The position numbers and the translations under genes are program-made. Source: a virus. From it: DNA of 64,000 bases. How positions within the stretch are numbered: position 1 is the first letter of the stretch; each line of letters opens with the position of its first letter. The DNA lies in the IMG/VR virus record IMGVR_UViG_3300027801_002517, positions 64,001 to 128,000 of that record, one strand, 5' to 3'. The notes under the pieces are model-generated. The model saw only the letters and a program-made list of their open reading frames with translations, searched no databases and was not told where the DNA came from. Below are positions 1-64,000 of the stretch, one piece after another.

Positions 1-275
1 TCAAGGGAAATAAGGTTATTAATAACACTCGTATTAAACATTCTTAAATCAACACCTCCAATTACTATTTTACCACCTATTCTTATCTTTTTTCTTAAAC
101 TTGATAGACAAACGGTAATATTCCTATATTCAAATTGATTGAGGATTTTACTTGCCAATATAAATTCACATTCATTATCTGACATATCAGCAAAATCAAT
201 CCCTTGATCTTTCACTAAAATTTTTCTATATCCTTCTAATGCCTCTTCAGATTCTGATACGATATTAATTTTCAT
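1..275 (-). CDS. Partial hypothetical protein, possibly a degenerate SAM-methyltransferase fold (runs off the window edge)
   Basis: ATG at 275 abuts the stop of the upstream GT; translates MKINIVSES...DNECEFILASKIL...LRKKIRIGGKIVIGGVD, resembling class I MTase motifs. Confidence 0.4.
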   Translation of the reverse strand, partial: MKINIVSESEEALEGYRKILVKDQGIDFADMSDNECEFILASKILNQFEYRNITVCLSSLRKKIRIGGKIVIGGVDLRMFNTSVINNLISL

Positions 276-1282
276 TATTTTATAACTCCATAAGCTACAT
301 CAAAAACTTCATTCCAGTTGTTAATAAACTTTTGTTCCGAGAAATTTGTTAGTATAGTACCACGAGCTTCAGCACCCATTTTATTTCTAAGCTCTTCATC
401 CTCTAACAATTGCTTACAATATCCTCTTAGTTCTTCTTCGTCGTTAGACATAAATCCATTGACACCATGTTCTATAATTTCTGGAATCATACATGTAGCC
501 GTTGTTACAATTGCACAACCACAAGACATAGCTTCTAACAACGCCGTTGGAACTGGACTGATAGTCGATGTGTTTAAGAATACCTGAGAGGTAGCATATT
601 CTTTAGCTAACTCTTTTACTGAAGGTGCAGGCTCACTCAAACCTTCTGTTTTACCAACAATTTTAGTTTGAAATGCTCGACCTTCATCGGTAATTCTGAC
701 ATAACCTTGCCAGTTACAACAATAATCTCTATTGATCCAATCATTAACAACACTCAGTACATGCGGTTGTTTTTTTTGTTCATCAGATTGGTTTGGGTGA
801 AACAAATCAGTATCAACTGAATGATGAATAACACGAGTACTTACTGCGTCCATATTCCATTTGTTAACAGAATAATCAGAAATGAAAACATTTATATCAC
901 CTTGTTGTTTTTTAAATGCTTCCAGTTGTTCATTGGGCCAACTCGGAATTGGTAGAGTGTGCTCTAAAGAAACTAACGGTAACTTGAATATTGAATTAAT
1001 ATTTTGAGATATACCAAATTGACCAAATTTGCTTTGAGAAATTATAAAATCATAATCAATTCCAGCTTGTATAGAATTTTGTGGCATTACATAGTGATTG
1101 TCCGGCATATCTCCATAAGATTTATCCCACTCTTTTCCACCATCATGTCTAAAGATGTAAAAGTTATGACCTGTCTTTGCCAGTTGGGTCTGATACCTTT
1201 CATGTGTATCAAACGTGATGATATTATATTTATCTTTCTTTTTGATGGACTTATTGATAAATTGTAATGTTTGATTACTCAC
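275..1282 (-). CDS. Glycosyltransferase, GT-B fold (GT4-like)
   Basis: VFLNTS...PTALLEAMSCGCAIV...EIIEHGVNGF motif. Confidence 0.85.
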   Translation of the reverse strand: MSNQTLQFINKSIKKKDKYNIITFDTHERYQTQLAKTGHNFYIFRHDGGKEWDKSYGDMPDNHYVMPQNSIQAGIDYDFIISQSKFGQFGISQNINSIFKLPLVSLEHTLPIPSWPNEQLEAFKKQQGDINVFISDYSVNKWNMDAVSTRVIHHSVDTDLFHPNQSDEQKKQPHVLSVVNDWINRDYCCNWQGYVRITDEGRAFQTKIVGKTEGLSEPAPSVKELAKEYATSQVFLNTSTISPVPTALLEAMSCGCAIVTTATCMIPEIIEHGVNGFMSNDEEELRGYCKQLLEDEELRNKMGAEARGTILTNFSEQKFINNWNEVFDVAYGVIK

Positions 1283-2405
1283 TTAACAGTCCTTTCATTT
1301 GCTGACCAATTTTCTCATAAGAGAACAGTTTAACTTGCTCTAACCCAGCGAGTTTCCACTTTCTTTTAGTTCCGATAGGATCTTCTTTATGTTCTTCGTA
1401 TTTACTTCTCATTGCTTGTCGTGTCTGCATTTCGCATGGTTGGAACCAGTACTCTCTGCCTGTAAATAAATCTGGGAATGCTGCATCAGAACATTTACAA
1501 ACAGAGTAAGATCCACCAACCAGTGTGCCAGAATCTTCATTTATAAATTCTTTAGGTCCACCATAATCACTACAGATAGGACTAGAGCCAAATCCCATAG
1601 CATCAAATGATGGCAATGACCATGCTTCCCCATGACTAGGACAAACAAAACAATCAGCATATTGGTGTAAGGCACAAATATGATCGTCGTCTATATTATC
1701 TGAAATAATGATGTTTGTATGGTACTGAGATGGATGGGCATACATTCTAAGGTCTTGTTGTACCTTGCCTATAATACCATCAATTACTTCTTTGCATTGA
1801 TCAGGATTGTGTCCAAACTTTTTAACCTTTAAAATTAATGATACAGGTTCTGATCTATCAAATTCACTATGAAAACAAGTGATAATTGATTCTAAATTTT
1901 TTCTGTCATTAATATCGCCAATATAATAAAACTTAAATGTGCTTTCTGGAATAGGCAAATTAAGCTCTTGATATTTTTTTGTATATCTGGATGCAGAACA
2001 TGGATGTGGTACTACATGTATATCGGTAGTTATTCCATCATTAATGAGAGATTTTTTCAAATCATTGTTAGGCACCCATAATTCGTCCATCTGTTTTAAT
2101 TGCTGTAGCCAACCGATATATTTTAGGCTTGTTGATTCTGAAACAAAATAGGCGATGCTCTTCTTAAAAGCTTTACCTCCAACTAAATGGTGAGGTAAAA
2201 CATGTTGAATACAAATATCACATCCACTACTATCCTTCTGTTCCAATTCAAGTAATCTGGGATGTATATTAGGATTGTCTTGAGTTAGCGTGACGTTGCG
2301 ACAAACAACATCGACTCCAGCATTATCCAGAGCCAATACATGCTCTTTCGCTGCAACTGACCATCCGCTGTTTTCTTTGTAGTGTGCAATATATAAAATT
2401 TTCAT
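1275..2405 (-). CDS. Glycosyltransferase, GT4-like
   Basis: RKN, ADCFVCPSHGEAWSLPSFDAMGFG motif. Confidence 0.85.
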   Translation of the reverse strand: MKILYIAHYKENSGWSVAAKEHVLALDNAGVDVVCRNVTLTQDNPNIHPRLLELEQKDSSGCDICIQHVLPHHLVGGKAFKKSIAYFVSESTSLKYIGWLQQLKQMDELWVPNNDLKKSLINDGITTDIHVVPHPCSASRYTKKYQELNLPIPESTFKFYYIGDINDRKNLESIITCFHSEFDRSEPVSLILKVKKFGHNPDQCKEVIDGIIGKVQQDLRMYAHPSQYHTNIIISDNIDDDHICALHQYADCFVCPSHGEAWSLPSFDAMGFGSSPICSDYGGPKEFINEDSGTLVGGSYSVCKCSDAAFPDLFTGREYWFQPCEMQTRQAMRSKYEEHKEDPIGTKRKWKLAGLEQVKLFSYEKIGQQMKGLLSE

Positions 2406-4102
2406 TCTTTTATAATACCTCTCTGTTTCATTGCGTCAAATCTCCTGTGTTCCCATTGATTTCTTCTATTGCATTGTCCTTTCATTTGGTCATATGCTAT
2501 ATTGAAATCAAATGATTCTCTAGCACCTGTTCCAGCAAATGCTTGTGAAGATTCATTGAAGTACATACCACCAGTAGAGGCAGTTGAAGATTTATACATC
2601 AAATCTCTTGTTAATCTGGCTTCAAAGAAAGTATTAAGTTTTGATGGATCACCTAAGACCTCAACAATTAACCATCGAGCAAGTTCTGCGTGGGGGATTT
2701 GCGGGACTTGTTCTGGTTTTGGTTTGGACTCATGTATTTTTGGTTGTGATGCCCATGTAGCTTCAATTGGTAGTAATTCAACACTATCAAAATACGCTTC
2801 CCATTTAGCTCCGCTTAGATGCCACTGATAATGTTTTTCAAAATTTTCTCTGATTTTAGTGCCTATGGCAACTCTTTCTTCTTCACTTTTCTCAAAGAAT
2901 TCTTCAAACATTTGTGCTGCCAAATCATTATCTGGAACTGCTCTTAAGCAACCAGTTTCCAATTCCTTATAAAGAGCGGCTGGCTTAATAGGAAAGCCTT
3001 CCAGCTTACGTAGTACCGACTCCATAGCAGAATAATCTGTACCCATAACGGGAACACCACAAGCAGCAGCTTCGACTTGTGGTAAACCAAATCCTTCACA
3101 ATTTGCATACTGCACATAAAGATCAAAATAATTCATAATCTGTGATAGATCTTCATACGAAGCACCATTTTTCACGTTAGATAATGTTGCTCCCCATTTT
3201 TTAGTATACGGAGATTGGGCGATGGCACCTTTAAAAACAGATGGGAATGGCTTCTTCGTGTCAGGGCATATGTACGTAAATAGTACATGAGAAGCCAATT
3301 CATACTGCTGAAGCAATTCTGGAATATCCCATCCTAAATCTGGATAGGAAGTATGACAATACAAATAGCATGGGTCTGTATATCCTTTGGCTACTTGTAA
3401 ATCTAAAAACTTCCTAAACGCAGCAAAAAGGTCCGGGTATAATTTCCTCCGTTGATTTCGCATCACTGTGCCGATAATCTTAGAACTAACGTCTAGACCA
3501 TTATCTAGTCTAAGTTGACGTTTGTCCTCAAAGGGCTTATAAGCCGGGTGTGCGGATGGAGGAGCACTGCCAAGATAATTAATCTTTCCTCCGGACTGAT
3601 CTTTTAAGATACCACCTGCCCAATCCGAATACGTAAAACATGCATCTGCATTTTCATAACTAGCAATCCATTGTCTAGCCTGGGGTCTTGCGTCTACTGT
3701 AGGCATAATAGCCCACTTAAAATAATCCCTGAAAGGAGACCTTTCAGCAAAATCTAACATCCAAAAATCTCGAATGTCACAAACAACATCTGGCAAAAAA
3801 TCTAAACACACATGTTCAAATATCCATTCACCAAATTGATTGACTCCATTAGAATTATATGCATCTATTTCTTCTTGAGCCGCTTTTGGTTCTGATTGTT
3901 GGTTTGGCATAACGCCATAATATTGCCAAGGTATATTTGCAGAACGGGGATCATTACGCTCACCGTAAGCAGCCATCTCTGCAATCTCATACTTGCCTGT
4001 GCCATGCAAATAATTCAATATTTCTCTTGTATATGTAGCATAACCAGTATTTAAAAATGTAGCTTCACTACAAAACAAAATTCTTTTTTTTCTCATATTC
4101 AA
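2402..4102 (-). CDS. Glycosyltransferase, GT4-like
   Basis: TGYA N-terminal loop, RNQRRK, EGFGLPQVEAAACGVPV motif. Confidence 0.85.
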   Translation of the reverse strand: MNMRKKRILFCSEATFLNTGYATYTREILNYLHGTGKYEIAEMAAYGERNDPRSANIPWQYYGVMPNQQSEPKAAQEEIDAYNSNGVNQFGEWIFEHVCLDFLPDVVCDIRDFWMLDFAERSPFRDYFKWAIMPTVDARPQARQWIASYENADACFTYSDWAGGILKDQSGGKINYLGSAPPSAHPAYKPFEDKRQLRLDNGLDVSSKIIGTVMRNQRRKLYPDLFAAFRKFLDLQVAKGYTDPCYLYCHTSYPDLGWDIPELLQQYELASHVLFTYICPDTKKPFPSVFKGAIAQSPYTKKWGATLSNVKNGASYEDLSQIMNYFDLYVQYANCEGFGLPQVEAAACGVPVMGTDYSAMESVLRKLEGFPIKPAALYKELETGCLRAVPDNDLAAQMFEEFFEKSEEERVAIGTKIRENFEKHYQWHLSGAKWEAYFDSVELLPIEATWASQPKIHESKPKPEQVPQIPHAELARWLIVEVLGDPSKLNTFFEARLTRDLMYKSSTASTGGMYFNESSQAFAGTGARESFDFNIAYDQMKGQCNRRNQWEHRRFDAMKQRGIIKE

Positions 4103-4410
4103 TCCTGATCAAGACATGCAAAGTCAAATTCATTAATCCTAAATACTATAAAATCATCGTCTCCTGAAACATGTCTAGCAGAGCAATTGACAGTAATTTT
4201 TGTGTCTTTTTTGCCGAGTTTAGCAATTGTTTCGGCACCAGTGTGCCATGCTTCGCAATCAAGATAAACAGGAGTCCTATTCTTTTCCCCGGTACTCTTA
4301 CTTCTTCTGTAGTTATATACCACGATTCTCAGATCTAAAAAGCTAATACCATCAACGCTTCCTAATACTGGATCATCAGTGATATATCCAGTAAATGTAC
4401 ATATATTCAT
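4099..4410 (-). CDS. Single-stranded DNA-binding protein-like (short OB fold)
   Basis: MNICTFTGYITDDP...YLDCEAWHTGAETIAK pattern of SSB. Confidence 0.65.
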   Translation of the reverse strand: MNICTFTGYITDDPVLGSVDGISFLDLRIVVYNYRRSKSTGEKNRTPVYLDCEAWHTGAETIAKLGKKDTKITVNCSARHVSGDDDFIVFRINEFDFACLDQD

Positions 4411-4456
4411 ATCTCCCCCTTTAGTCTATTATAGATTTCAAATCCTGAATTAGCAA

Positions 4457-6028
4457 TTAAATTTCATGAATTTTATCGATAATAAAGGAATTATCTTTGT
4501 TATCTATTTTTCCGTGAAACAGAAGGTTATTTCCCTCATAAAGTATAAACTGGTATTTGTCTCTTGCTTCTGGAAATACAATGACATTATCCATTAAGCA
4601 AGACTCATCTTCTATACTAAGGAAACACATTGTTTTACCTTCTGATTTACCCTTTTTGATTGTATGATTATTCAGCCTATTGATATTTGCCGCAATAGAA
4701 ATATCTTTACCAGTTTTCCCGTTGAGAATATCTTTACAACTTGTATTACCCAAGGATGTATCAGACGACTCTACTTTAGATAGTGATATCGGACATCCCA
4801 AAAACTTAATCTCTTGCTCAATGATCCAACTTGGATCATCCGCTAAATCATATGGAGGATTTATAAGAAGTTCAATTTCACCCTCAACGATTTGGCTTCT
4901 ATTCATATTATGGCATCCACCACCATTCTTTTTTGTCGGATGTAACTCCTTAAAGCACTGACTTAAAGTCTTCCAGTGTTTCCGCTCATAATTTGTAGTT
5001 ACCCACTTCATTTCTGACTTAGTTAATTCTTTATAGATCAGATACTCATACAATGCCCTGTTTCTTGATACTCCAGTGGATTTCATAGAGAAAAACCCAA
5101 TAGAACATAAAGATTTAAATGCAGTAGAATTTATTTTACCAGCTATATAAATAAGGACATCCATCCAAGTGAATTGTTTTACAGATTTTCCACTTTCTTC
5201 TTCAGCTTGCTTTATACATTCAATAACTTTATCACCTGTAACACCTGTTAGAGACTTGATATCTTTAATTCCAAAGTAAATATATTTTCCATCTATATTA
5301 AACTTTGAGCTAAACTTTGATAAGTTTGGCAACTTGATTTCAATATTGAACAACTTAGCTTCTGAAATTAATTCATACACTTCTTCATGAGGATCTTGTT
5401 TTTCCGAAGCATAAAACAGATATGACAGGAAAAATTCTTTAGTATAATTTGCTTTATACCAAGCACTCTCATAAGCATTGATAGCATATGATACAGCATG
5501 AGATTTATTAAATGAATATCGTGCGGACTTTTCAATCCATCCAAATATCTCCTTAGCAGATTCTTCACTGACCATACCTACTTCTTTACAACCATCCATA
5601 AACTTGACACGAACCTTTGCCATCAAGTCTGCCTTCTTCTTACCGATAGCCTTACGTAAGTCGTCAGCTTCTTGTAGATTGAACCCAGCGAGCTTTTGGG
5701 CTATTCTCATCGCTTGTTCTTGATACACCAGAACACCATGAGTAGAACCAAGAATACTTTCTAATGCATCATCAATATACGATACTTTATCCTTACCCTT
5801 CTTGCGATCAACATAGTGCTGAGTCATGGATTTGCCCTCAGACATAGCCTTAAGGGTTCCGGGACGAATGATACTAATCAATGCTGCTAACTCTTCAATA
5901 TTAGTTGGCTCAAGACGCTTAGACCATGATCGTCCCAGTTGACTTTCTAACTGGAAGATACCCTTAGTATATCCATCTTTAAATAGATTCCAAGTTTTTT
6001 CATCTTTGTAATCGACTTCAATTGACAT
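4457..6028 (-). CDS. dnaE: DNA polymerase III alpha, C-terminal half (fingers/HhH/OB)
   Basis: GIFQLES, IIRPG, GVLVYQEQ, LRKAIGKKK, YSFNKSHAVSY motifs; likely start is ATG 6028 (MSIEVDY), overlapping the upstream stop. Confidence 0.9.
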   Translation of the reverse strand: MSIEVDYKDEKTWNLFKDGYTKGIFQLESQLGRSWSKRLEPTNIEELAALISIIRPGTLKAMSEGKSMTQHYVDRKKGKDKVSYIDDALESILGSTHGVLVYQEQAMRIAQKLAGFNLQEADDLRKAIGKKKADLMAKVRVKFMDGCKEVGMVSEESAKEIFGWIEKSARYSFNKSHAVSYAINAYESAWYKANYTKEFFLSYLFYASEKQDPHEEVYELISEAKLFNIEIKLPNLSKFSSKFNIDGKYIYFGIKDIKSLTGVTGDKVIECIKQAEEESGKSVKQFTWMDVLIYIAGKINSTAFKSLCSIGFFSMKSTGVSRNRALYEYLIYKELTKSEMKWVTTNYERKHWKTLSQCFKELHPTKKNGGGCHNMNRSQIVEGEIELLINPPYDLADDPSWIIEQEIKFLGCPISLSKVESSDTSLGNTSCKDILNGKTGKDISIAANINRLNNHTIKKGKSEGKTMCFLSIEDESCLMDNVIVFPEARDKYQFILYEGNNLLFHGKIDNKDNSFIIDKIHEI

Positions 6029-6698
6029 ACAGGTCTCCATCGGCAAATGCTTGCTCAATCTTTAAATTACGATAAACAGCACGGTGAGTTTTCATAAACT
6101 TAATCATAATGTTAGCAGTATCTTTAACGTCTTGTAAGGCATCGTGAGAATTTTCTGAAGATAGTCCCATTCTTTCTCTCATCGCATCCATACTAATAGA
6201 CTTAATACTAGGGTCACCTTCAGTCCACATCCACACATTATCCATTACATCAATTTTATATACCATACTAAACAGTTTTTGTTGTTCTCTTTTATCATCC
6301 CAAGGTCCGAACTCCTTACACAATCTATTAATAATGTGCATATCGTAACCGATAATATTAAATCCTGCTGGAATGGGTGCAAAGAATGGAGTACCCTTCC
6401 AGTTATACTTATCAACAAAGGCACAAAACTTTTTCCAAACAGTTTTCAGTTGTGGTGCTTTAGCAATTCCTTCTCGCGTCTTGCCGGTAACTTTTAGGGC
6501 ACCTTCTTCAATTGGTCCAAGACCTGCGGCAATAGCCTTGTCGTCATCCACAACTGCACGTATTTCACTATTGAATGTTCCTTTCAACTTCAGATTACGA
6601 CCATCAAGTGCGATGGCAGCGAGTTGTGTTGGCTGACAAGTATGTGGATTACGTCCACCTGTTTCAAAGTCATAGACGATGATATCGCGATTAGCCAT
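6018..6698 (-). CDS. DEDDh 3'-5' exonuclease (DnaQ/epsilon-like proofreading subunit)
   Basis: YDFETGG (ExoI), GFNIIGYD (ExoII), SHDALQDV (ExoIII). Confidence 0.85.
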   Translation of the reverse strand: MANRDIIVYDFETGGRNPHTCQPTQLAAIALDGRNLKLKGTFNSEIRAVVDDDKAIAAGLGPIEEGALKVTGKTREGIAKAPQLKTVWKKFCAFVDKYNWKGTPFFAPIPAGFNIIGYDMHIINRLCKEFGPWDDKREQQKLFSMVYKIDVMDNVWMWTEGDPSIKSISMDAMRERMGLSSENSHDALQDVKDTANIMIKFMKTHRAVYRNLKIEQAFADGDLYVN

Positions 6699-8328
6699 TA
6701 ATTAATTCCTTAATTTTCATAAGTTTGTCTAGTAGGTTAATACCAAGAACATCAAATTTAACATGTCCCAATGCTTCAAGATCAGCCATTTCAAGACCAG
6801 CAATCTTTTCATCGCTACTCTTTTGATTCACCATCGGACATACACGGTTTAACTCTTCTTTAGATATTACAACGCCTGCTGCATGTTTACCTTGAGTTTT
6901 AAACGTACCTTCCATATCGATAGCTTGCTTAAAGTACTCAGCATAATCACCTTGTAATTCTCCAACATCATTAATAAAACAATAATCTCTTAATTCATTA
7001 GAGTTATTAATCAGTGCCCATTTAATAATAGATCTATCCTCATCATTCATCGCTGCTAATTGATCTGAAATATCTGCTTCATTTGGAATACTTTTAGTCA
7101 TTTCATTCATTAAACCAAAACCACAAACACCACTAACCCTCAAAACTTCTTTTAGTGCAGATCGACCTTGTAATCTACCAAATGTTAACATTTGACTAAC
7201 ATTACCATGACCGTAAGTGTCTTTTAGATAATTAATAATGTCATCCCTTTTATTTCCGGGAACATCCATATCAATATCTGGTAAAGAAATGTGATCACCA
7301 GTATTTCTACCGCTATTGTAGAATCTTTCGAACAGCAAATCAAACTCAATTGGGTCAATTTTTGTGATACCAATCATATATGATATTAAGCATCCAGCCG
7401 CAGAGCCTCGACCCGGACCTGAGATCCAACCATTACTCTCTACAAAATGTACAATATCTCTAACGATTAAAAAATAACCAAATAATTTTGCTTCTTCAAT
7501 AACACCAAATTCATGTAGGAACCTATGATAATACTTGTCCTTATCTTGCTGATCACTAACTTTACCTTCTTTTGCAAGAATGTTTCTCCAGCCATCGCGA
7601 CATAGTTCTTTCAGATATTCTTCCTCAGACTCACCACCTGGAGTTGGGAATATAGGCAGCATTGGTTTATTAAGTATATCGTATTCTTCACACTGATCAG
7701 AAATTTTATGCAGTACATTCGCATTTTCAATATCGTTTATAAGAATTTCAGAAAGTTCTTTACTGTTACGTAGATAAAAATCATCACATTCAAAAAACTC
7801 TTGATCATCGAATAATTTATCAGACCTTAACATCTCCCTAATTTTAGGCATAGTAGTTTTCATACCTGAACACAAAATAATTCTATGTAATGCAGCATGT
7901 TGTTTATCGGTGTAATATGTTGATCGCAAACATTCTGACACCATATAAAAATCATCACCCTTAATAGGTGAATTTGCTAAATTATTCGAAGTACAAATAA
8001 GGTTACCGGCTCGACATGCATCTTGAAGAATTCTTCCATCTGGATTACCATCCTCATTGATCGAAGAAACAATCTTAATAAGATCAAACCAACCATCTTT
8101 GTTTTTAGCAAATAATTCATAATTATCAAACGCACATCCAATTATAGGTTTTACATCATACTTGTGACAAGCCTGAAAGAAGGTGACTGCACCAGATATA
8201 GATTTGTAATCACAAATACCACAGGCTTTGTAGCCATTTTCGGAACATTTTTTAACTAACTCATCTGGTTTAGAAAATCCTTTTAGTAGTGAGTAATGAG
8301 TAAAATTTCTAAGCGGGAACCAATTCAT
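6691..8328 (-). CDS. dnaE: DNA polymerase III alpha, N-terminal half (PHP + palm)
   Basis: THYSLLKG, GPGRGSAAG, FERF, LPDIDMD, GKHAAGVVI, KFDVLG motifs. Confidence 0.9.
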   Translation of the reverse strand: MNWFPLRNFTHYSLLKGFSKPDELVKKCSENGYKACGICDYKSISGAVTFFQACHKYDVKPIIGCAFDNYELFAKNKDGWFDLIKIVSSINEDGNPDGRILQDACRAGNLICTSNNLANSPIKGDDFYMVSECLRSTYYTDKQHAALHRIILCSGMKTTMPKIREMLRSDKLFDDQEFFECDDFYLRNSKELSEILINDIENANVLHKISDQCEEYDILNKPMLPIFPTPGGESEEEYLKELCRDGWRNILAKEGKVSDQQDKDKYYHRFLHEFGVIEEAKLFGYFLIVRDIVHFVESNGWISGPGRGSAAGCLISYMIGITKIDPIEFDLLFERFYNSGRNTGDHISLPDIDMDVPGNKRDDIINYLKDTYGHGNVSQMLTFGRLQGRSALKEVLRVSGVCGFGLMNEMTKSIPNEADISDQLAAMNDEDRSIIKWALINNSNELRDYCFINDVGELQGDYAEYFKQAIDMEGTFKTQGKHAAGVVISKEELNRVCPMVNQKSSDEKIAGLEMADLEALGHVKFDVLGINLLDKLMKIKELING

Positions 8329-8339
8329 TTCCTATTTCC

Positions 8340-9380
8340 TTAACCGGGAGCTTCGTAATAGCCAATTGAAAAACCTTTTCGAGTACAATCCTTAACAGTC
8401 TTATCCATTCCATGTGTTTTTAGATTATCATGCACATATTCACACATACTCTTGTCTGAGCCTTCCCATTTATTTTTACAGAAATGGCATAGGCTTTTAC
8501 ACTTGAAACTTTTTCTATTTACATCTAATAACTTGGGATTTTGATTATTCTTAATCTCTTCAAATCTGTCTTTCAGCATACCCAAAAATCTTGTTTCATC
8601 TGATTTATCAAATGCTAAACTAAATGGATATGGATCAATCTTACCGTCTTTATCCTTACAGAAAAAGATACTCATAATTCTATTTGGAAACTCTGGATAT
8701 AATTTAGAGATAGCATAGAAGTATAAAAGCAACTGAGGATCATTTTGCATCTTCTTATAGTCTTTGACTTCCATAGTAGCCCAGTCAAGCCTGCGACCAG
8801 TCTTCCAGTCAATCACTTCTATTGTATCATCATTAACTTTAGTTACAAGGTCAATGGTGCCTTTAATTGCCAATTGCCCCTCAACTATTGTGCCATCTGC
8901 TGCTTTGAATGAAGTTTTCGCCCAGTCTTCTTCAATTGGAATGTCGAAGTGGGGTTCTGGATGGTGAATGTTTCTATTCCTTGGATCAAACTGACCATTA
9001 TTATGATTCAGCATAAGCCATGCTATTTTAGATATTTCTTTTCTATCGGCAGGTCGCCAAGGATGAACTGAATCTTTTTTGTATGCTTCAAGACTAAGAT
9101 CACAAAGTTCTTCTATCGTTTCATCTAAATAGAGTTTATCTTCATGAACCTTGATTTTGCCTGCGGCATCATCATCAACTAATAGATATTTCTTTTTTGG
9201 ATTATCTTGCTGAAACTTTTTTAGTCCAGCGAGAATCTCCATGACTTTATGTACCATAGTACCAAGTTCCGCCTTCTTACCAGAAGTTGACTGATGACCA
9301 AGCACGTATGTCATAAAATACTGCATCTCACAGTAACGCCAGTTATTATAGCTGGAACTTCTGAAATAACTTATTAACAT
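8340..9380 (-). CDS. PD-(D/E)XK exonuclease, Cas4/RecB/AddB-like, probable Fe-S cluster
   Basis: N-terminal Cys (RYCEM), GTMVH, GTIDLV, VIDWKTG, QLLLY, C-terminal CxxxCxxC...C. Confidence 0.75.
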   Translation of the reverse strand: MLISYFRSSSYNNWRYCEMQYFMTYVLGHQSTSGKKAELGTMVHKVMEILAGLKKFQQDNPKKKYLLVDDDAAGKIKVHEDKLYLDETIEELCDLSLEAYKKDSVHPWRPADRKEISKIAWLMLNHNNGQFDPRNRNIHHPEPHFDIPIEEDWAKTSFKAADGTIVEGQLAIKGTIDLVTKVNDDTIEVIDWKTGRRLDWATMEVKDYKKMQNDPQLLLYFYAISKLYPEFPNRIMSIFFCKDKDGKIDPYPFSLAFDKSDETRFLGMLKDRFEEIKNNQNPKLLDVNRKSFKCKSLCHFCKNKWEGSDKSMCEYVHDNLKTHGMDKTVKDCTRKGFSIGYYEAPG

Positions 9381-10123
9381 AGATTATCCTTATATAGGTC
9401 TTCGATAACGCTCTGTAATCTTTCAATTGTTCTGCCTTCACCCTGATTGTCTACAACATAGCTAAAATTCTTTTGATTATAATTTTTTGCATCTAACTGA
9501 GTTTCACTAGCATGTTCATCTTCAAACAAATCTCTATTTAACTTTATAACAATTCCACCAGCATCTTTAATAATATCAACCTCATTTGGAAATCTAACGT
9601 CAGCAACAATTGCTAATTGAGATTGTTCTGCAGCAATTCTATTAACTGTATTCTGACACCAAATTGGCTCCCACATTTTCCTCATAATGTCAGTACCAAA
9701 ATACTGCATAAATTCACGAGCTGTCATACTATCAACAAGTTTACTACTCCTCCATGTAGGCATATTGCACCATTTTAAATGGTCAATCTTTTCATTCTTT
9801 TGTTCATTTGTTCCGTATACATTTTCAAATGGAATATTAAACAAATCAATACATATCGTTTTCAAAGCGTCGGCAAAACTATACAGCTTAACGTATGGAT
9901 ACATAGCTCTTTCTGCGTAACTAATAAACTCATTGTCTTTTCTAGTGATATCAAACTCAGACCATTCTACAATTTCATCTGTTTTAATCAACAATTTACC
10001 ATCTGAAGAAATAGTATACTCAGATATCATTCCTTGTTCTTTTAACACAATACCATGTAAAATATTGGCAACAGTATTTTTTCCTGACTGTTTTTTACCT
10101 GCTATTCCTACAATCTTCATCAA
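9374..10123 (-). CDS. Deoxynucleoside monophosphate kinase
   Basis: GKKQSGKNT P-loop, SFADALK, REFMQYFGTD, DVRFPNE, HASE motifs. Confidence 0.85.
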   Translation of the reverse strand: MMKIVGIAGKKQSGKNTVANILHGIVLKEQGMISEYTISSDGKLLIKTDEIVEWSEFDITRKDNEFISYAERAMYPYVKLYSFADALKTICIDLFNIPFENVYGTNEQKNEKIDHLKWCNMPTWRSSKLVDSMTAREFMQYFGTDIMRKMWEPIWCQNTVNRIAAEQSQLAIVADVRFPNEVDIIKDAGGIVIKLNRDLFEDEHASETQLDAKNYNQKNFSYVVDNQGEGRTIERLQSVIEDLYKDNLC

Positions 10124-11160
10124 TATAACCCTTTTAATTTAGAGGTGATTTCTTCTCGAATTGATTCAATAGACATATCTCCAATATCCTTCTTAGACAT
10201 TTTGGGAAACTTCAAAGTAAACAACCTGCTTAATTCTCTTTTAATTTTAATCTTAGCCTCCCTACCAGCTTGATCATTATCTGTCAACACAATTAATGTA
10301 GTCACTCCAGATTTTAATAGTTTATCTTTCTGATAATGTGATATATCTTTACCAAAAAGACCAACGCAATTTTCGACTCCAGTTTCATACATTTTCCATA
10401 CATCACCTTGACCTTCCGTTAAAAACAAACAGGATGTTTCTGTTGCTTTATCCATAGCTCGATGTTGATTATACAGATATTGTGATTTTTTAAATCCATC
10501 TGAGTATAAATATTTTGGTTTTACATAATCTTTATTTGACCGTGCTATAAATCCAATTTGTTTTCCGTATCGATTATGTGCTGGAATTATTGATCTTCCA
10601 TACATGTGAGATTTTTTATCTAAGCAATCGGTTATATTAAAATGTTTTAGTGTTGATGAAGAAAATCCTCTTTGCTTAAAATACTCTGACCCATTACTCG
10701 TTACAATGCTTGGAAAGGAAAGGTTAGTATATGTTTCTTGTTTTTTCTTATTGAAAATCTTTACCATTGTAGAAAATTCAGATTCTACTTTTTCTTCTGA
10801 TTCATCTGAGAATTCTTGATGTGAAATATTATATATCTTACATACAAACCTTAAAACATCACTGAATGATGCTTCATTTTCTTTCGATAGAACCCCGTTA
10901 ATAAATCCAAGTATGTCTGTATTATATTGTTCGTGACAACCTCTCGTCCAGCAACGCCAAGACATCTTGCTTTTTGATATTGATAGACCATGAGGATTAT
11001 CACTCGCCTCATGTATTGGACAACACATGAAGTAATTATCATCTTTCTTTTGGAAAGTTAATTCCAAATTTTGTAGTAACAATTCTATATCACGAAAAAT
11101 AATTTGTTTGACTTTATTTAAGTCTAATTTTTTATTTGCCGGTAGCTTTGTTGTATTCAT
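10120..11160 (-). CDS. dnaG: DNA primase (CHC2 zinc finger + TOPRIM)
   Basis: CPIH...WRCWTRGC; PKYL; EGQGD and DNDQAG TOPRIM motifs. Confidence 0.85.
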   Translation of the reverse strand: MNTTKLPANKKLDLNKVKQIIFRDIELLLQNLELTFQKKDDNYFMCCPIHEASDNPHGLSISKSKMSWRCWTRGCHEQYNTDILGFINGVLSKENEASFSDVLRFVCKIYNISHQEFSDESEEKVESEFSTMVKIFNKKKQETYTNLSFPSIVTSNGSEYFKQRGFSSSTLKHFNITDCLDKKSHMYGRSIIPAHNRYGKQIGFIARSNKDYVKPKYLYSDGFKKSQYLYNQHRAMDKATETSCLFLTEGQGDVWKMYETGVENCVGLFGKDISHYQKDKLLKSGVTTLIVLTDNDQAGREAKIKIKRELSRLFTLKFPKMSKKDIGDMSIESIREEITSKLKGLY

Positions 11161-11293
11161 ACCACAATAATCCTAAATTAGCTGTTGCATATGAAAACCA
11201 CATCAAACTGTGAGGATAATCTTTTTCTATGAGATTTCCTATACATACTATTACATAACAACATGTAGCTATAGCTATAGCAAAGATTGTCAT
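11132..11293 (-). CDS. Small membrane protein (53 aa), not in the ORF track
   Basis: MTIFAIAIATCCYVIVCIGNLIEKDYPHSLMWFSYATANLGLLWYEYNKATGK fills the helicase-primase gap. Confidence 0.6.
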   Translation of the reverse strand: MTIFAIAIATCCYVIVCIGNLIEKDYPHSLMWFSYATANLGLLWYEYNKATGK

Positions 11294-11295
11294 AA

Positions 11296-12738
11296 TTACT
11301 CATCTTCCTCTATTGGAATTTCAGCACCTTCGATAGCACCTTCAGCACCTCCACCTGCTCTGAGTTCATCTCTGGTACGCAATTCTAATAGTTGAGCATG
11401 ATCTCCAATCATACGCATATTAATATAATTACCATCTAACAAACCAGAACCATGCCTAGTCTTTAGGGTGACTAGTTTTCTATTACCTGAGTTTGGACCA
11501 TCTTCAGCTAATTCTTCTGCTGACTTTGCTTTAAAAATAGAAAAAGATGTACATAACCAAATCAATCTATCAGACCCACTAACAGCATCTGTAGACTCTT
11601 TAGTTATACCATCTCTATTCAATTGTACAAACGATAAACATGGAAATTCATACTTAACAGCTAAATTATGTAACGATGTAATTTGAAATCCCAATGCTTG
11701 ATATTCTTGTATGTTATTACTGATAGATCCAGAACTCATCAATTTCAAATAGTCATAAACAACAAGGCATTTATTGGTTTTACCATTTTCATCTTGACCA
11801 ACCTCCTGCATAATCCATCGCTTAATTGTATTCATAATTTGCTCAAATGGAGCACCAGCGATTGTGACGTAGGTATAGGGAATATCTTTAATACGATCAA
11901 TCGCTTGCTTTACTTTGATGGTTTTGTCATCATCATCAGTAAATCGTCCAGTAGCTACCTCATTAATCGGAACACCACTAAGATTAGAAATAATACGATT
12001 AAGGTGGTCTTCTTTTGACATTTCAGTATCCAGCATTAACACTGGAATACCTTTAGTAGCTACGTTAATAGCGACATTATCGCCAAACACACTTTTACCA
12101 ACACCCGGACGAGCAGATACCAAATCGACACAACCCGGCCTTAGACCGCCTCCAATGGCTGCATCATATCTCGCAAATCCTGTTGGAATCCCAATTTGAT
12201 CACATTTATTCTCAACGAGAAACTCAAGATATTCCTCTATACCATCGCCAATCCTTTCCGGCTTGTTCCCAGTATCATCCTCTCTTAAAAAATCTGTAAT
12301 TGGATTTTCCAAGATACTGATAATTTCATCGATAGATTCATCACCATTTATATCATCAATATTCCTACCAATTTTATTGGTAAGTTTTTTGATCTTCCTT
12401 GCAAACTCAAATTTCTTTATTTGTGCTGCAAAGTAAAGTACATTATCCTGTTTAACCGGATATTCCATCAAAGAATTTATGTACTCTAATTCTTGATTGG
12501 AATTAATTATATCTTGTAAATCTAATTTCTTAGCTGCTGATAGCAAAGATGGCAAATCTATTTCTGCCCCATCCTTGATAATCTTTTCTATACATTTAAA
12601 AATAACCTGATTATTTTTATGAGAGAAGCTATCACTATCAATGACATCGCATACCTCAACATATGATTCTAAACCATATGACAAAATACCTGCTAGGACT
12701 GCTCTCTCAGCACCTAGATCCATCAGATTGTTAGACAT
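11296..12738 (-). CDS. dnaB: Replicative DNA helicase
   Basis: AERAVL N-terminus, ARPGVGKS Walker A, VYDYLKL, QLNR motifs. Confidence 0.9.
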   Translation of the reverse strand: MSNNLMDLGAERAVLAGILSYGLESYVEVCDVIDSDSFSHKNNQVIFKCIEKIIKDGAEIDLPSLLSAAKKLDLQDIINSNQELEYINSLMEYPVKQDNVLYFAAQIKKFEFARKIKKLTNKIGRNIDDINGDESIDEIISILENPITDFLREDDTGNKPERIGDGIEEYLEFLVENKCDQIGIPTGFARYDAAIGGGLRPGCVDLVSARPGVGKSVFGDNVAINVATKGIPVLMLDTEMSKEDHLNRIISNLSGVPINEVATGRFTDDDDKTIKVKQAIDRIKDIPYTYVTIAGAPFEQIMNTIKRWIMQEVGQDENGKTNKCLVVYDYLKLMSSGSISNNIQEYQALGFQITSLHNLAVKYEFPCLSFVQLNRDGITKESTDAVSGSDRLIWLCTSFSIFKAKSAEELAEDGPNSGNRKLVTLKTRHGSGLLDGNYINMRMIGDHAQLLELRTRDELRAGGGAEGAIEGAEIPIEEDE

Positions 12739-12742
12739 TTAT

Positions 12743-13162
12743 TTATCCGGTACATTTGTTGCAGCGATGGTATTCACCAAATGCAAGCGTGGGGTTAACA
12801 GAAAAAGTTTTACCACAAACGTGACATTCTACTCTTTTCTTCCCTGGCTTAGAACGGTTTCTTGCAGTCCTTTTAACATCTGGAGTTTCAATATCCATAT
12901 GTTCAATACCATCATCTTCCCATCGGTTTTTTCTTGCTCTCACGGCTTGTCTCCCATTTTGTTGTTCCCCTCTAAAAACGGTAAAATCGTCGTTGACCCT
13001 TGTAGCGACTTTATTTTCTGGAGAATCAGAATAATCTACTAAACTATCATCTGGTGACGATGGAGCAATGAATTCTGATTCTTCCGTTGTATCTTCCATC
13101 AACATCTGCATCATTTTTTGTTTTTGTTCTGGACTCAATGATTTCAAGAAGTCTTCTATCAT
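12743..13162 (-). CDS. Hypothetical protein with C-terminal zinc ribbon
   Basis: CHVCGK...RCNKC. Confidence 0.55.
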   Translation of the reverse strand: MIEDFLKSLSPEQKQKMMQMLMEDTTEESEFIAPSSPDDSLVDYSDSPENKVATRVNDDFTVFRGEQQNGRQAVRARKNRWEDDGIEHMDIETPDVKRTARNRSKPGKKRVECHVCGKTFSVNPTLAFGEYHRCNKCTG

Positions 13163-13644
13163 AGCTTTCTTCCCTTTTCAAGTAAGCAATCTGCCTTTTT
13201 TCTAACATTAAATTCTTTGTTTTTCAAGGATAGAATCCTAGTTGCTGCTACAGACTTAAAGTCAACTAATTTTTGTGCCACACTATTTTCTTTAATAATC
13301 ATCTGAGTCTTTAAATCATTGTTAGCATAAACATTTTGAAAGTCCATAAAGTCTCTGGCTACTATCTGATTGATCCATTTGTCACAAAAATGTATTACGG
13401 ACTCCTGCCGTGATCTTTCACTGTTAATATGATCAGAGTAATGATATAGCATTAATGCATAGTTGAAACAATCATCTTGATTTAATTGCCTGATATTGTC
13501 AAGAGATAATCTTTCGGCTTCTCTAAAATCATCAGAATAGTTTAGGGGAGACAGATTTTTATTTTCAATGTATTCATCTATTCTGTCTAGGAATGTTTTG
13601 AGCTGTTCCTCACAATGACTCAAGTTGCTGTCTCCAATTTTCAA
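13159..13644 (-). CDS. Hypothetical helical protein (position suggests a recombination mediator)
   Basis: Translationally coupled ORF between recA and dnaB; no motif recognised. Confidence 0.4.
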   Translation of the reverse strand: MKIGDSNLSHCEEQLKTFLDRIDEYIENKNLSPLNYSDDFREAERLSLDNIRQLNQDDCFNYALMLYHYSDHINSERSRQESVIHFCDKWINQIVARDFMDFQNVYANNDLKTQMIIKENSVAQKLVDFKSVAATRILSLKNKEFNVRKKADCLLEKGRKL

Positions 13645-14032
13645 TATCGTCAGAATATTTCAAAACGATTAAGTTAATATTGTTTAATTCACACCATTCC
13701 TCTTTTAAGGAATCTCTTTTTATCGCTTGTATATATTTAGCTTTAGTCTTATGGAAATATGGTACATACTCATAATGCTGTTTACCATGAACTTCTACGC
13801 CAATCATAAGGTTTGGTATGAAAAAGTCAAGGAATAATACAGATTTTAAATGAGGTTTTCTAGATCCGGGTAATTTTACTTCTTCTAAAATAGAATAACC
13901 AGCAAACATCTGGTGTAATAATTCTCTAGTCTTTAAATGGTACTGAGACTTCTTAGTAGAGTCATCCGCTCTAATGATATAATTATCAAGTTTTACATTG
14001 TATTGTCTACCATTGAACCCAACAAATTTCAT
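13610..14032 (-). CDS. Vsr/DUF559-like endonuclease
   Basis: LDFFIP...GVEVHGKQHY...RDSLKEEWC pattern. Confidence 0.7.
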   Translation of the reverse strand: MKFVGFNGRQYNVKLDNYIIRADDSTKKSQYHLKTRELLHQMFAGYSILEEVKLPGSRKPHLKSVLFLDFFIPNLMIGVEVHGKQHYEYVPYFHKTKAKYIQAIKRDSLKEEWCELNNINLIVLKYSDDIENWRQQLESL

Positions 14033-15132
14033 CCCAACATCATATCCTTAACTTCTTCGTATATAAAATCACAAACCTCGTGATTGCTTTCTAAAAATTC
14101 GCTTAAGTTTTGCATACCCTGAAATTTGAAAAACTTTTCTATACTTTCTACATCATCTTTTACATCGTTCTTAGTTAGAATATTTTTAATAATTGGATTA
14201 TCAACATTGTTAACACCAGTAGTTACTGTATACCACGCACCAGCCTTTTTAATCAAGCTTAGTTCGGAAGCAATTTGTGCAATTTCCTGAACATGATCAA
14301 TACCAACTCCGTATTTAATCCAACTGTCTGCCAATGAATTAGGAATTCCACCAGCGGCAGATGTCTTAATCTTCCAGTGTGCCACTTGTCCAATGTCATT
14401 GCCAGAAGATGACTCCCACTTACCACGGTGAGTAATTACCATATTGGTTCCTGCCTGATACTGGAGCATATTTCCTCCGTCAGACATCTTGTTAGGTGAA
14501 AATCTACTACCACCAGTATTAGCAATATTATGTGTAATGAAAATACAAATGGCACCTCTGCGAGCTACATCACCACTGATTCTTTTAAAGAACTGTGCTA
14601 ACAGTCTTGGTAATGCATTTCTAATTCCAGTTCTAATGTCACCGTCGAGTTCCTCTTGTGGCAACATGTTAGATGTGGAATCTACAATGGTTACAAGGTC
14701 ATCCTGCTGTTTGATTAGAGTTTCAAGAGTATTTAAATATTCTTCCGCAGAAATCACAGGTTTTGCTTCTGACGTACCAATAATCTTCACATTATCCGGA
14801 TTTAAACCTTTAATTGCGTCCAGATGATGCTTACTCAGTCTACCTTCAACATCAAAATAGAAAATCTTCTTTCCATGTTTTTGTGCCTGAGCAGCAAATG
14901 ACAATGCTGTAACTGTTTTGCCAGTCTTAGGATCGCCAGTCATAACAACAACATTACCTTCTCGTATGCCACCCCCAAGTGCAATATCTAAAGATGGTGA
15001 CATTGGTATGACTTTGTGGTTGGATATATCTTCAAGAACCTTACTTCCTTCTTGAATCAAATCACCCCACTTGTTAACAATTTGACTACAAACTGGATCA
15101 TCTTTGAATTTATCATTCTTCTTTTTTGCCAT
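14029..15132 (-). CDS. recA: RecA/UvsX-like recombinase
   Basis: SLDIALGGG, GDPKTGKT, DVEG, IVDS, KKAGAWY motifs. Confidence 0.85.
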   Translation of the reverse strand: MAKKKNDKFKDDPVCSQIVNKWGDLIQEGSKVLEDISNHKVIPMSPSLDIALGGGIREGNVVVMTGDPKTGKTVTALSFAAQAQKHGKKIFYFDVEGRLSKHHLDAIKGLNPDNVKIIGTSEAKPVISAEEYLNTLETLIKQQDDLVTIVDSTSNMLPQEELDGDIRTGIRNALPRLLAQFFKRISGDVARRGAICIFITHNIANTGGSRFSPNKMSDGGNMLQYQAGTNMVITHRGKWESSSGNDIGQVAHWKIKTSAAGGIPNSLADSWIKYGVGIDHVQEIAQIASELSLIKKAGAWYTVTTGVNNVDNPIIKNILTKNDVKDDVESIEKFFKFQGMQNLSEFLESNHEVCDFIYEEVKDMMLG

Positions 15133-15570
15133 CGAACTTTAAGCCTCTCAATTTATTCAATTTAGATTTTTTACCAAAACTTTTCTTGCGGGTCTCAGCA
15201 TCTTCTGTAATATCAAGCTTTTGAGCTTCTTGTTCTTTCTCCTTCTTGACAATGTTACTATACTTTTTGATAATAGGAATTGCTCTTTTATTCTTTAATG
15301 AAAAGATTTTTCCCCATTCTTTAGAGTTAATAGCTCTAACTACGGCTTCTTCACTATATTCATCAATTATTTTATTAGCAGCGATCAATTGTTTTTTAAA
15401 TGTCCAATCCCAAGGCTTTACACTCCAAAACTTAAATGGTAATGAACCGACATTTTTATATTCAGCATATTTCATGCACATAATTTCAGCGACGTATGCC
15501 GCACATGTACAATGATCACCAGTAGATTGATGTTTATACTTACTTCTTTCGGTTCTTTTTCTTTTAGGCA
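15113..15570 (-). CDS. Hypothetical basic protein (start approximate)
   Basis: Coupled ORF in the operon, likely starting MPKRKRT. Confidence 0.45.
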
Positions 15571-15965
15571 TTACGTATGAGTGCTTCTTCGAAACAGTCT
15601 TCAATATCATCTTCTAATTCTTTCTCAACAATTAACTCTGGAACTAACCACATCTGTTTATGAACAATGCCGTCTTTAAGAATACCAGTTGTATAAAACT
15701 GTTTATTCTCGGAACCCATCTGACCCATAATTGATCGGATTAAATAGACACCTTCAGCATCTTCTAAATCAATTTCAATCTTATGAGAACGGAATTGTAG
15801 TTGTAATTCTTGAATAAATAATCCTTCAGAATCACATTTCTCCTTTACAGATTGCCATCCTGCAAACTCATCATAATAAAATTCCTCACCATTTGTAAGT
15901 TGAATTTTTATCCAAACCGCTTGTTTATTTCCCCTATAAGATTTTAACCATTGCTCATCATTCAT
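15564..15965 (-). CDS. Hypothetical protein
   Basis: Coupled ORF (ATGA overlap). Confidence 0.5.
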   Translation of the reverse strand: MNDEQWLKSYRGNKQAVWIKIQLTNGEEFYYDEFAGWQSVKEKCDSEGLFIQELQLQFRSHKIEIDLEDAEGVYLIRSIMGQMGSENKQFYTTGILKDGIVHKQMWLVPELIVEKELEDDIEDCFEEALIRNA

Positions 15966-16264
15966 TCTTTTATCCTAGTCACACAATGTTCTTGTCTTGA
16001 TGTAGAATGATTATTTTGTCTAGCTACATCAGATAGCTCTGAAGCATTCTGTGTCATCACTGTGGCACCACCTTGATGTGCAAATTGACTACCAGCAGTC
16101 AATACAGAATCACTTTCCTCTTTATCTTTACATTTAGTTACACATCTTTTTACAAGACTTTTCGCTCTATCAAGCTCCTTACATATCTCATCTATTTCCA
16201 TTGTCTTATGATGATGTTGAATATAAAACTCTTCAGCTTTTCCTAATGGTCCTTTTTTAGTCAT
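15962..16264 (-). CDS. Hypothetical protein with possible HTH
   Basis: IDEICKELDRAKSLVKRC helix-turn-helix-like segment. Confidence 0.45.
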   Translation of the reverse strand: MTKKGPLGKAEEFYIQHHHKTMEIDEICKELDRAKSLVKRCVTKCKDKEESDSVLTAGSQFAHQGGATVMTQNASELSDVARQNNHSTSRQEHCVTRIKE

Positions 16265-16592
16265 TTAAAAATCCTCTCTGAGCTTTAGTCATATATAAGC
16301 TATTTTTACTAGATAAATACATCATATAGAAATCAAATGTATTTTTGGAAACACTTTTTAAATCAATAGGCAAAGCTCTTTCTCTTCGACCATATATTCC
16401 GTTAGGGTCAAATGGAGAGCTACTATACACTCTTATATAATAGTAGGCACGACCATTTTTTACCACACTTTTTGCATAAAATCTTTCATTTTCACCAGAA
16501 ATTTCTTGGCCATCTTTGTTAAACCACATTTCTTCTTGTTTTTGGGATTGCGGTAGTTCTTCTATCTCTTCTTCGCTGTCAATATATCTCAT
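16257..16592 (-). CDS. Hypothetical protein
   Basis: Coupled ORF. Confidence 0.5.
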   Translation of the reverse strand: MRYIDSEEEIEELPQSQKQEEMWFNKDGQEISGENERFYAKSVVKNGRAYYYIRVYSSSPFDPNGIYGRRERALPIDLKSVSKNTFDFYMMYLSSKNSLYMTKAQRGFLND

Positions 16593-16930
16593 TGTCTTCC
16601 TTCCATAATATATTTTTGCTTTTGTTTTGGCGTCATTTGATTGATCTGTGTCTTCGTGGCAGACCCTTTATGCCAAAGAGTATTATCTTTTTTGTTTTTA
16701 CTTTGCTCTTCATTTATAAATGATTTGTGTTTTTTAGTATTTTTATCGGCTAACTGACCAATAGTTGTGACATCTCCACGAACTGAAACATGACAACCAC
16801 CATAAATAACTCTTTCAAGTTTATACTTATTACAATTAGGACATTTTACGAGAGGCTTATCTTTAATGGATTGTTCTATATCATTGATCTCATGGAAACA
16901 ATCTTCACAGATATAATCATACGTCGGCAT
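16589..16930 (-). CDS. FmdB-family zinc-ribbon protein
   Basis: MPTYDYICEDC...KCPNC signature. Confidence 0.8.
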   Translation of the reverse strand: MPTYDYICEDCFHEINDIEQSIKDKPLVKCPNCNKYKLERVIYGGCHVSVRGDVTTIGQLADKNTKKHKSFINEEQSKNKKDNTLWHKGSATKTQINQMTPKQKQKYIMEGRQ

Positions 16931-17606
16931 CTTCTTTCTCCAATGCTGTTAAAATATCACCTAAAATTCCATTCCTTTGAATATCTGAATAAGTCAAATT
17001 ACAAATTGAAACTCCATTAATTCCTTCAAGCTTTTGGATGCATCTACTTAACCCACTATTGTTTTTGATGTCAGTTTGATTAGTATCACCATTGATTAAA
17101 ACTTTAGAATTCTCGCCCATTCTAGTGATAAACATTTTTATTTGTTCAAATGTACAGTTTTGAGCTTCATCTAAAATCATATAGCAATTATGAAAAGTAG
17201 ATCCTCTCATCACTTCTAATGGTTGATAACTAATTTTACCATCGTTATAGTAGTGACCATAATATGCTTGTCCTAAAAAATACCTAAAGTTTTCTTGCAT
17301 CGGTATTAAGTATGGAGCTATTTTATCTAATAATTCTCCGGGTAACGAACCAATGTCTTTACCAGCACATACTAATGGTCTCGTAATTATTATTTTGTCA
17401 ATATCTCCATCTCCACGATGAAGATGTTCAGCGGAAATACCAGCGGCTATAAATGATTTACCACAACCAGATGGGCCAGAACAAAAAATAACATCATTTT
17501 CTATAATAGATTTAATATATTCTTTCTGATTATTTGTTTTGGCTTCTACAGTTTTAATTTTTTGGAAATTATCTTTTACACGACTACTACTTCTTCTCTT
17601 TGCCAT
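16917..17606 (-). CDS. phoH: PhoH-like ATPase
   Basis: GPSGCGKS, TRP, LPG, MRGSTF, DEAQN, TRMG, GD..Q.D motifs. Confidence 0.9.
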   Translation of the reverse strand: MAKRRSSSRVKDNFQKIKTVEAKTNNQKEYIKSIIENDVIFCSGPSGCGKSFIAAGISAEHLHRGDGDIDKIIITRPLVCAGKDIGSLPGELLDKIAPYLIPMQENFRYFLGQAYYGHYYNDGKISYQPLEVMRGSTFHNCYMILDEAQNCTFEQIKMFITRMGENSKVLINGDTNQTDIKNNSGLSRCIQKLEGINGVSICNLTYSDIQRNGILGDILTALEKEDADV

Positions 17607-17635
17607 TAATTTAAAACCTCTTATATTAAGTTATG

Positions 17636-18247
17636 TTATACTCCTGAGCTACCGAACCCTCCTGCATTCCTATCCGTTTCATTCAAGTCTGTAATTTCAA
17701 CTAATTTAAATTTTGGAACTTCTTGGAATAAAATTTGGGCTATTCTGTCTCCAGTATCGATGGTTACTGGCACTTGACCAGTATTTAATAAGCAAACTTT
17801 TACCTCACCCCTATAACCAGAATCAATTACTCCAGCTAATATATCAATACCCTTTTTAACTGCCATACCAGATCTGGGCCAAATTAAACCCACAAATGAA
17901 TTGGGTATAGCTAACGATATACCAGTGTTAATTGTCGCTCTTTCACTTGGTAATATAGTTTTTGGTTCGCAGCTATATAAATCCCAACCAGCATCTGATG
18001 CATGTGCTTGGGTGGGCTGAACAGCATTTGGCTGGGTTCTTGTTAGATTGATCGTCCAGAAGCCACTCATCACTTGATCAATACACTCCAAGTGTCTACC
18101 AACAGTGTTTGAGCTTTCTCCTACTGGATACTTATCAGGATTACAAAACACATCAAAGAAAAGTTCTTGCGGCATACTTCTATGCTGCGTCTTAGTTCTT
18201 TCGTGCATATCTGATAATTGCTTTTTTCTTGCTTCATGATCATTCAT
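17636..18247 (-). CDS. dut: Trimeric dUTPase with a ~60-aa N-terminal extension
   Basis: AGWDL, PRSG, GVIDSGYRGE, RIAQ, RNAGGFGSSG motifs I-V. Confidence 0.9.
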   Translation of the reverse strand: MNDHEARKKQLSDMHERTKTQHRSMPQELFFDVFCNPDKYPVGESSNTVGRHLECIDQVMSGFWTINLTRTQPNAVQPTQAHASDAGWDLYSCEPKTILPSERATINTGISLAIPNSFVGLIWPRSGMAVKKGIDILAGVIDSGYRGEVKVCLLNTGQVPVTIDTGDRIAQILFQEVPKFKLVEITDLNETDRNAGGFGSSGV

Positions 18248-18506
18248 AATCAGTCCTTCTATTTATATTTATAATATTAGCCCCGTCTTTCAATAGCACT
18301 ATTAACAATAGAGTTAGCACCCTTCTCTGAGCTGGCATAGCCTACATGTTTCTTCTGATCGTCGATAACAACATAACAGTCCCATCGCCGTTCTTTTTCG
18401 TTTTCCTCGACAAATCCACCAGTAGGTTTGCTTGCCATGTCTGCTCGCCTTTCTATCCGACTATATAGAGTAAGACAAATCTTGTATACACTTACCACGG
18501 ACTGTG

Positions 18507-18839
18507 TTACGCGGAAAAACTACTACCACAACCACAAGATTTGACGGCATTTGGATTATCGAACTGAAAGCCTCGCTTGTCAAGTCCTGAGTAGAAGTCA
18601 ACGGTTGTGCCATCCAGAAACAGATCGCTTTTCTTATCCACAACAACACCAACACCATACTGTTCCCGAAACACATCTGTTTTGACATCGTATCGATCAG
18701 TAAAGTCAAAGGCATACTGGAAGCCACTGCATCCACCACCGACCACACCGACACGGACATATTTTAGTTCCTCGCGGTTCTGATCTTCAATAATACTCTG
18801 GATTTCAATTGCAGCGGCTTCAGTAAGTTGAACTGTCAT
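18507..18839 (-). CDS. iscA: A-type iron-sulfur cluster carrier (IscA/ErpA/HesB)
   Basis: LTEAAA, GGGCSGFQY, FDNPNA..SCGCGSSF signature. Confidence 0.9.
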   Translation of the reverse strand: MTVQLTEAAAIEIQSIIEDQNREELKYVRVGVVGGGCSGFQYAFDFTDRYDVKTDVFREQYGVGVVVDKKSDLFLDGTTVDFYSGLDKRGFQFDNPNAVKSCGCGSSFSA

Positions 18840-18859
18840 TTACTTTTCCTTTTAATCGT

Positions 18860-19045
18860 TTAATCGTTTAACTTGTATTCCAGAATATCCCAAATTTCAT
18901 CACCGCCGACATACTTACGGTCTTCTTCTTGAGATTTTTCCTTGGCCTTTTCCGCACCATCCATTGTCTTATGGATTGATACTATATGATGATCTCCATC
19001 GTCTCTCCATCCGTATTCCCTGTAGTATACTACGTATGTTTTCAT
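18860..19045 (-). CDS. Small hypothetical protein
   Basis: Coupled ORF, phage-like composition. Confidence 0.45.
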   Translation of the reverse strand: MKTYVVYYREYGWRDDGDHHIVSIHKTMDGAEKAKEKSQEEDRKYVGGDEIWDILEYKLND

Positions 19046-19057
19046 TTGTGCAGTCTT

Positions 19058-19396
19058 TTAATCGTTGTTGCGTCGGTTACTACGTCGTTCACCACGTCGC
19101 TCATTATCACGTCTGTGACGGCGACGACCTCTATTGGATTCATATGTAAAACCAAATCCACCACGAGAGAAGTTAAGACCAAATCCTCTACTGGGACGAC
19201 GACCCCTATAATAGCCAAAATTCCACGGTGCAGGTCGATAAAACCCATAATCATAATGTTCAGGATACGCATTAGGATATGCGTTAATGAAGAATCCACC
19301 ACGAAATCTTGGATGTGCAGATGCAGGAGATGATGCAGTAATAAATAGTGTCACTACAATCGCTATTAGAGTAAAGTGTTTAAAAAATTTCATCAT
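19058..19396 (-). CDS. Secreted Gly/Tyr/Arg-rich protein, Planctomycete-style
   Basis: Signal peptide with A-S-A cleavage, then a low-complexity G/Y/R/F region. Confidence 0.55.
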   Translation of the reverse strand: MMKFFKHFTLIAIVVTLFITASSPASAHPRFRGGFFINAYPNAYPEHYDYGFYRPAPWNFGYYRGRRPSRGFGLNFSRGGFGFTYESNRGRRRHRRDNERRGERRSNRRNND

Positions 19397-19404
19397 TGTT
19401 CCCC

Positions 19405-20694
19405 TTAAAATAATTCTTTTATACGCTTACCACCATTGACCATACCAAACGGTCTACCTTCAGCGGAATGAAGTTCTTGGTGAGTATTAATATTTAAAGA
19501 TGTTAAAACAGTTTCCGCTAAATCTTCTGGAGTATAACAACCTCCCACACACGACATTCCAGTTCTATCGGTTTCGCCCACGCACATTCCTGAATTTAAT
19601 CCACCACCACTCAGTAATAAACTAAATGCTGCCGGGAAATGTCCACGTCCCCCGGCACCTGCATCAATCTTTGGAGTCCTACCAAATTCCCCAGTGACTA
19701 ATACCAAGGTTTTATCTGACAACCCACGATCTGCAAGATCAGCAAACAAAGTAGAGATGGCAGAATCTAATGGTGGTAGTAATTCATCTTTAAGTAATCG
19801 GAAGTTCTCATCATGAGTATCCCAGTCAGTATGCTGAATAGTCACACACCTCACACCAGCTTCTACTAAACGGCGAGCCATTAAACAACTCTGACCTAGT
19901 GTACTTCTACCATACTGTTCTCTAATTTTAGCTGGTTCACGATCAATGTCAAATGCCGCCTTGGCTTCTGCTGATAGCATTAGAGTTTTGGCAGACTCTC
20001 TAAATGCATTAAAACTATTTGCTTTACGATTTGATCTAACTGAAACTTCCTTCGTTCCTTCAAACTTAGATAGCTGACGCCTCAGCTTTTCCCTAATTGC
20101 TATTCTATCATCGGGCAAATCAAACGGTGGCACAAGATCTGGTACAGAAAAACTTGGTGAATTAGGATCTGCCGCAATGACAAATGGAGCATATGATGAT
20201 CCTAGATATGCAGAACTACCACTCCTATGCATAGTAGGTAAACAAATATAAGGAGGCACAGATCCGATACCACCTTTTTCGTGAGCAATAATAGACCCAA
20301 AGGATGGATTGTGATTATTTGGCATCTGTTTAGACTGAAATGTTGGATTGGGCTTGTACCCAGTCAATATATAATGATCACCAGAACCATGATTAGAGTC
20401 ACTATGTGACATAGATCTAACTATTGAGAACTTGTCTTGCTGTTGTGCGAGCAAAGGAAGATGTTCTGTTATATGTATGTCTGGCACACATGTTGAAATT
20501 GGTGAAAATTCTCCACGATATTCAAGAGGAGCATTCGGTTTCATATCAAACATGTCGATACTACTGGGACCACCTTTTAGAAATACAATAATGAGAGACT
20601 TATCAGAAGCTTCAGCCACCTCAGAAGCATACGAACTCATAGGCAAAAACAATGAAGCCGCTCCACCCTTCAAAAATTTTCGTCTGGTAGTCAT
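19405..20694 (-). CDS. DUF1501-family protein with a Tat-like signal
   Basis: TRRKFL, IVFLKGGPSSIDMFDMKP, LMARRLVEAGV, WDTH, GEFGRTP motifs of the Planctomycete-expanded DUF1501 family. Confidence 0.85.
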   Translation of the reverse strand: MTTRRKFLKGGAASLFLPMSSYASEVAEASDKSLIIVFLKGGPSSIDMFDMKPNAPLEYRGEFSPISTCVPDIHITEHLPLLAQQQDKFSIVRSMSHSDSNHGSGDHYILTGYKPNPTFQSKQMPNNHNPSFGSIIAHEKGGIGSVPPYICLPTMHRSGSSAYLGSSYAPFVIAADPNSPSFSVPDLVPPFDLPDDRIAIREKLRRQLSKFEGTKEVSVRSNRKANSFNAFRESAKTLMLSAEAKAAFDIDREPAKIREQYGRSTLGQSCLMARRLVEAGVRCVTIQHTDWDTHDENFRLLKDELLPPLDSAISTLFADLADRGLSDKTLVLVTGEFGRTPKIDAGAGGRGHFPAAFSLLLSGGGLNSGMCVGETDRTGMSCVGGCYTPEDLAETVLTSLNINTHQELHSAEGRPFGMVNGGKRIKELF

Positions 20695-21755
20695 AATAGA
20701 TCTCCAAAATCTACATCTTCTAAATCATTTTTACTCGCACCAATTTTATAGCTGGTAATTTCGTGTTCTTGTGGTGCCACCTGAACAGATTCACTTTTCA
20801 TCCAAGGATCTGTCCAACCAGCAACAGGATTCTTACCAACTTTTTCATATGGTAATCCTATCGCCTTCCTTCTTGACATACACAACCAATCAATATATTG
20901 ATGTAATACTACTTCATTTAAACCAATAATTGATCCGTCTTTGAATAGGTATGACGCCCATTCTTTTTCTTCTTGAGCAGCCCTATTAAACATTTCTACG
21001 GCAGCATCTTGGCACTGTTCCGCCACTTTAACAAACCCTTCACTCTCCTCCTTATGAAGAATTTTGAGTATTTCTTGGGTATTAGACAGGTGCAGAGCCT
21101 CATCTCTTTTAATAAGCTTAATAATATCAGCATTACCAACCATCTTTTTATTTTCTGCGAAGGCAAACGAACAGATGAAACTGACATAAAATCTTATAGC
21201 TTCAAGGATATTGATGCTTATAATCGTCATATAGATTTGTTTTTTAATATCCGCTGTTTTGCTATCAGCCATACCCATAAGATTATTATAATCTTCAATA
21301 GCACTGGATGCTCGTTTCATAATCTCGTTGTCGGTATAAATACCATCAAACACTTCCGTGGGATCTGCATAAACATTCTGAATAATATAAGAGTAGCTGA
21401 AACTATGAATCGACTCAAAAAACATCCATGTTATCAAACATTTCTCTAACTCAGTATTAGACACATATCCCAATAATGTGGGAACACCACGACAAATAAC
21501 ACTATCAAGCATAGTCTGATACTTAAGATTAGAAGTAAAGATAAACTTCTCGTTATCAGACATTTCTTTAAAATCAGACCTATCCTTCTTTAGTTCTATT
21601 TCCTTTGGTTGCCAGAAAAATTCCATCATCTTATTATCCAGATTAGTAAACACTGGATATTTAATCATATCAAATCTCTGAACACCCAAATCTTTACCTA
21701 AAAAGAGGGGTTGACTCAAAATATCTACCTTTTTAGTATTGAAGATAGTTTTCAT
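20691..21755 (-). CDS. nrdB: Ribonucleotide reductase class Ia beta subunit
   Basis: FFWQP, ESIHSFSYS, LEAIRFYVSF, RDEALH, VAPQE motifs. Confidence 0.93.
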   Translation of the reverse strand: MKTIFNTKKVDILSQPLFLGKDLGVQRFDMIKYPVFTNLDNKMMEFFWQPKEIELKKDRSDFKEMSDNEKFIFTSNLKYQTMLDSVICRGVPTLLGYVSNTELEKCLITWMFFESIHSFSYSYIIQNVYADPTEVFDGIYTDNEIMKRASSAIEDYNNLMGMADSKTADIKKQIYMTIISINILEAIRFYVSFICSFAFAENKKMVGNADIIKLIKRDEALHLSNTQEILKILHKEESEGFVKVAEQCQDAAVEMFNRAAQEEKEWASYLFKDGSIIGLNEVVLHQYIDWLCMSRRKAIGLPYEKVGKNPVAGWTDPWMKSESVQVAPQEHEITSYKIGASKNDLEDVDFGDLL

Positions 21756-23980
21756 ATTGCACAAGCCCCGCCTTCGCAGTTTAGATCTGCTTCAGTTTCG
21801 CCATCTCCATCTGGAGTATTCGCATAGTAGAAGTTCTTCAGCCCATACTTATAACCATAGATCTGATCTTTAATTAGGATGCTCAAGGGGATATTACCAT
21901 CCTCATAATGAGCATAATTGTAATAGAGATTTGTACTCATGCTCATATCTACAAACTTCTGAATAACAGCAGCAGTATTAAGCATAGCTTCATTATCCCG
22001 CATTTCCCAAGCTTTAGTATAATAATTCTTGCGATTATAATAATTTGGCACCAGTTGTTTCAAGATACCATTCTTTGCCTTCTTGTAAAGTAGAAGGTTT
22101 CTGACTGGCTCAATACCATTTGTACTGTTCTGAATAACACTGGATGATTCACAGGGCATAACTGCGGATAAGGTAGAATGCCTTAATCCAAATTCTTTAA
22201 CTCTGTTTCTTAAACCCTTCCAGTCCATATTATACTTAGGCTTAACCAATTTGTCAACCGACTTTTTATACCAATCAATCGGCAAAAGTCCCTTAGAGTA
22301 TTTAGTGTCTTCAAACTTCTCACATGGTCCCAGCTTCTCAGCAAGTTTACAAGATTCATTAATCAAATTCCACTGAATTTTCTCCATTGTCTCATGGATC
22401 AGTACTAATGCTTCAGGATCTCCATAGAACATCTTATTCTTTGCCAAAAATCCTGCAAGGTTTGTGATACCAATACCCAAAGATCTTCTGTTCTTGGTAA
22501 AGTTTTCACCAGCCAACACAGGATAATCTTGATAATCGATAATTGCCTCAAGGGTATTAACAGCAACTTCGCAAGTCTTTTGAATATCTTCATCTGAATT
22601 TAGTTCAAGGAGATTTAAAGCAGATAAAATACAGATACCAATTTCACCGTCTGGATCATTGATATCTTTGATTGGCACAGTGGGATGAATAATCTCTTGA
22701 CATAGATTTGACATCTTAACAGGAATATCCCACGACCCGTGTTCATTGGCTGTATCGATATTCATAGAGTAAATACGTCCAGTCTCAAGCCGCTCTCTTG
22801 CGAATACCTCCGCGAGCTTCCTTGCTGAGATTTTCTTCTTAAACTTAATACTACGAGCATTCTCGTATTTCTTATATAGCTCTTCAAACTTTTCATTATC
22901 ACCAAAGGCTTCATACAAGCCTTTAGTCTCATGAGGATTAAATAATGTAATCTCTTCATTAGCTATAAGGCGTTCATAGAACAGTTTGCAAAATTGAACT
23001 GAGTAATCCAGCTTTCTAACTCTATTATCATCTGTGCCAGCATTGTTCTTGAGAACAAGGACATCTTCTATTTCATAGTGCCAAAAGGGTACATGTACTG
23101 TAGCAGATCCTCCCCTGATGCCGTTCTGGCTCGTTGACTTAACAGCCGACTCAAAGTTCTTTAGATATGGAATGATGCCTGTGTGAATGACCTCGCCGCC
23201 TCTGATAGGGGCGTTGATGGGTCTGATACGTCCCATATTCAAACCAATACCAGCACGTCTAGCAGTATACTTACCAACAGCGTGTACTGATGCAAAAATA
23301 CTGTCAAGATCATCATCGACATCTACCAAGACACATGAAGCAAATTGCTTAATAGTGGTTCTAACGCCAGCCATAATCGGTGTAGGTAAATTAATCTTAA
23401 ATGTAGAGTATGCATCGTAGGCTTTTTTAACTTCAGCAACATCATCAAACAGACACATAGCGATAAGCATATATGCAAACTGTGGAGTTTCAAATATTTC
23501 CCCAGTTGATCTATTCTTAACAAGATACTTATCTATTAATTGCTGTAATCCAGCATAAGTAAATAAATCATCTCGTGAATGATTGATATAGGATTCAAAT
23601 TTTTCTATATCTTCTTTATACCATTTTTCTAAAATAGCTGGATCATAAACGCCGTTATCAACTCTTATAGCAATGAAATCAAAAAATTCTGGAGGTTTCT
23701 TACCACTAGCCCAAACATCTTTCCTAAGCTGCATATTTAACAATCGGGAAGCACAATACTGATAATTTGGGGCTGATTCTGAAATTAGATCATTAGCAGA
23801 TTTAATTAGGATTTGTTGTATCTCTGAAGTAGGTATACCATCATACAGAGATAGATTAGCATTCATCTCAATATCAGAAAGAGATACACCATTTAGATCC
23901 TCCGTTGCCCATTGTACAACTTGGTGAATTTTTTCGACATTATAGTCTTCCGATTGACCATTCCGTTTAGTTACACGCAT
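21752..23980 (-). CDS. nrdA: Ribonucleotide reductase class Ia alpha subunit with ATP cone
   Basis: VTKRNG ATP cone, ETPQ, QFASCVL, SNLCQEI, C-terminal CEGGACAI; no intein seen. Confidence 0.95.
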   Translation of the reverse strand: MRVTKRNGQSEDYNVEKIHQVVQWATEDLNGVSLSDIEMNANLSLYDGIPTSEIQQILIKSANDLISESAPNYQYCASRLLNMQLRKDVWASGKKPPEFFDFIAIRVDNGVYDPAILEKWYKEDIEKFESYINHSRDDLFTYAGLQQLIDKYLVKNRSTGEIFETPQFAYMLIAMCLFDDVAEVKKAYDAYSTFKINLPTPIMAGVRTTIKQFASCVLVDVDDDLDSIFASVHAVGKYTARRAGIGLNMGRIRPINAPIRGGEVIHTGIIPYLKNFESAVKSTSQNGIRGGSATVHVPFWHYEIEDVLVLKNNAGTDDNRVRKLDYSVQFCKLFYERLIANEEITLFNPHETKGLYEAFGDNEKFEELYKKYENARSIKFKKKISARKLAEVFARERLETGRIYSMNIDTANEHGSWDIPVKMSNLCQEIIHPTVPIKDINDPDGEIGICILSALNLLELNSDEDIQKTCEVAVNTLEAIIDYQDYPVLAGENFTKNRRSLGIGITNLAGFLAKNKMFYGDPEALVLIHETMEKIQWNLINESCKLAEKLGPCEKFEDTKYSKGLLPIDWYKKSVDKLVKPKYNMDWKGLRNRVKEFGLRHSTLSAVMPCESSSVIQNSTNGIEPVRNLLLYKKAKNGILKQLVPNYYNRKNYYTKAWEMRDNEAMLNTAAVIQKFVDMSMSTNLYYNYAHYEDGNIPLSILIKDQIYGYKYGLKNFYYANTPDGDGETEADLNCEGGACAI

Positions 23981-24013
23981 TTCTGAATTATTCCTTATAC
24001 ATCAAAAGATAAA

Positions 24014-24043
24014 TATAGCCACCAATTTACAAAGGTGGCTATA
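24014..24043. terminator. Hairpin between the membrane-protein cluster and nrdA
   Basis: TATAGCCACC...GGTGGCTATA perfect 10-bp stem. Confidence 0.5.
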
Positions 24044-24292
24044 AATTCAACTATCTAACAATTTTTACTTGTACATTTTTACCAACATTTACATAAACAA
24101 CATCTTTACCATCTTCCTTGGTAAATTCGAGCATATCAATTACTTCTCGTGCTTTATCAATATGAGACTGTTCAAGGTTAACCTTCTTCAATGCTTTCTT
24201 AATTAGCGTATCAGTAATATCAATATCAAATAGCCCACCATACTCACCACTTTCATTACCACTAATTACAACATCTTCTTGCTTAAAATCAC

Positions 24293-24796
24293 TCATTGAT
24301 TAAAACTCCAAGCTATAGCGTCTAAAACATTAACTAAACTAGTTCTTGCTTCTGGTGTAAAATCTGCATTTTCTTTACCAAGGGTCGCTATAATAATTTC
24401 ATCTATTGATTCACCAAGATTAGTATATTTATCTTTTAAGTCAAGTCCAGTAAAGTTTAATTGTCCTGCAATTGAATTAAAATTCTTAAATTGTCCTGTT
24501 GTTTGGATCAATCCCGGCTCCGTCTCGACTACATCTGACAATGTATAAAAATAATCTCTCAGTTGAGTTTTATCCTTTTTATTGATATCTAATAGTATCA
24601 GTTCTTCAACTAATGTCTTATTTGTTAATGATGGCTCAACAACTTCTGGTTTATTATCTACTGGCGTTATTTCTGTACTCTGTAATGCTTCAATAATCGG
24701 TTGACCAACAAGAGACACAAACACCAAAACTACAACAATAATAATCTTTGAGGTTTTATCGTTCCAAATTTCTAATATTTTATCACTATTTATCAT
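24293..24796 (-). CDS. Membrane-anchored protein
   Basis: N-terminal TM (IIIVVVLVFVSLVG) followed by a soluble domain. Confidence 0.55.
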   Translation of the reverse strand: MINSDKILEIWNDKTSKIIIVVVLVFVSLVGQPIIEALQSTEITPVDNKPEVVEPSLTNKTLVEELILLDINKKDKTQLRDYFYTLSDVVETEPGLIQTTGQFKNFNSIAGQLNFTGLDLKDKYTNLGESIDEIIIATLGKENADFTPEARTSLVNVLDAIAWSFNQ

Positions 24797-25134
24797 ACTA
24801 CAACGTCCTTTCTATCAATATCAACGTCAGATTCATCTTCTTTGGATATTTGATCCGTATGATCACCTCGATCAGAAATAATCAATAGTGGAAAAATTGC
24901 ATCTACTTTATTAGAGGCTTCAGTAAGTCCGGCATCTACACATTCTTTTTTAAAGGATGACCACGCAGATACAATACGAATAATATCTTCATCATAAAAG
25001 GTGGCTTGCGGTTTAGCGTTTGATCTTAGTTTTGGCTTTGTGACATCACCATTAAAAAATATGCTAATTAAAACGGCAGCAGCTACACCAAGTAAAACTA
25101 ATTGCCATACTTCAATTCCCAATTGATCTATCAT
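24793..25134 (-). CDS. Membrane-anchored protein
   Basis: N-terminal TM (LVLLGVAAAVLISIFF). Confidence 0.55.
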   Translation of the reverse strand: MIDQLGIEVWQLVLLGVAAAVLISIFFNGDVTKPKLRSNAKPQATFYDEDIIRIVSAWSSFKKECVDAGLTEASNKVDAIFPLLIISDRGDHTDQISKEDESDVDIDRKDVVV

Positions 25135-25559
25135 TGTTCATCTCCTGTAAATAGTCCATGACGTTTATAAATACCAAGTATGTTCTCTATGTCTCCTGCA
25201 CTCATATTATTTGACTGATCTACTATAGACGAATAAAGATCTTTTTGTATCTTAGACTTTGAAGGCATAGTACTATGAGTCCGATAGTATGCAAAGTTTT
25301 TTCTAATGTCTCTTTTAATAAAGAAACGCTGTAAAAGACCCGGTTTTTGTATAGAGGACAAAGCTCTCTCCGCATTACTACTGTAGCATACATATATTAG
25401 TCTTATAACGCTGATTATGCAGTTGCAAATTGCAACAATGGTTATAATATCAAAAAAATAAATATCTTTACCATGCATCTTGTCTACTACTTCGTCGGCA
25501 ATTTTTCTTACATCAGGATGTAAATTATCTAAATTATCCCGTGTTACATACTTAGTCAT
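25131..25559 (-). CDS. Hypothetical protein with a central hydrophobic segment
   Basis: FFDIITIVAICNCIISVIRLIYVCY. Confidence 0.5.
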   Translation of the reverse strand: MTKYVTRDNLDNLHPDVRKIADEVVDKMHGKDIYFFDIITIVAICNCIISVIRLIYVCYSSNAERALSSIQKPGLLQRFFIKRDIRKNFAYYRTHSTMPSKSKIQKDLYSSIVDQSNNMSAGDIENILGIYKRHGLFTGDEQ

Positions 25560-26259
25560 TCGTATTATCCTTTATCTTTTTTAATAAGATATTTTTACCA
25601 ACATATCCTGTATAGTGAACTAATTTTTTAGTAGTATCTTTTTTTACCAGTATTGTTTGTGGAAGTGTTCTTACCCTGTATTTATTGAAAAGTTCTCTAT
25701 GATCTTTAGTATCCCAATCAAGCTTGGTAAGTTTGATATTACGATCTTTCAATAGTTCATACAATTCATTATTCTTTTTATTCCAAACATTTGCTTTCAT
25801 TTGCCTACATGGGCCACACCAAGTAGCCCCAAAGTAATACAAATGATAATCAACTTCTGCCTTCTTTTCAACTGTATTAGATATCAGTTGAATTTTTCCA
25901 TCGACCCCTGTGGTTGGGGGAGTACAAGCTTGCCCGCTACGACATTGACAATTACCTCCACACTTACCAGTACAAGTATCTTTTGTGCATCCAGTTTCTT
26001 CATTCTTCCCATGATGAGGACATTTAGTTTCATGTCCATCGCCTTGTTTGATTATACCAGTACCTTTACAGATACATTTATCTGCATCTGGATGTGGACC
26101 TTCTGGTTCTGGTATAGGTTTTGGTGTAGGCTTCGGTGTATTATCTACACCATCAGTCACTAAAACCTTAGCAATATCTACTGATATTTTAGGTCTATAA
26201 TTCGTCTCTGTACCTAATACCATAACAATCATTGTCGCGGCAAGCAATCCAAACTTCAT
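25552..26259 (-). CDS. Exported thioredoxin-domain protein with Pro-rich and Cys-rich linker
   Basis: Signal peptide, PKPTPKPIPEP, Cys cluster, YYFGATWCGPC active site and cis-Pro loop (TLPQT). Confidence 0.8.
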   Translation of the reverse strand: MKFGLLAATMIVMVLGTETNYRPKISVDIAKVLVTDGVDNTPKPTPKPIPEPEGPHPDADKCICKGTGIIKQGDGHETKCPHHGKNEETGCTKDTCTGKCGGNCQCRSGQACTPPTTGVDGKIQLISNTVEKKAEVDYHLYYFGATWCGPCRQMKANVWNKKNNELYELLKDRNIKLTKLDWDTKDHRELFNKYRVRTLPQTILVKKDTTKKLVHYTGYVGKNILLKKIKDNTND

Positions 26260-26268
26260 TTCTTTCTC

Positions 26269-27198
26269 CTATAGAAAATCTATCATACCGTAATCTGGTA
26301 ACTCTCTAGCAGGAAAACCCTGTACGTCACTAAATACCCAAGAACCACGACCAGCCAACATAGCTCGTGCATCGCTTTCACGAATCCAAAAACTACCATC
26401 TGGTTGTCCATGTGTCTTAGGACCAGAATTCCATCGTCCCCAGCTATTTTGCACTAAGAACAATGTTTCTCTATGTACTTTTCTAGTGTCGTCGCAAGCA
26501 ATCCAAGCCATAGCATGGCTCCATCCTTTACCACGTTTAGCAATTCCATTCACATCTCTTCTTGAGCTAAAACCATAACCACTACAAACAGATATACCAT
26601 ACCCATTAGCTAAAGCATCTCTTGCTTCTTCTATTGTTGTAACCATAGAGACGGTTTTAACTCGATGCTTATTTGCTTCATCGACATATATCTGCATGGG
26701 AATTAAGTGATTTGCACCAATTTTAGAATTATATACAGATAAATCTATTGATCCATAATCTTTTCTAAGGAGAATACCACCTTTTTGGTGTGCATATCTT
26801 GCGGCAATTGAACAAGACATTCCTTGACGTTTATGTCCACGAGATTGATATATGCCTTCTGTAGCACTTCTGGTCAAAAAACTCTCTGGTTCTTTTTTTA
26901 CGTCAATCTCAACAGCCCGTGTGAGATCAATTGCATTTCTTGTAGAATGAGAAACACAATCACCAGTAGTTTGACGCTCCGATGGACCAAACCCTTTATC
27001 GAATTTCAGCAAAGACTTATAAGGTAGTGAGAGCTTCCCTTCTCCACTACCATATAAACTATATGCCGCTGCACCAAATAAAGGGGTTTTTAACTTACCT
27101 AAAAGATCAGCAACATCTTCGTCATCACATATTGTTCCAACGAATCCGTCCTGATAGGTTTTTAGGGTTTTGCGTGGTGTGGTAAAATCTTCAGTCAT
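26269..27198 (-). CDS. Papain-like (C1) cysteine peptidase
   Basis: Oxyanion Q and catalytic C (QTTGDCVSH), His (WSHAM), Asn (QNSWG). Confidence 0.8.
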   Translation of the reverse strand: MTEDFTTPRKTLKTYQDGFVGTICDDEDVADLLGKLKTPLFGAAAYSLYGSGEGKLSLPYKSLLKFDKGFGPSERQTTGDCVSHSTRNAIDLTRAVEIDVKKEPESFLTRSATEGIYQSRGHKRQGMSCSIAARYAHQKGGILLRKDYGSIDLSVYNSKIGANHLIPMQIYVDEANKHRVKTVSMVTTIEEARDALANGYGISVCSGYGFSSRRDVNGIAKRGKGWSHAMAWIACDDTRKVHRETLFLVQNSWGRWNSGPKTHGQPDGSFWIRESDARAMLAGRGSWVFSDVQGFPARELPDYGMIDFL

Positions 27199-27199
27199 A

Positions 27200-27406
27200 T
27201 TACTTCGTATTATCTCTAATCCAAGTAATTAGTGACTGTAGACCAACAGTGACCACAGGTACTATTAGTGGACCAAAAGCACCAAGATCGATATTAATCA
27301 AATTCTCGGACACAAAGGCTAATCCAGCAGCCGCACCTACAAGTAAACCTGTTTTCAATACTAAAATAACTTCAGCACCATTTAACTTAAAACTTTCAGA
27401 ACCCAT
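27200..27406 (-). CDS. Two-TM small protein, holin-like
   Basis: 68 aa, two hydrophobic helices, short charged C-terminus. Confidence 0.45.
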   Translation of the reverse strand: MGSESFKLNGAEVILVLKTGLLVGAAAGLAFVSENLINIDLGAFGPLIVPVVTVGLQSLITWIRDNTK

Positions 27407-27419
27407 AATTAGACCTTTC

Positions 27420-27770
27420 TTAATTTAGTAAAACAACAACCTTGTCACTAAGTGACTTTAAATCTTCTCTAGCTTGTTCATGACCCTCCATTAATCCCTC
27501 TAATCTACCGACTTTCTCACTCATTGAGACCGCCCACATGTCACGGTCAACATGTCTATCTTCACATTCTTGTAATTTTTTACTGACTCTTTTTTCAGTA
27601 CTCACCATTTGCCGGTGCATTGATTTCCATAACACGGTTATAGCAGCAGCTAAACCACCAATAATTGGTGTACAAAGTTTTAAAATGAATTCGATATTTA
27701 ACTGAAAATCAGAAGACATAAAAACTCCAATCGTCAAACAGTCATATGCAATAAAAAGCCTCACCCCCAT
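27420..27770 (-). CDS. Single-TM coiled-coil protein (holin/spanin-like); likely start at MSSDF
   Basis: TM PIIGGLAAAITVLW followed by a heptad-rich helix. Confidence 0.4.
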   Translation of the reverse strand: MGVRLFIAYDCLTIGVFMSSDFQLNIEFILKLCTPIIGGLAAAITVLWKSMHRQMVSTEKRVSKKLQECEDRHVDRDMWAVSMSEKVGRLEGLMEGHEQAREDLKSLSDKVVVLLN

Positions 27771-27784
27771 ATGAGGATGAGGCT
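27753..27784 (-). terminator. Rho-independent terminator
   Basis: AGCCTCA...TGAGGCT stem followed by a U-tract on the minus strand. Confidence 0.6.
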
Positions 27785-27813
27785 GCTTAATCCTTTAAGC
27801 TACAAGAATCCTA

Positions 27814-28467
27814 TCAGGATTCAAATGTATCTTTAGCCTTATATTCATCTGTTGTAGGTGCCGCCAAACCACCGAAGTGGTATGTAAGTTCACCCGGAAC
27901 AGATCTGGATGTAGAAGCAGCATTATCAATTGCCGCGTGACCACCCGTTCCAGAAGGAGCTACATAATTTACAACAGTACCAGCACCAGCACCCTTGGTA
28001 AAGTTAGGTGTAATTTGAGTGCTTGGTACAGCATAGATATCGAATGTACCACCACCCGTACCAAGTTGTCGAGTAGTTATCAGTTCATGAACACCGTCAC
28101 GAACAACACCCTTCCAGTCTGCTGCCGTCGTATCGAGTGCGGTAGTAGCTACATTAGATAATGTACTTGTAACTCCTCCACCTCTCATTATCCACTGAGT
28201 AGCAGTAGATTCATAAGCTAATGTACCACCACTAAGTGCTTTAGCAACACCTACTCTATCAGTTGTTGCAGCACCAGTACCGTCATTAGCTACTACTTTA
28301 GAACCCACATCTCTTAAATCATCAACAGTACCAACGATTGTTACTGCATTACTAATTGGACCCGTGGTAGTATCAGCATTACCAGCCTGAAAAATAGAAC
28401 CACCATCTTTAACTTCACCAGTGCCAACTGCGACATCACCAGCACCCGAGGGTCTTACTGTAGACAT
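27814..28467 (-). CDS. Gly/Ala/Thr-rich protein, probably structural
   Basis: Composition typical of virion proteins; has its own upstream TATAAT and downstream terminator. Confidence 0.45.
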   Translation of the reverse strand: MSTVRPSGAGDVAVGTGEVKDGGSIFQAGNADTTTGPISNAVTIVGTVDDLRDVGSKVVANDGTGAATTDRVGVAKALSGGTLAYESTATQWIMRGGGVTSTLSNVATTALDTTAADWKGVVRDGVHELITTRQLGTGGGTFDIYAVPSTQITPNFTKGAGAGTVVNYVAPSGTGGHAAIDNAASTSRSVPGELTYHFGGLAAPTTDEYKAKDTFES

Positions 28468-28548
28468 TTTGCGTCTCCTTCATAAAATAAAACAAAATAA
28501 ACAATAAACAAAATCCAGATCCGCAAAAAAGTCCAATAGTCCAATCTA

Positions 28549-29064
28549 TTATACACTCTCGACCAAATTTCTCTTCATTATTTTCAGGTTTTTATTAATT
28601 TTTCTCCTAACTAATTCTCTGGAAATATTATTAGTTTTTGCAATCTCTTTGATCGTCATATTATTGTAAAACCTATCAAAAATTATTGATGGATCTTCAC
28701 AATTATTGATTTCATCTAACATATCGACTCTATCATTATATGGATCATATGATTTGTTATGTTTTACAGATCCTCTTAAACCCGAGAATACTCTTTTCTC
28801 GCTTGATCTCTTAAAACTCATACATTCCATAACGACGCCTCGATAAAGATAACTAGAAAATTTACAGTTGTTTAATTCTGCATCATATTTATCGTATGCC
28901 CTCCATATAGCATGGTAAATACAATTTTCTATTTCATCTTCAGTTAAAGAATAACGAAAAGAAGATGCTGCTGCTTTTGTTAATCTTGAAATTTCCTCAT
29001 CCTGTATCAATGTCTTAATCCTATCATCAATCATTATATTATCCTTATATAAAACTTTCTTCAA
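28549..29064 (-). CDS. Phage RNA polymerase sigma factor (sigma70 regions 2 and 4)
   Basis: AIWRAYDKYD...CKFSSYLYRGV region 2; MTIKEIAKTNNISRELVRR region 4 HTH. Confidence 0.75.
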   Translation of the reverse strand: MKKVLYKDNIMIDDRIKTLIQDEEISRLTKAAASSFRYSLTEDEIENCIYHAIWRAYDKYDAELNNCKFSSYLYRGVVMECMSFKRSSEKRVFSGLRGSVKHNKSYDPYNDRVDMLDEINNCEDPSIIFDRFYNNMTIKEIAKTNNISRELVRRKINKNLKIMKRNLVESV

Positions 29065-29473
29065 TTTCTTTTCTTACATTAGAAAAGTCAAACATTCTAC
29101 CAACCCCAATAAAAAATCTATACCTACTACAAATTTTTAATACTTCAACCCCTCTTATATTTTCTAATCTATCTTTAAGTGATTTAGTAATATTGAAATT
29201 AGTATGTCCCAACCAACAGTCAAAATTCGTTATCATTTGTATCTCATTAGATAAATCCTCTGGCATTGCTGAAAATGCAGATGACATATCTGATTCTTGG
29301 TATTCTTCTTGTCCTTTCTCATATTCAAGAGGGTAATCTATTTCTTTATTTATAGAGATGGGCTTCAATATTGAAGCAGCTATCATGTCTATTAAAGGCG
29401 AATTTATTTGTTTCTCTAAAAGATCCTCATATTTTTGCCAACCAATTTTATTTTTTTTAGACATAATAATCAC
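29045..29473 (-). CDS. Hypothetical protein
   Basis: Coupled ORF. Confidence 0.5.
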   Translation of the reverse strand: MIIMSKKNKIGWQKYEDLLEKQINSPLIDMIAASILKPISINKEIDYPLEYEKGQEEYQESDMSSAFSAMPEDLSNEIQMITNFDCWLGHTNFNITKSLKDRLENIRGVEVLKICSRYRFFIGVGRMFDFSNVRKEIEESFI

Positions 29474-29476
29474 CTT

Positions 29477-29863
29477 TCATGGTAACATTTCAGAAGGATT
29501 TATGTATGGAGTACTATCTGCCTCCTTTCTATCTGTAAGCTCTTGAGCTTCATTTGTTTTGAGATCTATGTATAATTGTATAAAATCATCGTGTAACTGT
29601 TTTAGATCTTGATCTAACAAATTACTTTGAATTAATTCTAAAGTATCCATTTGACCACGAAAAGAACTAACATAATTAATCAATGTGGCTAATTCAACAG
29701 CTTCAAATGGTCTATTTGAATTTTCTAAATCAATAAATAAAGTACCTTGTGTAGTCAGTAGAAAATTAATATTAATTAGAGGTTTACCGTCTTCTGTATT
29801 CTCTTCTATTTGTTCTTCAGACTTTGTGTTATAATTAAAATAATTTTTTATAAATTTAAACAT
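29477..29863 (-). CDS. Hypothetical protein
   Basis: Coupled ORF. Confidence 0.5.
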   Translation of the reverse strand: MFKFIKNYFNYNTKSEEQIEENTEDGKPLININFLLTTQGTLFIDLENSNRPFEAVELATLINYVSSFRGQMDTLELIQSNLLDQDLKQLHDDFIQLYIDLKTNEAQELTDRKEADSTPYINPSEMLP

Positions 29864-30899
29864 ACTTTATAATTTCTTGTGTTGTGTGTGACCAAGTGAA
29901 TTTTTTAGAAGTTTCTATACCCGTTTGATTAAATGTGCGATGATCAGACAACGCAAAATCTTGCATGTATTTAGATAATATCTGTATGGTTGAATCTTCT
30001 ATCTTACCCCAATTACCTTGACCAAAGAACCATTTATCATCAAATGCAGGCTCCATACTACTTATCGGGATTAAATCAGAGTTTTCTTTAGTACAAAATT
30101 CAGTATGAGCTGAATAATCTGTAGTTATAATATGCTTTCCACATGCCATCAACTCCAATACCTCTAAATTCCATCCTTCTGCCCTAGATGGAAAGACTCC
30201 ACAATCCACTTCAGCCATAATATTATACACATCTACCTGCGTATTAACCCTTGGTATAAGTTTAACATTAGGGCGATCATATAGATTTCTCCAATAATTC
30301 GCCTCATTAAGAGAATTAAAAGGATTCTCACACATCATCCATAATTCAACATTATCTTGATCTATCATATCCCAAGCTTTGATTAGGATATCATGACCCT
30401 TACGAACTTCCCATTTACCACAGTTAAAGAAGATAGTTTTACTTCTATACTGATCTACTTTGGTTGGGACAAATATATCTAAATCTACACCAAGTGGAGC
30501 TACACTGACTGGCACAGTGATACCATTCTGCTCCACAATTTCTTTAGCCCACTCTGAACATACTATAAGATGATCAACTGAATTTAATTCATTAACTTCT
30601 TGATCTGTAAATGTATCCAACTCAAAAATTGGGAATCCAAATGTTTTACCAGTGAGAGCTTCAGGTATTCTCATATCATGCTGGTGCCAGATCTTTAAGA
30701 CGGGAGCATCCTCAAAACCTGATTTATTCATATTGTTAGCAAGTTTTTTACATACCTCAAAATCCCCAAGATTACTACACTGAATTTCTCCAATAGGCCA
30801 CAATGCTACATCAGCAATTTTATTAAATTCTTTTACAATATTTAATGAAGCAATGCCGTATCCTAATTGATTGATAGGCCCGATGATATTTATCTTCAT
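29856..30899 (-). CDS. Glycosyltransferase, GT4-like
   Basis: LGYG, RKGHD, FPSRAEGWNLEVLELMACGK motif. Confidence 0.85.
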   Translation of the reverse strand: MKINIIGPINQLGYGIASLNIVKEFNKIADVALWPIGEIQCSNLGDFEVCKKLANNMNKSGFEDAPVLKIWHQHDMRIPEALTGKTFGFPIFELDTFTDQEVNELNSVDHLIVCSEWAKEIVEQNGITVPVSVAPLGVDLDIFVPTKVDQYRSKTIFFNCGKWEVRKGHDILIKAWDMIDQDNVELWMMCENPFNSLNEANYWRNLYDRPNVKLIPRVNTQVDVYNIMAEVDCGVFPSRAEGWNLEVLELMACGKHIITTDYSAHTEFCTKENSDLIPISSMEPAFDDKWFFGQGNWGKIEDSTIQILSKYMQDFALSDHRTFNQTGIETSKKFTWSHTTQEIIKYV

Positions 30900-31120
30900 A
30901 TATCATTTCCTTATTCGCGTGGCACATCATGACTATAAAATAGCTTATGTCTTTGTGTACCATCAGTCTTACTAATTATTCTATCGTCTAAATATCCTTC
31001 TTGGATCAATTTTTTTGCAATAGTACTCTCAATTTCAGTTAAATCTTCTAAATCTTTTTTATTAAACTGTAAGGCAATCCATTCTGTTGTTGTATACCAA
31101 GTTAACATAAATAATCCCCT

Positions 31121-31366
31121 CTAATTATTATGGAGAGAAACCTCATCAGGTTTGTTTCTGAATCTCTTAAGTGTCTCCAGCCTATCTTCAGCATCTGCTA
31201 AATTTGCCAAGGATTCTTGTAGGTTGTTGTGTAGATCTCCTGTACTATGGTCACCAATACCTGCTGGATGATCCAGCAACATATGTAGACTTGCTTCAGC
31301 CTTTACTTTGTCAGTAATAGCCTGATGGTACAAAGAATCTAATGCTAATTCACGATAACTACTCAT
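31121..31366 (-). CDS. Small conserved phage protein
   Basis: HPAGIGDH motif between two helices. Confidence 0.5.
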   Translation of the reverse strand: MSSYRELALDSLYHQAITDKVKAEASLHMLLDHPAGIGDHSTGDLHNNLQESLANLADAEDRLETLKRFRNKPDEVSLHNN

Positions 31367-32043
31367 AGTTCAAATGCCTCCAAGGTTAATTTAAATGGAT
31401 TTCCCTCTATACTTTTCACTTGCTCCAACATTGTAGCAGCAATCTCGCGAATTTCAAGTTGAGCATCAGGTTTATTTCGAAGATTTAAGAAATGTGCGAA
31501 CGATCTCCAGTTGAACATGATATCAGCAGTAATTTGACTGTTGTATGTCTTGAAGAATCTGGCTGATTCTTTTGCTCTCTTGCGTCCCATCCAAGGTTCG
31601 AGGTCTGCTATACATTGATGGTAAAGTTCATTACCTAGATTCGTGTACTTCTCTAAAATGTCCACCCATTCATCGTGAGGTTCAGCAAACGCTGTTGGAA
31701 AATCATCTGCGATATATGCAGTACATTCAGTCTCACCCCAATCTTCCGGTAGGTAATACTTATCTTCCTGCAATTCCTTATAACGAGCAGACTCAGCATT
31801 GACACTGACTCCCACTCTATGCTTTAAAATCTGAATATGTGAGGCAATATCCGTAGTTACTAAGAAATGTATAGAAGATTTCTCAAACGGAGTATGATGT
31901 CCCGCTTCAGCCAACATAGTAAGGAGCCTACCTATGCGTTTTTCCTTGTCTTCAGTAAATTCTCTGGAAGTAGAAGTCCAAGCAGAAAGTGCGTGACTTT
32001 TATCGCCACCATAATAACCAATCAATTCAACTTCGTTTTTCAT
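31363..32043 (-). CDS. thyX: Flavin-dependent thymidylate synthase
   Basis: HHTPFE, QILKHR...NAESARY, NWRS...LR, AQLEIR motifs. Confidence 0.9.
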   Translation of the reverse strand: MKNEVELIGYYGGDKSHALSAWTSTSREFTEDKEKRIGRLLTMLAEAGHHTPFEKSSIHFLVTTDIASHIQILKHRVGVSVNAESARYKELQEDKYYLPEDWGETECTAYIADDFPTAFAEPHDEWVDILEKYTNLGNELYHQCIADLEPWMGRKRAKESARFFKTYNSQITADIMFNWRSFAHFLNLRNKPDAQLEIREIAATMLEQVKSIEGNPFKLTLEAFEL

Positions 32044-32059
32044 AACTATCCTTCAATAT

Positions 32060-33010
32060 CTACCAGTTTTTACAAGACCAATATCGAGCCTTCCACTTTG
32101 GACCCGGAGTTTCACATTTGTGTCTTGCCCTAAAGCTTTTTCGTCGTGCAGGATTATCCTTCTTGATCTCCATATTTGGATCACCAAAGTTTACCTTAAC
32201 TACATTACCCTTTTCATTCTTAACATAGACTGAAAACTTCTTGGGACCATCTGGAGTTCTAAAAGGTTTATTTATCTTGACCTTTCTGCCTTGATATTCC
32301 GATGCACGAACTGGGATAAGAGTTCTACCGCCCTTCTTGTAGATACCTTTTCTCTCGTACTCATATACTTCACCAGTCTTAGGGTCTTTGTATTTAAAGC
32401 TACCCTTACTATCTTCTCCTTCATGCTTTTTGTACCAAGTCTGGAATTCTTTCATATTTTTACCGGGCATCCATAATGTTTTATTGTCTCCACTCTTGTG
32501 AGAATGAACACCAGATAGACCAATCTTTTCAGCCATTTTTTCAGCAGCTTCCTTAGAATCAAATACATAATCTTGCATTGGGCCAGCTTTATGTGCTACT
32601 GATTCCTGAGCTTTTTTGTAAGATTCTGGATCTGGACGGTCAGGATCTCCGGGTTTAGCTGGCTTATATTTCTTACCTTCACGTTCCTTCTTCTTACGGA
32701 TATTTTCCCATAATCCCGGTCTATCGGCTGCAATATCCCATTCTTCAATATCTTCATCCGCCTCAATATAATCATTTTCTTCTGGGACTACAAAATTATC
32801 TTCATTGATTTCTTCTTCAAAACCATAAGCTTCATATGAGAAACTAAAGTCAGCGGCTTCCATATAATCAAGAGATTCAGCGGCTTTACTTAAGCAAACA
32901 GCAGTTCTTTGTTTATTAGATGGATATTCTTCTTTTAACTGGTTATCACTCATACATCGTGACATAAAGTCATTGGGTTTTTCACCTTCTTTTTTACTTG
33001 GGATTGGCAT
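32060..33010 (-). CDS. Modular phage protein with a DUF6321-like C-terminus
   Basis: KKFSVYVK...VNFGDPNM...RRKSFRARHKC...ARYWSC motif; several short basic modules. Confidence 0.55.
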   Translation of the reverse strand: MPIPSKKEGEKPNDFMSRCMSDNQLKEEYPSNKQRTAVCLSKAAESLDYMEAADFSFSYEAYGFEEEINEDNFVVPEENDYIEADEDIEEWDIAADRPGLWENIRKKKEREGKKYKPAKPGDPDRPDPESYKKAQESVAHKAGPMQDYVFDSKEAAEKMAEKIGLSGVHSHKSGDNKTLWMPGKNMKEFQTWYKKHEGEDSKGSFKYKDPKTGEVYEYERKGIYKKGGRTLIPVRASEYQGRKVKINKPFRTPDGPKKFSVYVKNEKGNVVKVNFGDPNMEIKKDNPARRKSFRARHKCETPGPKWKARYWSCKNW

Positions 33011-33419
33011 AAATAACTCCTAAAAAATGTTCTATAGATGTTATAGTGTGATTATTGAATATATCGTTAACAAGTTTTTTCGCTTGTGTCTTTTTTTCTC
33101 CAAGGGAGGTTAAAGTTAAAATACAATCTTGTTGCAATTTAGAAGGTTGTTTTTTCTTCGTAACCTTCTTTTTAACTTTTTTCTTCTTGGGAGCAGCCTT
33201 ATACTTAGGTTTAGGCTTAAGCTTAGGTTTAGGTTCAATATCTGTGACGACAACAGGGCTTTGAGGTACTTCAGTTTCAAATTCTGCAATTTTTATTTCG
33301 CTAAAATTTGGAAGCCTAATAGATAGTACACCAAAACCATACAAAACACTTAAAATCATACAACCAACCGCAAAAATGATGGAGGTTTGATCAACTACTT
33401 CATCCCAATGCGTTATCAT
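32994..33419 (-). CDS. Membrane-anchored protein with a Lys-rich linker and a RuvA-CTD-like tail
   Basis: N-terminal TM, PK/K-rich linker, QDCILTLTSLGEKKTQAKKLV. Confidence 0.4.
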   Translation of the reverse strand: MITHWDEVVDQTSIIFAVGCMILSVLYGFGVLSIRLPNFSEIKIAEFETEVPQSPVVVTDIEPKPKLKPKPKYKAAPKKKKVKKKVTKKKQPSKLQQDCILTLTSLGEKKTQAKKLVNDIFNNHTITSIEHFLGVIYANPK

Positions 33420-33430
33420 TTTTATATCCT

Positions 33431-33456
33431 AAAAGCCGGTTTTGGTGAGATCCGGC
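33431..33456 (-). terminator. Possible terminator after ssb
   Basis: GCCGG...CCGGC stem plus U-tract on the minus strand. Confidence 0.4.
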
Positions 33457-33471
33457 AACTCATGTGAAAAT

Positions 33472-33789
33472 TTAATTAGGGCTTGGGCCTAAAGAAATCT
33501 TATCAGCAAAAATACTGCATGAGGTACGCATGTTGCTTTCGCTATCTTCATATTCTTCCACCTTAAGAGGACCAAGAACTGAAACAATACGACCCTTAGT
33601 CAGCTTATCATTCAGATTCTCTGCCATCTTACCAAAACACAACACATTTAGGAAGGTGGTTTCTTCCTCTTGTCCACGATAGCTATTAATAGCTATTCGA
33701 AATTTGGACATTGCAACACCCTTTTGAGTCTGAGAATACTCAGCGTCACGGGTCAACCGTCCACAACCATTAAAACAATTTACATTCAT
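33472..33789 (-). CDS. ssb: Single-stranded DNA-binding protein
   Basis: GRLTRDAE, FRIAIN, TTFLNVLCFGKMAE, KGRIVSVLG; no acidic tail. Confidence 0.85.
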   Translation of the reverse strand: MNVNCFNGCGRLTRDAEYSQTQKGVAMSKFRIAINSYRGQEEETTFLNVLCFGKMAENLNDKLTKGRIVSVLGPLKVEEYEDSESNMRTSCSIFADKISLGPSPN

Positions 33790-33809
33790 TCCTAGCTCTC
33801 CTAATCAAT

Positions 33810-34130
33810 CTAGCGGCTATTAACATTCGACAAGATTCTACCACGGACAACCTGAGCATTACCACGATTGGTACGGCTATGCGTTGCATCATACACATGC
33901 TGAGTAAAACTTCGAGGAAGACCAAGTGCTGAACCAGCCTTCATGGTTTCCTTCTTGTTATTACTGAAAGTCCCAAGACCCTTCTTGTGAGCTACAGCAG
34001 TAACAGGATTAAAAGTTTCACCCCTATCATTACCACGAGTTTTCGTAGCAGTAATAGTTGAATCTTCCATACCCCAACGATAACACTGAGGAAGATTGTT
34101 CAGTGTTTCATAAAAATCGCTTCTATCCAT
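33810..34130 (-). CDS. Hypothetical protein (likely start MDRSDF)
   Basis: AGGAG SD upstream of the ATG near 34130. Confidence 0.5.
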   Translation of the reverse strand: MDRSDFYETLNNLPQCYRWGMEDSTITATKTRGNDRGETFNPVTAVAHKKGLGTFSNNKKETMKAGSALGLPRSFTQHVYDATHSRTNRGNAQVVRGRILSNVNSR

Positions 34131-34182
34131 CTTAACTCTCCTAACAAAAAACATTAAAAACAAACTCCCACAGTGGGAATTA

Positions 34183-34374
34183 TCATTCAGACTCAGCACC
34201 TTCAACTACCTCCTCATTTGTTTGGTCAGCTTGCAAGGTCTGCAATCCTTCATTTAAGTATTCAACCATTCTTTCTTTTTCTGAATTCAATTCAGCAATC
34301 TTCTGGTCAATTACTTGAACTTCTCTTTGCACATTCAACAGGTGGGCTTCCGCCATTTCTCGTTCGCTTGGCAT
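34183..34374 (-). CDS. Small coiled-coil protein
   Basis: AAGGAG SD; heptad pattern. Confidence 0.5.
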   Translation of the reverse strand: MPSEREMAEAHLLNVQREVQVIDQKIAELNSEKERMVEYLNEGLQTLQADQTNEEVVEGAESE

Positions 34375-34482
34375 TTCTTCTCCTTAGTGAGGTAGTATAC
34401 TAATTATAGCACACTGGAACAATAAAGTTAAGTACTTTATTTAAGATTATTTGTAATTTGATAAAATATTCAACCATTGTGG

Positions 34483-34920
34483 TTAGGGTGATACATCATA
34501 TTCTATGACATACACTTCTGCTTCTTCAAACATCTTGCGAGATATCTCAAAGTCTTCCTGCCATCTCTTGTTATCTGATTTAAAAGAAATCACCCTACTG
34601 ATGCCAGATTGAATAATCATACCAGCACATACAGAACAAGGCAAGAAAGGATAAGTATAAATATGACAATGTTTAACATCTGTATTAGCAAAAAGCAAGG
34701 CATTTCTTTCCGCATGTACAATCATTTTGTATTTTTCTTCTCGATCATCCAACCTTTCGTCGTCTGCTACGCCTTTTGGGAAACCATTGTATCCCACAGA
34801 TACAACACGTTTATCATCATCCACAATTATAGCACCAACTTTAGTCGAAGGATCTTTAGACCAAGTAGAAGCATTCTGAGCCATTTCTAAGAATCTCATA
34901 TCCCATCTCTTAAGAATCAT
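34483..34920 (-). CDS. dCMP deaminase
   Basis: SKDPSTKVGA, GYNGFP, HAERNA, PCSVC zinc motifs. Confidence 0.9.
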   Translation of the reverse strand: MILKRWDMRFLEMAQNASTWSKDPSTKVGAIIVDDDKRVVSVGYNGFPKGVADDERLDDREEKYKMIVHAERNALLFANTDVKHCHIYTYPFLPCSVCAGMIIQSGISRVISFKSDNKRWQEDFEISRKMFEEAEVYVIEYDVSP

Positions 34921-35420
34921 AGTTTAAATTCCTTGAGAACTTTATCAATTTTCTTAAGCTCATCTTGTGACTCTCTTTGCATTTTTGCAGCATTGTTAAT
35001 CAGAACACTGGATGACTCCGCCTTGCTTCCACCAACATTATACTCACTGGTTAACTGATGATTATTTTTAGAACAAAATTTTTCTTCTGGAGTATTGCTA
35101 TCACCTCTGTCTCCACCATTACAAAACATGAAATGATTTCTACCATTTGCTTGATTTTGAATTATAACATGCTTCAATGTTTCTAAAACACTGGAATCTT
35201 TATCACGAGATAAAACAACTTTATCAACACATCGTAAAGCAGAAACAATTCTAATTCTATCTTCTTCACTCATAAATGGGGTGCTACGCTTGACTGCAAC
35301 CTGATGATCATTATTTATAATAACAATTAACTTATCGGCTATTTTTTTCGCTGCCTCCATGTAATCTAAATGACCAACATGTAAAGGATTAAAATACCCA
35401 GATATAATTGCTATTTTCAT
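34917..35420 (-). CDS. Cytidylyltransferase-family nucleotidyltransferase (TagD/RfaE-like)
   Basis: SGYFNPLHVGH (HIGH), NGGDR, SSS motifs. Confidence 0.8.
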   Translation of the reverse strand: MKIAIISGYFNPLHVGHLDYMEAAKKIADKLIVIINNDHQVAVKRSTPFMSEEDRIRIVSALRCVDKVVLSRDKDSSVLETLKHVIIQNQANGRNHFMFCNGGDRGDSNTPEEKFCSKNNHQLTSEYNVGGSKAESSSVLINNAAKMQRESQDELKKIDKVLKEFKL

Positions 35421-36074
35421 TTTTTCTTCTTTCTTTTACCAGATTGTTCAATCTTACCAATGAAACAATAGTAACATAAAGGCTCAGGTAAGAAATCGAA
35501 AACTCTTTTAAAATGTCTTACAGTACCATTCCTATCTCTTAGCATATAATGTTCTACTTCTCTACCTTTAGCACCTAATTCAGAACCATGAGTAAAAATT
35601 TCTCCACCGTATCGAAGCTTAAGAATAAAAGCCCAACAATAACAATTCCCAACGCAGTACATCCTATGTATCTCCATCCAAATATTCGTAGAATCGATCC
35701 ATGAGTCTATCGTAAGTATTAGAGTTCCTCAAGCTCCCTGCTATAGTCTTGTAAAGTTTCTTAGGGAATAAGATCATACCATGTTGCTCAAACTTGTCAA
35801 TAGGTATTTGCTTTATTTCTTGAGAATCTTTACACACAACCATCTTTTTGATTTTTGGTTTTAGCTGAACTGTCCAATCTTCAATGCTAACCTTAAATCC
35901 TTTAGCCATACACTCCCCTGTTAACCATATAAATAAGTAATTACCAATGCAATTCCACAAATAATAAAAGTAAATGTGATACCAATCCCCAACCCAAATA
36001 TCATCATCATAATATATTGATCAAGTATTCTTTGTATCTTTTCTGGCTTTGGCATATTAGGCTCCCGTAAAGAG

Positions 36075-36341
36075 TGGAGATGGGGGGAATCGAACCCCCG
36101 TCCTGTATAACCACAAATAATAATCTCATTCACATGTTTAGCCTCTAAGAGGCGATCTCAGCTTATACGACAGTATATCCAGCTTGGGTTTACAGGGTGC
36201 TAGACAACCCCTACTGCTACGCAGCGAGTGCAAAACTAGTAGTTTTAGCATCTATTGTTTAGTCAGCTTTTTACGAGGCCCACTGACCAACCTCGACATG
36301 CGATCATTACCATTAATTATCAGTCAATTCCAGTCATCCCC
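36075..36341 (-). ncRNA. ssrA: tmRNA, compact (267 nt); tag peptide (A)AKTTSFALAA at 36249-36217
   Basis: 5' GGGGATG pairs with 3' CATCTCC-A with G3:U; T-arm GGGGGTTCGATTCCCCC; pk1 (CGAGG/CCTCG, GTCAG/CTGAC); tag ends FALAA-stop. Confidence 0.92.
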
Positions 36342-36342
36342 A

Positions 36343-36990
36343 TTATAATTGTTCTTGTTTAAACCATAAATCAAAATCTTGTTGTTTTAAAATGATTCCG
36401 GGTTTTCCTCCCATATATGGAATCTTCTGGATATTTCCCATATCCATATTTGTCTGTAGGAATACATCTACTGTATCAGGCCACATAATTCCCCATTTTA
36501 GTTGATTCGCTTTTGATTCAATCAACTCAATATAGTTTTCTAAATTATAATCTTTTGGTTTTTTAAGGTTTGTACCACAATTGACAGAATTATAAATAAA
36601 GAGAATAGCGGCATCTTCTTTAATGTATGCTTTTAGGTCATTAACCTTGAGCGTAAATTTCCCTGCCGTTGGAACCCACTTCATTTCTAAGGGTAAGTCT
36701 TTAACAGCAACGCGATTGAAATGATGAACCGCCAAATCGATATCAACCATGAAGTCAGCACCAGCAGTATTGGTGCCTGTCTCTACATATTCACCATCAT
36801 TACCGATACCATTATCTCTTACGTTAGATAATACAATATCATTGCGACTATTGCAAATAGAAACCCATTTATCGAAGAAATATTTTTCAACCATTGTACC
36901 AAACTTGATGTCCTTTTTGAAGGTACTCTTGGTTCTGTTATCAAATCTTTTATCTGTCATAATCAAAAGCCGGGCCGAAGCCCGGCTCAA
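36343..36990 (-). CDS. Putative PD-(D/E)XK nuclease (likely start MTDKRF)
   Basis: E...GADF...LEMK catalytic-like pattern. Confidence 0.45.
   Translation of the reverse strand: MSRASARLLIMTDKRFDNRTKSTFKKDIKFGTMVEKYFFDKWVSICNSRNDIVLSNVRDNGIGNDGEYVETGTNTAGADFMVDIDLAVHHFNRVAVKDLPLEMKWVPTAGKFTLKVNDLKAYIKEDAAILFIYNSVNCGTNLKKPKDYNLENYIELIESKANQLKWGIMWPDTVDVFLQTNMDMGNIQKIPYMGGKPGIILKQQDFDLWFKQEQL
36965..36987 (-). terminator. Terminator with a cUUCGg tetraloop
   Basis: Minus strand AGCCGGGC-TTCG-GCCCGGCT-TTT. Confidence 0.7.
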
Positions 36991-36999
36991 CTCCTTTAA

Positions 37000-37350
37000 C
37001 TATCTAATACGGCGATAAAAACCAGGACGATAATACCAACGAGGTCGTCGGTATTCATAAGTACGAGGCTCTGGGAGACAAATGGGAGTCTTGAATGGAG
37101 CTGCTACAGCAGAACCGATTCCATGTACTATACCTGAAGTAGTATTGTACACATAATCTCCTGTCGCCCTAAAGATATCGCATGGAGCAATACAATGGAA
37201 TCTCCTAACTCGTGGTCCACAACAATCCGTTGGTGCAGCAATTTCTGTAAATGCAGGATCTGGATATGGCTCTAGAGTCGGCTCTGCCGATTCTCCCGCC
37301 ATAACTGATGACCCCACAACACAACACAACGCGAAAATACAGTTTCTCAT
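37000..37350 (-). CDS. Secreted Cys/Pro/Arg-rich protein, Planctomycete-style
   Basis: Signal peptide; CCGP, Y/R/P-rich tail. Confidence 0.5.
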   Translation of the reverse strand: MRNCIFALCCVVGSSVMAGESAEPTLEPYPDPAFTEIAAPTDCCGPRVRRFHCIAPCDIFRATGDYVYNTTSGIVHGIGSAVAAPFKTPICLPEPRTYEYRRPRWYYRPGFYRRIR

Positions 37351-37821
37351 TTACTTACCTTTCTTGGTCTTAGTAGCGAAACCTTCCTGTACCATAACTT
37401 CTGATACATTTTCTAATTTACCATCCCCATCCAGATCTTTCCAAAGGAAAGCAAGAACCCGTCCAAAGGTAAAGGAATCTTGAATTCTCTCTGTCATAGG
37501 AATTTCTATAATTATTTTATCGTCTTCGGCGAGCAAAGACTTTAGATATTCTTTAGATTTTAAACCAAGTTCCTTTTCTTCTATATCCTTGGTGCGTACC
37601 TCTGGTGCCCAACAGTCAAGCATTCGTACACGGATTTGTTTTTGAATACTAACCACTACTGTATCACCATCATAAACTTCTTCAACTACAGCACTTGTAG
37701 TTAAATTTTGTTCAGGTTGATTACTCGCAGCAGCTATAACCCAAAATAAATTAGTTGCTACTAATGTAATTAATATACTTAATTGATTTTTTCTATCAAA
37801 GAATTTTTTCATGATGTCCAA
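37351..37821 (-). CDS. Thermonuclease (SNase) family protein with an N-terminal TM/signal
   Basis: EVYDGDT, IRVRMLDCWAPE, FGRVLA, MVQEGFA motifs. Confidence 0.8.
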   Translation of the reverse strand: MDIMKKFFDRKNQLSILITLVATNLFWVIAAASNQPEQNLTTSAVVEEVYDGDTVVVSIQKQIRVRMLDCWAPEVRTKDIEEKELGLKSKEYLKSLLAEDDKIIIEIPMTERIQDSFTFGRVLAFLWKDLDGDGKLENVSEVMVQEGFATKTKKGK

Positions 37822-38195
37822 TACTGATAATAAAAGTCTATAACTGATTTAAATATATTTGCTCGAAAGCCTCCTGCAGATGGACCCCCTGAATATGTTA
37901 TATAGTAAAAGAGCCATAACTGAAAAAAGAAAATAAAAGGTATAACTACCCTGAATTTATTTTTGACCAAAAAACACATTAATAATACAGATAATAGCGT
38001 ACCAATCATTTTAGCCTTGATGAAGCTATAAACACCATAATTATTGATTATATACAATCCCATAGGATTTTGTTCTGATTCAGGTAGTAACTCTGCGTGG
38101 ATAAGACTTAAAGTATTATCATAAGCTGAAATTATACCTATAGCTAATATCATACTCAAATATACCAACTTGGTGCTGGTATCGTTAGTATTCAT
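37809..38195 (-). CDS. Multi-pass membrane protein
   Basis: Three or four hydrophobic helices; D..T...E.NP pattern. Confidence 0.5.
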   Translation of the reverse strand: MNTNDTSTKLVYLSMILAIGIISAYDNTLSLIHAELLPESEQNPMGLYIINNYGVYSFIKAKMIGTLLSVLLMCFLVKNKFRVVIPFIFFFQLWLFYYITYSGGPSAGGFRANIFKSVIDFYYQYWTS

Positions 38196-38494
38196 TATGT
38201 ACCCCCAAGTGTTAAAAAATGATTTACACTTGGTTTATACACTTCATTCATCTTCCCAATCAAACTCTGCGAGCTGTTCATTACTAGCATTATATGTTTC
38301 AATAACATTAAAATCCTCTTCCTCCCACCACGATGTGTGTTCAGGATAGTAGTCCTCTGTGAGATCAAAATCCTCAATCAACCCTTGTGGTTGGGGGAGT
38401 ACAAACTTGCCCACTACGACATGAGAATCATTAATTGCATTAAAAGACATAAGTAAAAACTCTTCCTGTAAATTCATTATAAAACCTAAAACAA

Positions 38495-38566
38495 TGGGAA
38501 TGCCCAGATTCGAACTGGAATCAAATGTTTAGAAGACATTTATGTTATCCGTTACACTACATTCCC
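38495..38566 (-). tRNA. tRNA-Arg(TCT)
   Basis: Acceptor GGGAATG/CATTCCC, anticodon arm AATGT-CTTCTAA-ACATT, TTCGAAT loop; CCA not encoded. Confidence 0.85.
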
Positions 38567-38605
38567 CAATTAATATTATAGTTGAGTCATTGGTAATGTG
38601 AAGGG

Positions 38606-39580
38606 TTATTCTGAAAAATCTCCATAAAATGTGGTAACATTTTTTTGCCAATATTGATTTAAACCAGTTACATCACGGGAATCATCTAAGGGACAGTAAA
38701 CATTCCCTAAAAAATTAATATATTCCTGAATATCTTCAGTGTCTCCACCGTGTTGTTCATATCTATCCCAGTTTTTCTGTACAGTGGCGGCACACCAACC
38801 AGCCTGAGATCTATATGTAGGATCTACATCGGGATGTAAAATACCATACTCTCTACCTTCAGCACCATTTTCTGCATACCTAATAGCCGCCACAAGAGGT
38901 GCTAATTTAGTATGGAGATCTGGTCTAATATTTGATTCAATAGCTTCACAGAAATCTCCTAAGCCATCTGTGCCATCCTTGTCTTGCAATTTTTGTTCAA
39001 ATGTTACTAATATTGAATTTGGACTAGGAAGTTTTACTTTAGGTTTATCTTCTGTGCCTTCATCTTCATCTGCATATCTCATCTTCAGTAATGTATATTT
39101 TAACTTGTCGTGCTGAATTGTTAGACCATAAGTAAGTCTTTTAATCTGCGTGGCAATTTCTTTTGCATCATAAATAGCATCTGATATTTGATATACTGTA
39201 TCCTCATCAGGTAAATCTATCCAATCAGGATTTTTTTCTCTTTCAAGAGGCCAAAGGGAAGTACACTCAGGACAAAGAAATCCCTGTTTGTCATCTGAGT
39301 TATGACTGTCTTGATAGTGGGTAAATCTCATAAGCAAATCTGAATTATAAAAAATCACATTAGTGGCATTTTCAAGTTCTTTATAGATCTGTTCATTACC
39401 ATCGTGTAAGGATTGCTGGTTAACATACCTGTCATCACATCTTTGTAAAAAGAGATAGAGATTTACAAGGATCATAATCAATAATGATAACTGCAAACAT
39501 CTAAATTCAACTTTATGTCGGCCTGTTTTAGTTTCTTGTTCTTTAGTCATAATTCCTCTTTCTATATAATTATCGTCCAT
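38606..39580 (-). CDS. Membrane-anchored protein with a possible lysozyme-like C-terminal domain
   Basis: N-terminal TM; LVAAIRYAENG...YGIL...YCP...WQKNV resembles lysozyme-superfamily catalytic Glu helix. Confidence 0.4.
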   Translation of the reverse strand: MDDNYIERGIMTKEQETKTGRHKVEFRCLQLSLLIMILVNLYLFLQRCDDRYVNQQSLHDGNEQIYKELENATNVIFYNSDLLMRFTHYQDSHNSDDKQGFLCPECTSLWPLEREKNPDWIDLPDEDTVYQISDAIYDAKEIATQIKRLTYGLTIQHDKLKYTLLKMRYADEDEGTEDKPKVKLPSPNSILVTFEQKLQDKDGTDGLGDFCEAIESNIRPDLHTKLAPLVAAIRYAENGAEGREYGILHPDVDPTYRSQAGWCAATVQKNWDRYEQHGGDTEDIQEYINFLGNVYCPLDDSRDVTGLNQYWQKNVTTFYGDFSE

Positions 39581-39920
39581 ATTTATCTGAAAGTCTTACG
39601 ATGTCCCCTTCGTCACATTTTCCTCCTTGTATTTCATAAATTTCAAGAGCTTCGTCTCCAGTATTCTTCACCATGTGTGTTTCAGTGGGTAGAATAACAA
39701 TGTGGTCACCTTCGGAAATAGATAGTTCGGAATTATCAATAGTAATAACACCTTCTCCCGATGCAATAAACCAAAATTCCATACGTTCTTTATGATATTG
39801 TTCGGATAATTGCTGGTCGGGATCTACTATAATTCTTTTAAATACAACTTTTTTATGCTCTGGTCGATAAATATCAATATAATACCCCCAAGGCTTCTCA
39901 ATTAACTTATGCGTTGGCAC
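39570..39920 (-). CDS. Cupin, mannose-6-phosphate isomerase type II-like
   Basis: KPWG, LSEQYH..R.E.W, H...N, EIQ.G...E.DIVRL.D.YGR signature; likely GTG start at 39920. Confidence 0.8.
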   Translation of the reverse strand: MPTHKLIEKPWGYYIDIYRPEHKKVVFKRIIVDPDQQLSEQYHKERMEFWFIASGEGVITIDNSELSISEGDHIVILPTETHMVKNTGDEALEIYEIQGGKCDEGDIVRLSDKYGR

Positions 39921-39921
39921 C

Positions 39922-40263
39922 TTACAACTCCTCAATACGTTTAGCCTTGTCATCAACAACAAGATCAAAATGTGGCTTTTCATCACCAACTTTTAACTCA
40001 TGAAACTTACAACCCCAACTGTTCAATTGAGTCAATGTGTGATTGCGATAATTCTTGCCAGAAGTTGAACCACGAGCTGTCCAATAAATAATTTTCCATC
40101 CCTCATCATATAGATTATTAATTTTTGCTATATTATCATGACTTGGTTCTGATAAATCATAGCGACGTTCACCAGAATAAAAACAAATTGTTTCATCAAT
40201 ATCTATAAATGCAACTTTTTGTTTGCCTTCCGGGCTAAATCTTGCTGCCTCATGAAATTCCAT
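39922..40263 (-). CDS. HAD-superfamily phosphatase
   Basis: FIDIDETIC, WTARG, KP, VDDKA motifs. Confidence 0.75.
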   Translation of the reverse strand: MEFHEAARFSPEGKQKVAFIDIDETICFYSGERRYDLSEPSHDNIAKINNLYDEGWKIIYWTARGSTSGKNYRNHTLTQLNSWGCKFHELKVGDEKPHFDLVVDDKAKRIEEL

Positions 40264-40582
40264 ATTAATCCCTTCTAATAGTTAAATCTATAATTTCTCC
40301 ACTTTCAGTTAATTCCACGAAGAAAGAATCGCTTAAATTGATAGTGGGTACTACTTTATCTTCTTGAGTATATAAAGTCCAAACATCTATTCTAAAATTA
40401 TTCTGAAAAACATTTTTAGCGTCTATTTTGAATTTATTTTTAAGAATATTTTCAGATACATTGTTAGAAATAAATTCATGCAACAATTCAGAATCTATAT
40501 TCTTGTATACTTTTTCTGGTGTATTTTTTTTATTAATTGTCTTCTTAGGTTTTTTAGGATTCTTCAACACTTTATTTCCTTT

Positions 40583-40831
40583 TTAAGATTTATTTTTTTT
40601 CCATGAAAAAAGATTGTTCAGATATTTTTTTCGTTTGGAACAATTACATTCTTGTAATCCAAACCAATTTTTAAATCTTTCCTCGGTAATTCCAAACCTC
40701 GTAAGAGTTTCCTCTAATGCATCACCCAGTCCTGTTACTTCATTCTCTTTAGAGTTAAACTTTACACCTTTAGCATTTAATTCATTTATAACTAAATCCA
40801 TTTCGTGTCTAATTTGATTTTGGTCGCTCAT
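40583..40831 (-). CDS. Small conserved phage protein
   Basis: GLGD...CNCSKRKKYLN motif. Confidence 0.5.
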   Translation of the reverse strand: MSDQNQIRHEMDLVINELNAKGVKFNSKENEVTGLGDALEETLTRFGITEERFKNWFGLQECNCSKRKKYLNNLFSWKKNKS

Positions 40832-41458
40832 TTATTCTCCAATCTTTATAGATTAGGATGGACAGTACTCTGTATTTTGCTGGTAAATTAATTCATAATA
40901 CAGGACTTGGTTTTCCTCTTCAGAAAAAACAGCTTCTCCGTATAAATATCCTTCATCTATTAATCTATCAACAACTTCACGCTCAATATCATTTAAGTCA
41001 CTGATATCCATACCTTCAAATCTCTTCGCTATCCAATCCAATGTCGTCATCATTTGTTATATTCCTATTCCTGAAGAAATCTAGTGCGTTTAGTATACCA
41101 TCTACCGCTATGATTAAATCCCTGACTTGATTTGGAGTCATTTCAATGCCGTGTAGTGCAAAGAAATCCCTTGTTTCATATTCATCTCCACTATTATATC
41201 TTAATTGTTCCTCTGTATTAACCAAAAAAGATACCCAATCTAAAAAAGCCAGTTTTGTCCTCTCATTTTGTATTATTGACTGAAGTTCGTCATTTAATTT
41301 TTGAAAAAGATATTCATCTTCATCTTCATCTTCGGAATAACTCATATTAAATCTTTCTCATAGAGTATGATACTATGTAATTATACCCGAAATAGTATAT
41401 TATGATGGAAAAATAAGGATATGCTGATGAATTAATAGCAACATATCCTTAATTTAGT

Positions 41459-41770
41459 TTATCTCCATAATCTTAAACGATAAGTTCCATATTTTCCAGT
41501 AGCAACTGCGTCTGCTACTAATCTCATTCTTCTTCTGGGTATGCAGGTGCCTAATGTTTTTGGGTTTCGACCCTTACGTCCCCATCCACATCCTTCAAAT
41601 CTGGCTCCATGTTTCCACGGACTACAAACTGAATAAGGAGGATGCCACCTGTAATTTTTATCGGCCATATACTGGACTCTGACTTGAGCTACCTCTTGTA
41701 AGGTCATTTCTTTCGGTTGATTTGCCAAGACAATTGATAGAACTAATGCAGTAAACACATATATCTCCAT
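41459..41770 (-). CDS. Secreted protein, reduced CAP-like, Planctomycete-style
   Basis: Signal peptide; AQ.R..YMA...H...FEGCGW...TC pattern. Confidence 0.45.
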   Translation of the reverse strand: MEIYVFTALVLSIVLANQPKEMTLQEVAQVRVQYMADKNYRWHPPYSVCSPWKHGARFEGCGWGRKGRNPKTLGTCIPRRRMRLVADAVATGKYGTYRLRLWR

Positions 41771-41867
41771 ATAATGAAAAAAATATCATCCTGATATTAA
41801 TACACTTATAACCCACACAAAAACAAAAGTCACAAGCAGTTCAATTGTAATAATTACTATGTCTTCT

Positions 41868-42098
41868 TTATTTAACTTCATTATTGTCCATCATTATTAA
41901 AACTTGTTCTGCTCCGTACAAAGTAAACTCCTGACAGACATCACATCTACGTTCTTGAGCATCTGGTTCAATACCAAGGCTACTAGCCCCACAATCCACA
42001 TTGATACAGAATCCCTCATTCATATCACGAGCTACTGCATCAAATACTTCTTCAAAATCAAGAGTCCAATCTGGATGGTTTGGCTTAGACATTTCCAT
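41868..42098 (-). CDS. Small zinc-finger phage protein
   Basis: GFC...CG...IEPDA...CDVC...YGAE. Confidence 0.55.
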   Translation of the reverse strand: MEMSKPNHPDWTLDFEEVFDAVARDMNEGFCINVDCGASSLGIEPDAQERRCDVCQEFTLYGAEQVLIMMDNNEVK

Positions 42099-42660
42099 AT
42101 ATATTCCGTTCTGTAATAATCTTATCCATATAAATATCGTGAGATGCTACTGGAATCTCTTCAAACATTTGACATTCAAACGCCAAGGCCACTAATGGTG
42201 TACCCTGTCGAGCATTCTCCAGCAGCTTATCATAGTATCCTTTACCGTGACCCATCCTCGCACCAGTAGCATCAAACCCTACGCCCGGCACCATTATAAG
42301 ATCTAATTCTTTTATGTCAACCTGTTTCTGAGGAAGACCACGCAATTCTTGAGAAGGCTCTAAGATACCATACATACCTGTTTCTAATTCGTCCATACTC
42401 TCAAGATGGAAAAGCTCTAGCTCTCCATCGTCATTACACCAAGGCACCACTATATTTTTGCCACTACTAAGTGCCTCTGGTAGAGCATGACGAGTCCTGA
42501 CCTCACTCCTTACATCAATATAAAACATGACAGCAGATGCATCGGCATATTCATATAGAGACATGAAAGTATCTACAATCGAACGACTTAGTTTGTCTTT
42601 GTCTTCTTGTTTGTTTCGGTTGTCATGGGCAGTTCGCCTCAGTTCATTTTTATTTATCAT
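42085..42660 (-). CDS. 5-formyltetrahydrofolate cyclo-ligase
   Basis: KNELRR, SEVRT, YGILEP, VPGVGFD..GARMGHGKGYYD, HDIYMD.IITE. Confidence 0.9.
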   Translation of the reverse strand: MINKNELRRTAHDNRNKQEDKDKLSRSIVDTFMSLYEYADASAVMFYIDVRSEVRTRHALPEALSSGKNIVVPWCNDDGELELFHLESMDELETGMYGILEPSQELRGLPQKQVDIKELDLIMVPGVGFDATGARMGHGKGYYDKLLENARQGTPLVALAFECQMFEEIPVASHDIYMDKIITERNIYGNV

Positions 42661-42685
42661 AGTATGGTACTCTTTGAATTCCTGT

Positions 42686-44110
42686 TTATACCGTTTGTAA
42701 AACTTTATTTGTATATTGTTCTTCAAACAATAGTTTTTGAGAATAGGTTTTTTTGTGACACTCTTTACACAACATTGTACAATTTTTCGGAACTGTTAAT
42801 CCTCCCTTACCATGAGGGATTATATGATGAGCATCCATATCATCTATGTCAAATTGCTCATCACAATCAGAACAGTATCCATCTTGTTTGTGGTATTGTT
42901 TTTTTCTATCTACTTCAGAAAATTTTCGAGATGGATCTTTATCTGTTTTGTCAGTACAACAATCAAGGTGATCGTGTAAAATTTTATTTTGTAGCCCTCT
43001 ATTGACTTTGGTATGCCCAGAAGTATTTACACGCAATGAGTATTCATCAAGATCATTTTTAACTTTGGTTGATTTTATCTCCGCTGCTGTCCTTATGTCT
43101 ACACTTAAGTCTTTTAGATGGTTTAGTAATTTTTCTTTATCAATTTCTCGACCTTCTAGTATCCAGTCAATAATTACAACATTTAATGCATAAAAATTTG
43201 AACCTTTTGCAAATCTAGTTGATTTAAGTCCTACTGTTTGATCAAAGAGAAATTTCATAATCTCTAAACTTTTCTTGATATTTTTTATAAGTTTGAACAT
43301 ATCTATATCTTCTTCATTGTTTTTAAAATATTTAAACACGTTCGCAACAGCCCACCCATTTAAATGTTCTTGATTATGAATGTAATATAAAAGTGCTGTT
43401 AAATATCTACCATCCCACTGTCGAATAACCGAGGATGTTGATGAGGCTTTAATAAGCATATCGGAATATGGTCCATCAACACCAGTAAATGGCCGGAGGA
43501 AATCCTTAACTAAGGGTGTATCTCTATATTTTGATCTTAGTTTTTCTTGATCATTAAGATTTTCGCTTTGATTATATGATTGAAATAAAGCATCGATAAG
43601 ATTTTTAATCTCAATCTCATTCACCCCATATGTTTCATATATAATTACAGTTATCTGCTTATCAAGAAAACTTTTTCGGTTCGACTCATTAACGTCTTCC
43701 CATTTCTTTGCTTCTAGTTTATCAATAAAAAGATCAGGTAGAGTCGATAACTCTTTAGATAAAGAATAAATGTTATGTATATAATCTTTTATACTAGAAG
43801 CTCTCTGTAGTCCATCAATTACTTCATAGTAAACTTCGCAAGCTTCCGGTAAAAGATTTTTGCGTATACCATACCAATTATCATCATATGGTTTTTTAGT
43901 TTCACTATCTCTATATCTTTTCACAAGATAAAGTGGGGGTATAGAAATTCCGCTCCAAATGGAGTTAATGAAAGCAATCTTTCTGTCGGCTGCCCATACT
44001 TCATCTCTTTGGTGATCAGGATTAAGAACATAGTCACCGCTATCTATCTTCTTTAATAGATTTTCAATAGAAATTTTTTCGTCTGAAAAATCATAGTTTG
44101 GGAGTTGCAT
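42686..44110 (-). CDS. DUF262 (ParB-like) + HNH nuclease, GmrSD-like
   Basis: PDHQR..VW, IPPLY, VIDGLQR, LNDQE; C-terminal CxxC...AHHIIPH..GG.T..NCTMLCKECH. Confidence 0.8.
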   Translation of the reverse strand: MQLPNYDFSDEKISIENLLKKIDSGDYVLNPDHQRDEVWAADRKIAFINSIWSGISIPPLYLVKRYRDSETKKPYDDNWYGIRKNLLPEACEVYYEVIDGLQRASSIKDYIHNIYSLSKELSTLPDLFIDKLEAKKWEDVNESNRKSFLDKQITVIIYETYGVNEIEIKNLIDALFQSYNQSENLNDQEKLRSKYRDTPLVKDFLRPFTGVDGPYSDMLIKASSTSSVIRQWDGRYLTALLYYIHNQEHLNGWAVANVFKYFKNNEEDIDMFKLIKNIKKSLEIMKFLFDQTVGLKSTRFAKGSNFYALNVVIIDWILEGREIDKEKLLNHLKDLSVDIRTAAEIKSTKVKNDLDEYSLRVNTSGHTKVNRGLQNKILHDHLDCCTDKTDKDPSRKFSEVDRKKQYHKQDGYCSDCDEQFDIDDMDAHHIIPHGKGGLTVPKNCTMLCKECHKKTYSQKLLFEEQYTNKVLQTV

Positions 44111-44123
44111 AATTCATCCTTCC

Positions 44124-45200
44124 TTAATTTTTATTTCTTAACATCTTTAAACAAGATTTACCAATGGCGGTGCCGAGGCCACAAGGAACGGCATTACCTA
44201 TCTGTTTGAACGCCTGTCCCTTTTTACACTTAAACATAAAAGTATCTGGAAAAGACTGTAGTCTAGCCAATTCCCTGACAGTCATATGTCTTCCTTTTTC
44301 ATAGTGGGTAAACACTGCACCATGATTTTCTTTAACTGTGTTACACGGTTTATCGGGATGACATTTCTGATTGGCCTCACCATATCCAGAATAACTATCA
44401 CCGTATTCAGTAGCCATAATTTTATCTGGGACCGATGGGTCAGTCTTATAAGCTCTGAACTCATGTGAAAATTCAATATCTTCCTCAATGTCTTTTAGGT
44501 CATCTATCGCATCTCTAACGGAAACCCATTTCTCCAAATCACCCGTACCAGACTCGTTGTGTGTCTCATCTGGAAAAAGAACCTTGTTCTTAGACGCTAT
44601 AATAATAACTCTCTCTCTGTGCTGCGGCACACCATAATTGGAAGCTTTTAATACTCTTGCTTCAGCGTTATAGCCTAAATCAACAAATAGGTCAACCCAT
44701 TTATCACAGACTGAGAATGTATATTCTTTATATTTTTTAAGTAACTTACCACTACTCAGCTTCTTTGAATCTTTATTGATCTGTTTAAAAGTATCATCTG
44801 GAATATCAGATTCAAAATGATACATAGAAGCAAGACCTTTGACGTTTTCAATAACGCAAACATCTGGATCTACTCTCTCCACAATATCAAAATAATCAAA
44901 ATACAATTGTCCCCGATCATCAAATGGATCTCGCTTACCAGCATTGCTAAATGCCTGACAAGGAATTCCACCAAGGATAACTTTTACTTCATTATCAATG
45001 CAGGCTTTTACAATAACATCTTTTATAGTTGGATCGGTAATACTTCCTTCGACTAAGTTACAATGAGGATGATTGAACCTGAATGTTGAACATGCTGGCC
45101 CATCAAACTCATTAGCGACTCTGACCTGTAAACCATCTACCTTATCCATACCATAAGACATACCCCCACAACCGGCGAATAAATCTAAAACGTTATACAT
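44124..45200 (-). CDS. DNA (cytosine-5) methyltransferase
   Basis: DLFAGCGG, GIPCQAFS, IENV, PQHRERV, RELARLQSFP, IGNAV motifs. Confidence 0.93.
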   Translation of the reverse strand: MYNVLDLFAGCGGMSYGMDKVDGLQVRVANEFDGPACSTFRFNHPHCNLVEGSITDPTIKDVIVKACIDNEVKVILGGIPCQAFSNAGKRDPFDDRGQLYFDYFDIVERVDPDVCVIENVKGLASMYHFESDIPDDTFKQINKDSKKLSSGKLLKKYKEYTFSVCDKWVDLFVDLGYNAEARVLKASNYGVPQHRERVIIIASKNKVLFPDETHNESGTGDLEKWVSVRDAIDDLKDIEEDIEFSHEFRAYKTDPSVPDKIMATEYGDSYSGYGEANQKCHPDKPCNTVKENHGAVFTHYEKGRHMTVRELARLQSFPDTFMFKCKKGQAFKQIGNAVPCGLGTAIGKSCLKMLRNKN

Positions 45201-45216
45201 AGTTAATCTTCCCCTT

Positions 45217-45948
45217 TTAAATTAATATCTTGATGTTAGGGTCACAAGCCCGACCATAAAAATAATCCTTTGGTAATTTTAGATCAGACTCAAGACGTCT
45301 TAGTTGTTCTAACCTCAGTGTGAATTCATTAAACGTCGGAACAATATTCTTTAATCTTGAATTACCAGCGTGTAGCATAATTCTACCAGTAATTTTTTTT
45401 GACTTTGTACTCCACTTTCTACCGTCTGTACGCACTGGCTCCATCAGTACATTATTCAAGCAGTAATAATCAAATGATAAGAATACGATCTCTTCTTTAT
45501 TATGATCAAGATCATATTCTATTGTATAGACATAGTAGAATACCGGCTTATCCTTGTTATGTTTTTCTAAGCAGTTCAATAGGTTGGAATAGGCAGCAAT
45601 CCCACTCTCACCAGCATTCTTGCCATTCCGCCTGACTCTCCGTACCTTGAGATTGATGAGGATAATACAATCCTCTGTTTCTATAGTAAAATCATAGGGA
45701 GATTTGTTGTTGGCTTCTCTGGTAATAGTTGCTTTCTCCGTGGCACCGGACTTGATCATAGCTGCCTCAAAAATACAACCGAAAACGGAAGCCGAATCAA
45801 GTGGAGTATCTTCAAATATTAAATCATAGGGGCCTAACTTCAAAGGCATTGGCTCATAAAAAGTAAGTTGGCAATATCCGTGAAGATCAGACATTCTGTC
45901 CATCGCATCTGCTTTGATTAACTCTTGATATTCCAAATCATCAGTCAT
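45217..45948 (-). CDS. Putative restriction endonuclease (PD-(D/E)XK-like)
   Basis: FE...SPYDF...INLK pattern directly upstream of the C5 MTase. Confidence 0.45.
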   Translation of the reverse strand: MTDDLEYQELIKADAMDRMSDLHGYCQLTFYEPMPLKLGPYDLIFEDTPLDSASVFGCIFEAAMIKSGATEKATITREANNKSPYDFTIETEDCIILINLKVRRVRRNGKNAGESGIAAYSNLLNCLEKHNKDKPVFYYVYTIEYDLDHNKEEIVFLSFDYYCLNNVLMEPVRTDGRKWSTKSKKITGRIMLHAGNSRLKNIVPTFNEFTLRLEQLRRLESDLKLPKDYFYGRACDPNIKILI

Positions 45949-46452
45949 TTGTCAACTCCCTCACGTTCATTAACTTGAGCAATTACCAAAGCATCTAGCT
46001 CTGCAATAGAAAATTTTCCGTTTAGTTCAATACATTGTTCATTTTCTTTAGGGTTTGTTGTAATGATAGTCCTACCCATATGTTTTTCATGTAGAAACTT
46101 AATTAAATAATCAGTACACCACAAGTGTCGGCCAAACTTTTTTTGCATAGCGTTAATTAAAAAGTTACCATCTCTCATTTGTCAAGAGCCTCCATAATCT
46201 TTTCTGCTAAAAATTCTCGACCTGTCTCGCTACCGAGATTTATCTCCTTGTCGGCAACATCTTCTAATATTTTAATAATTCTATGATAGTAGGCCCAATC
46301 ATAGGTACGACTACACCCTACTCCTTTATCTGCGTTCTCTCTTTTTCGGTAATTGATCACGTTTATGTCTGCTGGGTAATGCTCACACCCAGTAATATAT
46401 CCACTAGGAGTATCATAACATATTGTTCCGCATTTTTCACATTCAAAGTTAC

Positions 46453-46851
46453 TCATTCGTCAACTCCCTCAAAGATATTTCCTACAACCACTTTAGAATA
46501 TCGCCAATTACGCTCTGCCCCACCGTGACGATCAGGATCTTTTTTACCTAGAAACATAGCATCTTCTTCGCAGTAGGTTATTGTGAATCTTTCTTTTCTG
46601 TCTCTGTATTGCCACTCTACAATATCCCCCTCATAAATCTCCTTACCATTCTTATCTTTCAATCCCGTATATTGCTGCACAAAGACTGTGGCATCAAAAA
46701 CATTTTCCCACAATGGCTTATCTTTTGTACCATAATTTTCATATACAGTTCCGTCAATGCCTATCATATACTTATCTGAATGTTCATCAGGATAGATTAT
46801 AGTTTTATCAGAATTTGTTTCGTGACATATGCGAAATTTAATCTCTCTCAT
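46453..46851 (-). CDS. YopX-family protein
   Basis: MREIKFR...QYTGLKDKNGKEIYEGDIV...VVGNIFE. Confidence 0.85.
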   Translation of the reverse strand: MREIKFRICHETNSDKTIIYPDEHSDKYMIGIDGTVYENYGTKDKPLWENVFDATVFVQQYTGLKDKNGKEIYEGDIVEWQYRDRKERFTITYCEEDAMFLGKKDPDRHGGAERNWRYSKVVVGNIFEGVDE

Positions 46852-47216
46852 TTGTCAAGTCCTATAAAGGTAAATAAGAGGGACTACTCACACCATGTGC
46901 TTCACATTCTTCAAGTAGTTCTTTCAATGCTAAATGGGCTTCAAGGTAAATCTGGTTTTCCATAGCAATTTTAATTTGCTTAACACTCGCTGGCAAAAAG
47001 AAATTCCTGATATTCATCCTCGTATTGGGATCATTACTTTTAATGTATGTATTACTCATCTTCCCACTCCTCAGTTATAATAAGCTCTGCTTCGCCTCGT
47101 TGTAACATCTCAATAAACTCTTGTTTAGCGTCTTCAAGAGCCTTTGCTTCTGAATCAGCAATAACGGCCCGCATACTGTCAACGCTTATGACGTAAGTCT
47201 TACTCATCTTCAACTC

Positions 47217-47747
47217 CTAAGTAGTTAGACAAACAGAATCAAGTCTATTATACCACCAATCGGGTGCTTGTCTACCTTTAATCCACTCGCATTGGATATT
47301 TTCCCGTTTATCGTAGAAATAATAATCACGATAGGCAGCAATAGAACAAGAGTTCTTGTATTCGTCTGGCATAGCTTGAGCAAATGGAGTCAGCTTACCC
47401 TCTGGAATAAGAGGGAACAGACTGCCAAGTACAGTAATTTGCCGCAGGCACGCATGTTCTTTCTTAAAGCGGAACTCAAACTCTTGACACAGAGCAATCC
47501 CATGCCAGAAAGACCACATATAATTCTCTCTGCTATCACCAACCCAGAGAGTTACCGGATGACGGTGGTAGCCCCCTTTGTGCGGCGTACCTGACTTGGT
47601 CAATGGCACTTGACTGTCTGTAGCACCATGACGACGAGCAGCACTAACCAACATCTGTGTAGCCTCTACACACATCTTGGGTACATGTTTGTCGCAATGC
47701 ATACGAGCAGCAATCTGAGGATCTTCATCTAATGCAAAGATGTTCAT
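47217..47747 (-). CDS. Pyrimidine-dimer DNA glycosylase/DenV-related protein
   Basis: MNIFALD...HCDKHVPKM..E..QML, HP...W, FAQAMP, AYRDYY motifs. Confidence 0.7.
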   Translation of the reverse strand: MNIFALDEDPQIAARMHCDKHVPKMCVEATQMLVSAARRHGATDSQVPLTKSGTPHKGGYHRHPVTLWVGDSRENYMWSFWHGIALCQEFEFRFKKEHACLRQITVLGSLFPLIPEGKLTPFAQAMPDEYKNSCSIAAYRDYYFYDKRENIQCEWIKGRQAPDWWYNRLDSVCLTT

Positions 47748-48281
47748 AGATCAAATTTTCCTAAATATGGATTTTTCTTCCAGTATTCAAAATCTTTGGC
47801 AGAGTCATCCCAAAGTTGTTTTTGTTTTTTGTCAGGACTATTTTTAACTTCATCCTGCTTCTTTGTCAACCACTCTTTTACAACATTTTGAAAGTTTGGA
47901 CTAAATCCACCTTGCTTGATCCAATCTGAGTAGTCGAAGACCGCATACTTTAAGTCCCACAACTCCTCACCTAAATCCCGCTTATCTAAATCGGAATTAC
48001 TCACTGCATCAAACAAATCAAGTATATTTTTCAAAGTTGCTTCAGGGTCCATTAGTTATTCTCCTGTATTAGAGGATCAGTACGGTGATAATTTTGAATG
48101 CCAAGTGAAAATACACTTTGTTTAAACATCGGTTTTTCAAGGTTTTCAAGCTGTCGCTGTCTCCCTTCTTCAATGAGAGCAAGACCCATTAAAGAACACA
48201 GAACAATAAACATTATTGATAGAACCGTCTTTCCAATCTTATCCATTTGTCAACTCCTATTTATAATAAAACTTACTACAG

Positions 48282-48366
48282 TAGCCGAAGCGGGACTCGA
48301 ACCCGCACGCCCATTACGGGCACAGGATTTTAAGTCCTGAGTGTCTGCCTATTCCACCATCCGGCC
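48282..48366 (-). tRNA. tRNA-Leu(TAA)
   Basis: Anticodon arm CAGGA-CTTAAAA-TCCTG, long variable arm, GGTTCGAGTCCC. Confidence 0.9.
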
Positions 48367-49418
48367 ATTCGATCCGATCACATTGGGTTAGACATTCAGT
48401 CTTCAACTGAATCAAGAAAATGCCCAATACCCTGATGTAGACCAATCTCATAAAAATCATCGAAACTACAATTTTTTCGGTGATGATATTCTTCACCAAG
48501 TTCATATCCTTCTGAGCCTGAATCCTCACAGATCCGTACTCCAAGAAATAAACCGCGACCATCACCATAATTATTCATAACAAACACCGCTGTTCCATAC
48601 TTAAACCAAGTATTCTTTTTAGCTATGTGCTGCCTGCCCCAGTGACTACTCATTGTAATCTACTCTATAGTCAGCGATAGCCTGAACTTCGCCGTTATCT
48701 TCAACTTTATATTTTGTTAACAGTTTATATTCCTCCCCGGAAATGTGATACTTTGTCAAATGTTGTAAGGCATCTTCTTTTGTGTTGCATCTAGGAGTTA
48801 CAGCCTCACATAACCCTGTGCTATTACAAATTACACCCTGCCACATTGTACTACCCTCCCCTATAGCATCACTAATTCAAAACCCTGATCTTTAATATAT
48901 GTCAAACACTCTTCTTCAACAGCGTCGGCGGTATCAGGATCATAATCATCATCCGTGCCATCAATATGGCTATCTTCCCATCCAAGAGATTCAGCCTTAC
49001 TTAAAACTTCTTCAAAACAACTATAGATAAAAGTTTGCATTAATTTTTCCAATGTTTAACCATTTCTTTTCGCCAGCGTTCCACGTCGGTATCTGGCATC
49101 TTATTCTTTTTCTTCTTTGGTTCTGGTTCTGGTCTTGATTTACACCATGCTATGGTAAACAGTAGTGCCATTATTGTCAAGGACAATTTTATCATTGAGG
49201 AAAACAAACCTCCTGCCAATCCTGAAATTCTTTATCGTCTTCAGGCTCAACAAAGTATAGGCTATACTGATTGCAAAGTTCCACATAAGCCTCTGACTTG
49301 TCCATACTGGGATAAGTGGAAACTTCGCTGTTGTCAGAAATCTCTTCTAGTAGATTCTTAATCGCGTCTCTCAAGTCTTTCATCTTAAATCTCCAAAAGG
49401 TTTGTTGTTTGTGTCTGT

Positions 49419-49446
49419 ATCATATCATCGACATCAACCCTGTCAA
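49419..49446 (-). promoter_or_regulatory. sigma70-like promoter
   Basis: TTGACA-16-TATGAT upstream of a run of small genes. Confidence 0.6.
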
Positions 49447-49879
49447 CCCTTAATTTGTTTTTTTAATAAATCGCTGATTTAATAGATCTGTTAATGAAGA
49501 TTCGTGATCAATAGGCTGACCATCCACACCATACAAGACCTCTACAATATCATATTCACTGCAAATCACATTCATTTTATCTGTCACCAACTCAACCATC
49601 TTTCTACCATCAAAATCCCCTGATGTCTCTAATAGCCAAATCTTTGCTATCTTTTTATCAGAGAAAATAGTAACAGCCATACATACTTCAAATCCACCAT
49701 CACTAAACAACCACAATTCATTATTGTAAATATTCCTAGACAATTTATTCAACAACGTAGATCTGAATTTTATATCAGTCTGTCGCATCTTTGACAATGC
49801 TAATAGAAAACTATTTACACTATTCTTGTCAATTTTCTTCCACATTCTAACCTCCCTAATATATAGGTATACCACGGTT

Positions 49880-50230
49880 TATAGGGTCATATTAGAGCAT
49901 AGCCGTTAAGCTTACCCCTAAAGTCCCTTAGTAATTTATATAGATTAAAACTCAAGTAATAAAAATTTCAATTCGTCTTTCGACGTGACCCACCAAGTTA
50001 CTCCTCAGTAGAGCTTGGATTCCCTTGAAAACTAATTACTTACGGCAAAGCTTGTGAAGCTATCCGGTCATCCCTTAACATCTTTACAATGATAAGTTAT
50101 TATTCTGTTTGGTTACAGAATGGGCCTGAGTTCTACGTTACTGTTATAACGCCCCTGATCAGATCTAAATTCACATTAATGGCAAGGTGAAATCCAGACA
50201 GGCTCTTACGCTACTGCCCCGTACCCTTCT
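49880..50230 (-). ncRNA. Candidate structured non-coding RNA (unclassified)
   Basis: ORF-free; several helices including CGTC-GAAA-GACG and G:U pairs favouring the minus strand. Confidence 0.4.
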
Positions 50231-50857
50231 TTATAATGATCCAAAAGGTGATCAATAAACTACATCTATCCAATGTATTATAGCTGCCTATTCACAAGAG
50301 TGATGGATTTATTGGTTTTTTCTGTGGTTTTCTTTTTTAATATTTTAATTGTGGGTTTTTCTCCCAATAGTGAGAATAATAGAAAACATTTCTGGGGATT
50401 ATTACCCAATATAGTTATACGTTTTATGGTTATTGTATGTCAAGGCTATCTTATCCTAAATATGCACTTTATCAATGAAAACAAAGCCCTAATAATACTA
50501 CTAATATAATGACTAATACAAGGATTACTGTTGACATGAGGATTTTTTAAGTTGTGATAAGTTTATAATTTCAACCACGACCCCATACAGCAAGCCAAAA
50601 CCCAGTAAAAACATTGGTGGAATTGATATTTCGGCCTCACTCGACGCGGTCGAACCGTGTGCATGTGCGGCCCAAATACGGCCTCTAGACGGCTGATTCT
50701 GGTGATTCATAAGACTCAAAAATGGGGCAAAAGTGTTTTTTTTTACGGGGAAACACTTCAACATTCTCGAAAAAGCCAGTGTTTTTGTCATTTTTGGGAA
50801 ATCGCTATATGAGACGATTAGCTGAGACACGGCCCAAATGAGGCGAAATGGCCCTTT

Positions 50858-51110
50858 TCGCTGACTATACGTTATCGGGCGATGCTTATAGATTGACTGG
50901 GACATCACCCCCTTTTCGCTGACTGTCAAACAACTGGCGAGTATGATAGATTGGGCTTGACACAGCAATGTAAAAATGCTATAATTCAAATAGTCCCAAA
51001 TCTCGCTGACTGTTGAACACCTGGCGATGCTATAGGATCAGATGGGACAAATGGTCCAGTTTTCGCTGACTGTCTAACAAGTGGCGATGCCCGAGGATCG
51101 GGCGGGACAA
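50858..51110. repeat. Four degenerate direct repeats TCGCTGACT-N11-GGCGA-...-GACA
   Basis: Copies start at 50858, 50916, 51003 and 51063. Confidence 0.8.
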
Positions 51111-51116
51111 ACGAAA

Positions 51117-51189
51117 TGGGTCCAGTAGGACTCGAACCTACAACCAACGAATTATGAGTTCGCTGCTCTAACCATTGAGCTATGGACCC
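51117..51189 (-). tRNA. tRNA-CAT, probably Ile2 (lysidine type)
   Basis: GGGTCCA/TGGACCC, anticodon loop CTCATAA; lacks initiator features. Confidence 0.85.
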
Positions 51190-51198
51190 CAACCTGAA

Positions 51199-51273
51199 TG
51201 ACCCTAGCGGGATTTGAACCCGCGTTGCTGGAATGAAAATCCAGTGTCCTAGACCTAACTAGACGATAGGGCC
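51199..51273 (-). tRNA. tRNA-Glu(TTC)
   Basis: GGCCCTA/TAGGGTC, CTGGA-TTTTCAT-TCCAG. Confidence 0.9.
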
Positions 51274-51279
51274 GCATAA

Positions 51280-51353
<74 letters not shown>

Positions 51354-51901
51354 CGTGGCTTATTTGGTGACCACCTCTTTTTCTAGCTGAACACCATTCA
51401 CCATCCCAACCAGTTAAGAATGTTCATCGCGAGGTAATTTCCATTACCGTCCGATTCCGCAATTATATCTTCTTCGTCTATGTCATACAACTCACCAGCC
51501 CCCAAAACTTCAACATTCTTGCGATGTGCTTCAAGTTCGGCAATTGCCTCGCCTTGTGATACTTCAGTTTCTTCGTCGATTTCGTCAAGTCTCATCTCAA
51601 TTCTCCACAGGATAAGGGGGATTTTCAAACAACACTCTATCATTCTCTTTCTTCAATGTCTATTTCGAGATAATCCCCGTCAAGGGAATCTCGTTGGGCA
51701 TCGATCACATTATCAAGAATGTAATCCCCACGATCATCTTCGTCAAGTGCCAACCACTGTTTGCCGTCGATAGTTTCCGGTCCTTCACTATCACCAATCT
51801 TGAAAAACAAAGTCTTGTCAGGATCTGCCACGACCCAACCAGAGAACTCAACCACAATGTTACTCATCTCAAAATCTCCAATAGGGGTAAAGGGATACTC
51901 C

Positions 51902-51930
51902 ATTATATCATATATCGTCAATAGAGCAAG
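51902..51930 (-). promoter_or_regulatory. Early promoter with an internal GACGATA box
   Basis: TTGCTC-16-TATAAT. Confidence 0.55.
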
Positions 51931-51968
51931 CCCAACAGTACACTAATTAACAAGATAACACGAATTGA

Positions 51969-52050
51969 TGTAAGTCGTTTGGTGGTAAGGAGTTAGGGAA
52001 ATCGGGGCGGGCCGCGTCGGCCCTAAGTCCTTTGGTGGCAAGGGTTTAGG
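51969..52050. repeat. 82-bp double-palindrome element, copy 1
   Basis: TGTAAGTCGTT-7-AAGGAGTTAGG / 24-bp GC-rich spacer / CCTAAGTCCTT-7-AAGGGTTTAGG. Confidence 0.9.
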
Positions 52051-52075
52051 TCAATTACTATTTTAAAGAAATAAG

Positions 52076-52110
52076 AAAACCCCGCCCGGCGAACGACAAC
52101 CGGGCAGGGC
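52076..52110 (-). terminator. Rho-independent terminator after the DUF932 gene
   Basis: GCCCGG...CCGGGC stem plus U-tract on the minus strand. Confidence 0.6.
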
Positions 52111-52124
52111 ACCCCTATTCTCAA

Positions 52125-53015
52125 CTATGCGATCAGTTCCAGAGCCAGTTTCTCAGCTTTGTGAACAGCCTGAGAATTCCCAGCTTTGAGAACCCTGTCG
52201 AAATCATTGTTGAATGACTTGCGTCGAGTTGCATCGTGCTGCTCGTATCCCTGCACGGCATTGTATGCAAGCCATGCGTTGGGATTCCGCAGGTCGAAAT
52301 CGACGTTACTACGCCGCATCTCACCACTCAAACGCTTGAGAATCAATTCTGTACGATTCTTGTGAACCGTCACCGCACGTTTGCCAGCATCCTCGACAGG
52401 CTCTGGATAGATCTCATTCAAGAAATCTCGCATGTCAACTGTCTGTTGACTCATTTGCTTGATCATGGCAGTCAGATCGCACCACGATTCTTTGAGCATT
52501 GAGAATGCTCCGATCAGTTCATCCATTTGACCACGAAGACCAGAAGTGTGACGAATTGATCGAGAAAACGACTCGACAGATTTCATCATTGACAGATTCA
52601 AACACATGTCACGGAAGAATCCAATCTCAGCTTTGAAGCCTCGACCATCATAACCACCGTTGACCATGAATCGCGGGAAGATGTTGTCACCACCGGCAAC
52701 ATTGAACATATCACGACGATCCTCATTCGAAGGTGCAAATTGAACAAAATGACCATTGCGAAAGTGGCAACGGACATTTGTATCACCGTCGAACGCTTCG
52801 GCAGCGGCTTCAGTGATTGCCAAAATGTCATCCGTATTGTGCGGAACATATCGGGCAGAAACTGATTTGCCAACACATTCGCTGTTGTCAGATCGGAACA
52901 ATCCGAAATGAGGCGTTCGCATATTGTCGGGGCCGTACAGTGGAAACTTGTCAACCGAAAAGTTGAAAGTGTTCTGGACGGTTTCCAGTGCGGTGTCAGT
53001 TGTTAAAGTCGTCAT
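52125..53015 (-). CDS. DUF932/DUF945-family phage/plasmid protein
   Basis: VSARYVPHN, NGGYDG, FRDMCLN, IRHT, NAWLAYNAVQGYEQH motifs. Confidence 0.75.
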   Translation of the reverse strand: MTTLTTDTALETVQNTFNFSVDKFPLYGPDNMRTPHFGLFRSDNSECVGKSVSARYVPHNTDDILAITEAAAEAFDGDTNVRCHFRNGHFVQFAPSNEDRRDMFNVAGGDNIFPRFMVNGGYDGRGFKAEIGFFRDMCLNLSMMKSVESFSRSIRHTSGLRGQMDELIGAFSMLKESWCDLTAMIKQMSQQTVDMRDFLNEIYPEPVEDAGKRAVTVHKNRTELILKRLSGEMRRSNVDFDLRNPNAWLAYNAVQGYEQHDATRRKSFNNDFDRVLKAGNSQAVHKAEKLALELIA

Positions 53016-53069
53016 TCTACGTTCTCCAAAAAAGGGGTTGTTTGCGACTCGTTGTCGCGTCATACAGGT

Positions 53070-53098
53070 ATTATACCTTAATTATCGGCAGTTGTATA
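53070..53098 (-). promoter_or_regulatory. Early promoter with an internal GCCGATAA box
   Basis: TATACA-17-TATAAT, overlapping TAAG-16-GCCGATAA. Confidence 0.6.
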
Positions 53099-53191
53099 GC
53101 TCAGCCTTAGTGATTAGGGCTTATTTCTCAAAGTTTTCCAAAGTATTTCGGCGGCAATCGGTAAAGATAGGGCAAGACATCCCAGAATCGT

Positions 53192-53273
53192 CGTAAGTCG
53201 TTGGTATCAAAGGAGTTACGACGCTCGCAGCCCGCCCCCGGCGTCCTAACCCCTTGCGGGGTAAGGACTTACG
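53192..53273. repeat. 82-bp double-palindrome element, copy 2 (inverted)
   Basis: CGTAAGTCGTT-GGTATCA-AAGGAGTTACG / 24 bp / CCTAACCCCTT-7-AAGGACTTACG. Confidence 0.9.
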
Positions 53274-53629
53274 GCGACGTTTTGCTGTCATTCCTCCCAG
53301 ATTAAGTCATCGTCCGTAATTTCCCCATTCTCGTCATCCACCCCAAACAGAGTATCCCAACAATCCCCACAAGTTCCCGAAATTAGTAATTCCCTCTCAT
53401 CTTCAGTAAGATAATACAAAACATCCTGAATCAATTCACCCTCCTGCCATTCCTTGTAGTCCGATGGTTTTACCCGAATACTATGTGCATTCGAACATTT
53501 CCAACATTCTACTTTGACATTATCCATTGCATCACCTGTTTTATTCATTGTCAGAATCATTGTACTTTACTCCAAAAATTACCACTGCGAACATAATAAA
53601 AATACACAAAAACAAATCACCGGCATTTT

Positions 53630-54400
53630 TCATGCGGTTTGTGCCTTCCCATAGCTAAACCTCTTTCCATCTTTTTTGAGTTGCTTGATTGCGTCCGCTG
53701 CCTCAGATCCTTTCGGTTGAATGCCATGAATAATAAGGGCAAAATCATCATTTCCCCAAAACGGATTTGCTGCGTGTGTGTCATCGTGATCGACTTCCAA
53801 ACCCAGCATATCGGCTTCCTCATAAGAGAACACTACTTTCGCAGATCGTAGACCATAGTCTACAATCATATCGTCACGGCGTCCACCATAACTTGCGGTA
53901 AGAATCAGATTATCGGGAATAATTTCCAGATTATCAACCCAATAAGGTAAAGACTTAGTATAAGCATAGAACAATCGGTCTGGATTCATGATTGCCGTTC
54001 TAATCCATGCTTCAAAGTATGCCGGGCTGAAGAAATCACCAGCAACGTGAATTCGGCAGATTCCCAGATTCTTCGGCATCTGGTCACGAATAATCGAAAC
54101 CATCTCACCAGCAGACTTACCACGCAAATTGTCAAAATTCTTCTTGCGAGAATTGTACACGTTCGTATATGTGGCTTCCTGTGATGCACTGAAACAGCGA
54201 AATTCTGTTTTCTTGCCGTCCACAACTTTCCGCTTACCATCTACAATTTTTACCTTACTCAAACATTGTTCAGCAAACGGACACGAGTGACCAGACAATA
54301 GATCGAACGAATAAACTTTACGCTTATTCTCAAGATATACTTGCAGATCAGGATGATCGACCATTGCTTGCAATTTGTTGTTGGCTTTTGAGAATGACAT
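53630..54400 (-). CDS. Gp88-like phage protein (Cys-rich, possible Fe-S)
   Basis: SCPFAEQC...CFSA, RIHVAGDFFS, FYAYTK motifs. Confidence 0.65.
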   Translation of the reverse strand: MSFSKANNKLQAMVDHPDLQVYLENKRKVYSFDLLSGHSCPFAEQCLSKVKIVDGKRKVVDGKKTEFRCFSASQEATYTNVYNSRKKNFDNLRGKSAGEMVSIIRDQMPKNLGICRIHVAGDFFSPAYFEAWIRTAIMNPDRLFYAYTKSLPYWVDNLEIIPDNLILTASYGGRRDDMIVDYGLRSAKVVFSYEEADMLGLEVDHDDTHAANPFWGNDDFALIIHGIQPKGSEAADAIKQLKKDGKRFSYGKAQTA

Positions 54401-54427
54401 AGTCGCTCCTCCAATAGGGGAAAAGTG

Positions 54428-54886
54428 TTACGCGGTGAATTGTACCACAACTTCGGAACCATAGCAATGGCCAATGGCCATATCCACGAATTTTGCACGT
54501 TCTATAGGTTCTCCGTTCGTATTTGCCAACACAAACGAATCGTATTTGTACGGGTTATAGGTGACTGGCTTGAAAGGTAGCGGCAACCGATTTTCCCACT
54601 GCTGTTTTGGATCACACCAAAAACCACGAACAAACGCATGAACATTCTTTTGAGCATTCTTCAACACTCGCAAACGTCCGGCTTGTGACACTATAAACTC
54701 AGCATCCTGCAAACAAATGTAATCTGTGTGAAATTGAACAATTCTGTTCTGCCGGATTGACCAGCAATCTTTGTGGAGATTTTTGTAAACTTCAATCGGT
54801 TTACTGAAATCCAGTTTGGTGCGACATAACTCAGCAAGTCTAGAATCCGTCTTATGAACATTAATACAATGAGTTTTACGCGGCAT
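54428..54886 (-). CDS. Conserved phage hypothetical protein
   Basis: VYKNLH...WSIR...VSQAGR.RV...KNVHAFVRG...YNPYK. Confidence 0.6.
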   Translation of the reverse strand: MPRKTHCINVHKTDSRLAELCRTKLDFSKPIEVYKNLHKDCWSIRQNRIVQFHTDYICLQDAEFIVSQAGRLRVLKNAQKNVHAFVRGFWCDPKQQWENRLPLPFKPVTYNPYKYDSFVLANTNGEPIERAKFVDMAIGHCYGSEVVVQFTA

Positions 54887-54918
54887 GGTCGTTCTCCGTT
54901 GAGGCTAAGATACTCCCC

Positions 54919-54947
54919 ATTATATCATATCGTCCATATGATGTCAA
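54919..54947 (-). promoter_or_regulatory. Consensus sigma70 promoter with an internal GACGATA box
   Basis: TTGACA-17-TATAAT perfect match. Confidence 0.85.
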
Positions 54948-55083
54948 GGACTTTAGTCAAAATTGGCTAACTCGCTAACTCACTGGCTGTACTATAAAAA
55001 CGCAACCCTTTAGGGTTAGATGGGACATCCCACACAATAGCAGGTGTGGTGCGAATGCCCAAGTTCTCAAAAATAACAATCGA

Positions 55084-55165
55084 CGTAAGTGTATGGTATC
55101 AAAGGACTTACGACAAAACCGGCCCGCCCCGCCCGCCCTAACCCCTTACGGGGCAGGGACTTACG
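55084..55165. repeat. 82-bp double-palindrome element, copy 3 (inverted)
   Basis: CGTAAGTGTAT-GGTATCA-AAGGACTTACG / 24 bp / CCTAACCCCTT-7-AGGGACTTACG. Confidence 0.9.
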
Positions 55166-56302
55166 GCGACACAACACAATTTACATGTCAACAATTTTCT
55201 TGGTCGAGAAACAGCGGGTGCCACCCCGAACCTCGTCAACGGTCAGATATGGACCATTCGGCCCCTTACCCTTACCAACCACAACACCACTTACATTCCG
55301 AAGAATGTTAAACTTTCCATGTCGTGGATACATAAACTTTACAGTGCTACCAATTCGCTTGTGTGTCTTAATCATTAAACTTCTCTTTCTACGGTTTTAA
55401 AAGATACTTTAAACTCATTTCCTGCCTTCTTAATCATAACACCGTCGTGCAGGATTTTAACAACGGTGCCAATCTCTAGCTCAGTTCCTACTTTAATTAT
55501 TGGTGTCTGATTCAAACTCACTCCTCATTAAAAATTGTGCTTGTTGTTCTTCCAATAACTCCATTGGAATAAAGTCCGGAAACATTTTTACCGCCCAATT
55601 TGCAGCCTCTGAGTTATCGACGAATAACCTTTCATCAAATGAGTCGCAAGGTGGCTTTACAAGTATTTCACTTCCCGTCGATGGTCGGATAAATTTGATA
55701 TGTGTATACATTCTGTAACCTTAAAAGTATTGTGGCAAATCGCCTAACATCATAGTTTTCTTTGGTTGTTCTTTTATAATGATTGTTGGCCAAACGTAGT
55801 ATGCTGGTCTGTGCATTCGGTATTGTGGAAAGTTAGTATAACCGCCGATCCAACTATAAAACACAGGCACAGGTTGAACATAGATCTTTTCAGGTTCTGC
55901 TGATTCAGCAATTCCACCCATGATACAAAACAAAGCAATAGAAAGCAAGAGATTTTTCATGGTTCGCGGGTTTCTCTAATAATGTACAGGAATGCCACTA
56001 GTGGCAGAAGTGAAAGCAAAACGGTCATAATAATAATTATTCCTCATTTTCTTTTGCTTCAATCGCTTCCAAATCACTTTTCAGACTTTCCAACTCACGT
56101 TTCTTGTCGTTCTTGATTCGGTTCAGCAAACTATCAGCCAGAATCTGTTTGTCTGAAATTGACATAGGCACGATGACTGTACTGCCGTCTTCACAACAAA
56201 TCTCTAAGTTACTCCAACAAGTAATGTGCTTCACGTTTCCAACAGTGTACGTCGTTTCAATCTTCATCTTCTCAATCTCCAAAGTAAGGTTTGTGAGTGT
56301 GT

Positions 56303-56656
56303 ATTGTAACACACTCAAAAGACAATGTCAAGTCTATTCCCAAAAGTTTCCAAGTTCAAATGAAAAACTAATCGAACCAAGAAAGACCCCCGAAGGGCGG
56401 GGTCTTAATTGTAACACATCCAATCTCAAAAGTCAAGTTCAGCGGCCATCAAATCCGCCAGATTGTCAAGTTCTTCCTGAAATTCTCTTTTCCGTCCGTC
56501 TTCCCATTCCTGCATGAATGCCATTTCTTCCATGTTGAAACAAAGTTGCTCGTTTGGGGTTTCTTCGCACTGAATCTCATCAAAACTGTTCATCGTGTCA
56601 ATCCTTCAAGTTGAAAAGTGTCTGAGTATTGTATCAGAACTCGCCTGATGTATCAA
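56303..56656 (-). promoter_or_regulatory. Three tandem sigma70 promoters (56303-56331, 56408-56436, 56628-56656)
   Basis: TTGACA-17-TACAAT, TTGACT-17-TACAAT, TTGATA-17-TACAAT. Confidence 0.75.
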
Positions 56657-56850
56657 GCCCGATCTGTGTATTTTTTCCAAACTTTCTTGATATATTTTTC
56701 AGAGCCGAAATGATGACATCCTACTGGCTCATCATTATGATTTATCCTGATGGCCCACTTTTTGCCGTAGTTGTAGAGTTTATAATCCCAGCCAGCGAGA
56801 TGATCTGGAGCCGTTGCGACGATTTTGGTTGTGTTGTTTTTCATAGTTGT

Positions 56851-56879
56851 ATTATACTACTATTATCGTCCAAAGTCAA
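56851..56879 (-). promoter_or_regulatory. sigma70 promoter with an internal GACGATAA box
   Basis: TTGACT-17-TATAAT. Confidence 0.8.
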
Positions 56880-56929
56880 TGCTGTTCATTACAAAAACAC
56901 ACAAATAATTAAAAGTTTTTAGATATTGA

Positions 56930-57011
56930 CGTAAGTCGTTACTACCAAAGGACTTAGGAATTTTGGGGCCGGGCTTCCTCGCCGTAAGTCGTTTGATACC
57001 AAGGGTTTACG
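56930..57011. repeat. 82-bp double-palindrome element, copy 4
   Basis: CGTAAGTCGTT-7-AAGGACTTAGG / 24 bp / CGTAAGTCGTT-TGATACC-AAGGGTTTACG. Confidence 0.9.
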
Positions 57012-57041
57012 TCAGCCGATCCGATTCCTTTAGGTGAGACA

Positions 57042-57155
57042 TTAGTGTAGGACAATTATTTCGAGAGCGATTCCAGCCAGTGCGATTGTAGCACCAGTCA
57101 GGAAGAATCCAACCGCAACCGATACGGCAAATACTAGGTCAGGACTGTTTTTCAT
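57042..57155 (-). CDS. 37-aa single-TM peptide (not in the ORF track)
   Basis: MKNSPDLVFAVSVAVGFFLTGATIALAGIALEIIVLH; AAGGA SD upstream. Confidence 0.55.
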   Translation of the reverse strand: MKNSPDLVFAVSVAVGFFLTGATIALAGIALEIIVLH

Positions 57156-57502
57156 TTTGTTTTTCCTTTGAGGGTGTGTGGGGTGCCATTGTTATCCTGT
57201 CTGGCTTCAGGTGTTGGTCGAATGCTATTCGCAACCGTATCGGTCACATTGTCGTTGTACCATGTCAGAGTATTTCTTGCGGCCTGCGACCCACTCGGGA
57301 TCAGTACAACGCCAGCAACTAAACTCGTCATCGTAGGCGATTGCTTTAGCACCTTGCAGCCACATAAAAGCCAGCATTTCCCGAATGCTCAAGAAAACGC
57401 GGTTTCCGTCTTTGTTTGGGATTTCGCAGGAAAATCGGTCGTTCCAAGATACTCCAGCCATTGTTCTACTTTCTGTTTTTCGTTCGTTGTTTGTGAGAGT
57501 GT

Positions 57503-57883
57503 ATTGTACCAGATAAGAGGTGGAAAATGCAAGGTCAATTGCAGGCTAATTATAAACATGGTCAAGAGAATCGGCGAATCCTGAGACTTCGTCGCCATCC
57601 TGATCGTTTCCGAAAAACTCGCCTGTAGTGGGATTGACTTCGTCAACGTGAATCCATCGGCCTTCGAAAACCGCATCCTGTCCAGCTTCAATACCCCAGT
57701 TCGGTGTAACTTCTTCGTTGGCCGTTTCGGCCTTCTTCGCTGTCCAGCGTGCTTGGCGACGTGCCCATTTACGGGCGGTTGCTTCTTTGATTTTGATTGC
57801 TTGCTCTTGACTTGTCATCTTGTTTCCTTTTGTGTTGTTGTTTGTCATACGTGTATTGTACTATAATTATCGACACACGTAAA
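57503..57883 (-). promoter_or_regulatory. Two sigma70 promoters (57503-57532; 57855-57883, the latter with a GTCGATAA box)
   Basis: TTGCAT-18-TACAAT; TTTACG-17-TACAAT. Confidence 0.6.
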
Positions 57884-57963
57884 GCCTGTCATCAGCATAT
57901 GGGCGTTAATTTCCAAAGTATTCCAAAGTATTTATGGCATGGAATTTGCTTGCGGAAAATTGA

Positions 57964-58045
57964 CATAACCCGTTGCTACCAAAGGACTTACGTCGCCGGG
58001 GGCGGGCCTTCCGTGTCGTAAGTCGTTACTGTGTAAGGGTTTACG
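57964..58045. repeat. 82-bp double-palindrome element, copy 5
   Basis: CATAACCCGTT-7-AAGGACTTACG / 24 bp / CGTAAGTCGTT-7-AAGGGTTTACG. Confidence 0.9.
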
Positions 58046-58078
58046 TCGGCTTAGCTGATTCCTTTGGGTAGGACAGCT

Positions 58079-58165
58079 CTACCCTGTCGAGATAGTAGCG
58101 AAGATTATTGCAATTATTATTCCTGAGAATACAGCAATGGTTTCAATCCTGTTTTGCTTACTCAT
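58079..58165 (-). CDS. 28-aa single-TM peptide (not in the ORF track)
   Basis: MSKQNRIETIAVFSGIIIAIIFATISTG. Confidence 0.45.
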   Translation of the reverse strand: MSKQNRIETIAVFSGIIIAIIFATISTG

Positions 58166-58419
58166 ACCCTACTCCGCTGCTGTGCCGAATTGTTCACAGT
58201 AGCTGTCAAATGCTGCGAGGTATCCGGTGTCAACATTCTCAATGCTCTGGATTGGTTGAGCAGGATAAAAGGGATTGTAATTGAAAGTCTGATTGACAAA
58301 ATCAATCTGATCTTCCCGAACACTTTGGTGATTCATTACCTGATCAGTGTCGAGATACTTAGCAATTACGTTGAAGCGTTTCATGTTATTTCCTTTGGTG
58401 GTGTGTTGTGTGAGAGTGT

Positions 58420-58900
58420 ATTCTACAGTTCAAAGCAGCGAATGTCAATCGCCTTGCCAAAAATCTTTGTGGTTTTTCGATGATGGTCGCGAGCGAAGAT
58501 GATAGCGATTTCTTCATTCTCAGCAGAGATGATGCCTGATGTAGAAACTTCGCTGTTACCTGAAAGCGGTACGATTGTGAAAGAGTAGTGAAAGCGTTTC
58601 ATTGTGTTGCCTTGTGTGTTGTTTGTTGTTTGTGATAGTGTATTGTACCATATGGTTCTGGTTGTTTCAACCCTAATTCGTGTAGATTTCGTAAGTATTG
58701 CAGTTTTTGTGAGATTTCTTGTCTGATACGTTTACTGTGAGTTTGTGTGTTGGTTGGGGAAGAAACACAGGTTTGTCTGATGCATGTACTGTCAGTTTGT
58801 GTGTTGGTCGTGGTAGTGGATTGATCATTGTGTTTCCTTTGTTGTGTTGTCTTTGTCTTGTGTCTCTAAGTATTATATCGGCATCATTGCCGTTTGTCAA
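58420..58900 (-). promoter_or_regulatory. Three sigma70 promoters (58420-58448, 58642-58670, 58872-58900)
   Basis: TTGACA-17-TAGAAT; TTGAAA-17-TACAAT; TTGACA-17-TATAAT (the last overlapped by GCCGATA). Confidence 0.8.
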
Positions 58901-58940
58901 TAGCTTTGCACAAGAAAATAAAAGATATTTCCCATATTGA

Positions 58941-59022
58941 CCTAAGTCATTGCTATCAAACGACTTACGTCGCCGAAAGCCCACTAGTATCGCTCTAAGT
59001 CTATACTGTACAACGACTTATA
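58941..59022. repeat. 82-bp double-palindrome element, copy 6
   Basis: CCTAAGTCATT-7-AACGACTTACG / 24 bp / TCTAAGTCTAT-7-AACGACTTATA. Confidence 0.88.
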
Positions 59023-59194
59023 CAAATATAGTGGTAGGGGTTTTATCTTCAAAGATAGAATGGTGTCTTGCTGTGGAAAAAGCCAGGGTGGTGCAAACAT
59101 AATTCACCAGCACCAATATCAATGTCCTACCCAATCTTACCCCCTCGCCCCTATTTATTTCGCTTGGTGTTTAGGTAGAGTCAAGATACAACCC

Positions 59195-59520
59195 GAGCAT
59201 ATAGCTACAACTGGTTACTACCAGTAGCTATTAACTTACCATCTGTGAGCGAACTGCAAAAGGATCATGATTACCACTTGATGTTTGGGAGGATGCTTAA
59301 ACCTCAACTCCTGAATTTTCAGTAAGTCCTCTGTCGCCAGAGCCTGATCCATTCTGTCCGATTGTTACTCTTATCGAGCAACGCTCGTAATTCTAATATG
59401 AGTACGGGTAATACTCATGCTAAACTCCAGACCATTCAGGTAATTTCTTTAAGCATTGCAGCTCGCCGGTCACACAACTGATTCGTCCACAGGACGAGAT
59501 ATTTGCCGGACATGGTTCAA
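59195..59520 (-). ncRNA. Candidate structured, pseudoknotted non-coding RNA (unclassified)
   Basis: ORF-free; 11-bp and 8-bp long-range helices, a GCGA tetraloop hairpin and at least four more hairpins. Confidence 0.55.
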
Positions 59521-59841
59521 AAAGAAATTTCCCTCTTGATAAGTCACTATCTATAATATCCACAAGTAACAGTTTTACAATGATTTTTTATGAAAATTTA
59601 CCATTTTAGAATCTTTTATCCATCAAAACTACCATTTCGTGTATATTACTATTAGGAGGTACAACATGAAAAAAGACCCAGAAGAAATTACAACTATAAA
59701 AACCGTCGTTGTTGCGAGAGCCACTGCTGATCTCTGCGATGAAATTCTCGATGATTTACAAGTTCCTGATCCACCAGATAAATCTATGGCTTCCCTAGTC
59801 GATGAGGCTGACGAATCCAAATTATCGAGGAGGAACGACGA

Positions 59842-60621
59842 GTGAAGAATAAACAAATCTATAATCATAGATCGCATTCACCAGCACGAGTCATTGATGA
59901 CGGTATTGAACTCATGTCACCTAAGAATGCTAATGACATAGCACCATCAGATATTGATTTTTTAAATAATTGTAATCTGTTAAGTGATACAATTCCTGCA
60001 GATACAAATTTTTTCTATTCGTTGCGATGTAATGATTCTACGACGGAAAAACTGCTTTTTCTTGAAACGGGCTTTGGGGAATTAAAACACAGAGACGGTA
60101 GAGTATTTCTACAACGAGAATATATTTTCACTGACTTTCACCCAGATTATAATGAAATCCCCGTCCCTACTAAGAATCATTTGAAGCCCCTGCCTGATTT
60201 TGTTAAAAACTGCATAATTTCCACACATTCACCAGCAGAATATCAAGAATTACTCATTGAAGAGCATTCTGTTGTATGTTCTATAGATAAATTTATCCCA
60301 ACAATAGTTCCCCTAGAGGAAGCCACCCTACTGGGTCGCCTTGATGGACGCATACAATCTATAGACAAAGATGAACTCAAGTTTATTCTGGGTGACAACA
60401 TTAAAATCGCCGTCGAGGAATCAAAAAGTCCCCTAAAGTTACAAACGGATGAATTTTCTGTAAATGGTAAGAATTCTATTATAATGACTGACCAAATTCA
60501 GTTAAGACCTATGAGATCAAGGCCAAAGCGATTTTCCGTAGGTTCCCTATATTACAATAGGGGTAAAAAGACATTTGAGTTTCATGACGGGGACAAATGG
60601 AGAACATTACTAACAGAATGA
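59842..60621 (+). CDS. Hypothetical protein
   Basis: Long ORF after the strand switch; C-terminal GSLYYN...FEFHDGDKW motif as in virion/fibre proteins. Confidence 0.5.
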   Translation: MKNKQIYNHRSHSPARVIDDGIELMSPKNANDIAPSDIDFLNNCNLLSDTIPADTNFFYSLRCNDSTTEKLLFLETGFGELKHRDGRVFLQREYIFTDFHPDYNEIPVPTKNHLKPLPDFVKNCIISTHSPAEYQELLIEEHSVVCSIDKFIPTIVPLEEATLLGRLDGRIQSIDKDELKFILGDNIKIAVEESKSPLKLQTDEFSVNGKNSIIMTDQIQLRPMRSRPKRFSVGSLYYNRGKKTFEFHDGDKWRTLLTE

Positions 60622-60645
60622 TTTTTATCGAGGAGTTTACGACGA

Positions 60646-61155
60646 GTGCAAGTACCGGAAAACATGACAGAAGAAGAAACCGTTGAAATTATTCAGCGGG
60701 TTGTTGATCGCACAGCCCCTAAGTATACATTTCACGCATATACTATTGCGGATCTGAAGCAGGAGGCATTTATTATTTGTATGGAGGCATTGCCTCGTTA
60801 TGACGGGCTTCGACCACTGGAAAACTTTCTGGCCGTTCATCTTTCTAACAGAATGAAGAATTTTGTGAGGGACAACCACTTTACCCAAAGTGACGATCCT
60901 GTTCGTATTAATATAACGCAACCGGCTCAACTTGATGAATCTTATTATATGGAGTTTGATAAGAATAATATTACATATGAGGACATCGATTACCGCGACA
61001 TGGCAAAATTAATGGATATTCATATGCCGCCATCTATGCGGCTTGATTATCTAAAGATGATTAATGATGTCTATATTGCAAAGCCACGGCGGGATGAGAT
61101 TCAAATGATGATTGAGGATATATTAGAGGAGAATGGTTACTATGAAGAGGGGTAG
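60646..61155 (+). CDS. Sigma70-region-2-like protein (second phage sigma factor)
   Basis: DLKQEAFIICMEALPRYDG.RPLENFL..HLSNRMKNF resembles region 2. Confidence 0.6.
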   Translation: MQVPENMTEEETVEIIQRVVDRTAPKYTFHAYTIADLKQEAFIICMEALPRYDGLRPLENFLAVHLSNRMKNFVRDNHFTQSDDPVRINITQPAQLDESYYMEFDKNNITYEDIDYRDMAKLMDIHMPPSMRLDYLKMINDVYIAKPRRDEIQMMIEDILEENGYYEEG

Positions 61156-61927
61156 GATATCTAAAGAAGAAGAAAAATTTATAGAATCAAGTATGGGCGT
61201 TATGTCTATAGTTGATATCTCGGAAAAATTAGATAGAGACCCAGATAGTGTTCAGCAATTTATTAAGCGGAAATTCAAGGTCGGACTTTCTGATGAGGAA
61301 GAAGCGGCGTATGATTTGGAGGAGCGTCCTTATTGGCATGACCTAAAACAGCAATTTACCGATGATGAGTTGGTAATGTTTAAATATCACTGGTCAAGAA
61401 TCATTTCTCAGTTTAAAGATGATGTAATACCCACGGAAGAATTACAGGTAATTGATTTAATTAAGCTCGATTTGTTAATGAATAGGTCTTTGAAGGCAAA
61501 TAAGGAAAATTTAAATCAAATCTCGGCTTTTGAGGCTTTAGTTCAAGAGGAGAGAGCTAAGGATTCTGATCAGCAGGACAGAGATCATATTTTTAACTTA
61601 GAAAGACAGTGTGCTTCGCTAAAAGCGTCGATGGAGTCACTAAACCGCGATTACCGCGACCTTCAGGATAAAAAGAACAAGATGTTGAAGGAGATGAAGG
61701 CTACTAGGGAGCAACGGGTCAAAAGATTAGAGGACAGTAGGCAATCTTTTACGGGTTGGCTAACATATCTTATTAGTAATCCCGAACTTAGTAGGCAATA
61801 TGGTATTCAGATGGAAAAAATGAGACTTGCAATGTCAAAAGAGAAAGAAAGGTTAAGTTCATACCATAAATATGGAGATGGGCAGGTAGATCAACCATTT
61901 TTAACACCGGATACCGTCAAGGAGTAA
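61133..61927 (+). CDS. Hypothetical protein, N-terminal HTH plus coiled coil
   Basis: IVDISEKLDRDPDSV HTH-like segment; long heptad region. Confidence 0.45.
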   Translation: MVTMKRGRISKEEEKFIESSMGVMSIVDISEKLDRDPDSVQQFIKRKFKVGLSDEEEAAYDLEERPYWHDLKQQFTDDELVMFKYHWSRIISQFKDDVIPTEELQVIDLIKLDLLMNRSLKANKENLNQISAFEALVQEERAKDSDQQDRDHIFNLERQCASLKASMESLNRDYRDLQDKKNKMLKEMKATREQRVKRLEDSRQSFTGWLTYLISNPELSRQYGIQMEKMRLAMSKEKERLSSYHKYGDGQVDQPFLTPDTVKE

Positions 61928-61929
61928 TT

Positions 61930-62376
61930 ATGTTTGTTGTGTGGTTGATACTGTGGTACTTTGTAATGTCTGTGTTGGAATATTCTATCCATAGATATAC
62001 GATGCATAATAAAAAGTGGTTCTTGCCATACTGGATATTCTTTGATCATGCTATTCTGCACCATAAAAATGGTAGAGATGATATAAATATTGATTTGCCA
62101 ATTTATAATCATATTATCGTGGGATTTCCGTTAATCGTCGGTGCTTATATGATTAGTTATTCCTCCTTGGCAGCATTATTATGTATTTTTGCTTTTCATT
62201 CATACACTTGGACCAAAGTCCACCGAGGGATTCATGGGTTGGAAAAAAATTGGCTAATGAAGACAAAATATTACAAAAAAGCTAAACAACACCATGAACT
62301 ACATCACGACAGACCCGGAAAAAACTTTGGTGTAGTATTTTTATTTACTGATAGACTATTTGGAACAAAAGTTTAG
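61930..62376 (+). CDS. Fatty-acid hydroxylase/sterol desaturase family membrane di-iron protein
   Basis: His boxes EYSIHRYTMH, HAILHH, VHRGIH, HHELHH followed by NFGV and DRLFGT. Confidence 0.8.
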   Translation: MFVVWLILWYFVMSVLEYSIHRYTMHNKKWFLPYWIFFDHAILHHKNGRDDINIDLPIYNHIIVGFPLIVGAYMISYSSLAALLCIFAFHSYTWTKVHRGIHGLEKNWLMKTKYYKKAKQHHELHHDRPGKNFGVVFLFTDRLFGTKV

Positions 62377-62385
62377 GAAAACAAC

Positions 62386-63492
62386 ATGAAAGCTATTATT
62401 TTTGGAGTGACCGGACAGGATGGGAGCCATCTAGCGGACTTATTGCTTGAAAAAAATTATACGGTAATAGGTGTGACAAGAAGATGCAGTGTGGATAATA
62501 CTGGCAGACTAAAGCATCTACTGAATTCTGATGGACTTAATCTGGTACACGGTGATATCACCGATGTATTTAGTGTAATGAGTATTTTAAGAGATAACGA
62601 AGATGTAGATGAAATCTATAATCTCGCTGCACAGTCGCATGTGAAGGTATCTTTTAGCCAGCCAGCCTTAACTTGGGATATTACTGGTAAGGGGTGCTTA
62701 AATATCTTGCAAAGTATTGTAGATCTCGATTTGCATCCAAAATTCTATCAAGCTAGTTCAAGTGAAATGTTTGGGAAGAATTATGATATAACAATTAAAG
62801 ACAAAGAACCGTTTGGTGATCCTTTTGAAGATACATTTGTTTCTACAAAATTTCAAAACGAAGATACTAAATTCTTACCACAGTCCCCATACGCTATTGC
62901 AAAATGTGCTGCCCACTATATGACGAGATTATTTAGGGAGGCTTATGGTGTTCATGCAAGTTCTGGAATTTTATTCAACCATGAGGGGCCAAGACGGGGT
63001 GAGACTTTCGTTACACGGAAGATAACGAAGTGGATTGGGGAATTTGGTGGATGGCTAAACAAAATGGAAATTAATCATACAGATATACTAAAAAGAGACT
63101 GTGATAGGTTATTTGCTTCTGGCGAGCAGTACTCTTTTCCTAAGCTCCGCTTAGGTAATTTAGATGCTTCAAGGGACTGGGGATATGCAGGAGATTATGT
63201 TGAGGCTATGTGGTTGATGTTGCAACAAGATAATCCAGACGATTACGTTGTCTGTACGGGAGAGACACATACAATTAGAGAGTTTTTAGATGAGGCATTT
63301 GGTTATATCGGAATTACCAATTTCAACGATTATGTGGTTGTTGATCCAGAGTTTTATAGACCAGCAGAGGTTGATTACCTGAAGGGTGATGCTACTAAAG
63401 CAAATACTGTTTTAAATTGGAAACCTCAAACTTCATTCAGCGAATTAGTTAAAATGATGGTTGATGGTGATATAGAAAATGAAAACATTTAA
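62386..63492 (+). CDS. gmd: GDP-mannose 4,6-dehydratase
   Basis: GVTGQDGS, YNLAAQSHV, YQASSSEMFG, PQSPYAIAK, LFNHEGPRRGETFVTRKIT, RDWG, RPAEV. Confidence 0.95.
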   Translation: MKAIIFGVTGQDGSHLADLLLEKNYTVIGVTRRCSVDNTGRLKHLLNSDGLNLVHGDITDVFSVMSILRDNEDVDEIYNLAAQSHVKVSFSQPALTWDITGKGCLNILQSIVDLDLHPKFYQASSSEMFGKNYDITIKDKEPFGDPFEDTFVSTKFQNEDTKFLPQSPYAIAKCAAHYMTRLFREAYGVHASSGILFNHEGPRRGETFVTRKITKWIGEFGGWLNKMEINHTDILKRDCDRLFASGEQYSFPKLRLGNLDASRDWGYAGDYVEAMWLMLQQDNPDDYVVCTGETHTIREFLDEAFGYIGITNFNDYVVVDPEFYRPAEVDYLKGDATKANTVLNWKPQTSFSELVKMMVDGDIENENI

Positions 63493-63746
63493 GGTTTATA
63501 TGTGCTTAGACTTAGTTCTGGGTAGATTAAAAAAATATAAGTTAGATGAATATGGTTATGAAAATCCAATCATTTTTGTTCACGCTAATGATCCAGACGA
63601 TGCATGCCATCAAGCATATATAGGCTTATCAGAAAAAATTATCAAGCAAGGTCTATATAAAACTAATGGATATTATGATGTTACTATTTTAGAGTTTACT
63701 AAAGATGTTTTAAATGACATAAGTATTATTTATGTAGGTATAGCTA

Positions 63747-64000
63747 ATGAGAAGAAACTATGACGATCCACTCTATAAAGAATGGCGACAACGAGTTAAA
63801 AAAAGAGATAAATATGAATGTCAAATGCCTTCTTGTTTTGCCACTAAACAGCTACAGGTCCATCACATTAGAAAATGGTCTTCAGCTTCAAATTTGAGGT
63901 ATGATATAGATAATGGTATTACCCTATGTAAGCGGTGTCATAAAGATATCACTAAACATGAGGAATTATATGAATCTCTATTTATGGATTTAATAAGAAA
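63747..64000 (+). CDS. HNH endonuclease (partial, runs off the window edge)
   Basis: MRRNYDDPLYKEWR..V..RD...CQ..C...VHHI...NGITLCKRCH. Confidence 0.8.
   Translation, partial: MRRNYDDPLYKEWRQRVKKRDKYECQMPSCFATKQLQVHHIRKWSSASNLRYDIDNGITLCKRCHKDITKHEELYESLFMDLIR

What the first reader, a model, noticed from the sequence alone, without database searches (positions are those of the whole stretch)
51969..59022. Six rigid 82-bp double-palindrome elements partition the early region into promoter-bearing gene cassettes
Seen: copies start at 51969, 53192, 55084, 56930, 57964 and 58941. Each is two 29-bp dyads (consensus CGTAAGTCGTT-N7-AAGGACTTACG: 11-bp arms, 7-bp core) separated by exactly 24 bp of mostly GC-rich spacer. 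The dyad centres are therefore always 53 bp apart, about five helical turns. Sequence drifts between copies but the geometry never does. Copies 2 and 3 are inverted relative to 1, 4 and 5 (spacer CCCGCCCC versus GGGGC(C)GGGC), and the core GGTATCA of copies 2A/3A is the reverse complement of the 4B core TGATACC. All copies are intergenic, and each is followed 40-140 bp downstream by a strong promoter driving a block of small genes. Known: 11-bp arms around a 6-8-bp core is tyrosine-recombinase site architecture (dif/XerCD is 11-6-11), and T4-type phages shuffle early genes through repeated promoter stem-loop cassettes. No recombinase gene is in this window. Inference: either an undescribed cassette-shuffling system for host-takeover genes, or a cooperative four-half-site operator for a host or phage DNA-binding protein that gates early transcription or DNA entry.
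Basis: partly seen in the sequence, partly recalled or inferred. Interest (0 to 1): 0.9.

Follow-up and report, generated by a model that had tools for sequence, protein, structure and literature searches.

The report
Paired palindromic operators before phage early promoters
Six copies of an 82-base element made of two palindromes around a GC-rich block sit at a fixed turn of the DNA helix upstream of the main early promoters of an uncultured 157-kb phage. The same palindrome marks promoter-type gaps in Planctomycetota chromosomes, so the elements are most likely docking sites for a DNA-binding regulator, probably a host one.

Summary
Twelve 29-bp dyads in six pairs, 53 bp start to start, are the only matches in the whole 157-kb phage genome. 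All lie in a 7-kb early region transcribed on the minus strand.

Each unit is intergenic and lies 39-136 bp upstream of a sigma-70-type promoter that also carries a nested CGATA box.

The dyad family is widespread: at least 120 IMG/VR stretches and 174 paired units. Spacing is fixed within a contig but differs between contigs (40-64 bp). Arm variation is not compensated, which argues against a hairpin. The distance from unit to -35 is periodic at about 11 bp, which argues for a protein on double-stranded DNA acting on the promoter.

Single copies of the same dyad occur in Planctomycetota chromosomes (7-36 per genome, against 0 for a reversed control). They are almost always intergenic, and more often between divergent genes than convergent ones.

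Related phages carry different palindromes at the same places. No recombinase or classical small DNA-binding regulator family was found in the phage.

Best reading: paired, helically phased operator or enhancer-like sites for a sequence-specific regulator, probably host-encoded. As a by-product they serve as recombination substrates. The site-specific cassette-shuffling reading is not supported.

The scan has noted phased palindromic operators at early promoters of other phages before.

The parts
51969..52050 (-). Unit 1: distal dyad, GC box (GGCCCGCCCC on the coding strand), proximal dyad. It follows an intrinsic terminator and lies 39 bp upstream of a -35 box.
53192..53273 (-). Unit 2: GC box in the opposite orientation (GGGGGCGGGC on the coding strand). 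It starts 14 bp after the stop codon of gene 53288-53560 and lies 93 bp upstream of a -35 box.
55084..55165 (-). Unit 3: GC box GGGGCGGGCC on the coding strand; 136 bp upstream of a -35 box.
56930..57011 (-). Unit 4: directly after a small hydrophobic ORF (57042-57155); 50 bp upstream of a -35 box.
57964..58045 (-). Unit 5: directly after a small hydrophobic ORF; 80 bp upstream of a -35 box.
58941..59022 (-). Unit 6: the most degenerate copy (second dyad 17.9 bits, GC box decayed). It is the first unit after the strand switch and lies 40 bp upstream of a perfect TTGACA-17-TATAAT promoter.
58872..58900 (-). Unit-linked promoter P6, TTGACA-17-TATAAT, with a nested GCCGATA box.
57855..57883 (-). 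Unit-linked promoter P5, TTTACG-17-TACAAT, with a GTCGATAA box.
56851..56879 (-). Unit-linked promoter P4, TTGACT-17-TATAAT, with a GACGATAA box.
54919..54947 (-). Unit-linked promoter P3, TTGACA-17-TATAAT, with a GACGATAT box.
53070..53098 (-). Unit-linked promoter P2, TATACA-17-TATAAT, with a GCCGATAA box.
51902..51929 (-). Unit-linked promoter P1, TTGCTC...TATAAT, with a GACGATAT box.
52079..52110 (-). Canonical intrinsic terminator (12-bp GC-rich stem plus T run) just upstream of unit 1. It shows that the phage uses ordinary terminators where it needs one.
56383..56406 (-). Second canonical intrinsic terminator, inside the cassette between units 4 and 3.

Best explanation
Each 82-bp unit is a pair of binding sites on double-stranded DNA for a sequence-specific, probably dimeric, DNA-binding protein.

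The two dimers sit about five helical turns apart, on either side of a stiff GC-rich block. The whole unit is kept in helical register with the -35 box of the first promoter of each early gene cassette. The proximal dyad centre is about 54-151 bp upstream of the -35 box.

Bound protein therefore acts on RNA polymerase at that promoter. It could be an upstream activator (enhancer-like), or a gate that shuts early transcription or ties it to the state of the host cell.

The same dyad lies in promoter-type intergenic regions of Planctomycetota chromosomes, and the phage shows no recognisable small regulator. The protein is therefore most likely host-encoded.

As a side effect, the repeated unit-plus-promoter modules are substrates for homologous recombination. 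This keeps units uniform within a genome and makes the early region a mosaic.

Shown: the anatomy, its distribution, the phasing, the uncompensated arm variation and the host copies. Inferred: that a protein binds, that it comes from the host, and the direction of regulation.
For: - Only 12 dyads exist in the genome, all in the early region.
- In 79 units oriented by their promoter, TAA (positions 3-5), TT (10-11), AA (19-20) and TTA (25-27) are invariant or nearly so. The constraints are mirror-symmetric: position 12 is almost never C and position 18 is never G.
- Variable arm positions are not compensated. Position 9 of the proximal dyad is mismatched in 57 of 79 units and position 2 in about 40%.
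- Arms are 76% identical between contigs whose shared early proteins are only 40-66% identical. Spacers are only 50% identical.
- Unit-to-(-35) distances cluster at about 16, 29, 39, 49.5 and 60 bp. Fourier power is 12-15 at period 11, and none of 1000 jittered sets reached it.
- The six window distances (39, 93, 136, 50, 80, 40) fall within one third of a turn.
- Host copies: at least 120 stretches in bacterial genomes, mostly Planctomycetota MAGs. There are 7-36 sites per genome against 0 for the reversed control, and 38 sites against 1 control in 151 genomes of the phylum.
- In one complete chromosome, 19 of 20 sites are intergenic, with 6 between divergent genes and 1 between convergent genes.
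- Relatives carry different palindromes at the same places in all copies: X-GC-X in L001, Y-GC-X in L005. Y also occurs in Planctomycetota genomes.
- No HTH_3, HTH_17, RHH_1 or AbrB domain is found in six frames of the phage.
Against: - No binding protein has been identified. Genes next to host sites are diverse, with no recurrent regulator gene.
- Host copies are patchy: 22 of 151 sampled genomes.
- In several MAGs the dyad sits inside longer multi-copy repeats or beside an integrase or IS transposases. It could therefore be a mobile-element feature rather than a host regulon.
- Dyad-to-dyad spacing across contigs is not strictly an integer number of turns; 49-50 bp is common.
- Enrichment of outward-facing -35 boxes next to host sites is weak: 11 of 68 against 6.2 ± 2.1.
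- Units and promoters may be copied as blocks, which inflates the phasing statistic.
- The phage has one untested candidate binder of its own, the HTH-like plus coiled-coil protein at 61133-61927.
Confidence: 0.55

Rival explanations
1. Same kind of site, but the binder is phage-encoded. One example would be the HTH-like plus coiled-coil protein translationally coupled to the phage sigma factor (61133-61927). It would shut off the early promoters once middle genes are expressed. Host-chromosome copies would then be unrelated or belong to mobile elements.
For: - Lineage-specific replacement of the palindrome in all copies of a relative (X, Y, Z types) is what co-evolution with a phage regulator predicts.
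- The 61133-61927 family has a conserved N-terminal helix-turn-helix-like segment and a long coiled coil, and it is present in many Z-type contigs.
- Some host copies lie beside an integrase or IS elements.
Against: - The putative recognition helix of that protein differs between Z-type contigs that share the same dyad (35% identity class).
- No Pfam DNA-binding family scores in the phage.
- Most host sites are next to housekeeping genes in Mb-sized chromosomes.
Confidence: 0.2
2. PeSL-like composite cassettes. The dyads and GC box would act as RNA hairpins that terminate or stabilise the upstream transcript, and the promoter restarts transcription. Their main evolutionary role would be recombinational shuffling of early genes.
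For: - Units lie between the end of one cassette and the next promoter. Four of the six have no canonical terminator before them.
- The early region is hypervariable, and cassette order differs between relatives.
- Units are homogenised within genomes.
- In some contigs the GC box is a perfect GC palindrome.
Against: - Arms carry 2-4 uncompensated mismatches, including a constant C·C mismatch.
- No U tract follows the dyads.
- Predicted folds of the six copies differ, with z-scores from -0.1 to -3.4.
- The phage uses ordinary terminators elsewhere.
- Phasing with the -35 box has no RNA-level rationale.
- Host copies favour divergent over convergent gaps.
Confidence: 0.12
3. REP/MITE-like selfish palindromic repeats that spread in both Planctomycetota chromosomes and their phages, with no regulatory role.
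For: - In three MAGs the dyad is the centre of longer multi-copy repeats with inverted flanks. One genome has 33 copies with a poly-C tract.
- Some copies abut tRNA 3' ends, an integrase, or IS1595 and IS66 transposases.
Against: - Copy number is low in most genomes (0-7).
- No Y1 transposase is found in the phage.
- There is no GTAG/CGTC tag as in REPs (PMC3733652).
- Selfish insertion would not give a fixed helical phase to promoters. Nor would it restrict the copies to one promoter class (6 of 6 against 0 of 7).
Confidence: 0.08
4. Site-specific recombination sites (dif- or attC-like) for a tyrosine recombinase that excises and reshuffles cassettes.
For: - The 11-7-11 architecture fits formally.
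- Gene order between units varies among relatives.
- One host copy lies between an integrase gene and a tRNA.
Against: - No Phage_integrase-family gene is found in the 94%-complete genome.
- The central 7 bp are poorly conserved and have no fixed orientation.
- Host chromosomes carry 7-36 dispersed copies rather than one dif.
- The phasing with promoters is left unexplained.
Confidence: 0.04

Closest known systems
PeSL (promoter-early stem-loop) cassettes of T4-type phages (PMC2839356, PMC4122927)
   Same: Repeated composite motifs made of a palindrome plus a sigma-70-type early promoter. They flank small variable early genes in a hyperplastic region and are associated with mosaic gene order.
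   Different: PeSL stem-loops are terminator-like and short. Here there are two long palindromes with uncompensated mismatches around a GC box, no U tract, helical phasing to the promoter, and copies in host chromosomes. The phage is not T4-like: its TerL is only about 25% identical to any cultured phage.
Upstream activator or enhancer sites phased with promoters (from my own knowledge: CRP class I sites; Fis sites at rrnB P1; NtrC sites at glnAp2)
   Same: Dyad sites for dimers on one face of the helix, 60-150 bp upstream of the start site. Paired sites lie a whole number of turns apart, and distances to the promoter change in steps of one turn.
   Different: The dyad sequence matches none of these factors. 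The promoters are sigma-70/sigma-28-like, not sigma-54. The binding protein is unknown.
Stoperators of Cluster A mycobacteriophages, bound by the L5 gp71 repressor (from my own knowledge)
   Same: Many copies of one operator-type site spread over a phage transcription region. This early region even carries L5 gp82- and gp88-like genes.
   Different: Stoperators are 13-bp asymmetric single sites spread over the whole genome and bound by a phage repressor. Here the sites are 29-bp palindromes in pairs, found only upstream of six promoters, and no phage repressor was found.
KorB operators of IncP plasmids (from my own knowledge)
   Same: One palindrome repeated about 12 times, at variable distances upstream of promoters, acting at a distance as a global control of a mobile genome.
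   Different: KorB is a ParB-type protein encoded by the element itself. Its sites are single 13-bp palindromes.
REP/BIME/REPIN extragenic palindromes (PMC3733652)
   Same: Extragenic imperfect palindromes, sometimes in pairs, present in both orientations.
   Different: The copy number is much lower. There is no GTAG/CGTC tag and no RAYT in the phage. The elements are tied to one promoter class.

Membership tests
PeSL cassettes | Sigma-70-type early promoter is part of the repeated motif | tested here: met
   Six unit-linked promoters lie 39-136 bp downstream of the units. In relatives the median distance is 40 bp.
PeSL cassettes | Stem-loop that behaves as a terminator (well-paired stem, T run) | tested here: not met
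   Arms have uncompensated mismatches. The terminator scan does not call the units. Predicted folds are inconsistent.
PeSL cassettes | Located in a hyperplastic region with gene content differing between relatives | tested here: met
   Few early genes are shared and their order differs. Flanks are conserved while the early region is not.
PeSL cassettes | Recombination products (circles, indels) with junctions in the motif | not testable with these tools
Tyrosine-recombinase core site (dif/attC type) | Two about 11-bp arms around a 6-8-bp central region | tested here: met
   The architecture is 11-7-11, but this is a formal resemblance only.
Tyrosine-recombinase core site (dif/attC type) | Cognate recombinase encoded by the element | tested here: not met
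   PF00589 gives 0 matches in six frames of the 94%-complete genome; the control search hit 14 of 14 genomes.
Tyrosine-recombinase core site (dif/attC type) | Rearrangement breakpoints inside the central region | tested here: inconclusive
   Homology ends at or near units in L055/L163 and L058/L111, but at 70-80% identity the position cannot be fixed.
REP/REPIN | High-copy extragenic palindrome with a GTAG or CGTC tag and an associated RAYT | tested here: not met
   Copy number is 0-36 per host genome. The consensus has no such tag. PF01797 is absent from the phage. Host RAYTs were not tested.
Sigma-54 enhancer (bEBP upstream activating sequence) | Paired dyads in helical register about 100-150 bp upstream of the promoter | tested here: met
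   Spacing is 53 bp within a unit, and the distance to the promoter is periodic.
Sigma-54 enhancer (bEBP upstream activating sequence) | GG-N10-GC sigma-54 core promoter downstream | tested here: not met
   There are 4 hits with up to 1 mismatch in the genome, about the number expected by chance, and none lies downstream of a unit on the coding strand. Relatives L002 and L003 do carry TGGCAC-N5-TTGC-like motifs at the equivalent place.
Operator or activator site of a dimeric transcription factor | Symmetric conserved contact blocks with half-sites varying independently | tested here: met
   Column statistics on 158 dyads.
Operator or activator site of a dimeric transcription factor | Face-of-helix dependence relative to the promoter | tested here: met
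   The distance distribution has a period of about 11 bp, and no jittered set reached its power. The caveat is shared ancestry of unit-promoter blocks.
Operator or activator site of a dimeric transcription factor | An identified protein that binds the site | not testable with these tools
   No candidate emerged from neighbours of host sites or from the phage. Identification needs pull-down, EMSA or DAP-seq.

The most novel reading that the evidence does not exclude
The phage has built its early-promoter control elements out of the operator of a Planctomycetota global regulator. The host uses single sites; the phage uses cooperative double sites. Together with the nested sigma-28-like promoter boxes, this would let the phage read the host's cell state, for example swarmer against sessile cell, before committing to early expression. 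As the genome replicates, the double sites could also soak up the regulator and derepress its host regulon. Swapping the palindrome type (Z, X, Y) would then track host switches.
Probability: 0.15. Interest if true: 0.8.

Novelty: new variant of a known kind. Interest (0 to 1): 0.62.

Why it matters
This clade of large aquatic phages has no cultured member, and almost nothing is known about transcription control in Planctomycetota or their viruses.

A 29-bp motif that is strongly conserved in non-coding DNA across divergent phages, and shared with host promoter regions, offers three things:
- a concrete bait for finding a host or phage regulator;
- a sequence-based way to link uncultured phages to Planctomycetota hosts;
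- an example of early-gene control through paired, helically phased upstream sites rather than operators that overlap the promoter.

It also shows how repeated regulatory modules can make an early region mosaic without any dedicated recombinase.

Tried and rejected
- **Rfam.** The scan of 50000-60500 found only tRNAs.
- **RNA folding.** Folding the six units on the coding strand gave no common structure.
- **Closer relatives.** megablast against cultured phages found nothing but a tRNA match. TerL is only about 25% identical to any cultured phage.
- **Recombinases and transposases.** PF00589 and PF01797 are absent from the phage.
- **Phage DNA-binding proteins.**
  - Pfam on 41 early and neighbouring ORFs gave no DNA-binding family.
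  - Six-frame searches for HTH_3, HTH_17, RHH_1 and AbrB gave none.
  - PDB sequence searches with 59842-60621 and 61133-61927 were uninformative.
- **Host regulator via neighbours.** Genes next to host sites have no common theme and include no recurrent regulator.
- **Promoter boxes near host sites.** -35 boxes beside host sites are only weakly enriched.
- **Sigma-54 promoters.** Hits in this genome are at chance level.
- **Breakpoints in the cores.** No pair of relatives is close enough to place them.
- **X palindrome in hosts.** 1 hit in 151 Planctomycetota genomes.
- **Literature.** Searches on Planctomycetota phages or a matching motif found nothing.

Full report
**1.

- Reading the sequence and the repeat finder show six units at 51969, 53192, 55084, 56930, 57964 and 58941. 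Each has two 29-bp imperfect palindromes 53 bp start to start and a 24-bp GC-rich spacer.
- A degenerate dyad pattern gives 13 matches in the window against 0.73 expected by shuffling.
- A weight matrix built from the 12 dyads, scanned over the whole 157,369-bp genome (window = bases 64001-128000), recovers exactly these 12 at 17.9-38.3 bits. The next best site scores 6.5.

**2. Context in the window**

- The window is AT-rich (about 35% GC). Genes run on the minus strand up to about 59.2 kb, where transcription diverges.
- Read on the minus strand, each unit lies after the end of one gene block and before a sigma-70-type promoter. The number of bases from unit end to -35 is 39, 93, 136, 50, 80 and 40 for units 1-6.
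- Only two canonical intrinsic terminators are present: 52110-52079, just before unit 1, and 56406-56383.
- The genes between units are small and mostly unknown. The recognisable ones are DUF932, Pfam GP88 and an L5 gp82-like protein. A sigma-factor-like gene lies across the strand switch.
- On the coding strand all six units share one dyad polarity: the proximal dyad reads ...TCCTT-N7-AACGA.... Only the GC box flips. It is GGGGCGGGC-like in units 2 and 3 and the complement in units 1, 4 and 5.

**3. The element family is widespread, and its geometry is fixed only within genomes**

- In those loci I found 489 dyads of at least 14 bits and 174 paired units.
- Of 31 contigs with three or more units, 26 have all spacings within 1 bp. 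Between contigs the modal spacing is 53 (19 contigs), 50 (10), 52 (6), 49 (3), 40-42 (5) or 64 (2).
- Spacers are 78% GC. They are more alike within a contig than between contigs (58% against 50%; none of 2000 label permutations reached this). Arms are nearly as conserved between contigs (76%) as within them (79%).
- These contigs share only a few early proteins with the window, at 40-66% identity. The arms are therefore under strong constraint across the clade.
- The clade has no cultured member. Its large terminase is about 25% identical to the nearest phage in the collection.

**4. A site on double-stranded DNA, not a hairpin**

- In 79 units oriented by their downstream promoter, TAA (positions 3-5), TT (10-11), AA (19-20) and TTA (25-27) are invariant or nearly so. 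The constraints are mirror-symmetric: position 12 is almost never C and position 18 is never G.
- The variable arm positions are not compensated. Position 9 of the proximal dyad is a C·C mismatch in 57 of 79 units. Position 2 is mismatched in about 40%. Alternative half-sites (AAGTC, AAACC, AACCC, AACTC) pair with consensus partners rather than with complementary ones.
- RNA folds of the six window units differ from copy to copy, with z-scores from -0.1 to -3.4. Rfam finds nothing.

**5. Helical phasing with the promoter**

- Distances from unit end to -35 in the oriented set peak at about 16, 29, 39, 49.5 and 60 bp, and each peak draws on several contigs.
- Fourier power at period 11 is 12-15, and none of 1000 jittered sets reached it.
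- The six window distances, although they range from 39 to 136 bp, fall within about one third of a turn (my arithmetic). By my rough estimate the chance of this is about 0.025.
- Such phasing is expected for a protein that must face RNA polymerase. An RNA element, a recombination site or a selfish repeat has no reason to show it.
- Caveat: units and promoters may be copied together, so the data points are not fully independent.

**6. The same dyad is a host-genome motif**

The record titles are dominated by Planctomycetota: Planctomycetaceae, Pirellulales, Phycisphaerae and Gemmataceae.
- The hits fall into two classes:
  - Low-GC short contigs with paired units, which are phage DNA binned into MAGs.
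  - High-GC chromosomal DNA with single dyads.
- In five such genomes, matches with up to 3 mismatches number 7, 20, 36, 33 and 14, against 0 for the reversed pattern.
- In an even sample of 151 genomes of the phylum there are 38 sites in 22 genomes, against 1 control hit.
- In the complete 7.5-Mb chromosome G002, 19 of 20 sites are intergenic. Six lie between divergent genes and one between convergent genes.
- Neighbouring genes are diverse: aconitase, an ECF sigma factor, lipid A acyltransferase, RNR, HSP20, CsrA and others. No regulator gene recurs.
- Some copies abut tRNA 3' ends, an integrase or IS transposases. In three MAGs the dyad is the core of longer multi-copy repeats. One genome has 33 copies of dyad plus poly-C, and in the 16 loci I fetched these lie 64-422 bp upstream of LRR/LDL-repeat paralogs.
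- Runs of G or C next to the dyad recur in hosts, echoing the phage GC box.

**7. Relatives swap the palindrome, not the architecture**

- Loci found through the GP88-like protein (about 60% identity) lack the Z dyad but have analogous units at the same places:
  - L001 has CTTATTGAGAC-N3-GTCTCAATAAG pairs, again with a 24-bp spacer holding GGGGGCGGGGG or its complement.
  - L005 has CTGCCAAAATGGCAG plus a GC box plus the L001-type dyad, in all six copies. One of these is at a position orthologous to an L001 unit.
  - L002 and L003 have TGGCAC-N5-TTGC/GTGC motifs plus a GC box.
- The L005 distal palindrome also occurs in Planctomycetota genomes: 19 exact hits against 1 control, 13 of them in one genome. 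It sits beside a Z dyad in a high-GC contig.
- The L001-type dyad was found once in 151 genomes.
- A change in all copies at once calls for a trans-acting partner, concerted evolution, or both.

**8. Cassette shuffling**

- Gene order differs between relatives. The window has gp82-GP88-g53560-[unit]-DUF932. L062 has [unit]-GP88-[unit]-gp82-[unit]-g53560-DUF932.
- Between related contigs the early region is the part that loses nucleotide similarity, and homology often stops at or just before units.
- This fits a hyperplastic early region in which repeated unit-plus-promoter modules act as crossover points, as proposed for PeSLs (PMC2839356, PMC4122927). It does not require a dedicated system.
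- No tyrosine recombinase or Y1 transposase is encoded. Breakpoints could not be placed in the cores.

**9. Who binds?**

- No HTH_3, HTH_17, RHH_1 or AbrB domain is found in six frames of the phage. None of 41 early and neighbouring ORFs scores a DNA-binding family.
- The only candidate I saw is 61133-61927. It overlaps the end of the sigma-like gene and has an HTH-like N-terminus and a long coiled coil. Its putative recognition helix varies between contigs that share the Z dyad.
- Together with the host copies, this tilts the balance towards a host protein, but nothing is shown.

**10. Verdict**

- The units are real, non-random, and conserved across a large uncultured phage clade linked to Planctomycetota.
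- The best-supported mechanism is paired, helically phased binding sites for a sequence-specific regulator acting on one class of early promoter. Recombinational mosaicism is a consequence.
- This is a new variant of a known kind, namely operator or enhancer arrays and PeSL-like modules at phage early promoters.
- The scan has reported phased or lineage-specific palindromes at early promoters of other phages. What is particular here is the double-dyad-plus-GC-box geometry and the sharing of the dyad with host chromosomes.

Noticed in passing
window 51902-58900 (six unit-linked promoters): All six unit-linked promoters carry a [G/T]NCGATA[A/T] box between -35 and -10. None of seven other early promoters does; those are TGnTACAAT types. 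In relatives L001-L005 the same promoters read TAAAGTTT-N16/17-GCCGATA[A/T], which resembles a sigma-28 (FliA/SigD) promoter nested inside a sigma-70 one. The lead came from earlier first-reader notes.
   Followed up: partly
L002:1600-1650, 3125-3158, 7657-7690, 9603-9636; L003:1840-1900, 4330-4390: In two relatives the place of the dyad units is taken by TGGCAC-N5-TTGC/GTGC (GG-N10-GC, a sigma-54 core promoter pattern) followed by a GC box. These occur in both orientations relative to the early genes.
   Followed up: partly
G004 contig C13 (loci L140-L143, L157, L249 and others): A 5.6-Mb contig labelled Latescibacterota has 33 copies of the dyad fused to a poly-C/G tract of 12-16 bases. In 16 fetched loci it lies 64-422 bp upstream of paralogous LRR plus LDL-receptor-repeat proteins. 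This looks like a phase-variable control region.
   Followed up: partly
L154:4575-5990: In a Phycisphaeraceae MAG, a tyrosine integrase gene is followed directly by a dyad and then by the 3' end of a tRNA gene. Five other host dyads also abut tRNA 3' ends.
   Followed up: partly
L216:4700-4760: The L005-type palindrome CTGCCAAAATGGCAG lies 2 bp from a Z dyad in a 67%-GC host contig, between divergent genes.
   Followed up: no
window 61133-61927 (+): This protein has a conserved N-terminal HTH-like segment and a long coiled coil. It overlaps the end of the sigma-factor-like gene (60646-61155) by 23 bases and is conserved in many related contigs. It could be a regulator or a small terminase.
   Followed up: partly
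window 50852-51111 (-): Four or five copies of a 58-87-bp-spaced repeat (CC..TTTTCGCTGACTGT..AACA..TGGCGATG) lie just upstream of the tRNA-Met/Glu/Asp cluster. A similar word (TAGCCAGCGAAAAG) recurs in L002.
   Followed up: no
window 57042-57155 and about 58079-58165 (-): Two very small hydrophobic ORFs (about 28-37 aa) end immediately before units 4 and 5, with a conserved AAGGAATC..GC.GA linker.
   Followed up: no
window 57890-57935 and 53120-53150 (-): An 11-bp direct repeat TACTTTGGAA(A) occurs twice between unit and promoter at the two promoters with longer linkers (P5 and P2).
   Followed up: no
window 58719-58816: Two tandem 54-bp copies (84% identical) lie inside the first early ORF after promoter P6.
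   Followed up: no
window 38606-45200: A C-5 cytosine DNA methylase, a GmrSD-like N-terminal domain and an HNH endonuclease are among the ORFs downstream of the early region (Pfam hits from a pooled scan, not assigned to single ORFs). The window also encodes a tmRNA at 36074-36341 with tag AKTTSFALAA.
   Followed up: no

Follow-up and report, generated by a model that had tools for sequence, protein, structure and literature searches.

Evidence for a large structured RNA family encoded between the divergent transcription units of an environmental phage

The window analyzed in this study (64,000 nt, bases 64001-128000 of a 157-kb IMG/VR virus record) contains an 840-nt gap that separates leftward and rightward transcription units, and the question raised by this locus is whether the gap encodes a functional RNA and, if so, what such an RNA would do. 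All genes up to ~59.6 kb were found to read leftward, and a rightward operon begins at 59666 with a 59-aa ORF that has an AGGAGG ribosome-binding site, followed by a 259-aa ORF, the gene of a sigma-like protein and further genes. The preliminary description had placed an unclassified pseudoknotted RNA on the minus strand at 59195-59520; we found the RNA to be there but to be longer, extending from about 59548 to 59186. We refer to it as family F1, and its coordinates are given for the minus strand of the window. The gene content of the phage includes a split DnaE-type polymerase, DnaB, RecA, ribonucleotide reductase and a small sigma-70-region-2 protein, and ARAGORN placed a tmRNA and five tRNAs at other sites of the window. 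Among 50,697 isolate phage records, no match was found for the locus (blastn) or the sigma-like protein (tblastn), and the DnaE-like protein showed at most 30% identity to any isolate phage. The phage is an uncultivated marine one and, according to these searches, has no close cultured relative. The 169-aa neighbor was also considered as T4 gp55; Pfam and PHROGs gave Sigma70_r2 only, with no gp55 family, and the label 'T4-like' was dropped for this phage because of that result.

F1 was present in ~24 metagenomic and viral contigs, all environmental, with eight full-length sequence types in the following four groups: group A comprises the window type (the window, L118 and L120), L112 and L109; group B, L002 and L108; group C, L189 and L194; and group D, L192. 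When 80 loci gathered via the sigma-like protein were searched with nhmmer, the F1 stretch was detected only in two near-identical IMG/VR contigs of the L002 type. Further contigs were reached in a 5.8-billion-protein collection via relatives of the sigma-like protein (72-83% identical) and the 59-aa ORF, and the two much more divergent groups, C and D, came from sigma-like relatives at ~61% identity. The groups were connected by chained homology, which was direct from A to B and showed E-values of ~1e-9 from B to C and ~1e-12 from C to D. Exact-pattern scans of viral contigs with GTTGTGTGACCGGCGAGC and two-part patterns revealed only two L002-type contigs as true members, the other matches being due to chance and unrelated by nhmmer. 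The same type of scan gave one more contig, identical to L002, in metagenomes and no F1 match in genome contigs; the scanned genome contigs therefore give no indication that a host or a prophage carries F1. The same cassettes without the RNA were seen in relatives whose sigma-like proteins are more distant (e.g. L062 and L075). In all carriers, F1 occupies the same slot, flanked by the first early repeat element on one side and the diverging late operon on the other, in the same orientation, and neighboring cassettes hold tiny protein genes in the corresponding position.

The span covered by the nhmmer homologues (59548-59186) starts immediately past the -10 box and ends with an invariant tail; the length is thus ~360 nt for the window and 300-430 nt for the relatives. 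The promoter proposed earlier, TTGTAA-16-TATTAT at 59580-59553, was recovered by a consensus scan (TTGTAA at 59580-59575, a 16-nt spacer and TATTAT at 59558-59553), and we infer that transcription starts at ~59548-59546, 2-3 nt ahead of helix P1. Groups A and B share a 46-nt block with both promoter hexamers in identical or almost identical form, a separate TATAAT box occupies this place in each of groups C and D, and a sigma70-like promoter was located 2-20 nt upstream of P1 in each group. The stretch had been described as ORF-free, which agrees with our finding that it holds only short ORFs and that no ORF is conserved across the homologues. A 38-aa ATG ORF of group A was considered as a coding small ORF and rejected, as it is lost in L109 and in groups B-D.

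On the downstream side, no intrinsic terminator was found in 58700-59800, so the 3' end of F1 has no terminator mark, and the fold of the region after the tail (59040-59200) was no better than shuffles (z = +1.0). Since no terminator directly follows the tail, the transcript may be longer, with F1 as its 5' portion only. In the window, a distinct and widely repeated inter-cassette element with a consensus promoter lies downstream of 59166, and the leftward gene that follows has its ATG at 58828 and its own perfect TTGACA-17-TATAAT promoter at 58900-58872. The repeated element with its own promoter was the next downstream feature in five of the eight types (three of group A and both of group C), and this is probably also the case in L108. 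In L002, a homing endonuclease ORF (HNH_3 plus a GIY-YIG-like domain) is inserted between the RNA and the inter-cassette element; this ORF starts ~30 nt past the tail and has a ribosome-binding site but no promoter, which indicated that transcription passes the tail. The gene downstream of the RNA in L192 has its own TATAAT box. The different downstream neighbors of each type were counted in favor of a separate gene and not a leader of one ORF.

A fold model was obtained with RNAalifold on groups A and B and was later confirmed by groups C and D. Its conserved long-range helices are P1, P2, P3 and P4, and S1/S2 and H6-loop/tail are its candidate conserved pseudoknots. P1 joins the 5' end to a 3' segment, with GACUUAUC (59545-59538) pairing with GGUAAGUU (59240-59233); double-sided changes were present in four of its eight pairs (groups A, B and C), and the corresponding helix in group D is GAUUAG/CUAAUU. 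P2 is formed by a pyrimidine-rich 5' strand, GGG..UUUCUUUUUG (59533-59518), and a purine-rich 3' strand, CUUAAAGAAAUUACCU (59453-59438). Both sides were changed in five of its 14 pairs, and P2 was the minimum free energy (MFE) solution for the isolated 5' domain in five of six types. The core of this domain (59509-59459) is an H-type pseudoknot inside P2, in which S1 (CCGG 59509-59506 with CCGG 59469-59466) is combined with S2 (CAGUU 59480-59476 with AGCUG 59463-59459). We found S1/S2 to be paired in 100% of cells with three double-sided pair changes, the variants being CUGG/CCAG in L112 and L109 and GAGGU/ACCUC in L108. The loop of the pseudoknot contains the hairpin UCGUCC/GGACGA (59497-59483), which is missing in L112, L109 and L108 and is replaced by another hairpin in L002. 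Similarly, the hairpin GUUGCUC/GAGUAAC (59382-59364) is found in group A only, and the 36-nt block that holds it is absent from groups B, C and D. Both hairpins had been listed in the preliminary description and are indeed present in the window, but they are optional expansions that several homologues do not have.

P3 (9 bp) encloses hairpin H6, P4/P5 and a three-hairpin junction. Its 5' strand, GUCUGGAGU (59432-59424), pairs with GCUC-A-CAGAU (59250-59241), the bulged A of which is kept in all four groups. The sequence of P3 is invariant in groups A and B, and the helices UUAGAAG/CUU-A-CUAA, CUAGAAG/CUU-A-CUAG and CCAGAGG/CCU-A-CUGG were observed in groups C and D; double-sided changes were present in three of nine pairs when group C was added and in five of nine when groups C and D were included, with 100% pairing in the eight types. 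H6 (59418-59398) consists of AUGAGUA, the loop UUACCCG (59411-59405) and UACUCAU. Its stem showed double-sided changes in five of seven pairs across six types, with group C added, and in four of six counted pairs across all eight; the core A.CC of the loop is invariant, and ACCCG within the loop is complementary to the tail.

The P4/P5 and hairpin junction (59359-59251) is composed of P4 (GGAC 59359-59356 with GUUC 59254-59251), P5 (GGAUCA 59350-59345 with UGAUCC 59267-59262), the hairpins H8 (CUCUG-GCGA-CAGAG, 59342-59329), H9 (59328-59306) and H10 (59305-59289), and a conserved single-stranded CCCAAACA.. linker. P4 occurs as GGAC/GUUC, AAAU/AUUU and AACC/GGUU, and P5 as GGAUCA/UGAUCC, CAGCA/UGCUG and CAGUAG/CUACUG. 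Seven different stems were observed for H8, in which all five pairs showed double-sided changes, and the H8 loop is always of the GNRA type (GCGA or GUAA). H6 and H8 had been proposed from the window sequence, and covariation bore them out. As evident from independent MFE folds of six divergent types, the 3' domain enclosed by P3 has the same topology in each.

Beyond P1, a two-tier 3' hairpin, UAGCUA-CUGGU-AGUA-ACCAG-UUG-UAGCUA (59230-59202), occupies the same place with a differing sequence in groups A and B and was less clear in the isolated group C fold. The UAGCUAC..GUAGCUA stem noted earlier was counted as supported by covariation. The invariant tail UCGGGUUGUAU (59196-59186) contains CGGGU (59195-59191), which is complementary to the H6 loop at 59409-59405. 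Its UCGGG is invariant across the eight types and the flanks vary; 3-5 bp between the H6 loop and the tail are possible in every type, and covariation was looked for in this pairing and none was seen. The complementarity suggests that the H6-loop/tail pairing is a candidate long-range pseudoknot.

Two helices emphasized in the preliminary description fared differently. Both are present in the window as described, an 11-bp helix between GCGAGCUGCAA (59466-59456) and UUGCAGUUCGC (59259-59249) and an 8-bp helix between UGCUUAAA (59455-59448) and UUUAAGCA (59301-59294), but neither proved to be a feature of the family. The 11-bp closing helix showed no compensatory pair and was restricted to group A, being absent from groups B, C and D. 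Group B has lost the inner five pairs of this helix, and at alignment columns 95/305 three sequence types (L109 and the two of group B) do not form the C-G pair; L109 shows a C.A mismatch in the helix. The 3' strand of the helix overlaps those of the covarying P3 and P4, and the pairings are hence in competition. The 8-bp pseudoknot helix was paired in 73% of cells and is complete only in the lineage of the window, where two substitutions (AG to UU) made this helix and weakened P2; the site reads AUGCAG(A/U/G)AAG in the other sequences. GGAUCA/UGAUCC does cross the 8-bp helix as claimed and covaries as P5, but the pseudoknot partner is not conserved. For the window sequence, the free MFE fold, which contains the 11-bp helix, was ~16 kcal/mol better than the consensus-constrained fold, and for L109 and L108 the consensus fold was essentially the MFE fold. 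Because the consensus fold is less stable by this amount in the window, the window RNA may populate another conformer, and a predicted alternative with the 11-bp helix may exist in group A, not as a feature of the family.

Several statistics pointed to a real RNA on the minus strand. The single-sequence MFE was -102.1 kcal/mol, which was better than that of shuffled sequences, with z = -3.5 on the minus strand versus z = -2.7 on the plus strand. At the level of the alignment, RNAalifold gave z = -7.0 for the sense and z = -6.25 for the antisense direction against column shuffles. The whole model contains 63 consensus pairs with 96.8% of cells paired; slid controls were 33-49% paired. In the comparison that included groups C and D, which gave double-sided changes in five of nine P3 pairs and five of five H8 pairs, pairing was 99.4%. 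Double-sided changes were present in 17 of the 63 pairs versus 7.7±1.9 in shuffles, and none of 500 shuffles reached the observed value. G.U pairs accounted for ~59 of 437 cells (~13%) and non-pairs for 3.2%. The frequent G.U pairs and few non-pairs indicated that the minus strand is the RNA strand, as the opposite strand would read C.A mismatches, and they count against a DNA-level explanation; the GNRA loops are also readable on the minus strand. We are highly confident in the F1 gene, its fold and its conservation. The proposal that the locus encodes a new large structured phage RNA is supported by the lack of an Rfam family and a conserved ORF, by one architecture in eight types found with nhmmer and by a promoter in each group, and the novelty concerns the family and the fold.

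To place F1 among known RNAs, we used Rfam 15 (4227 models, including RNase P, group I/II introns, 6S, tmRNA, GOLLD, ROOL, HEARO, OLE, pRNA, EAR and riboswitches). At gathering thresholds, nothing was found in 58700-59800 of the window or in 12 homologous loci, and at E≤10 the matches in 58700-59800 were at chance level only, the best being the ROSE_3 heat-shock element with 17.8 bits versus a threshold of 43. The motifs in a catalogue of ~10,000 viral candidate RNAs (PMC10690425) are no longer than 29-151 nt. The preliminary description had seen no hallmarks of RNase P, group I introns or 6S RNA, and our comparison led to the same view. Bacterial RNase P RNA was rejected because the sole P4-like pairing, CCGG/CCGG, spans 25-45 nt in the 5' domain and there is no Rfam match. 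A group I/II intron was rejected because the flanks are a promoter (5') and a repeat element (3'), with no split ORF and no intron model match. The consensus fold is multi-branched with two domains, which together with the lack of an Rfam 6S match led us to reject 6S RNA. With regard to HEARO and the IscB omega-RNA, a nuclease ORF is adjacent in the L002 type only, where it is an HNH_3/GIY-YIG homing endonuclease and not IscB, and is absent from the other seven types; this class was rejected on these grounds. A riboswitch was dismissed given that no conserved ORF follows the RNA, the downstream partner differs by type and there is no terminator; ARAGORN detected no tRNA-like RNA or tmRNA at 59.2-59.6 kb.

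A different ~340-nt ORF-free RNA, which we termed F2, was found at the same place and in the same orientation in sister-clade phages whose sigma-like protein is 56-58% identical (example locus L009:1603-1948), and it has its own promoter. Across ten F2 sequences, 50 pairs were 98.6% paired and 27 showed a double-sided change; these pairs include a 9-bp pseudoknot, CCUGUGAAG/CUUCACAGG. A 17-nt F2 motif revealed 29 true members among 39 IMG/VR matches, placing F2 in at least 29 IMG/VR contigs, and was absent from the bacterial genomes scanned. F1 and F2 are similar in slot, orientation, size, possession of an own promoter, GNRA hairpins and long-range helices; the 9-bp helix of F2 resembles P3 of F1 (UCUGGAG/CUC-A-CAGA), and the short motifs AUAGUGAC, UAAGCAU and ACCAUG are common to both. 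In contrast, helix order and nesting differ, and the P3-like helix of F2 is a pseudoknot across two other long-range helices. No profile similarity was found between F1 and F2, even with a widened F1 profile, and the two were not equated; the short motifs and the P3-like helix are all that they have in common, and they may or may not be homologous. Neither F1 nor F2 is in Rfam 15. The presence of F2 as a positional analogue in the sister clade was counted in favor of a stand-alone RNA gene.

With respect to function, the best explanation overall appears to be a stand-alone non-coding RNA gene that acts in trans early, to which we assign an even chance. Judged from architecture and position only, the product would be a compact RNA particle acting in trans early in infection; we infer this function, which we place slightly short of an even chance, from three features: closure of the architecture by P1, invariant nucleotides in the junction and the loop, and the early position. 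Driven leftward by its own sigma70-like promoter, F1 would be the unit that opens the early region and would represent the cargo of the first early cassette, in the slot where neighboring cassettes carry tiny protein genes. By joining the 5' end to a 3' segment, P1 closes a multi-domain shape that is divided into a 5' domain (P2 and the small pseudoknot) and the P3-closed 3' domain (H6 and the three-hairpin junction, with one hairpin GNRA-capped), and the invariant 3' tail can pair with the conserved H6 loop. Such a particle could bind a protein or another RNA, either a host factor or a phage partner, with the invariant junction and loop nucleotides as its working surface, and would be a host-takeover product made of RNA instead of protein.

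F1 may alternatively be a cis-acting leader of the early leftward transcript that controls read-through of terminator-like repeats, either by processive antitermination similar to that of HK022 put or as a riboswitch-like switch. It directly follows the first leftward promoter and is not closed off by a terminator, and transcription runs through the RNA into the promoterless endonuclease ORF of L002. Mutually exclusive pairings are also available, namely an AAGAG/CUUUU hairpin versus P2 and, in group A, the 11-bp helix versus P3/P4, and pairing by hand shows the tail CGGGU to be complementary also to ACCCUGGC, a segment of the downstream element that directly precedes UUUUU. We nevertheless consider a leader unlikely. 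The downstream cassettes each have their own consensus promoter, such as that at 58900-58872, so read-through is not needed for cassette expression, and relatives L062 and L075 keep the cassettes without the RNA. Groups B, C and D lack the alternative 11-bp helix, and neither an ORF nor an expression platform is conserved past the tail. The size and the closing P1 also differ from known antitermination RNAs, which are 70-120 nt long and are not known to have a closing P1.

A catalytic RNA, that is, a new ribozyme that processes itself or acts in trans, for example by releasing itself from the early transcript or by acting on host RNA, appears quite improbable. F1 has features that large ribozymes typically show, namely a length of 300-430 nt, pseudoknots, a GNRA loop, a conserved bulged A (in P3) and invariant nucleotides at the junction; the absent terminator would fit 3'-end formation by processing, and the phage already carries translation-related RNAs (the tmRNA and five tRNAs). 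However, Rfam gave no ribozyme family, either at gathering thresholds or at E≤10, the flanks hold neither split exons nor the halves of an ORF as in group I/II introns, and the P4-like CCGG pairing is confined to 25-45 nt and does not span the whole molecule as in RNase P. The position of F1 at the divergence point of both transcription directions would suit an RNA for replication or packaging at the early/late boundary, either a primer (similar to ColE1 RNA II or T4 oriF/oriG) or a multimer similar to phi29 pRNA, for which the invariant tail and the complementary hairpin loop could pair between molecules. This role is very unlikely, as the GC skew does not clearly turn at the locus, Rfam gives no match to pRNA, the genes for terminase and portal are far from the RNA on the late strand, and closely related phages have no RNA at this locus, contrary to what one would expect of an origin or packaging component. 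The explanation to which we give the least credence, bordering on the negligible, is that there is no functional RNA and that the pattern reflects chance or signals at the DNA level, for instance sites bound by proteins or hot spots of recombination between cassettes. The neighboring region is indeed full of repeated DNA elements, which nhmmer revealed to be shared by dozens of related contigs. Against this stand the compensatory double-sided changes in at least nine helices, the frequent G.U pairs with almost no C.A, and the GNRA loops kept while all five stem pairs of H8 change; moreover, F1 is single-copy, and nhmmer detected no paralogue within the window, 49889-50229 included.

Beyond the stand-alone trans-acting RNA preferred here, a more far-reaching and still doubtful proposal is that F1 represents a new class of large pseudoknotted phage RNA that is the machine itself (a ribozyme or the core of a particle) and the first early host-takeover product, with the sequence-unrelated F1 and F2 placed at the same cassette position in sister clades. 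If this were true, F1 and F2 would point to a hitherto unknown RNA-based infection step in a widespread group of uncultivated marine phages. Few natural RNAs of >300 nt with complex covarying tertiary folds are known, and nearly all of those that are understood are ribozymes, RNP cores or, recently, RNA-only assemblies. With F1 and F2, RNA biologists gain two new and concrete subjects for structure probing, cryo-EM and screens for activity, and phage biologists are given a hint that host takeover in an uncultivated marine lineage includes an RNA effector.

A comparison with known systems revealed partial similarities. RNase P RNA is similar to F1 in that P1 joins the ends, in being pseudoknotted and in its length, and the phage with F1 also carries tRNAs and a tmRNA. 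The F1 motif G-U-CCGG / CCGG-C resembles P4 of RNase P with its bulged U, and AGAUGAAU is present in group B as it is in RNase P J18/2. The CCGG strands of F1 are, however, 25-45 nt apart, no equivalents of the specificity domain are recognizable, and there is no Rfam match at E≤10. The HK022 put RNAs and EAR are 70-120 nt long with two hairpins or one pseudoknot; like F1, they are folded RNAs that directly follow an early promoter and precede operons with terminators, but F1 is three to five times larger, is closed by P1 and is followed by cassettes that have their own promoters. The pRNA of phi29 belongs to protein-primed podoviruses and measures about 120-174 nt. Like F1, it is a phage RNA whose early promoter lies where two modules meet, and F1 could likewise multimerize through its complementary loop, although F1 has no Rfam match to pRNA and no link to a portal. 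GOLLD and ROOL are large ornate RNAs that are often encoded by phages or prophages and have no known biochemical function. F1 shows no sequence or structure match to them, does not adjoin tRNA genes and is shorter (300-430 nt versus roughly 580 and 800 nt), but it shares with them the character of a large, complex, pseudoknotted orphan RNA that is phage-encoded, contains many covarying helices and forms its own transcription unit.

The sister phage clade carries, at the same locus as F1, a second covarying RNA family, F2, with no detectable sequence similarity to F1. The F2 RNA is ORF-free, has a length of approximately 340 nt and is preceded by a promoter of its own; its members were found on the minus strand of L009 (1603-1948) and L006 (2015-2377) and in 27 more IMG/VR contigs (L131-L168). 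Double-sided changes were present in 27 of the 50 F2 pairs. The structure includes a 9-bp pseudoknot, CCUGUGAAG/CUUCACAGG, with which a local hairpin, ACCUGU/ACAGGU, competes. A comparison of F2 with Rfam revealed no match. A separate ncRNA candidate in the window (49889-50229, minus strand) showed no similarity to either family in nhmmer searches with the F1 and F2 profiles.

Directly downstream of the F1 RNA lies a widely conserved inter-cassette element (window 58835-59166, minus strand), which contains the motifs AGGGGCGA, GAUUGGGUA, ACCACCC.G..UUUU and GAAGAUAAAACCCC, followed by two TAAGUC..GACUUA palindromes and then a consensus promoter. Dozens of related contigs contain this element, and a single locus often has several copies. 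Contigs of the L002 type have an insertion directly after the F1 tail, a gene for a free-standing homing endonuclease of HNH_3/GIY-YIG-like type (L002:1870-3350, minus strand). The ribosome-binding site and start of this gene, ATTATCGAGGAGGAACGACGAGTG, match without a difference the start region (window 59821-59844, plus strand) of the 259-aa ORF in the rightward operon, which points to capture by recombination. Optional F1 hairpins at two differing sites also have a 14-nt stretch in common, CUCACUGCGUUCGA, which is located in the apical loop of S1, a strand pair of the 5' domain, in L002 (~3630-3650, minus strand) and between hairpin H6 and helix P4 in L109 (~1180-1210, minus strand); this hairpin looks like a movable module.

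Upstream of F1, the plus-strand 59-aa ORF (window 59666-59845) has an AGGAGG ribosome-binding site and metagenome homologues (P0121-P0124) with 80-92% identity. This ORF is probably the real gene, and the 82-aa minus-strand ORF (window 59629-59877) is probably spurious.

Elsewhere in the window, all on the minus strand, we found genes for a tmRNA (tag AKTTSFALAA) and for five tRNAs (Arg-tct, Leu-taa, Met, Glu and Asp) at 36072-36341 and 38495-51353, and a DnaE-type polymerase split over two ORFs (4457-8328), one containing PHP+NTPase (6691-8328) and the other the finger domain (4457-6058), with a 226-aa ORF (6018-6698) between the two halves. The window also encodes a DUF1501 protein (19405-20694, minus strand), and L192 carries a pilin-like gene with N_methyl and DUF1559 (SBP_bac_10) (421-1605, minus strand). 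Both families are typical of Planctomycetota, and these two genes may offer a hint as to the host.
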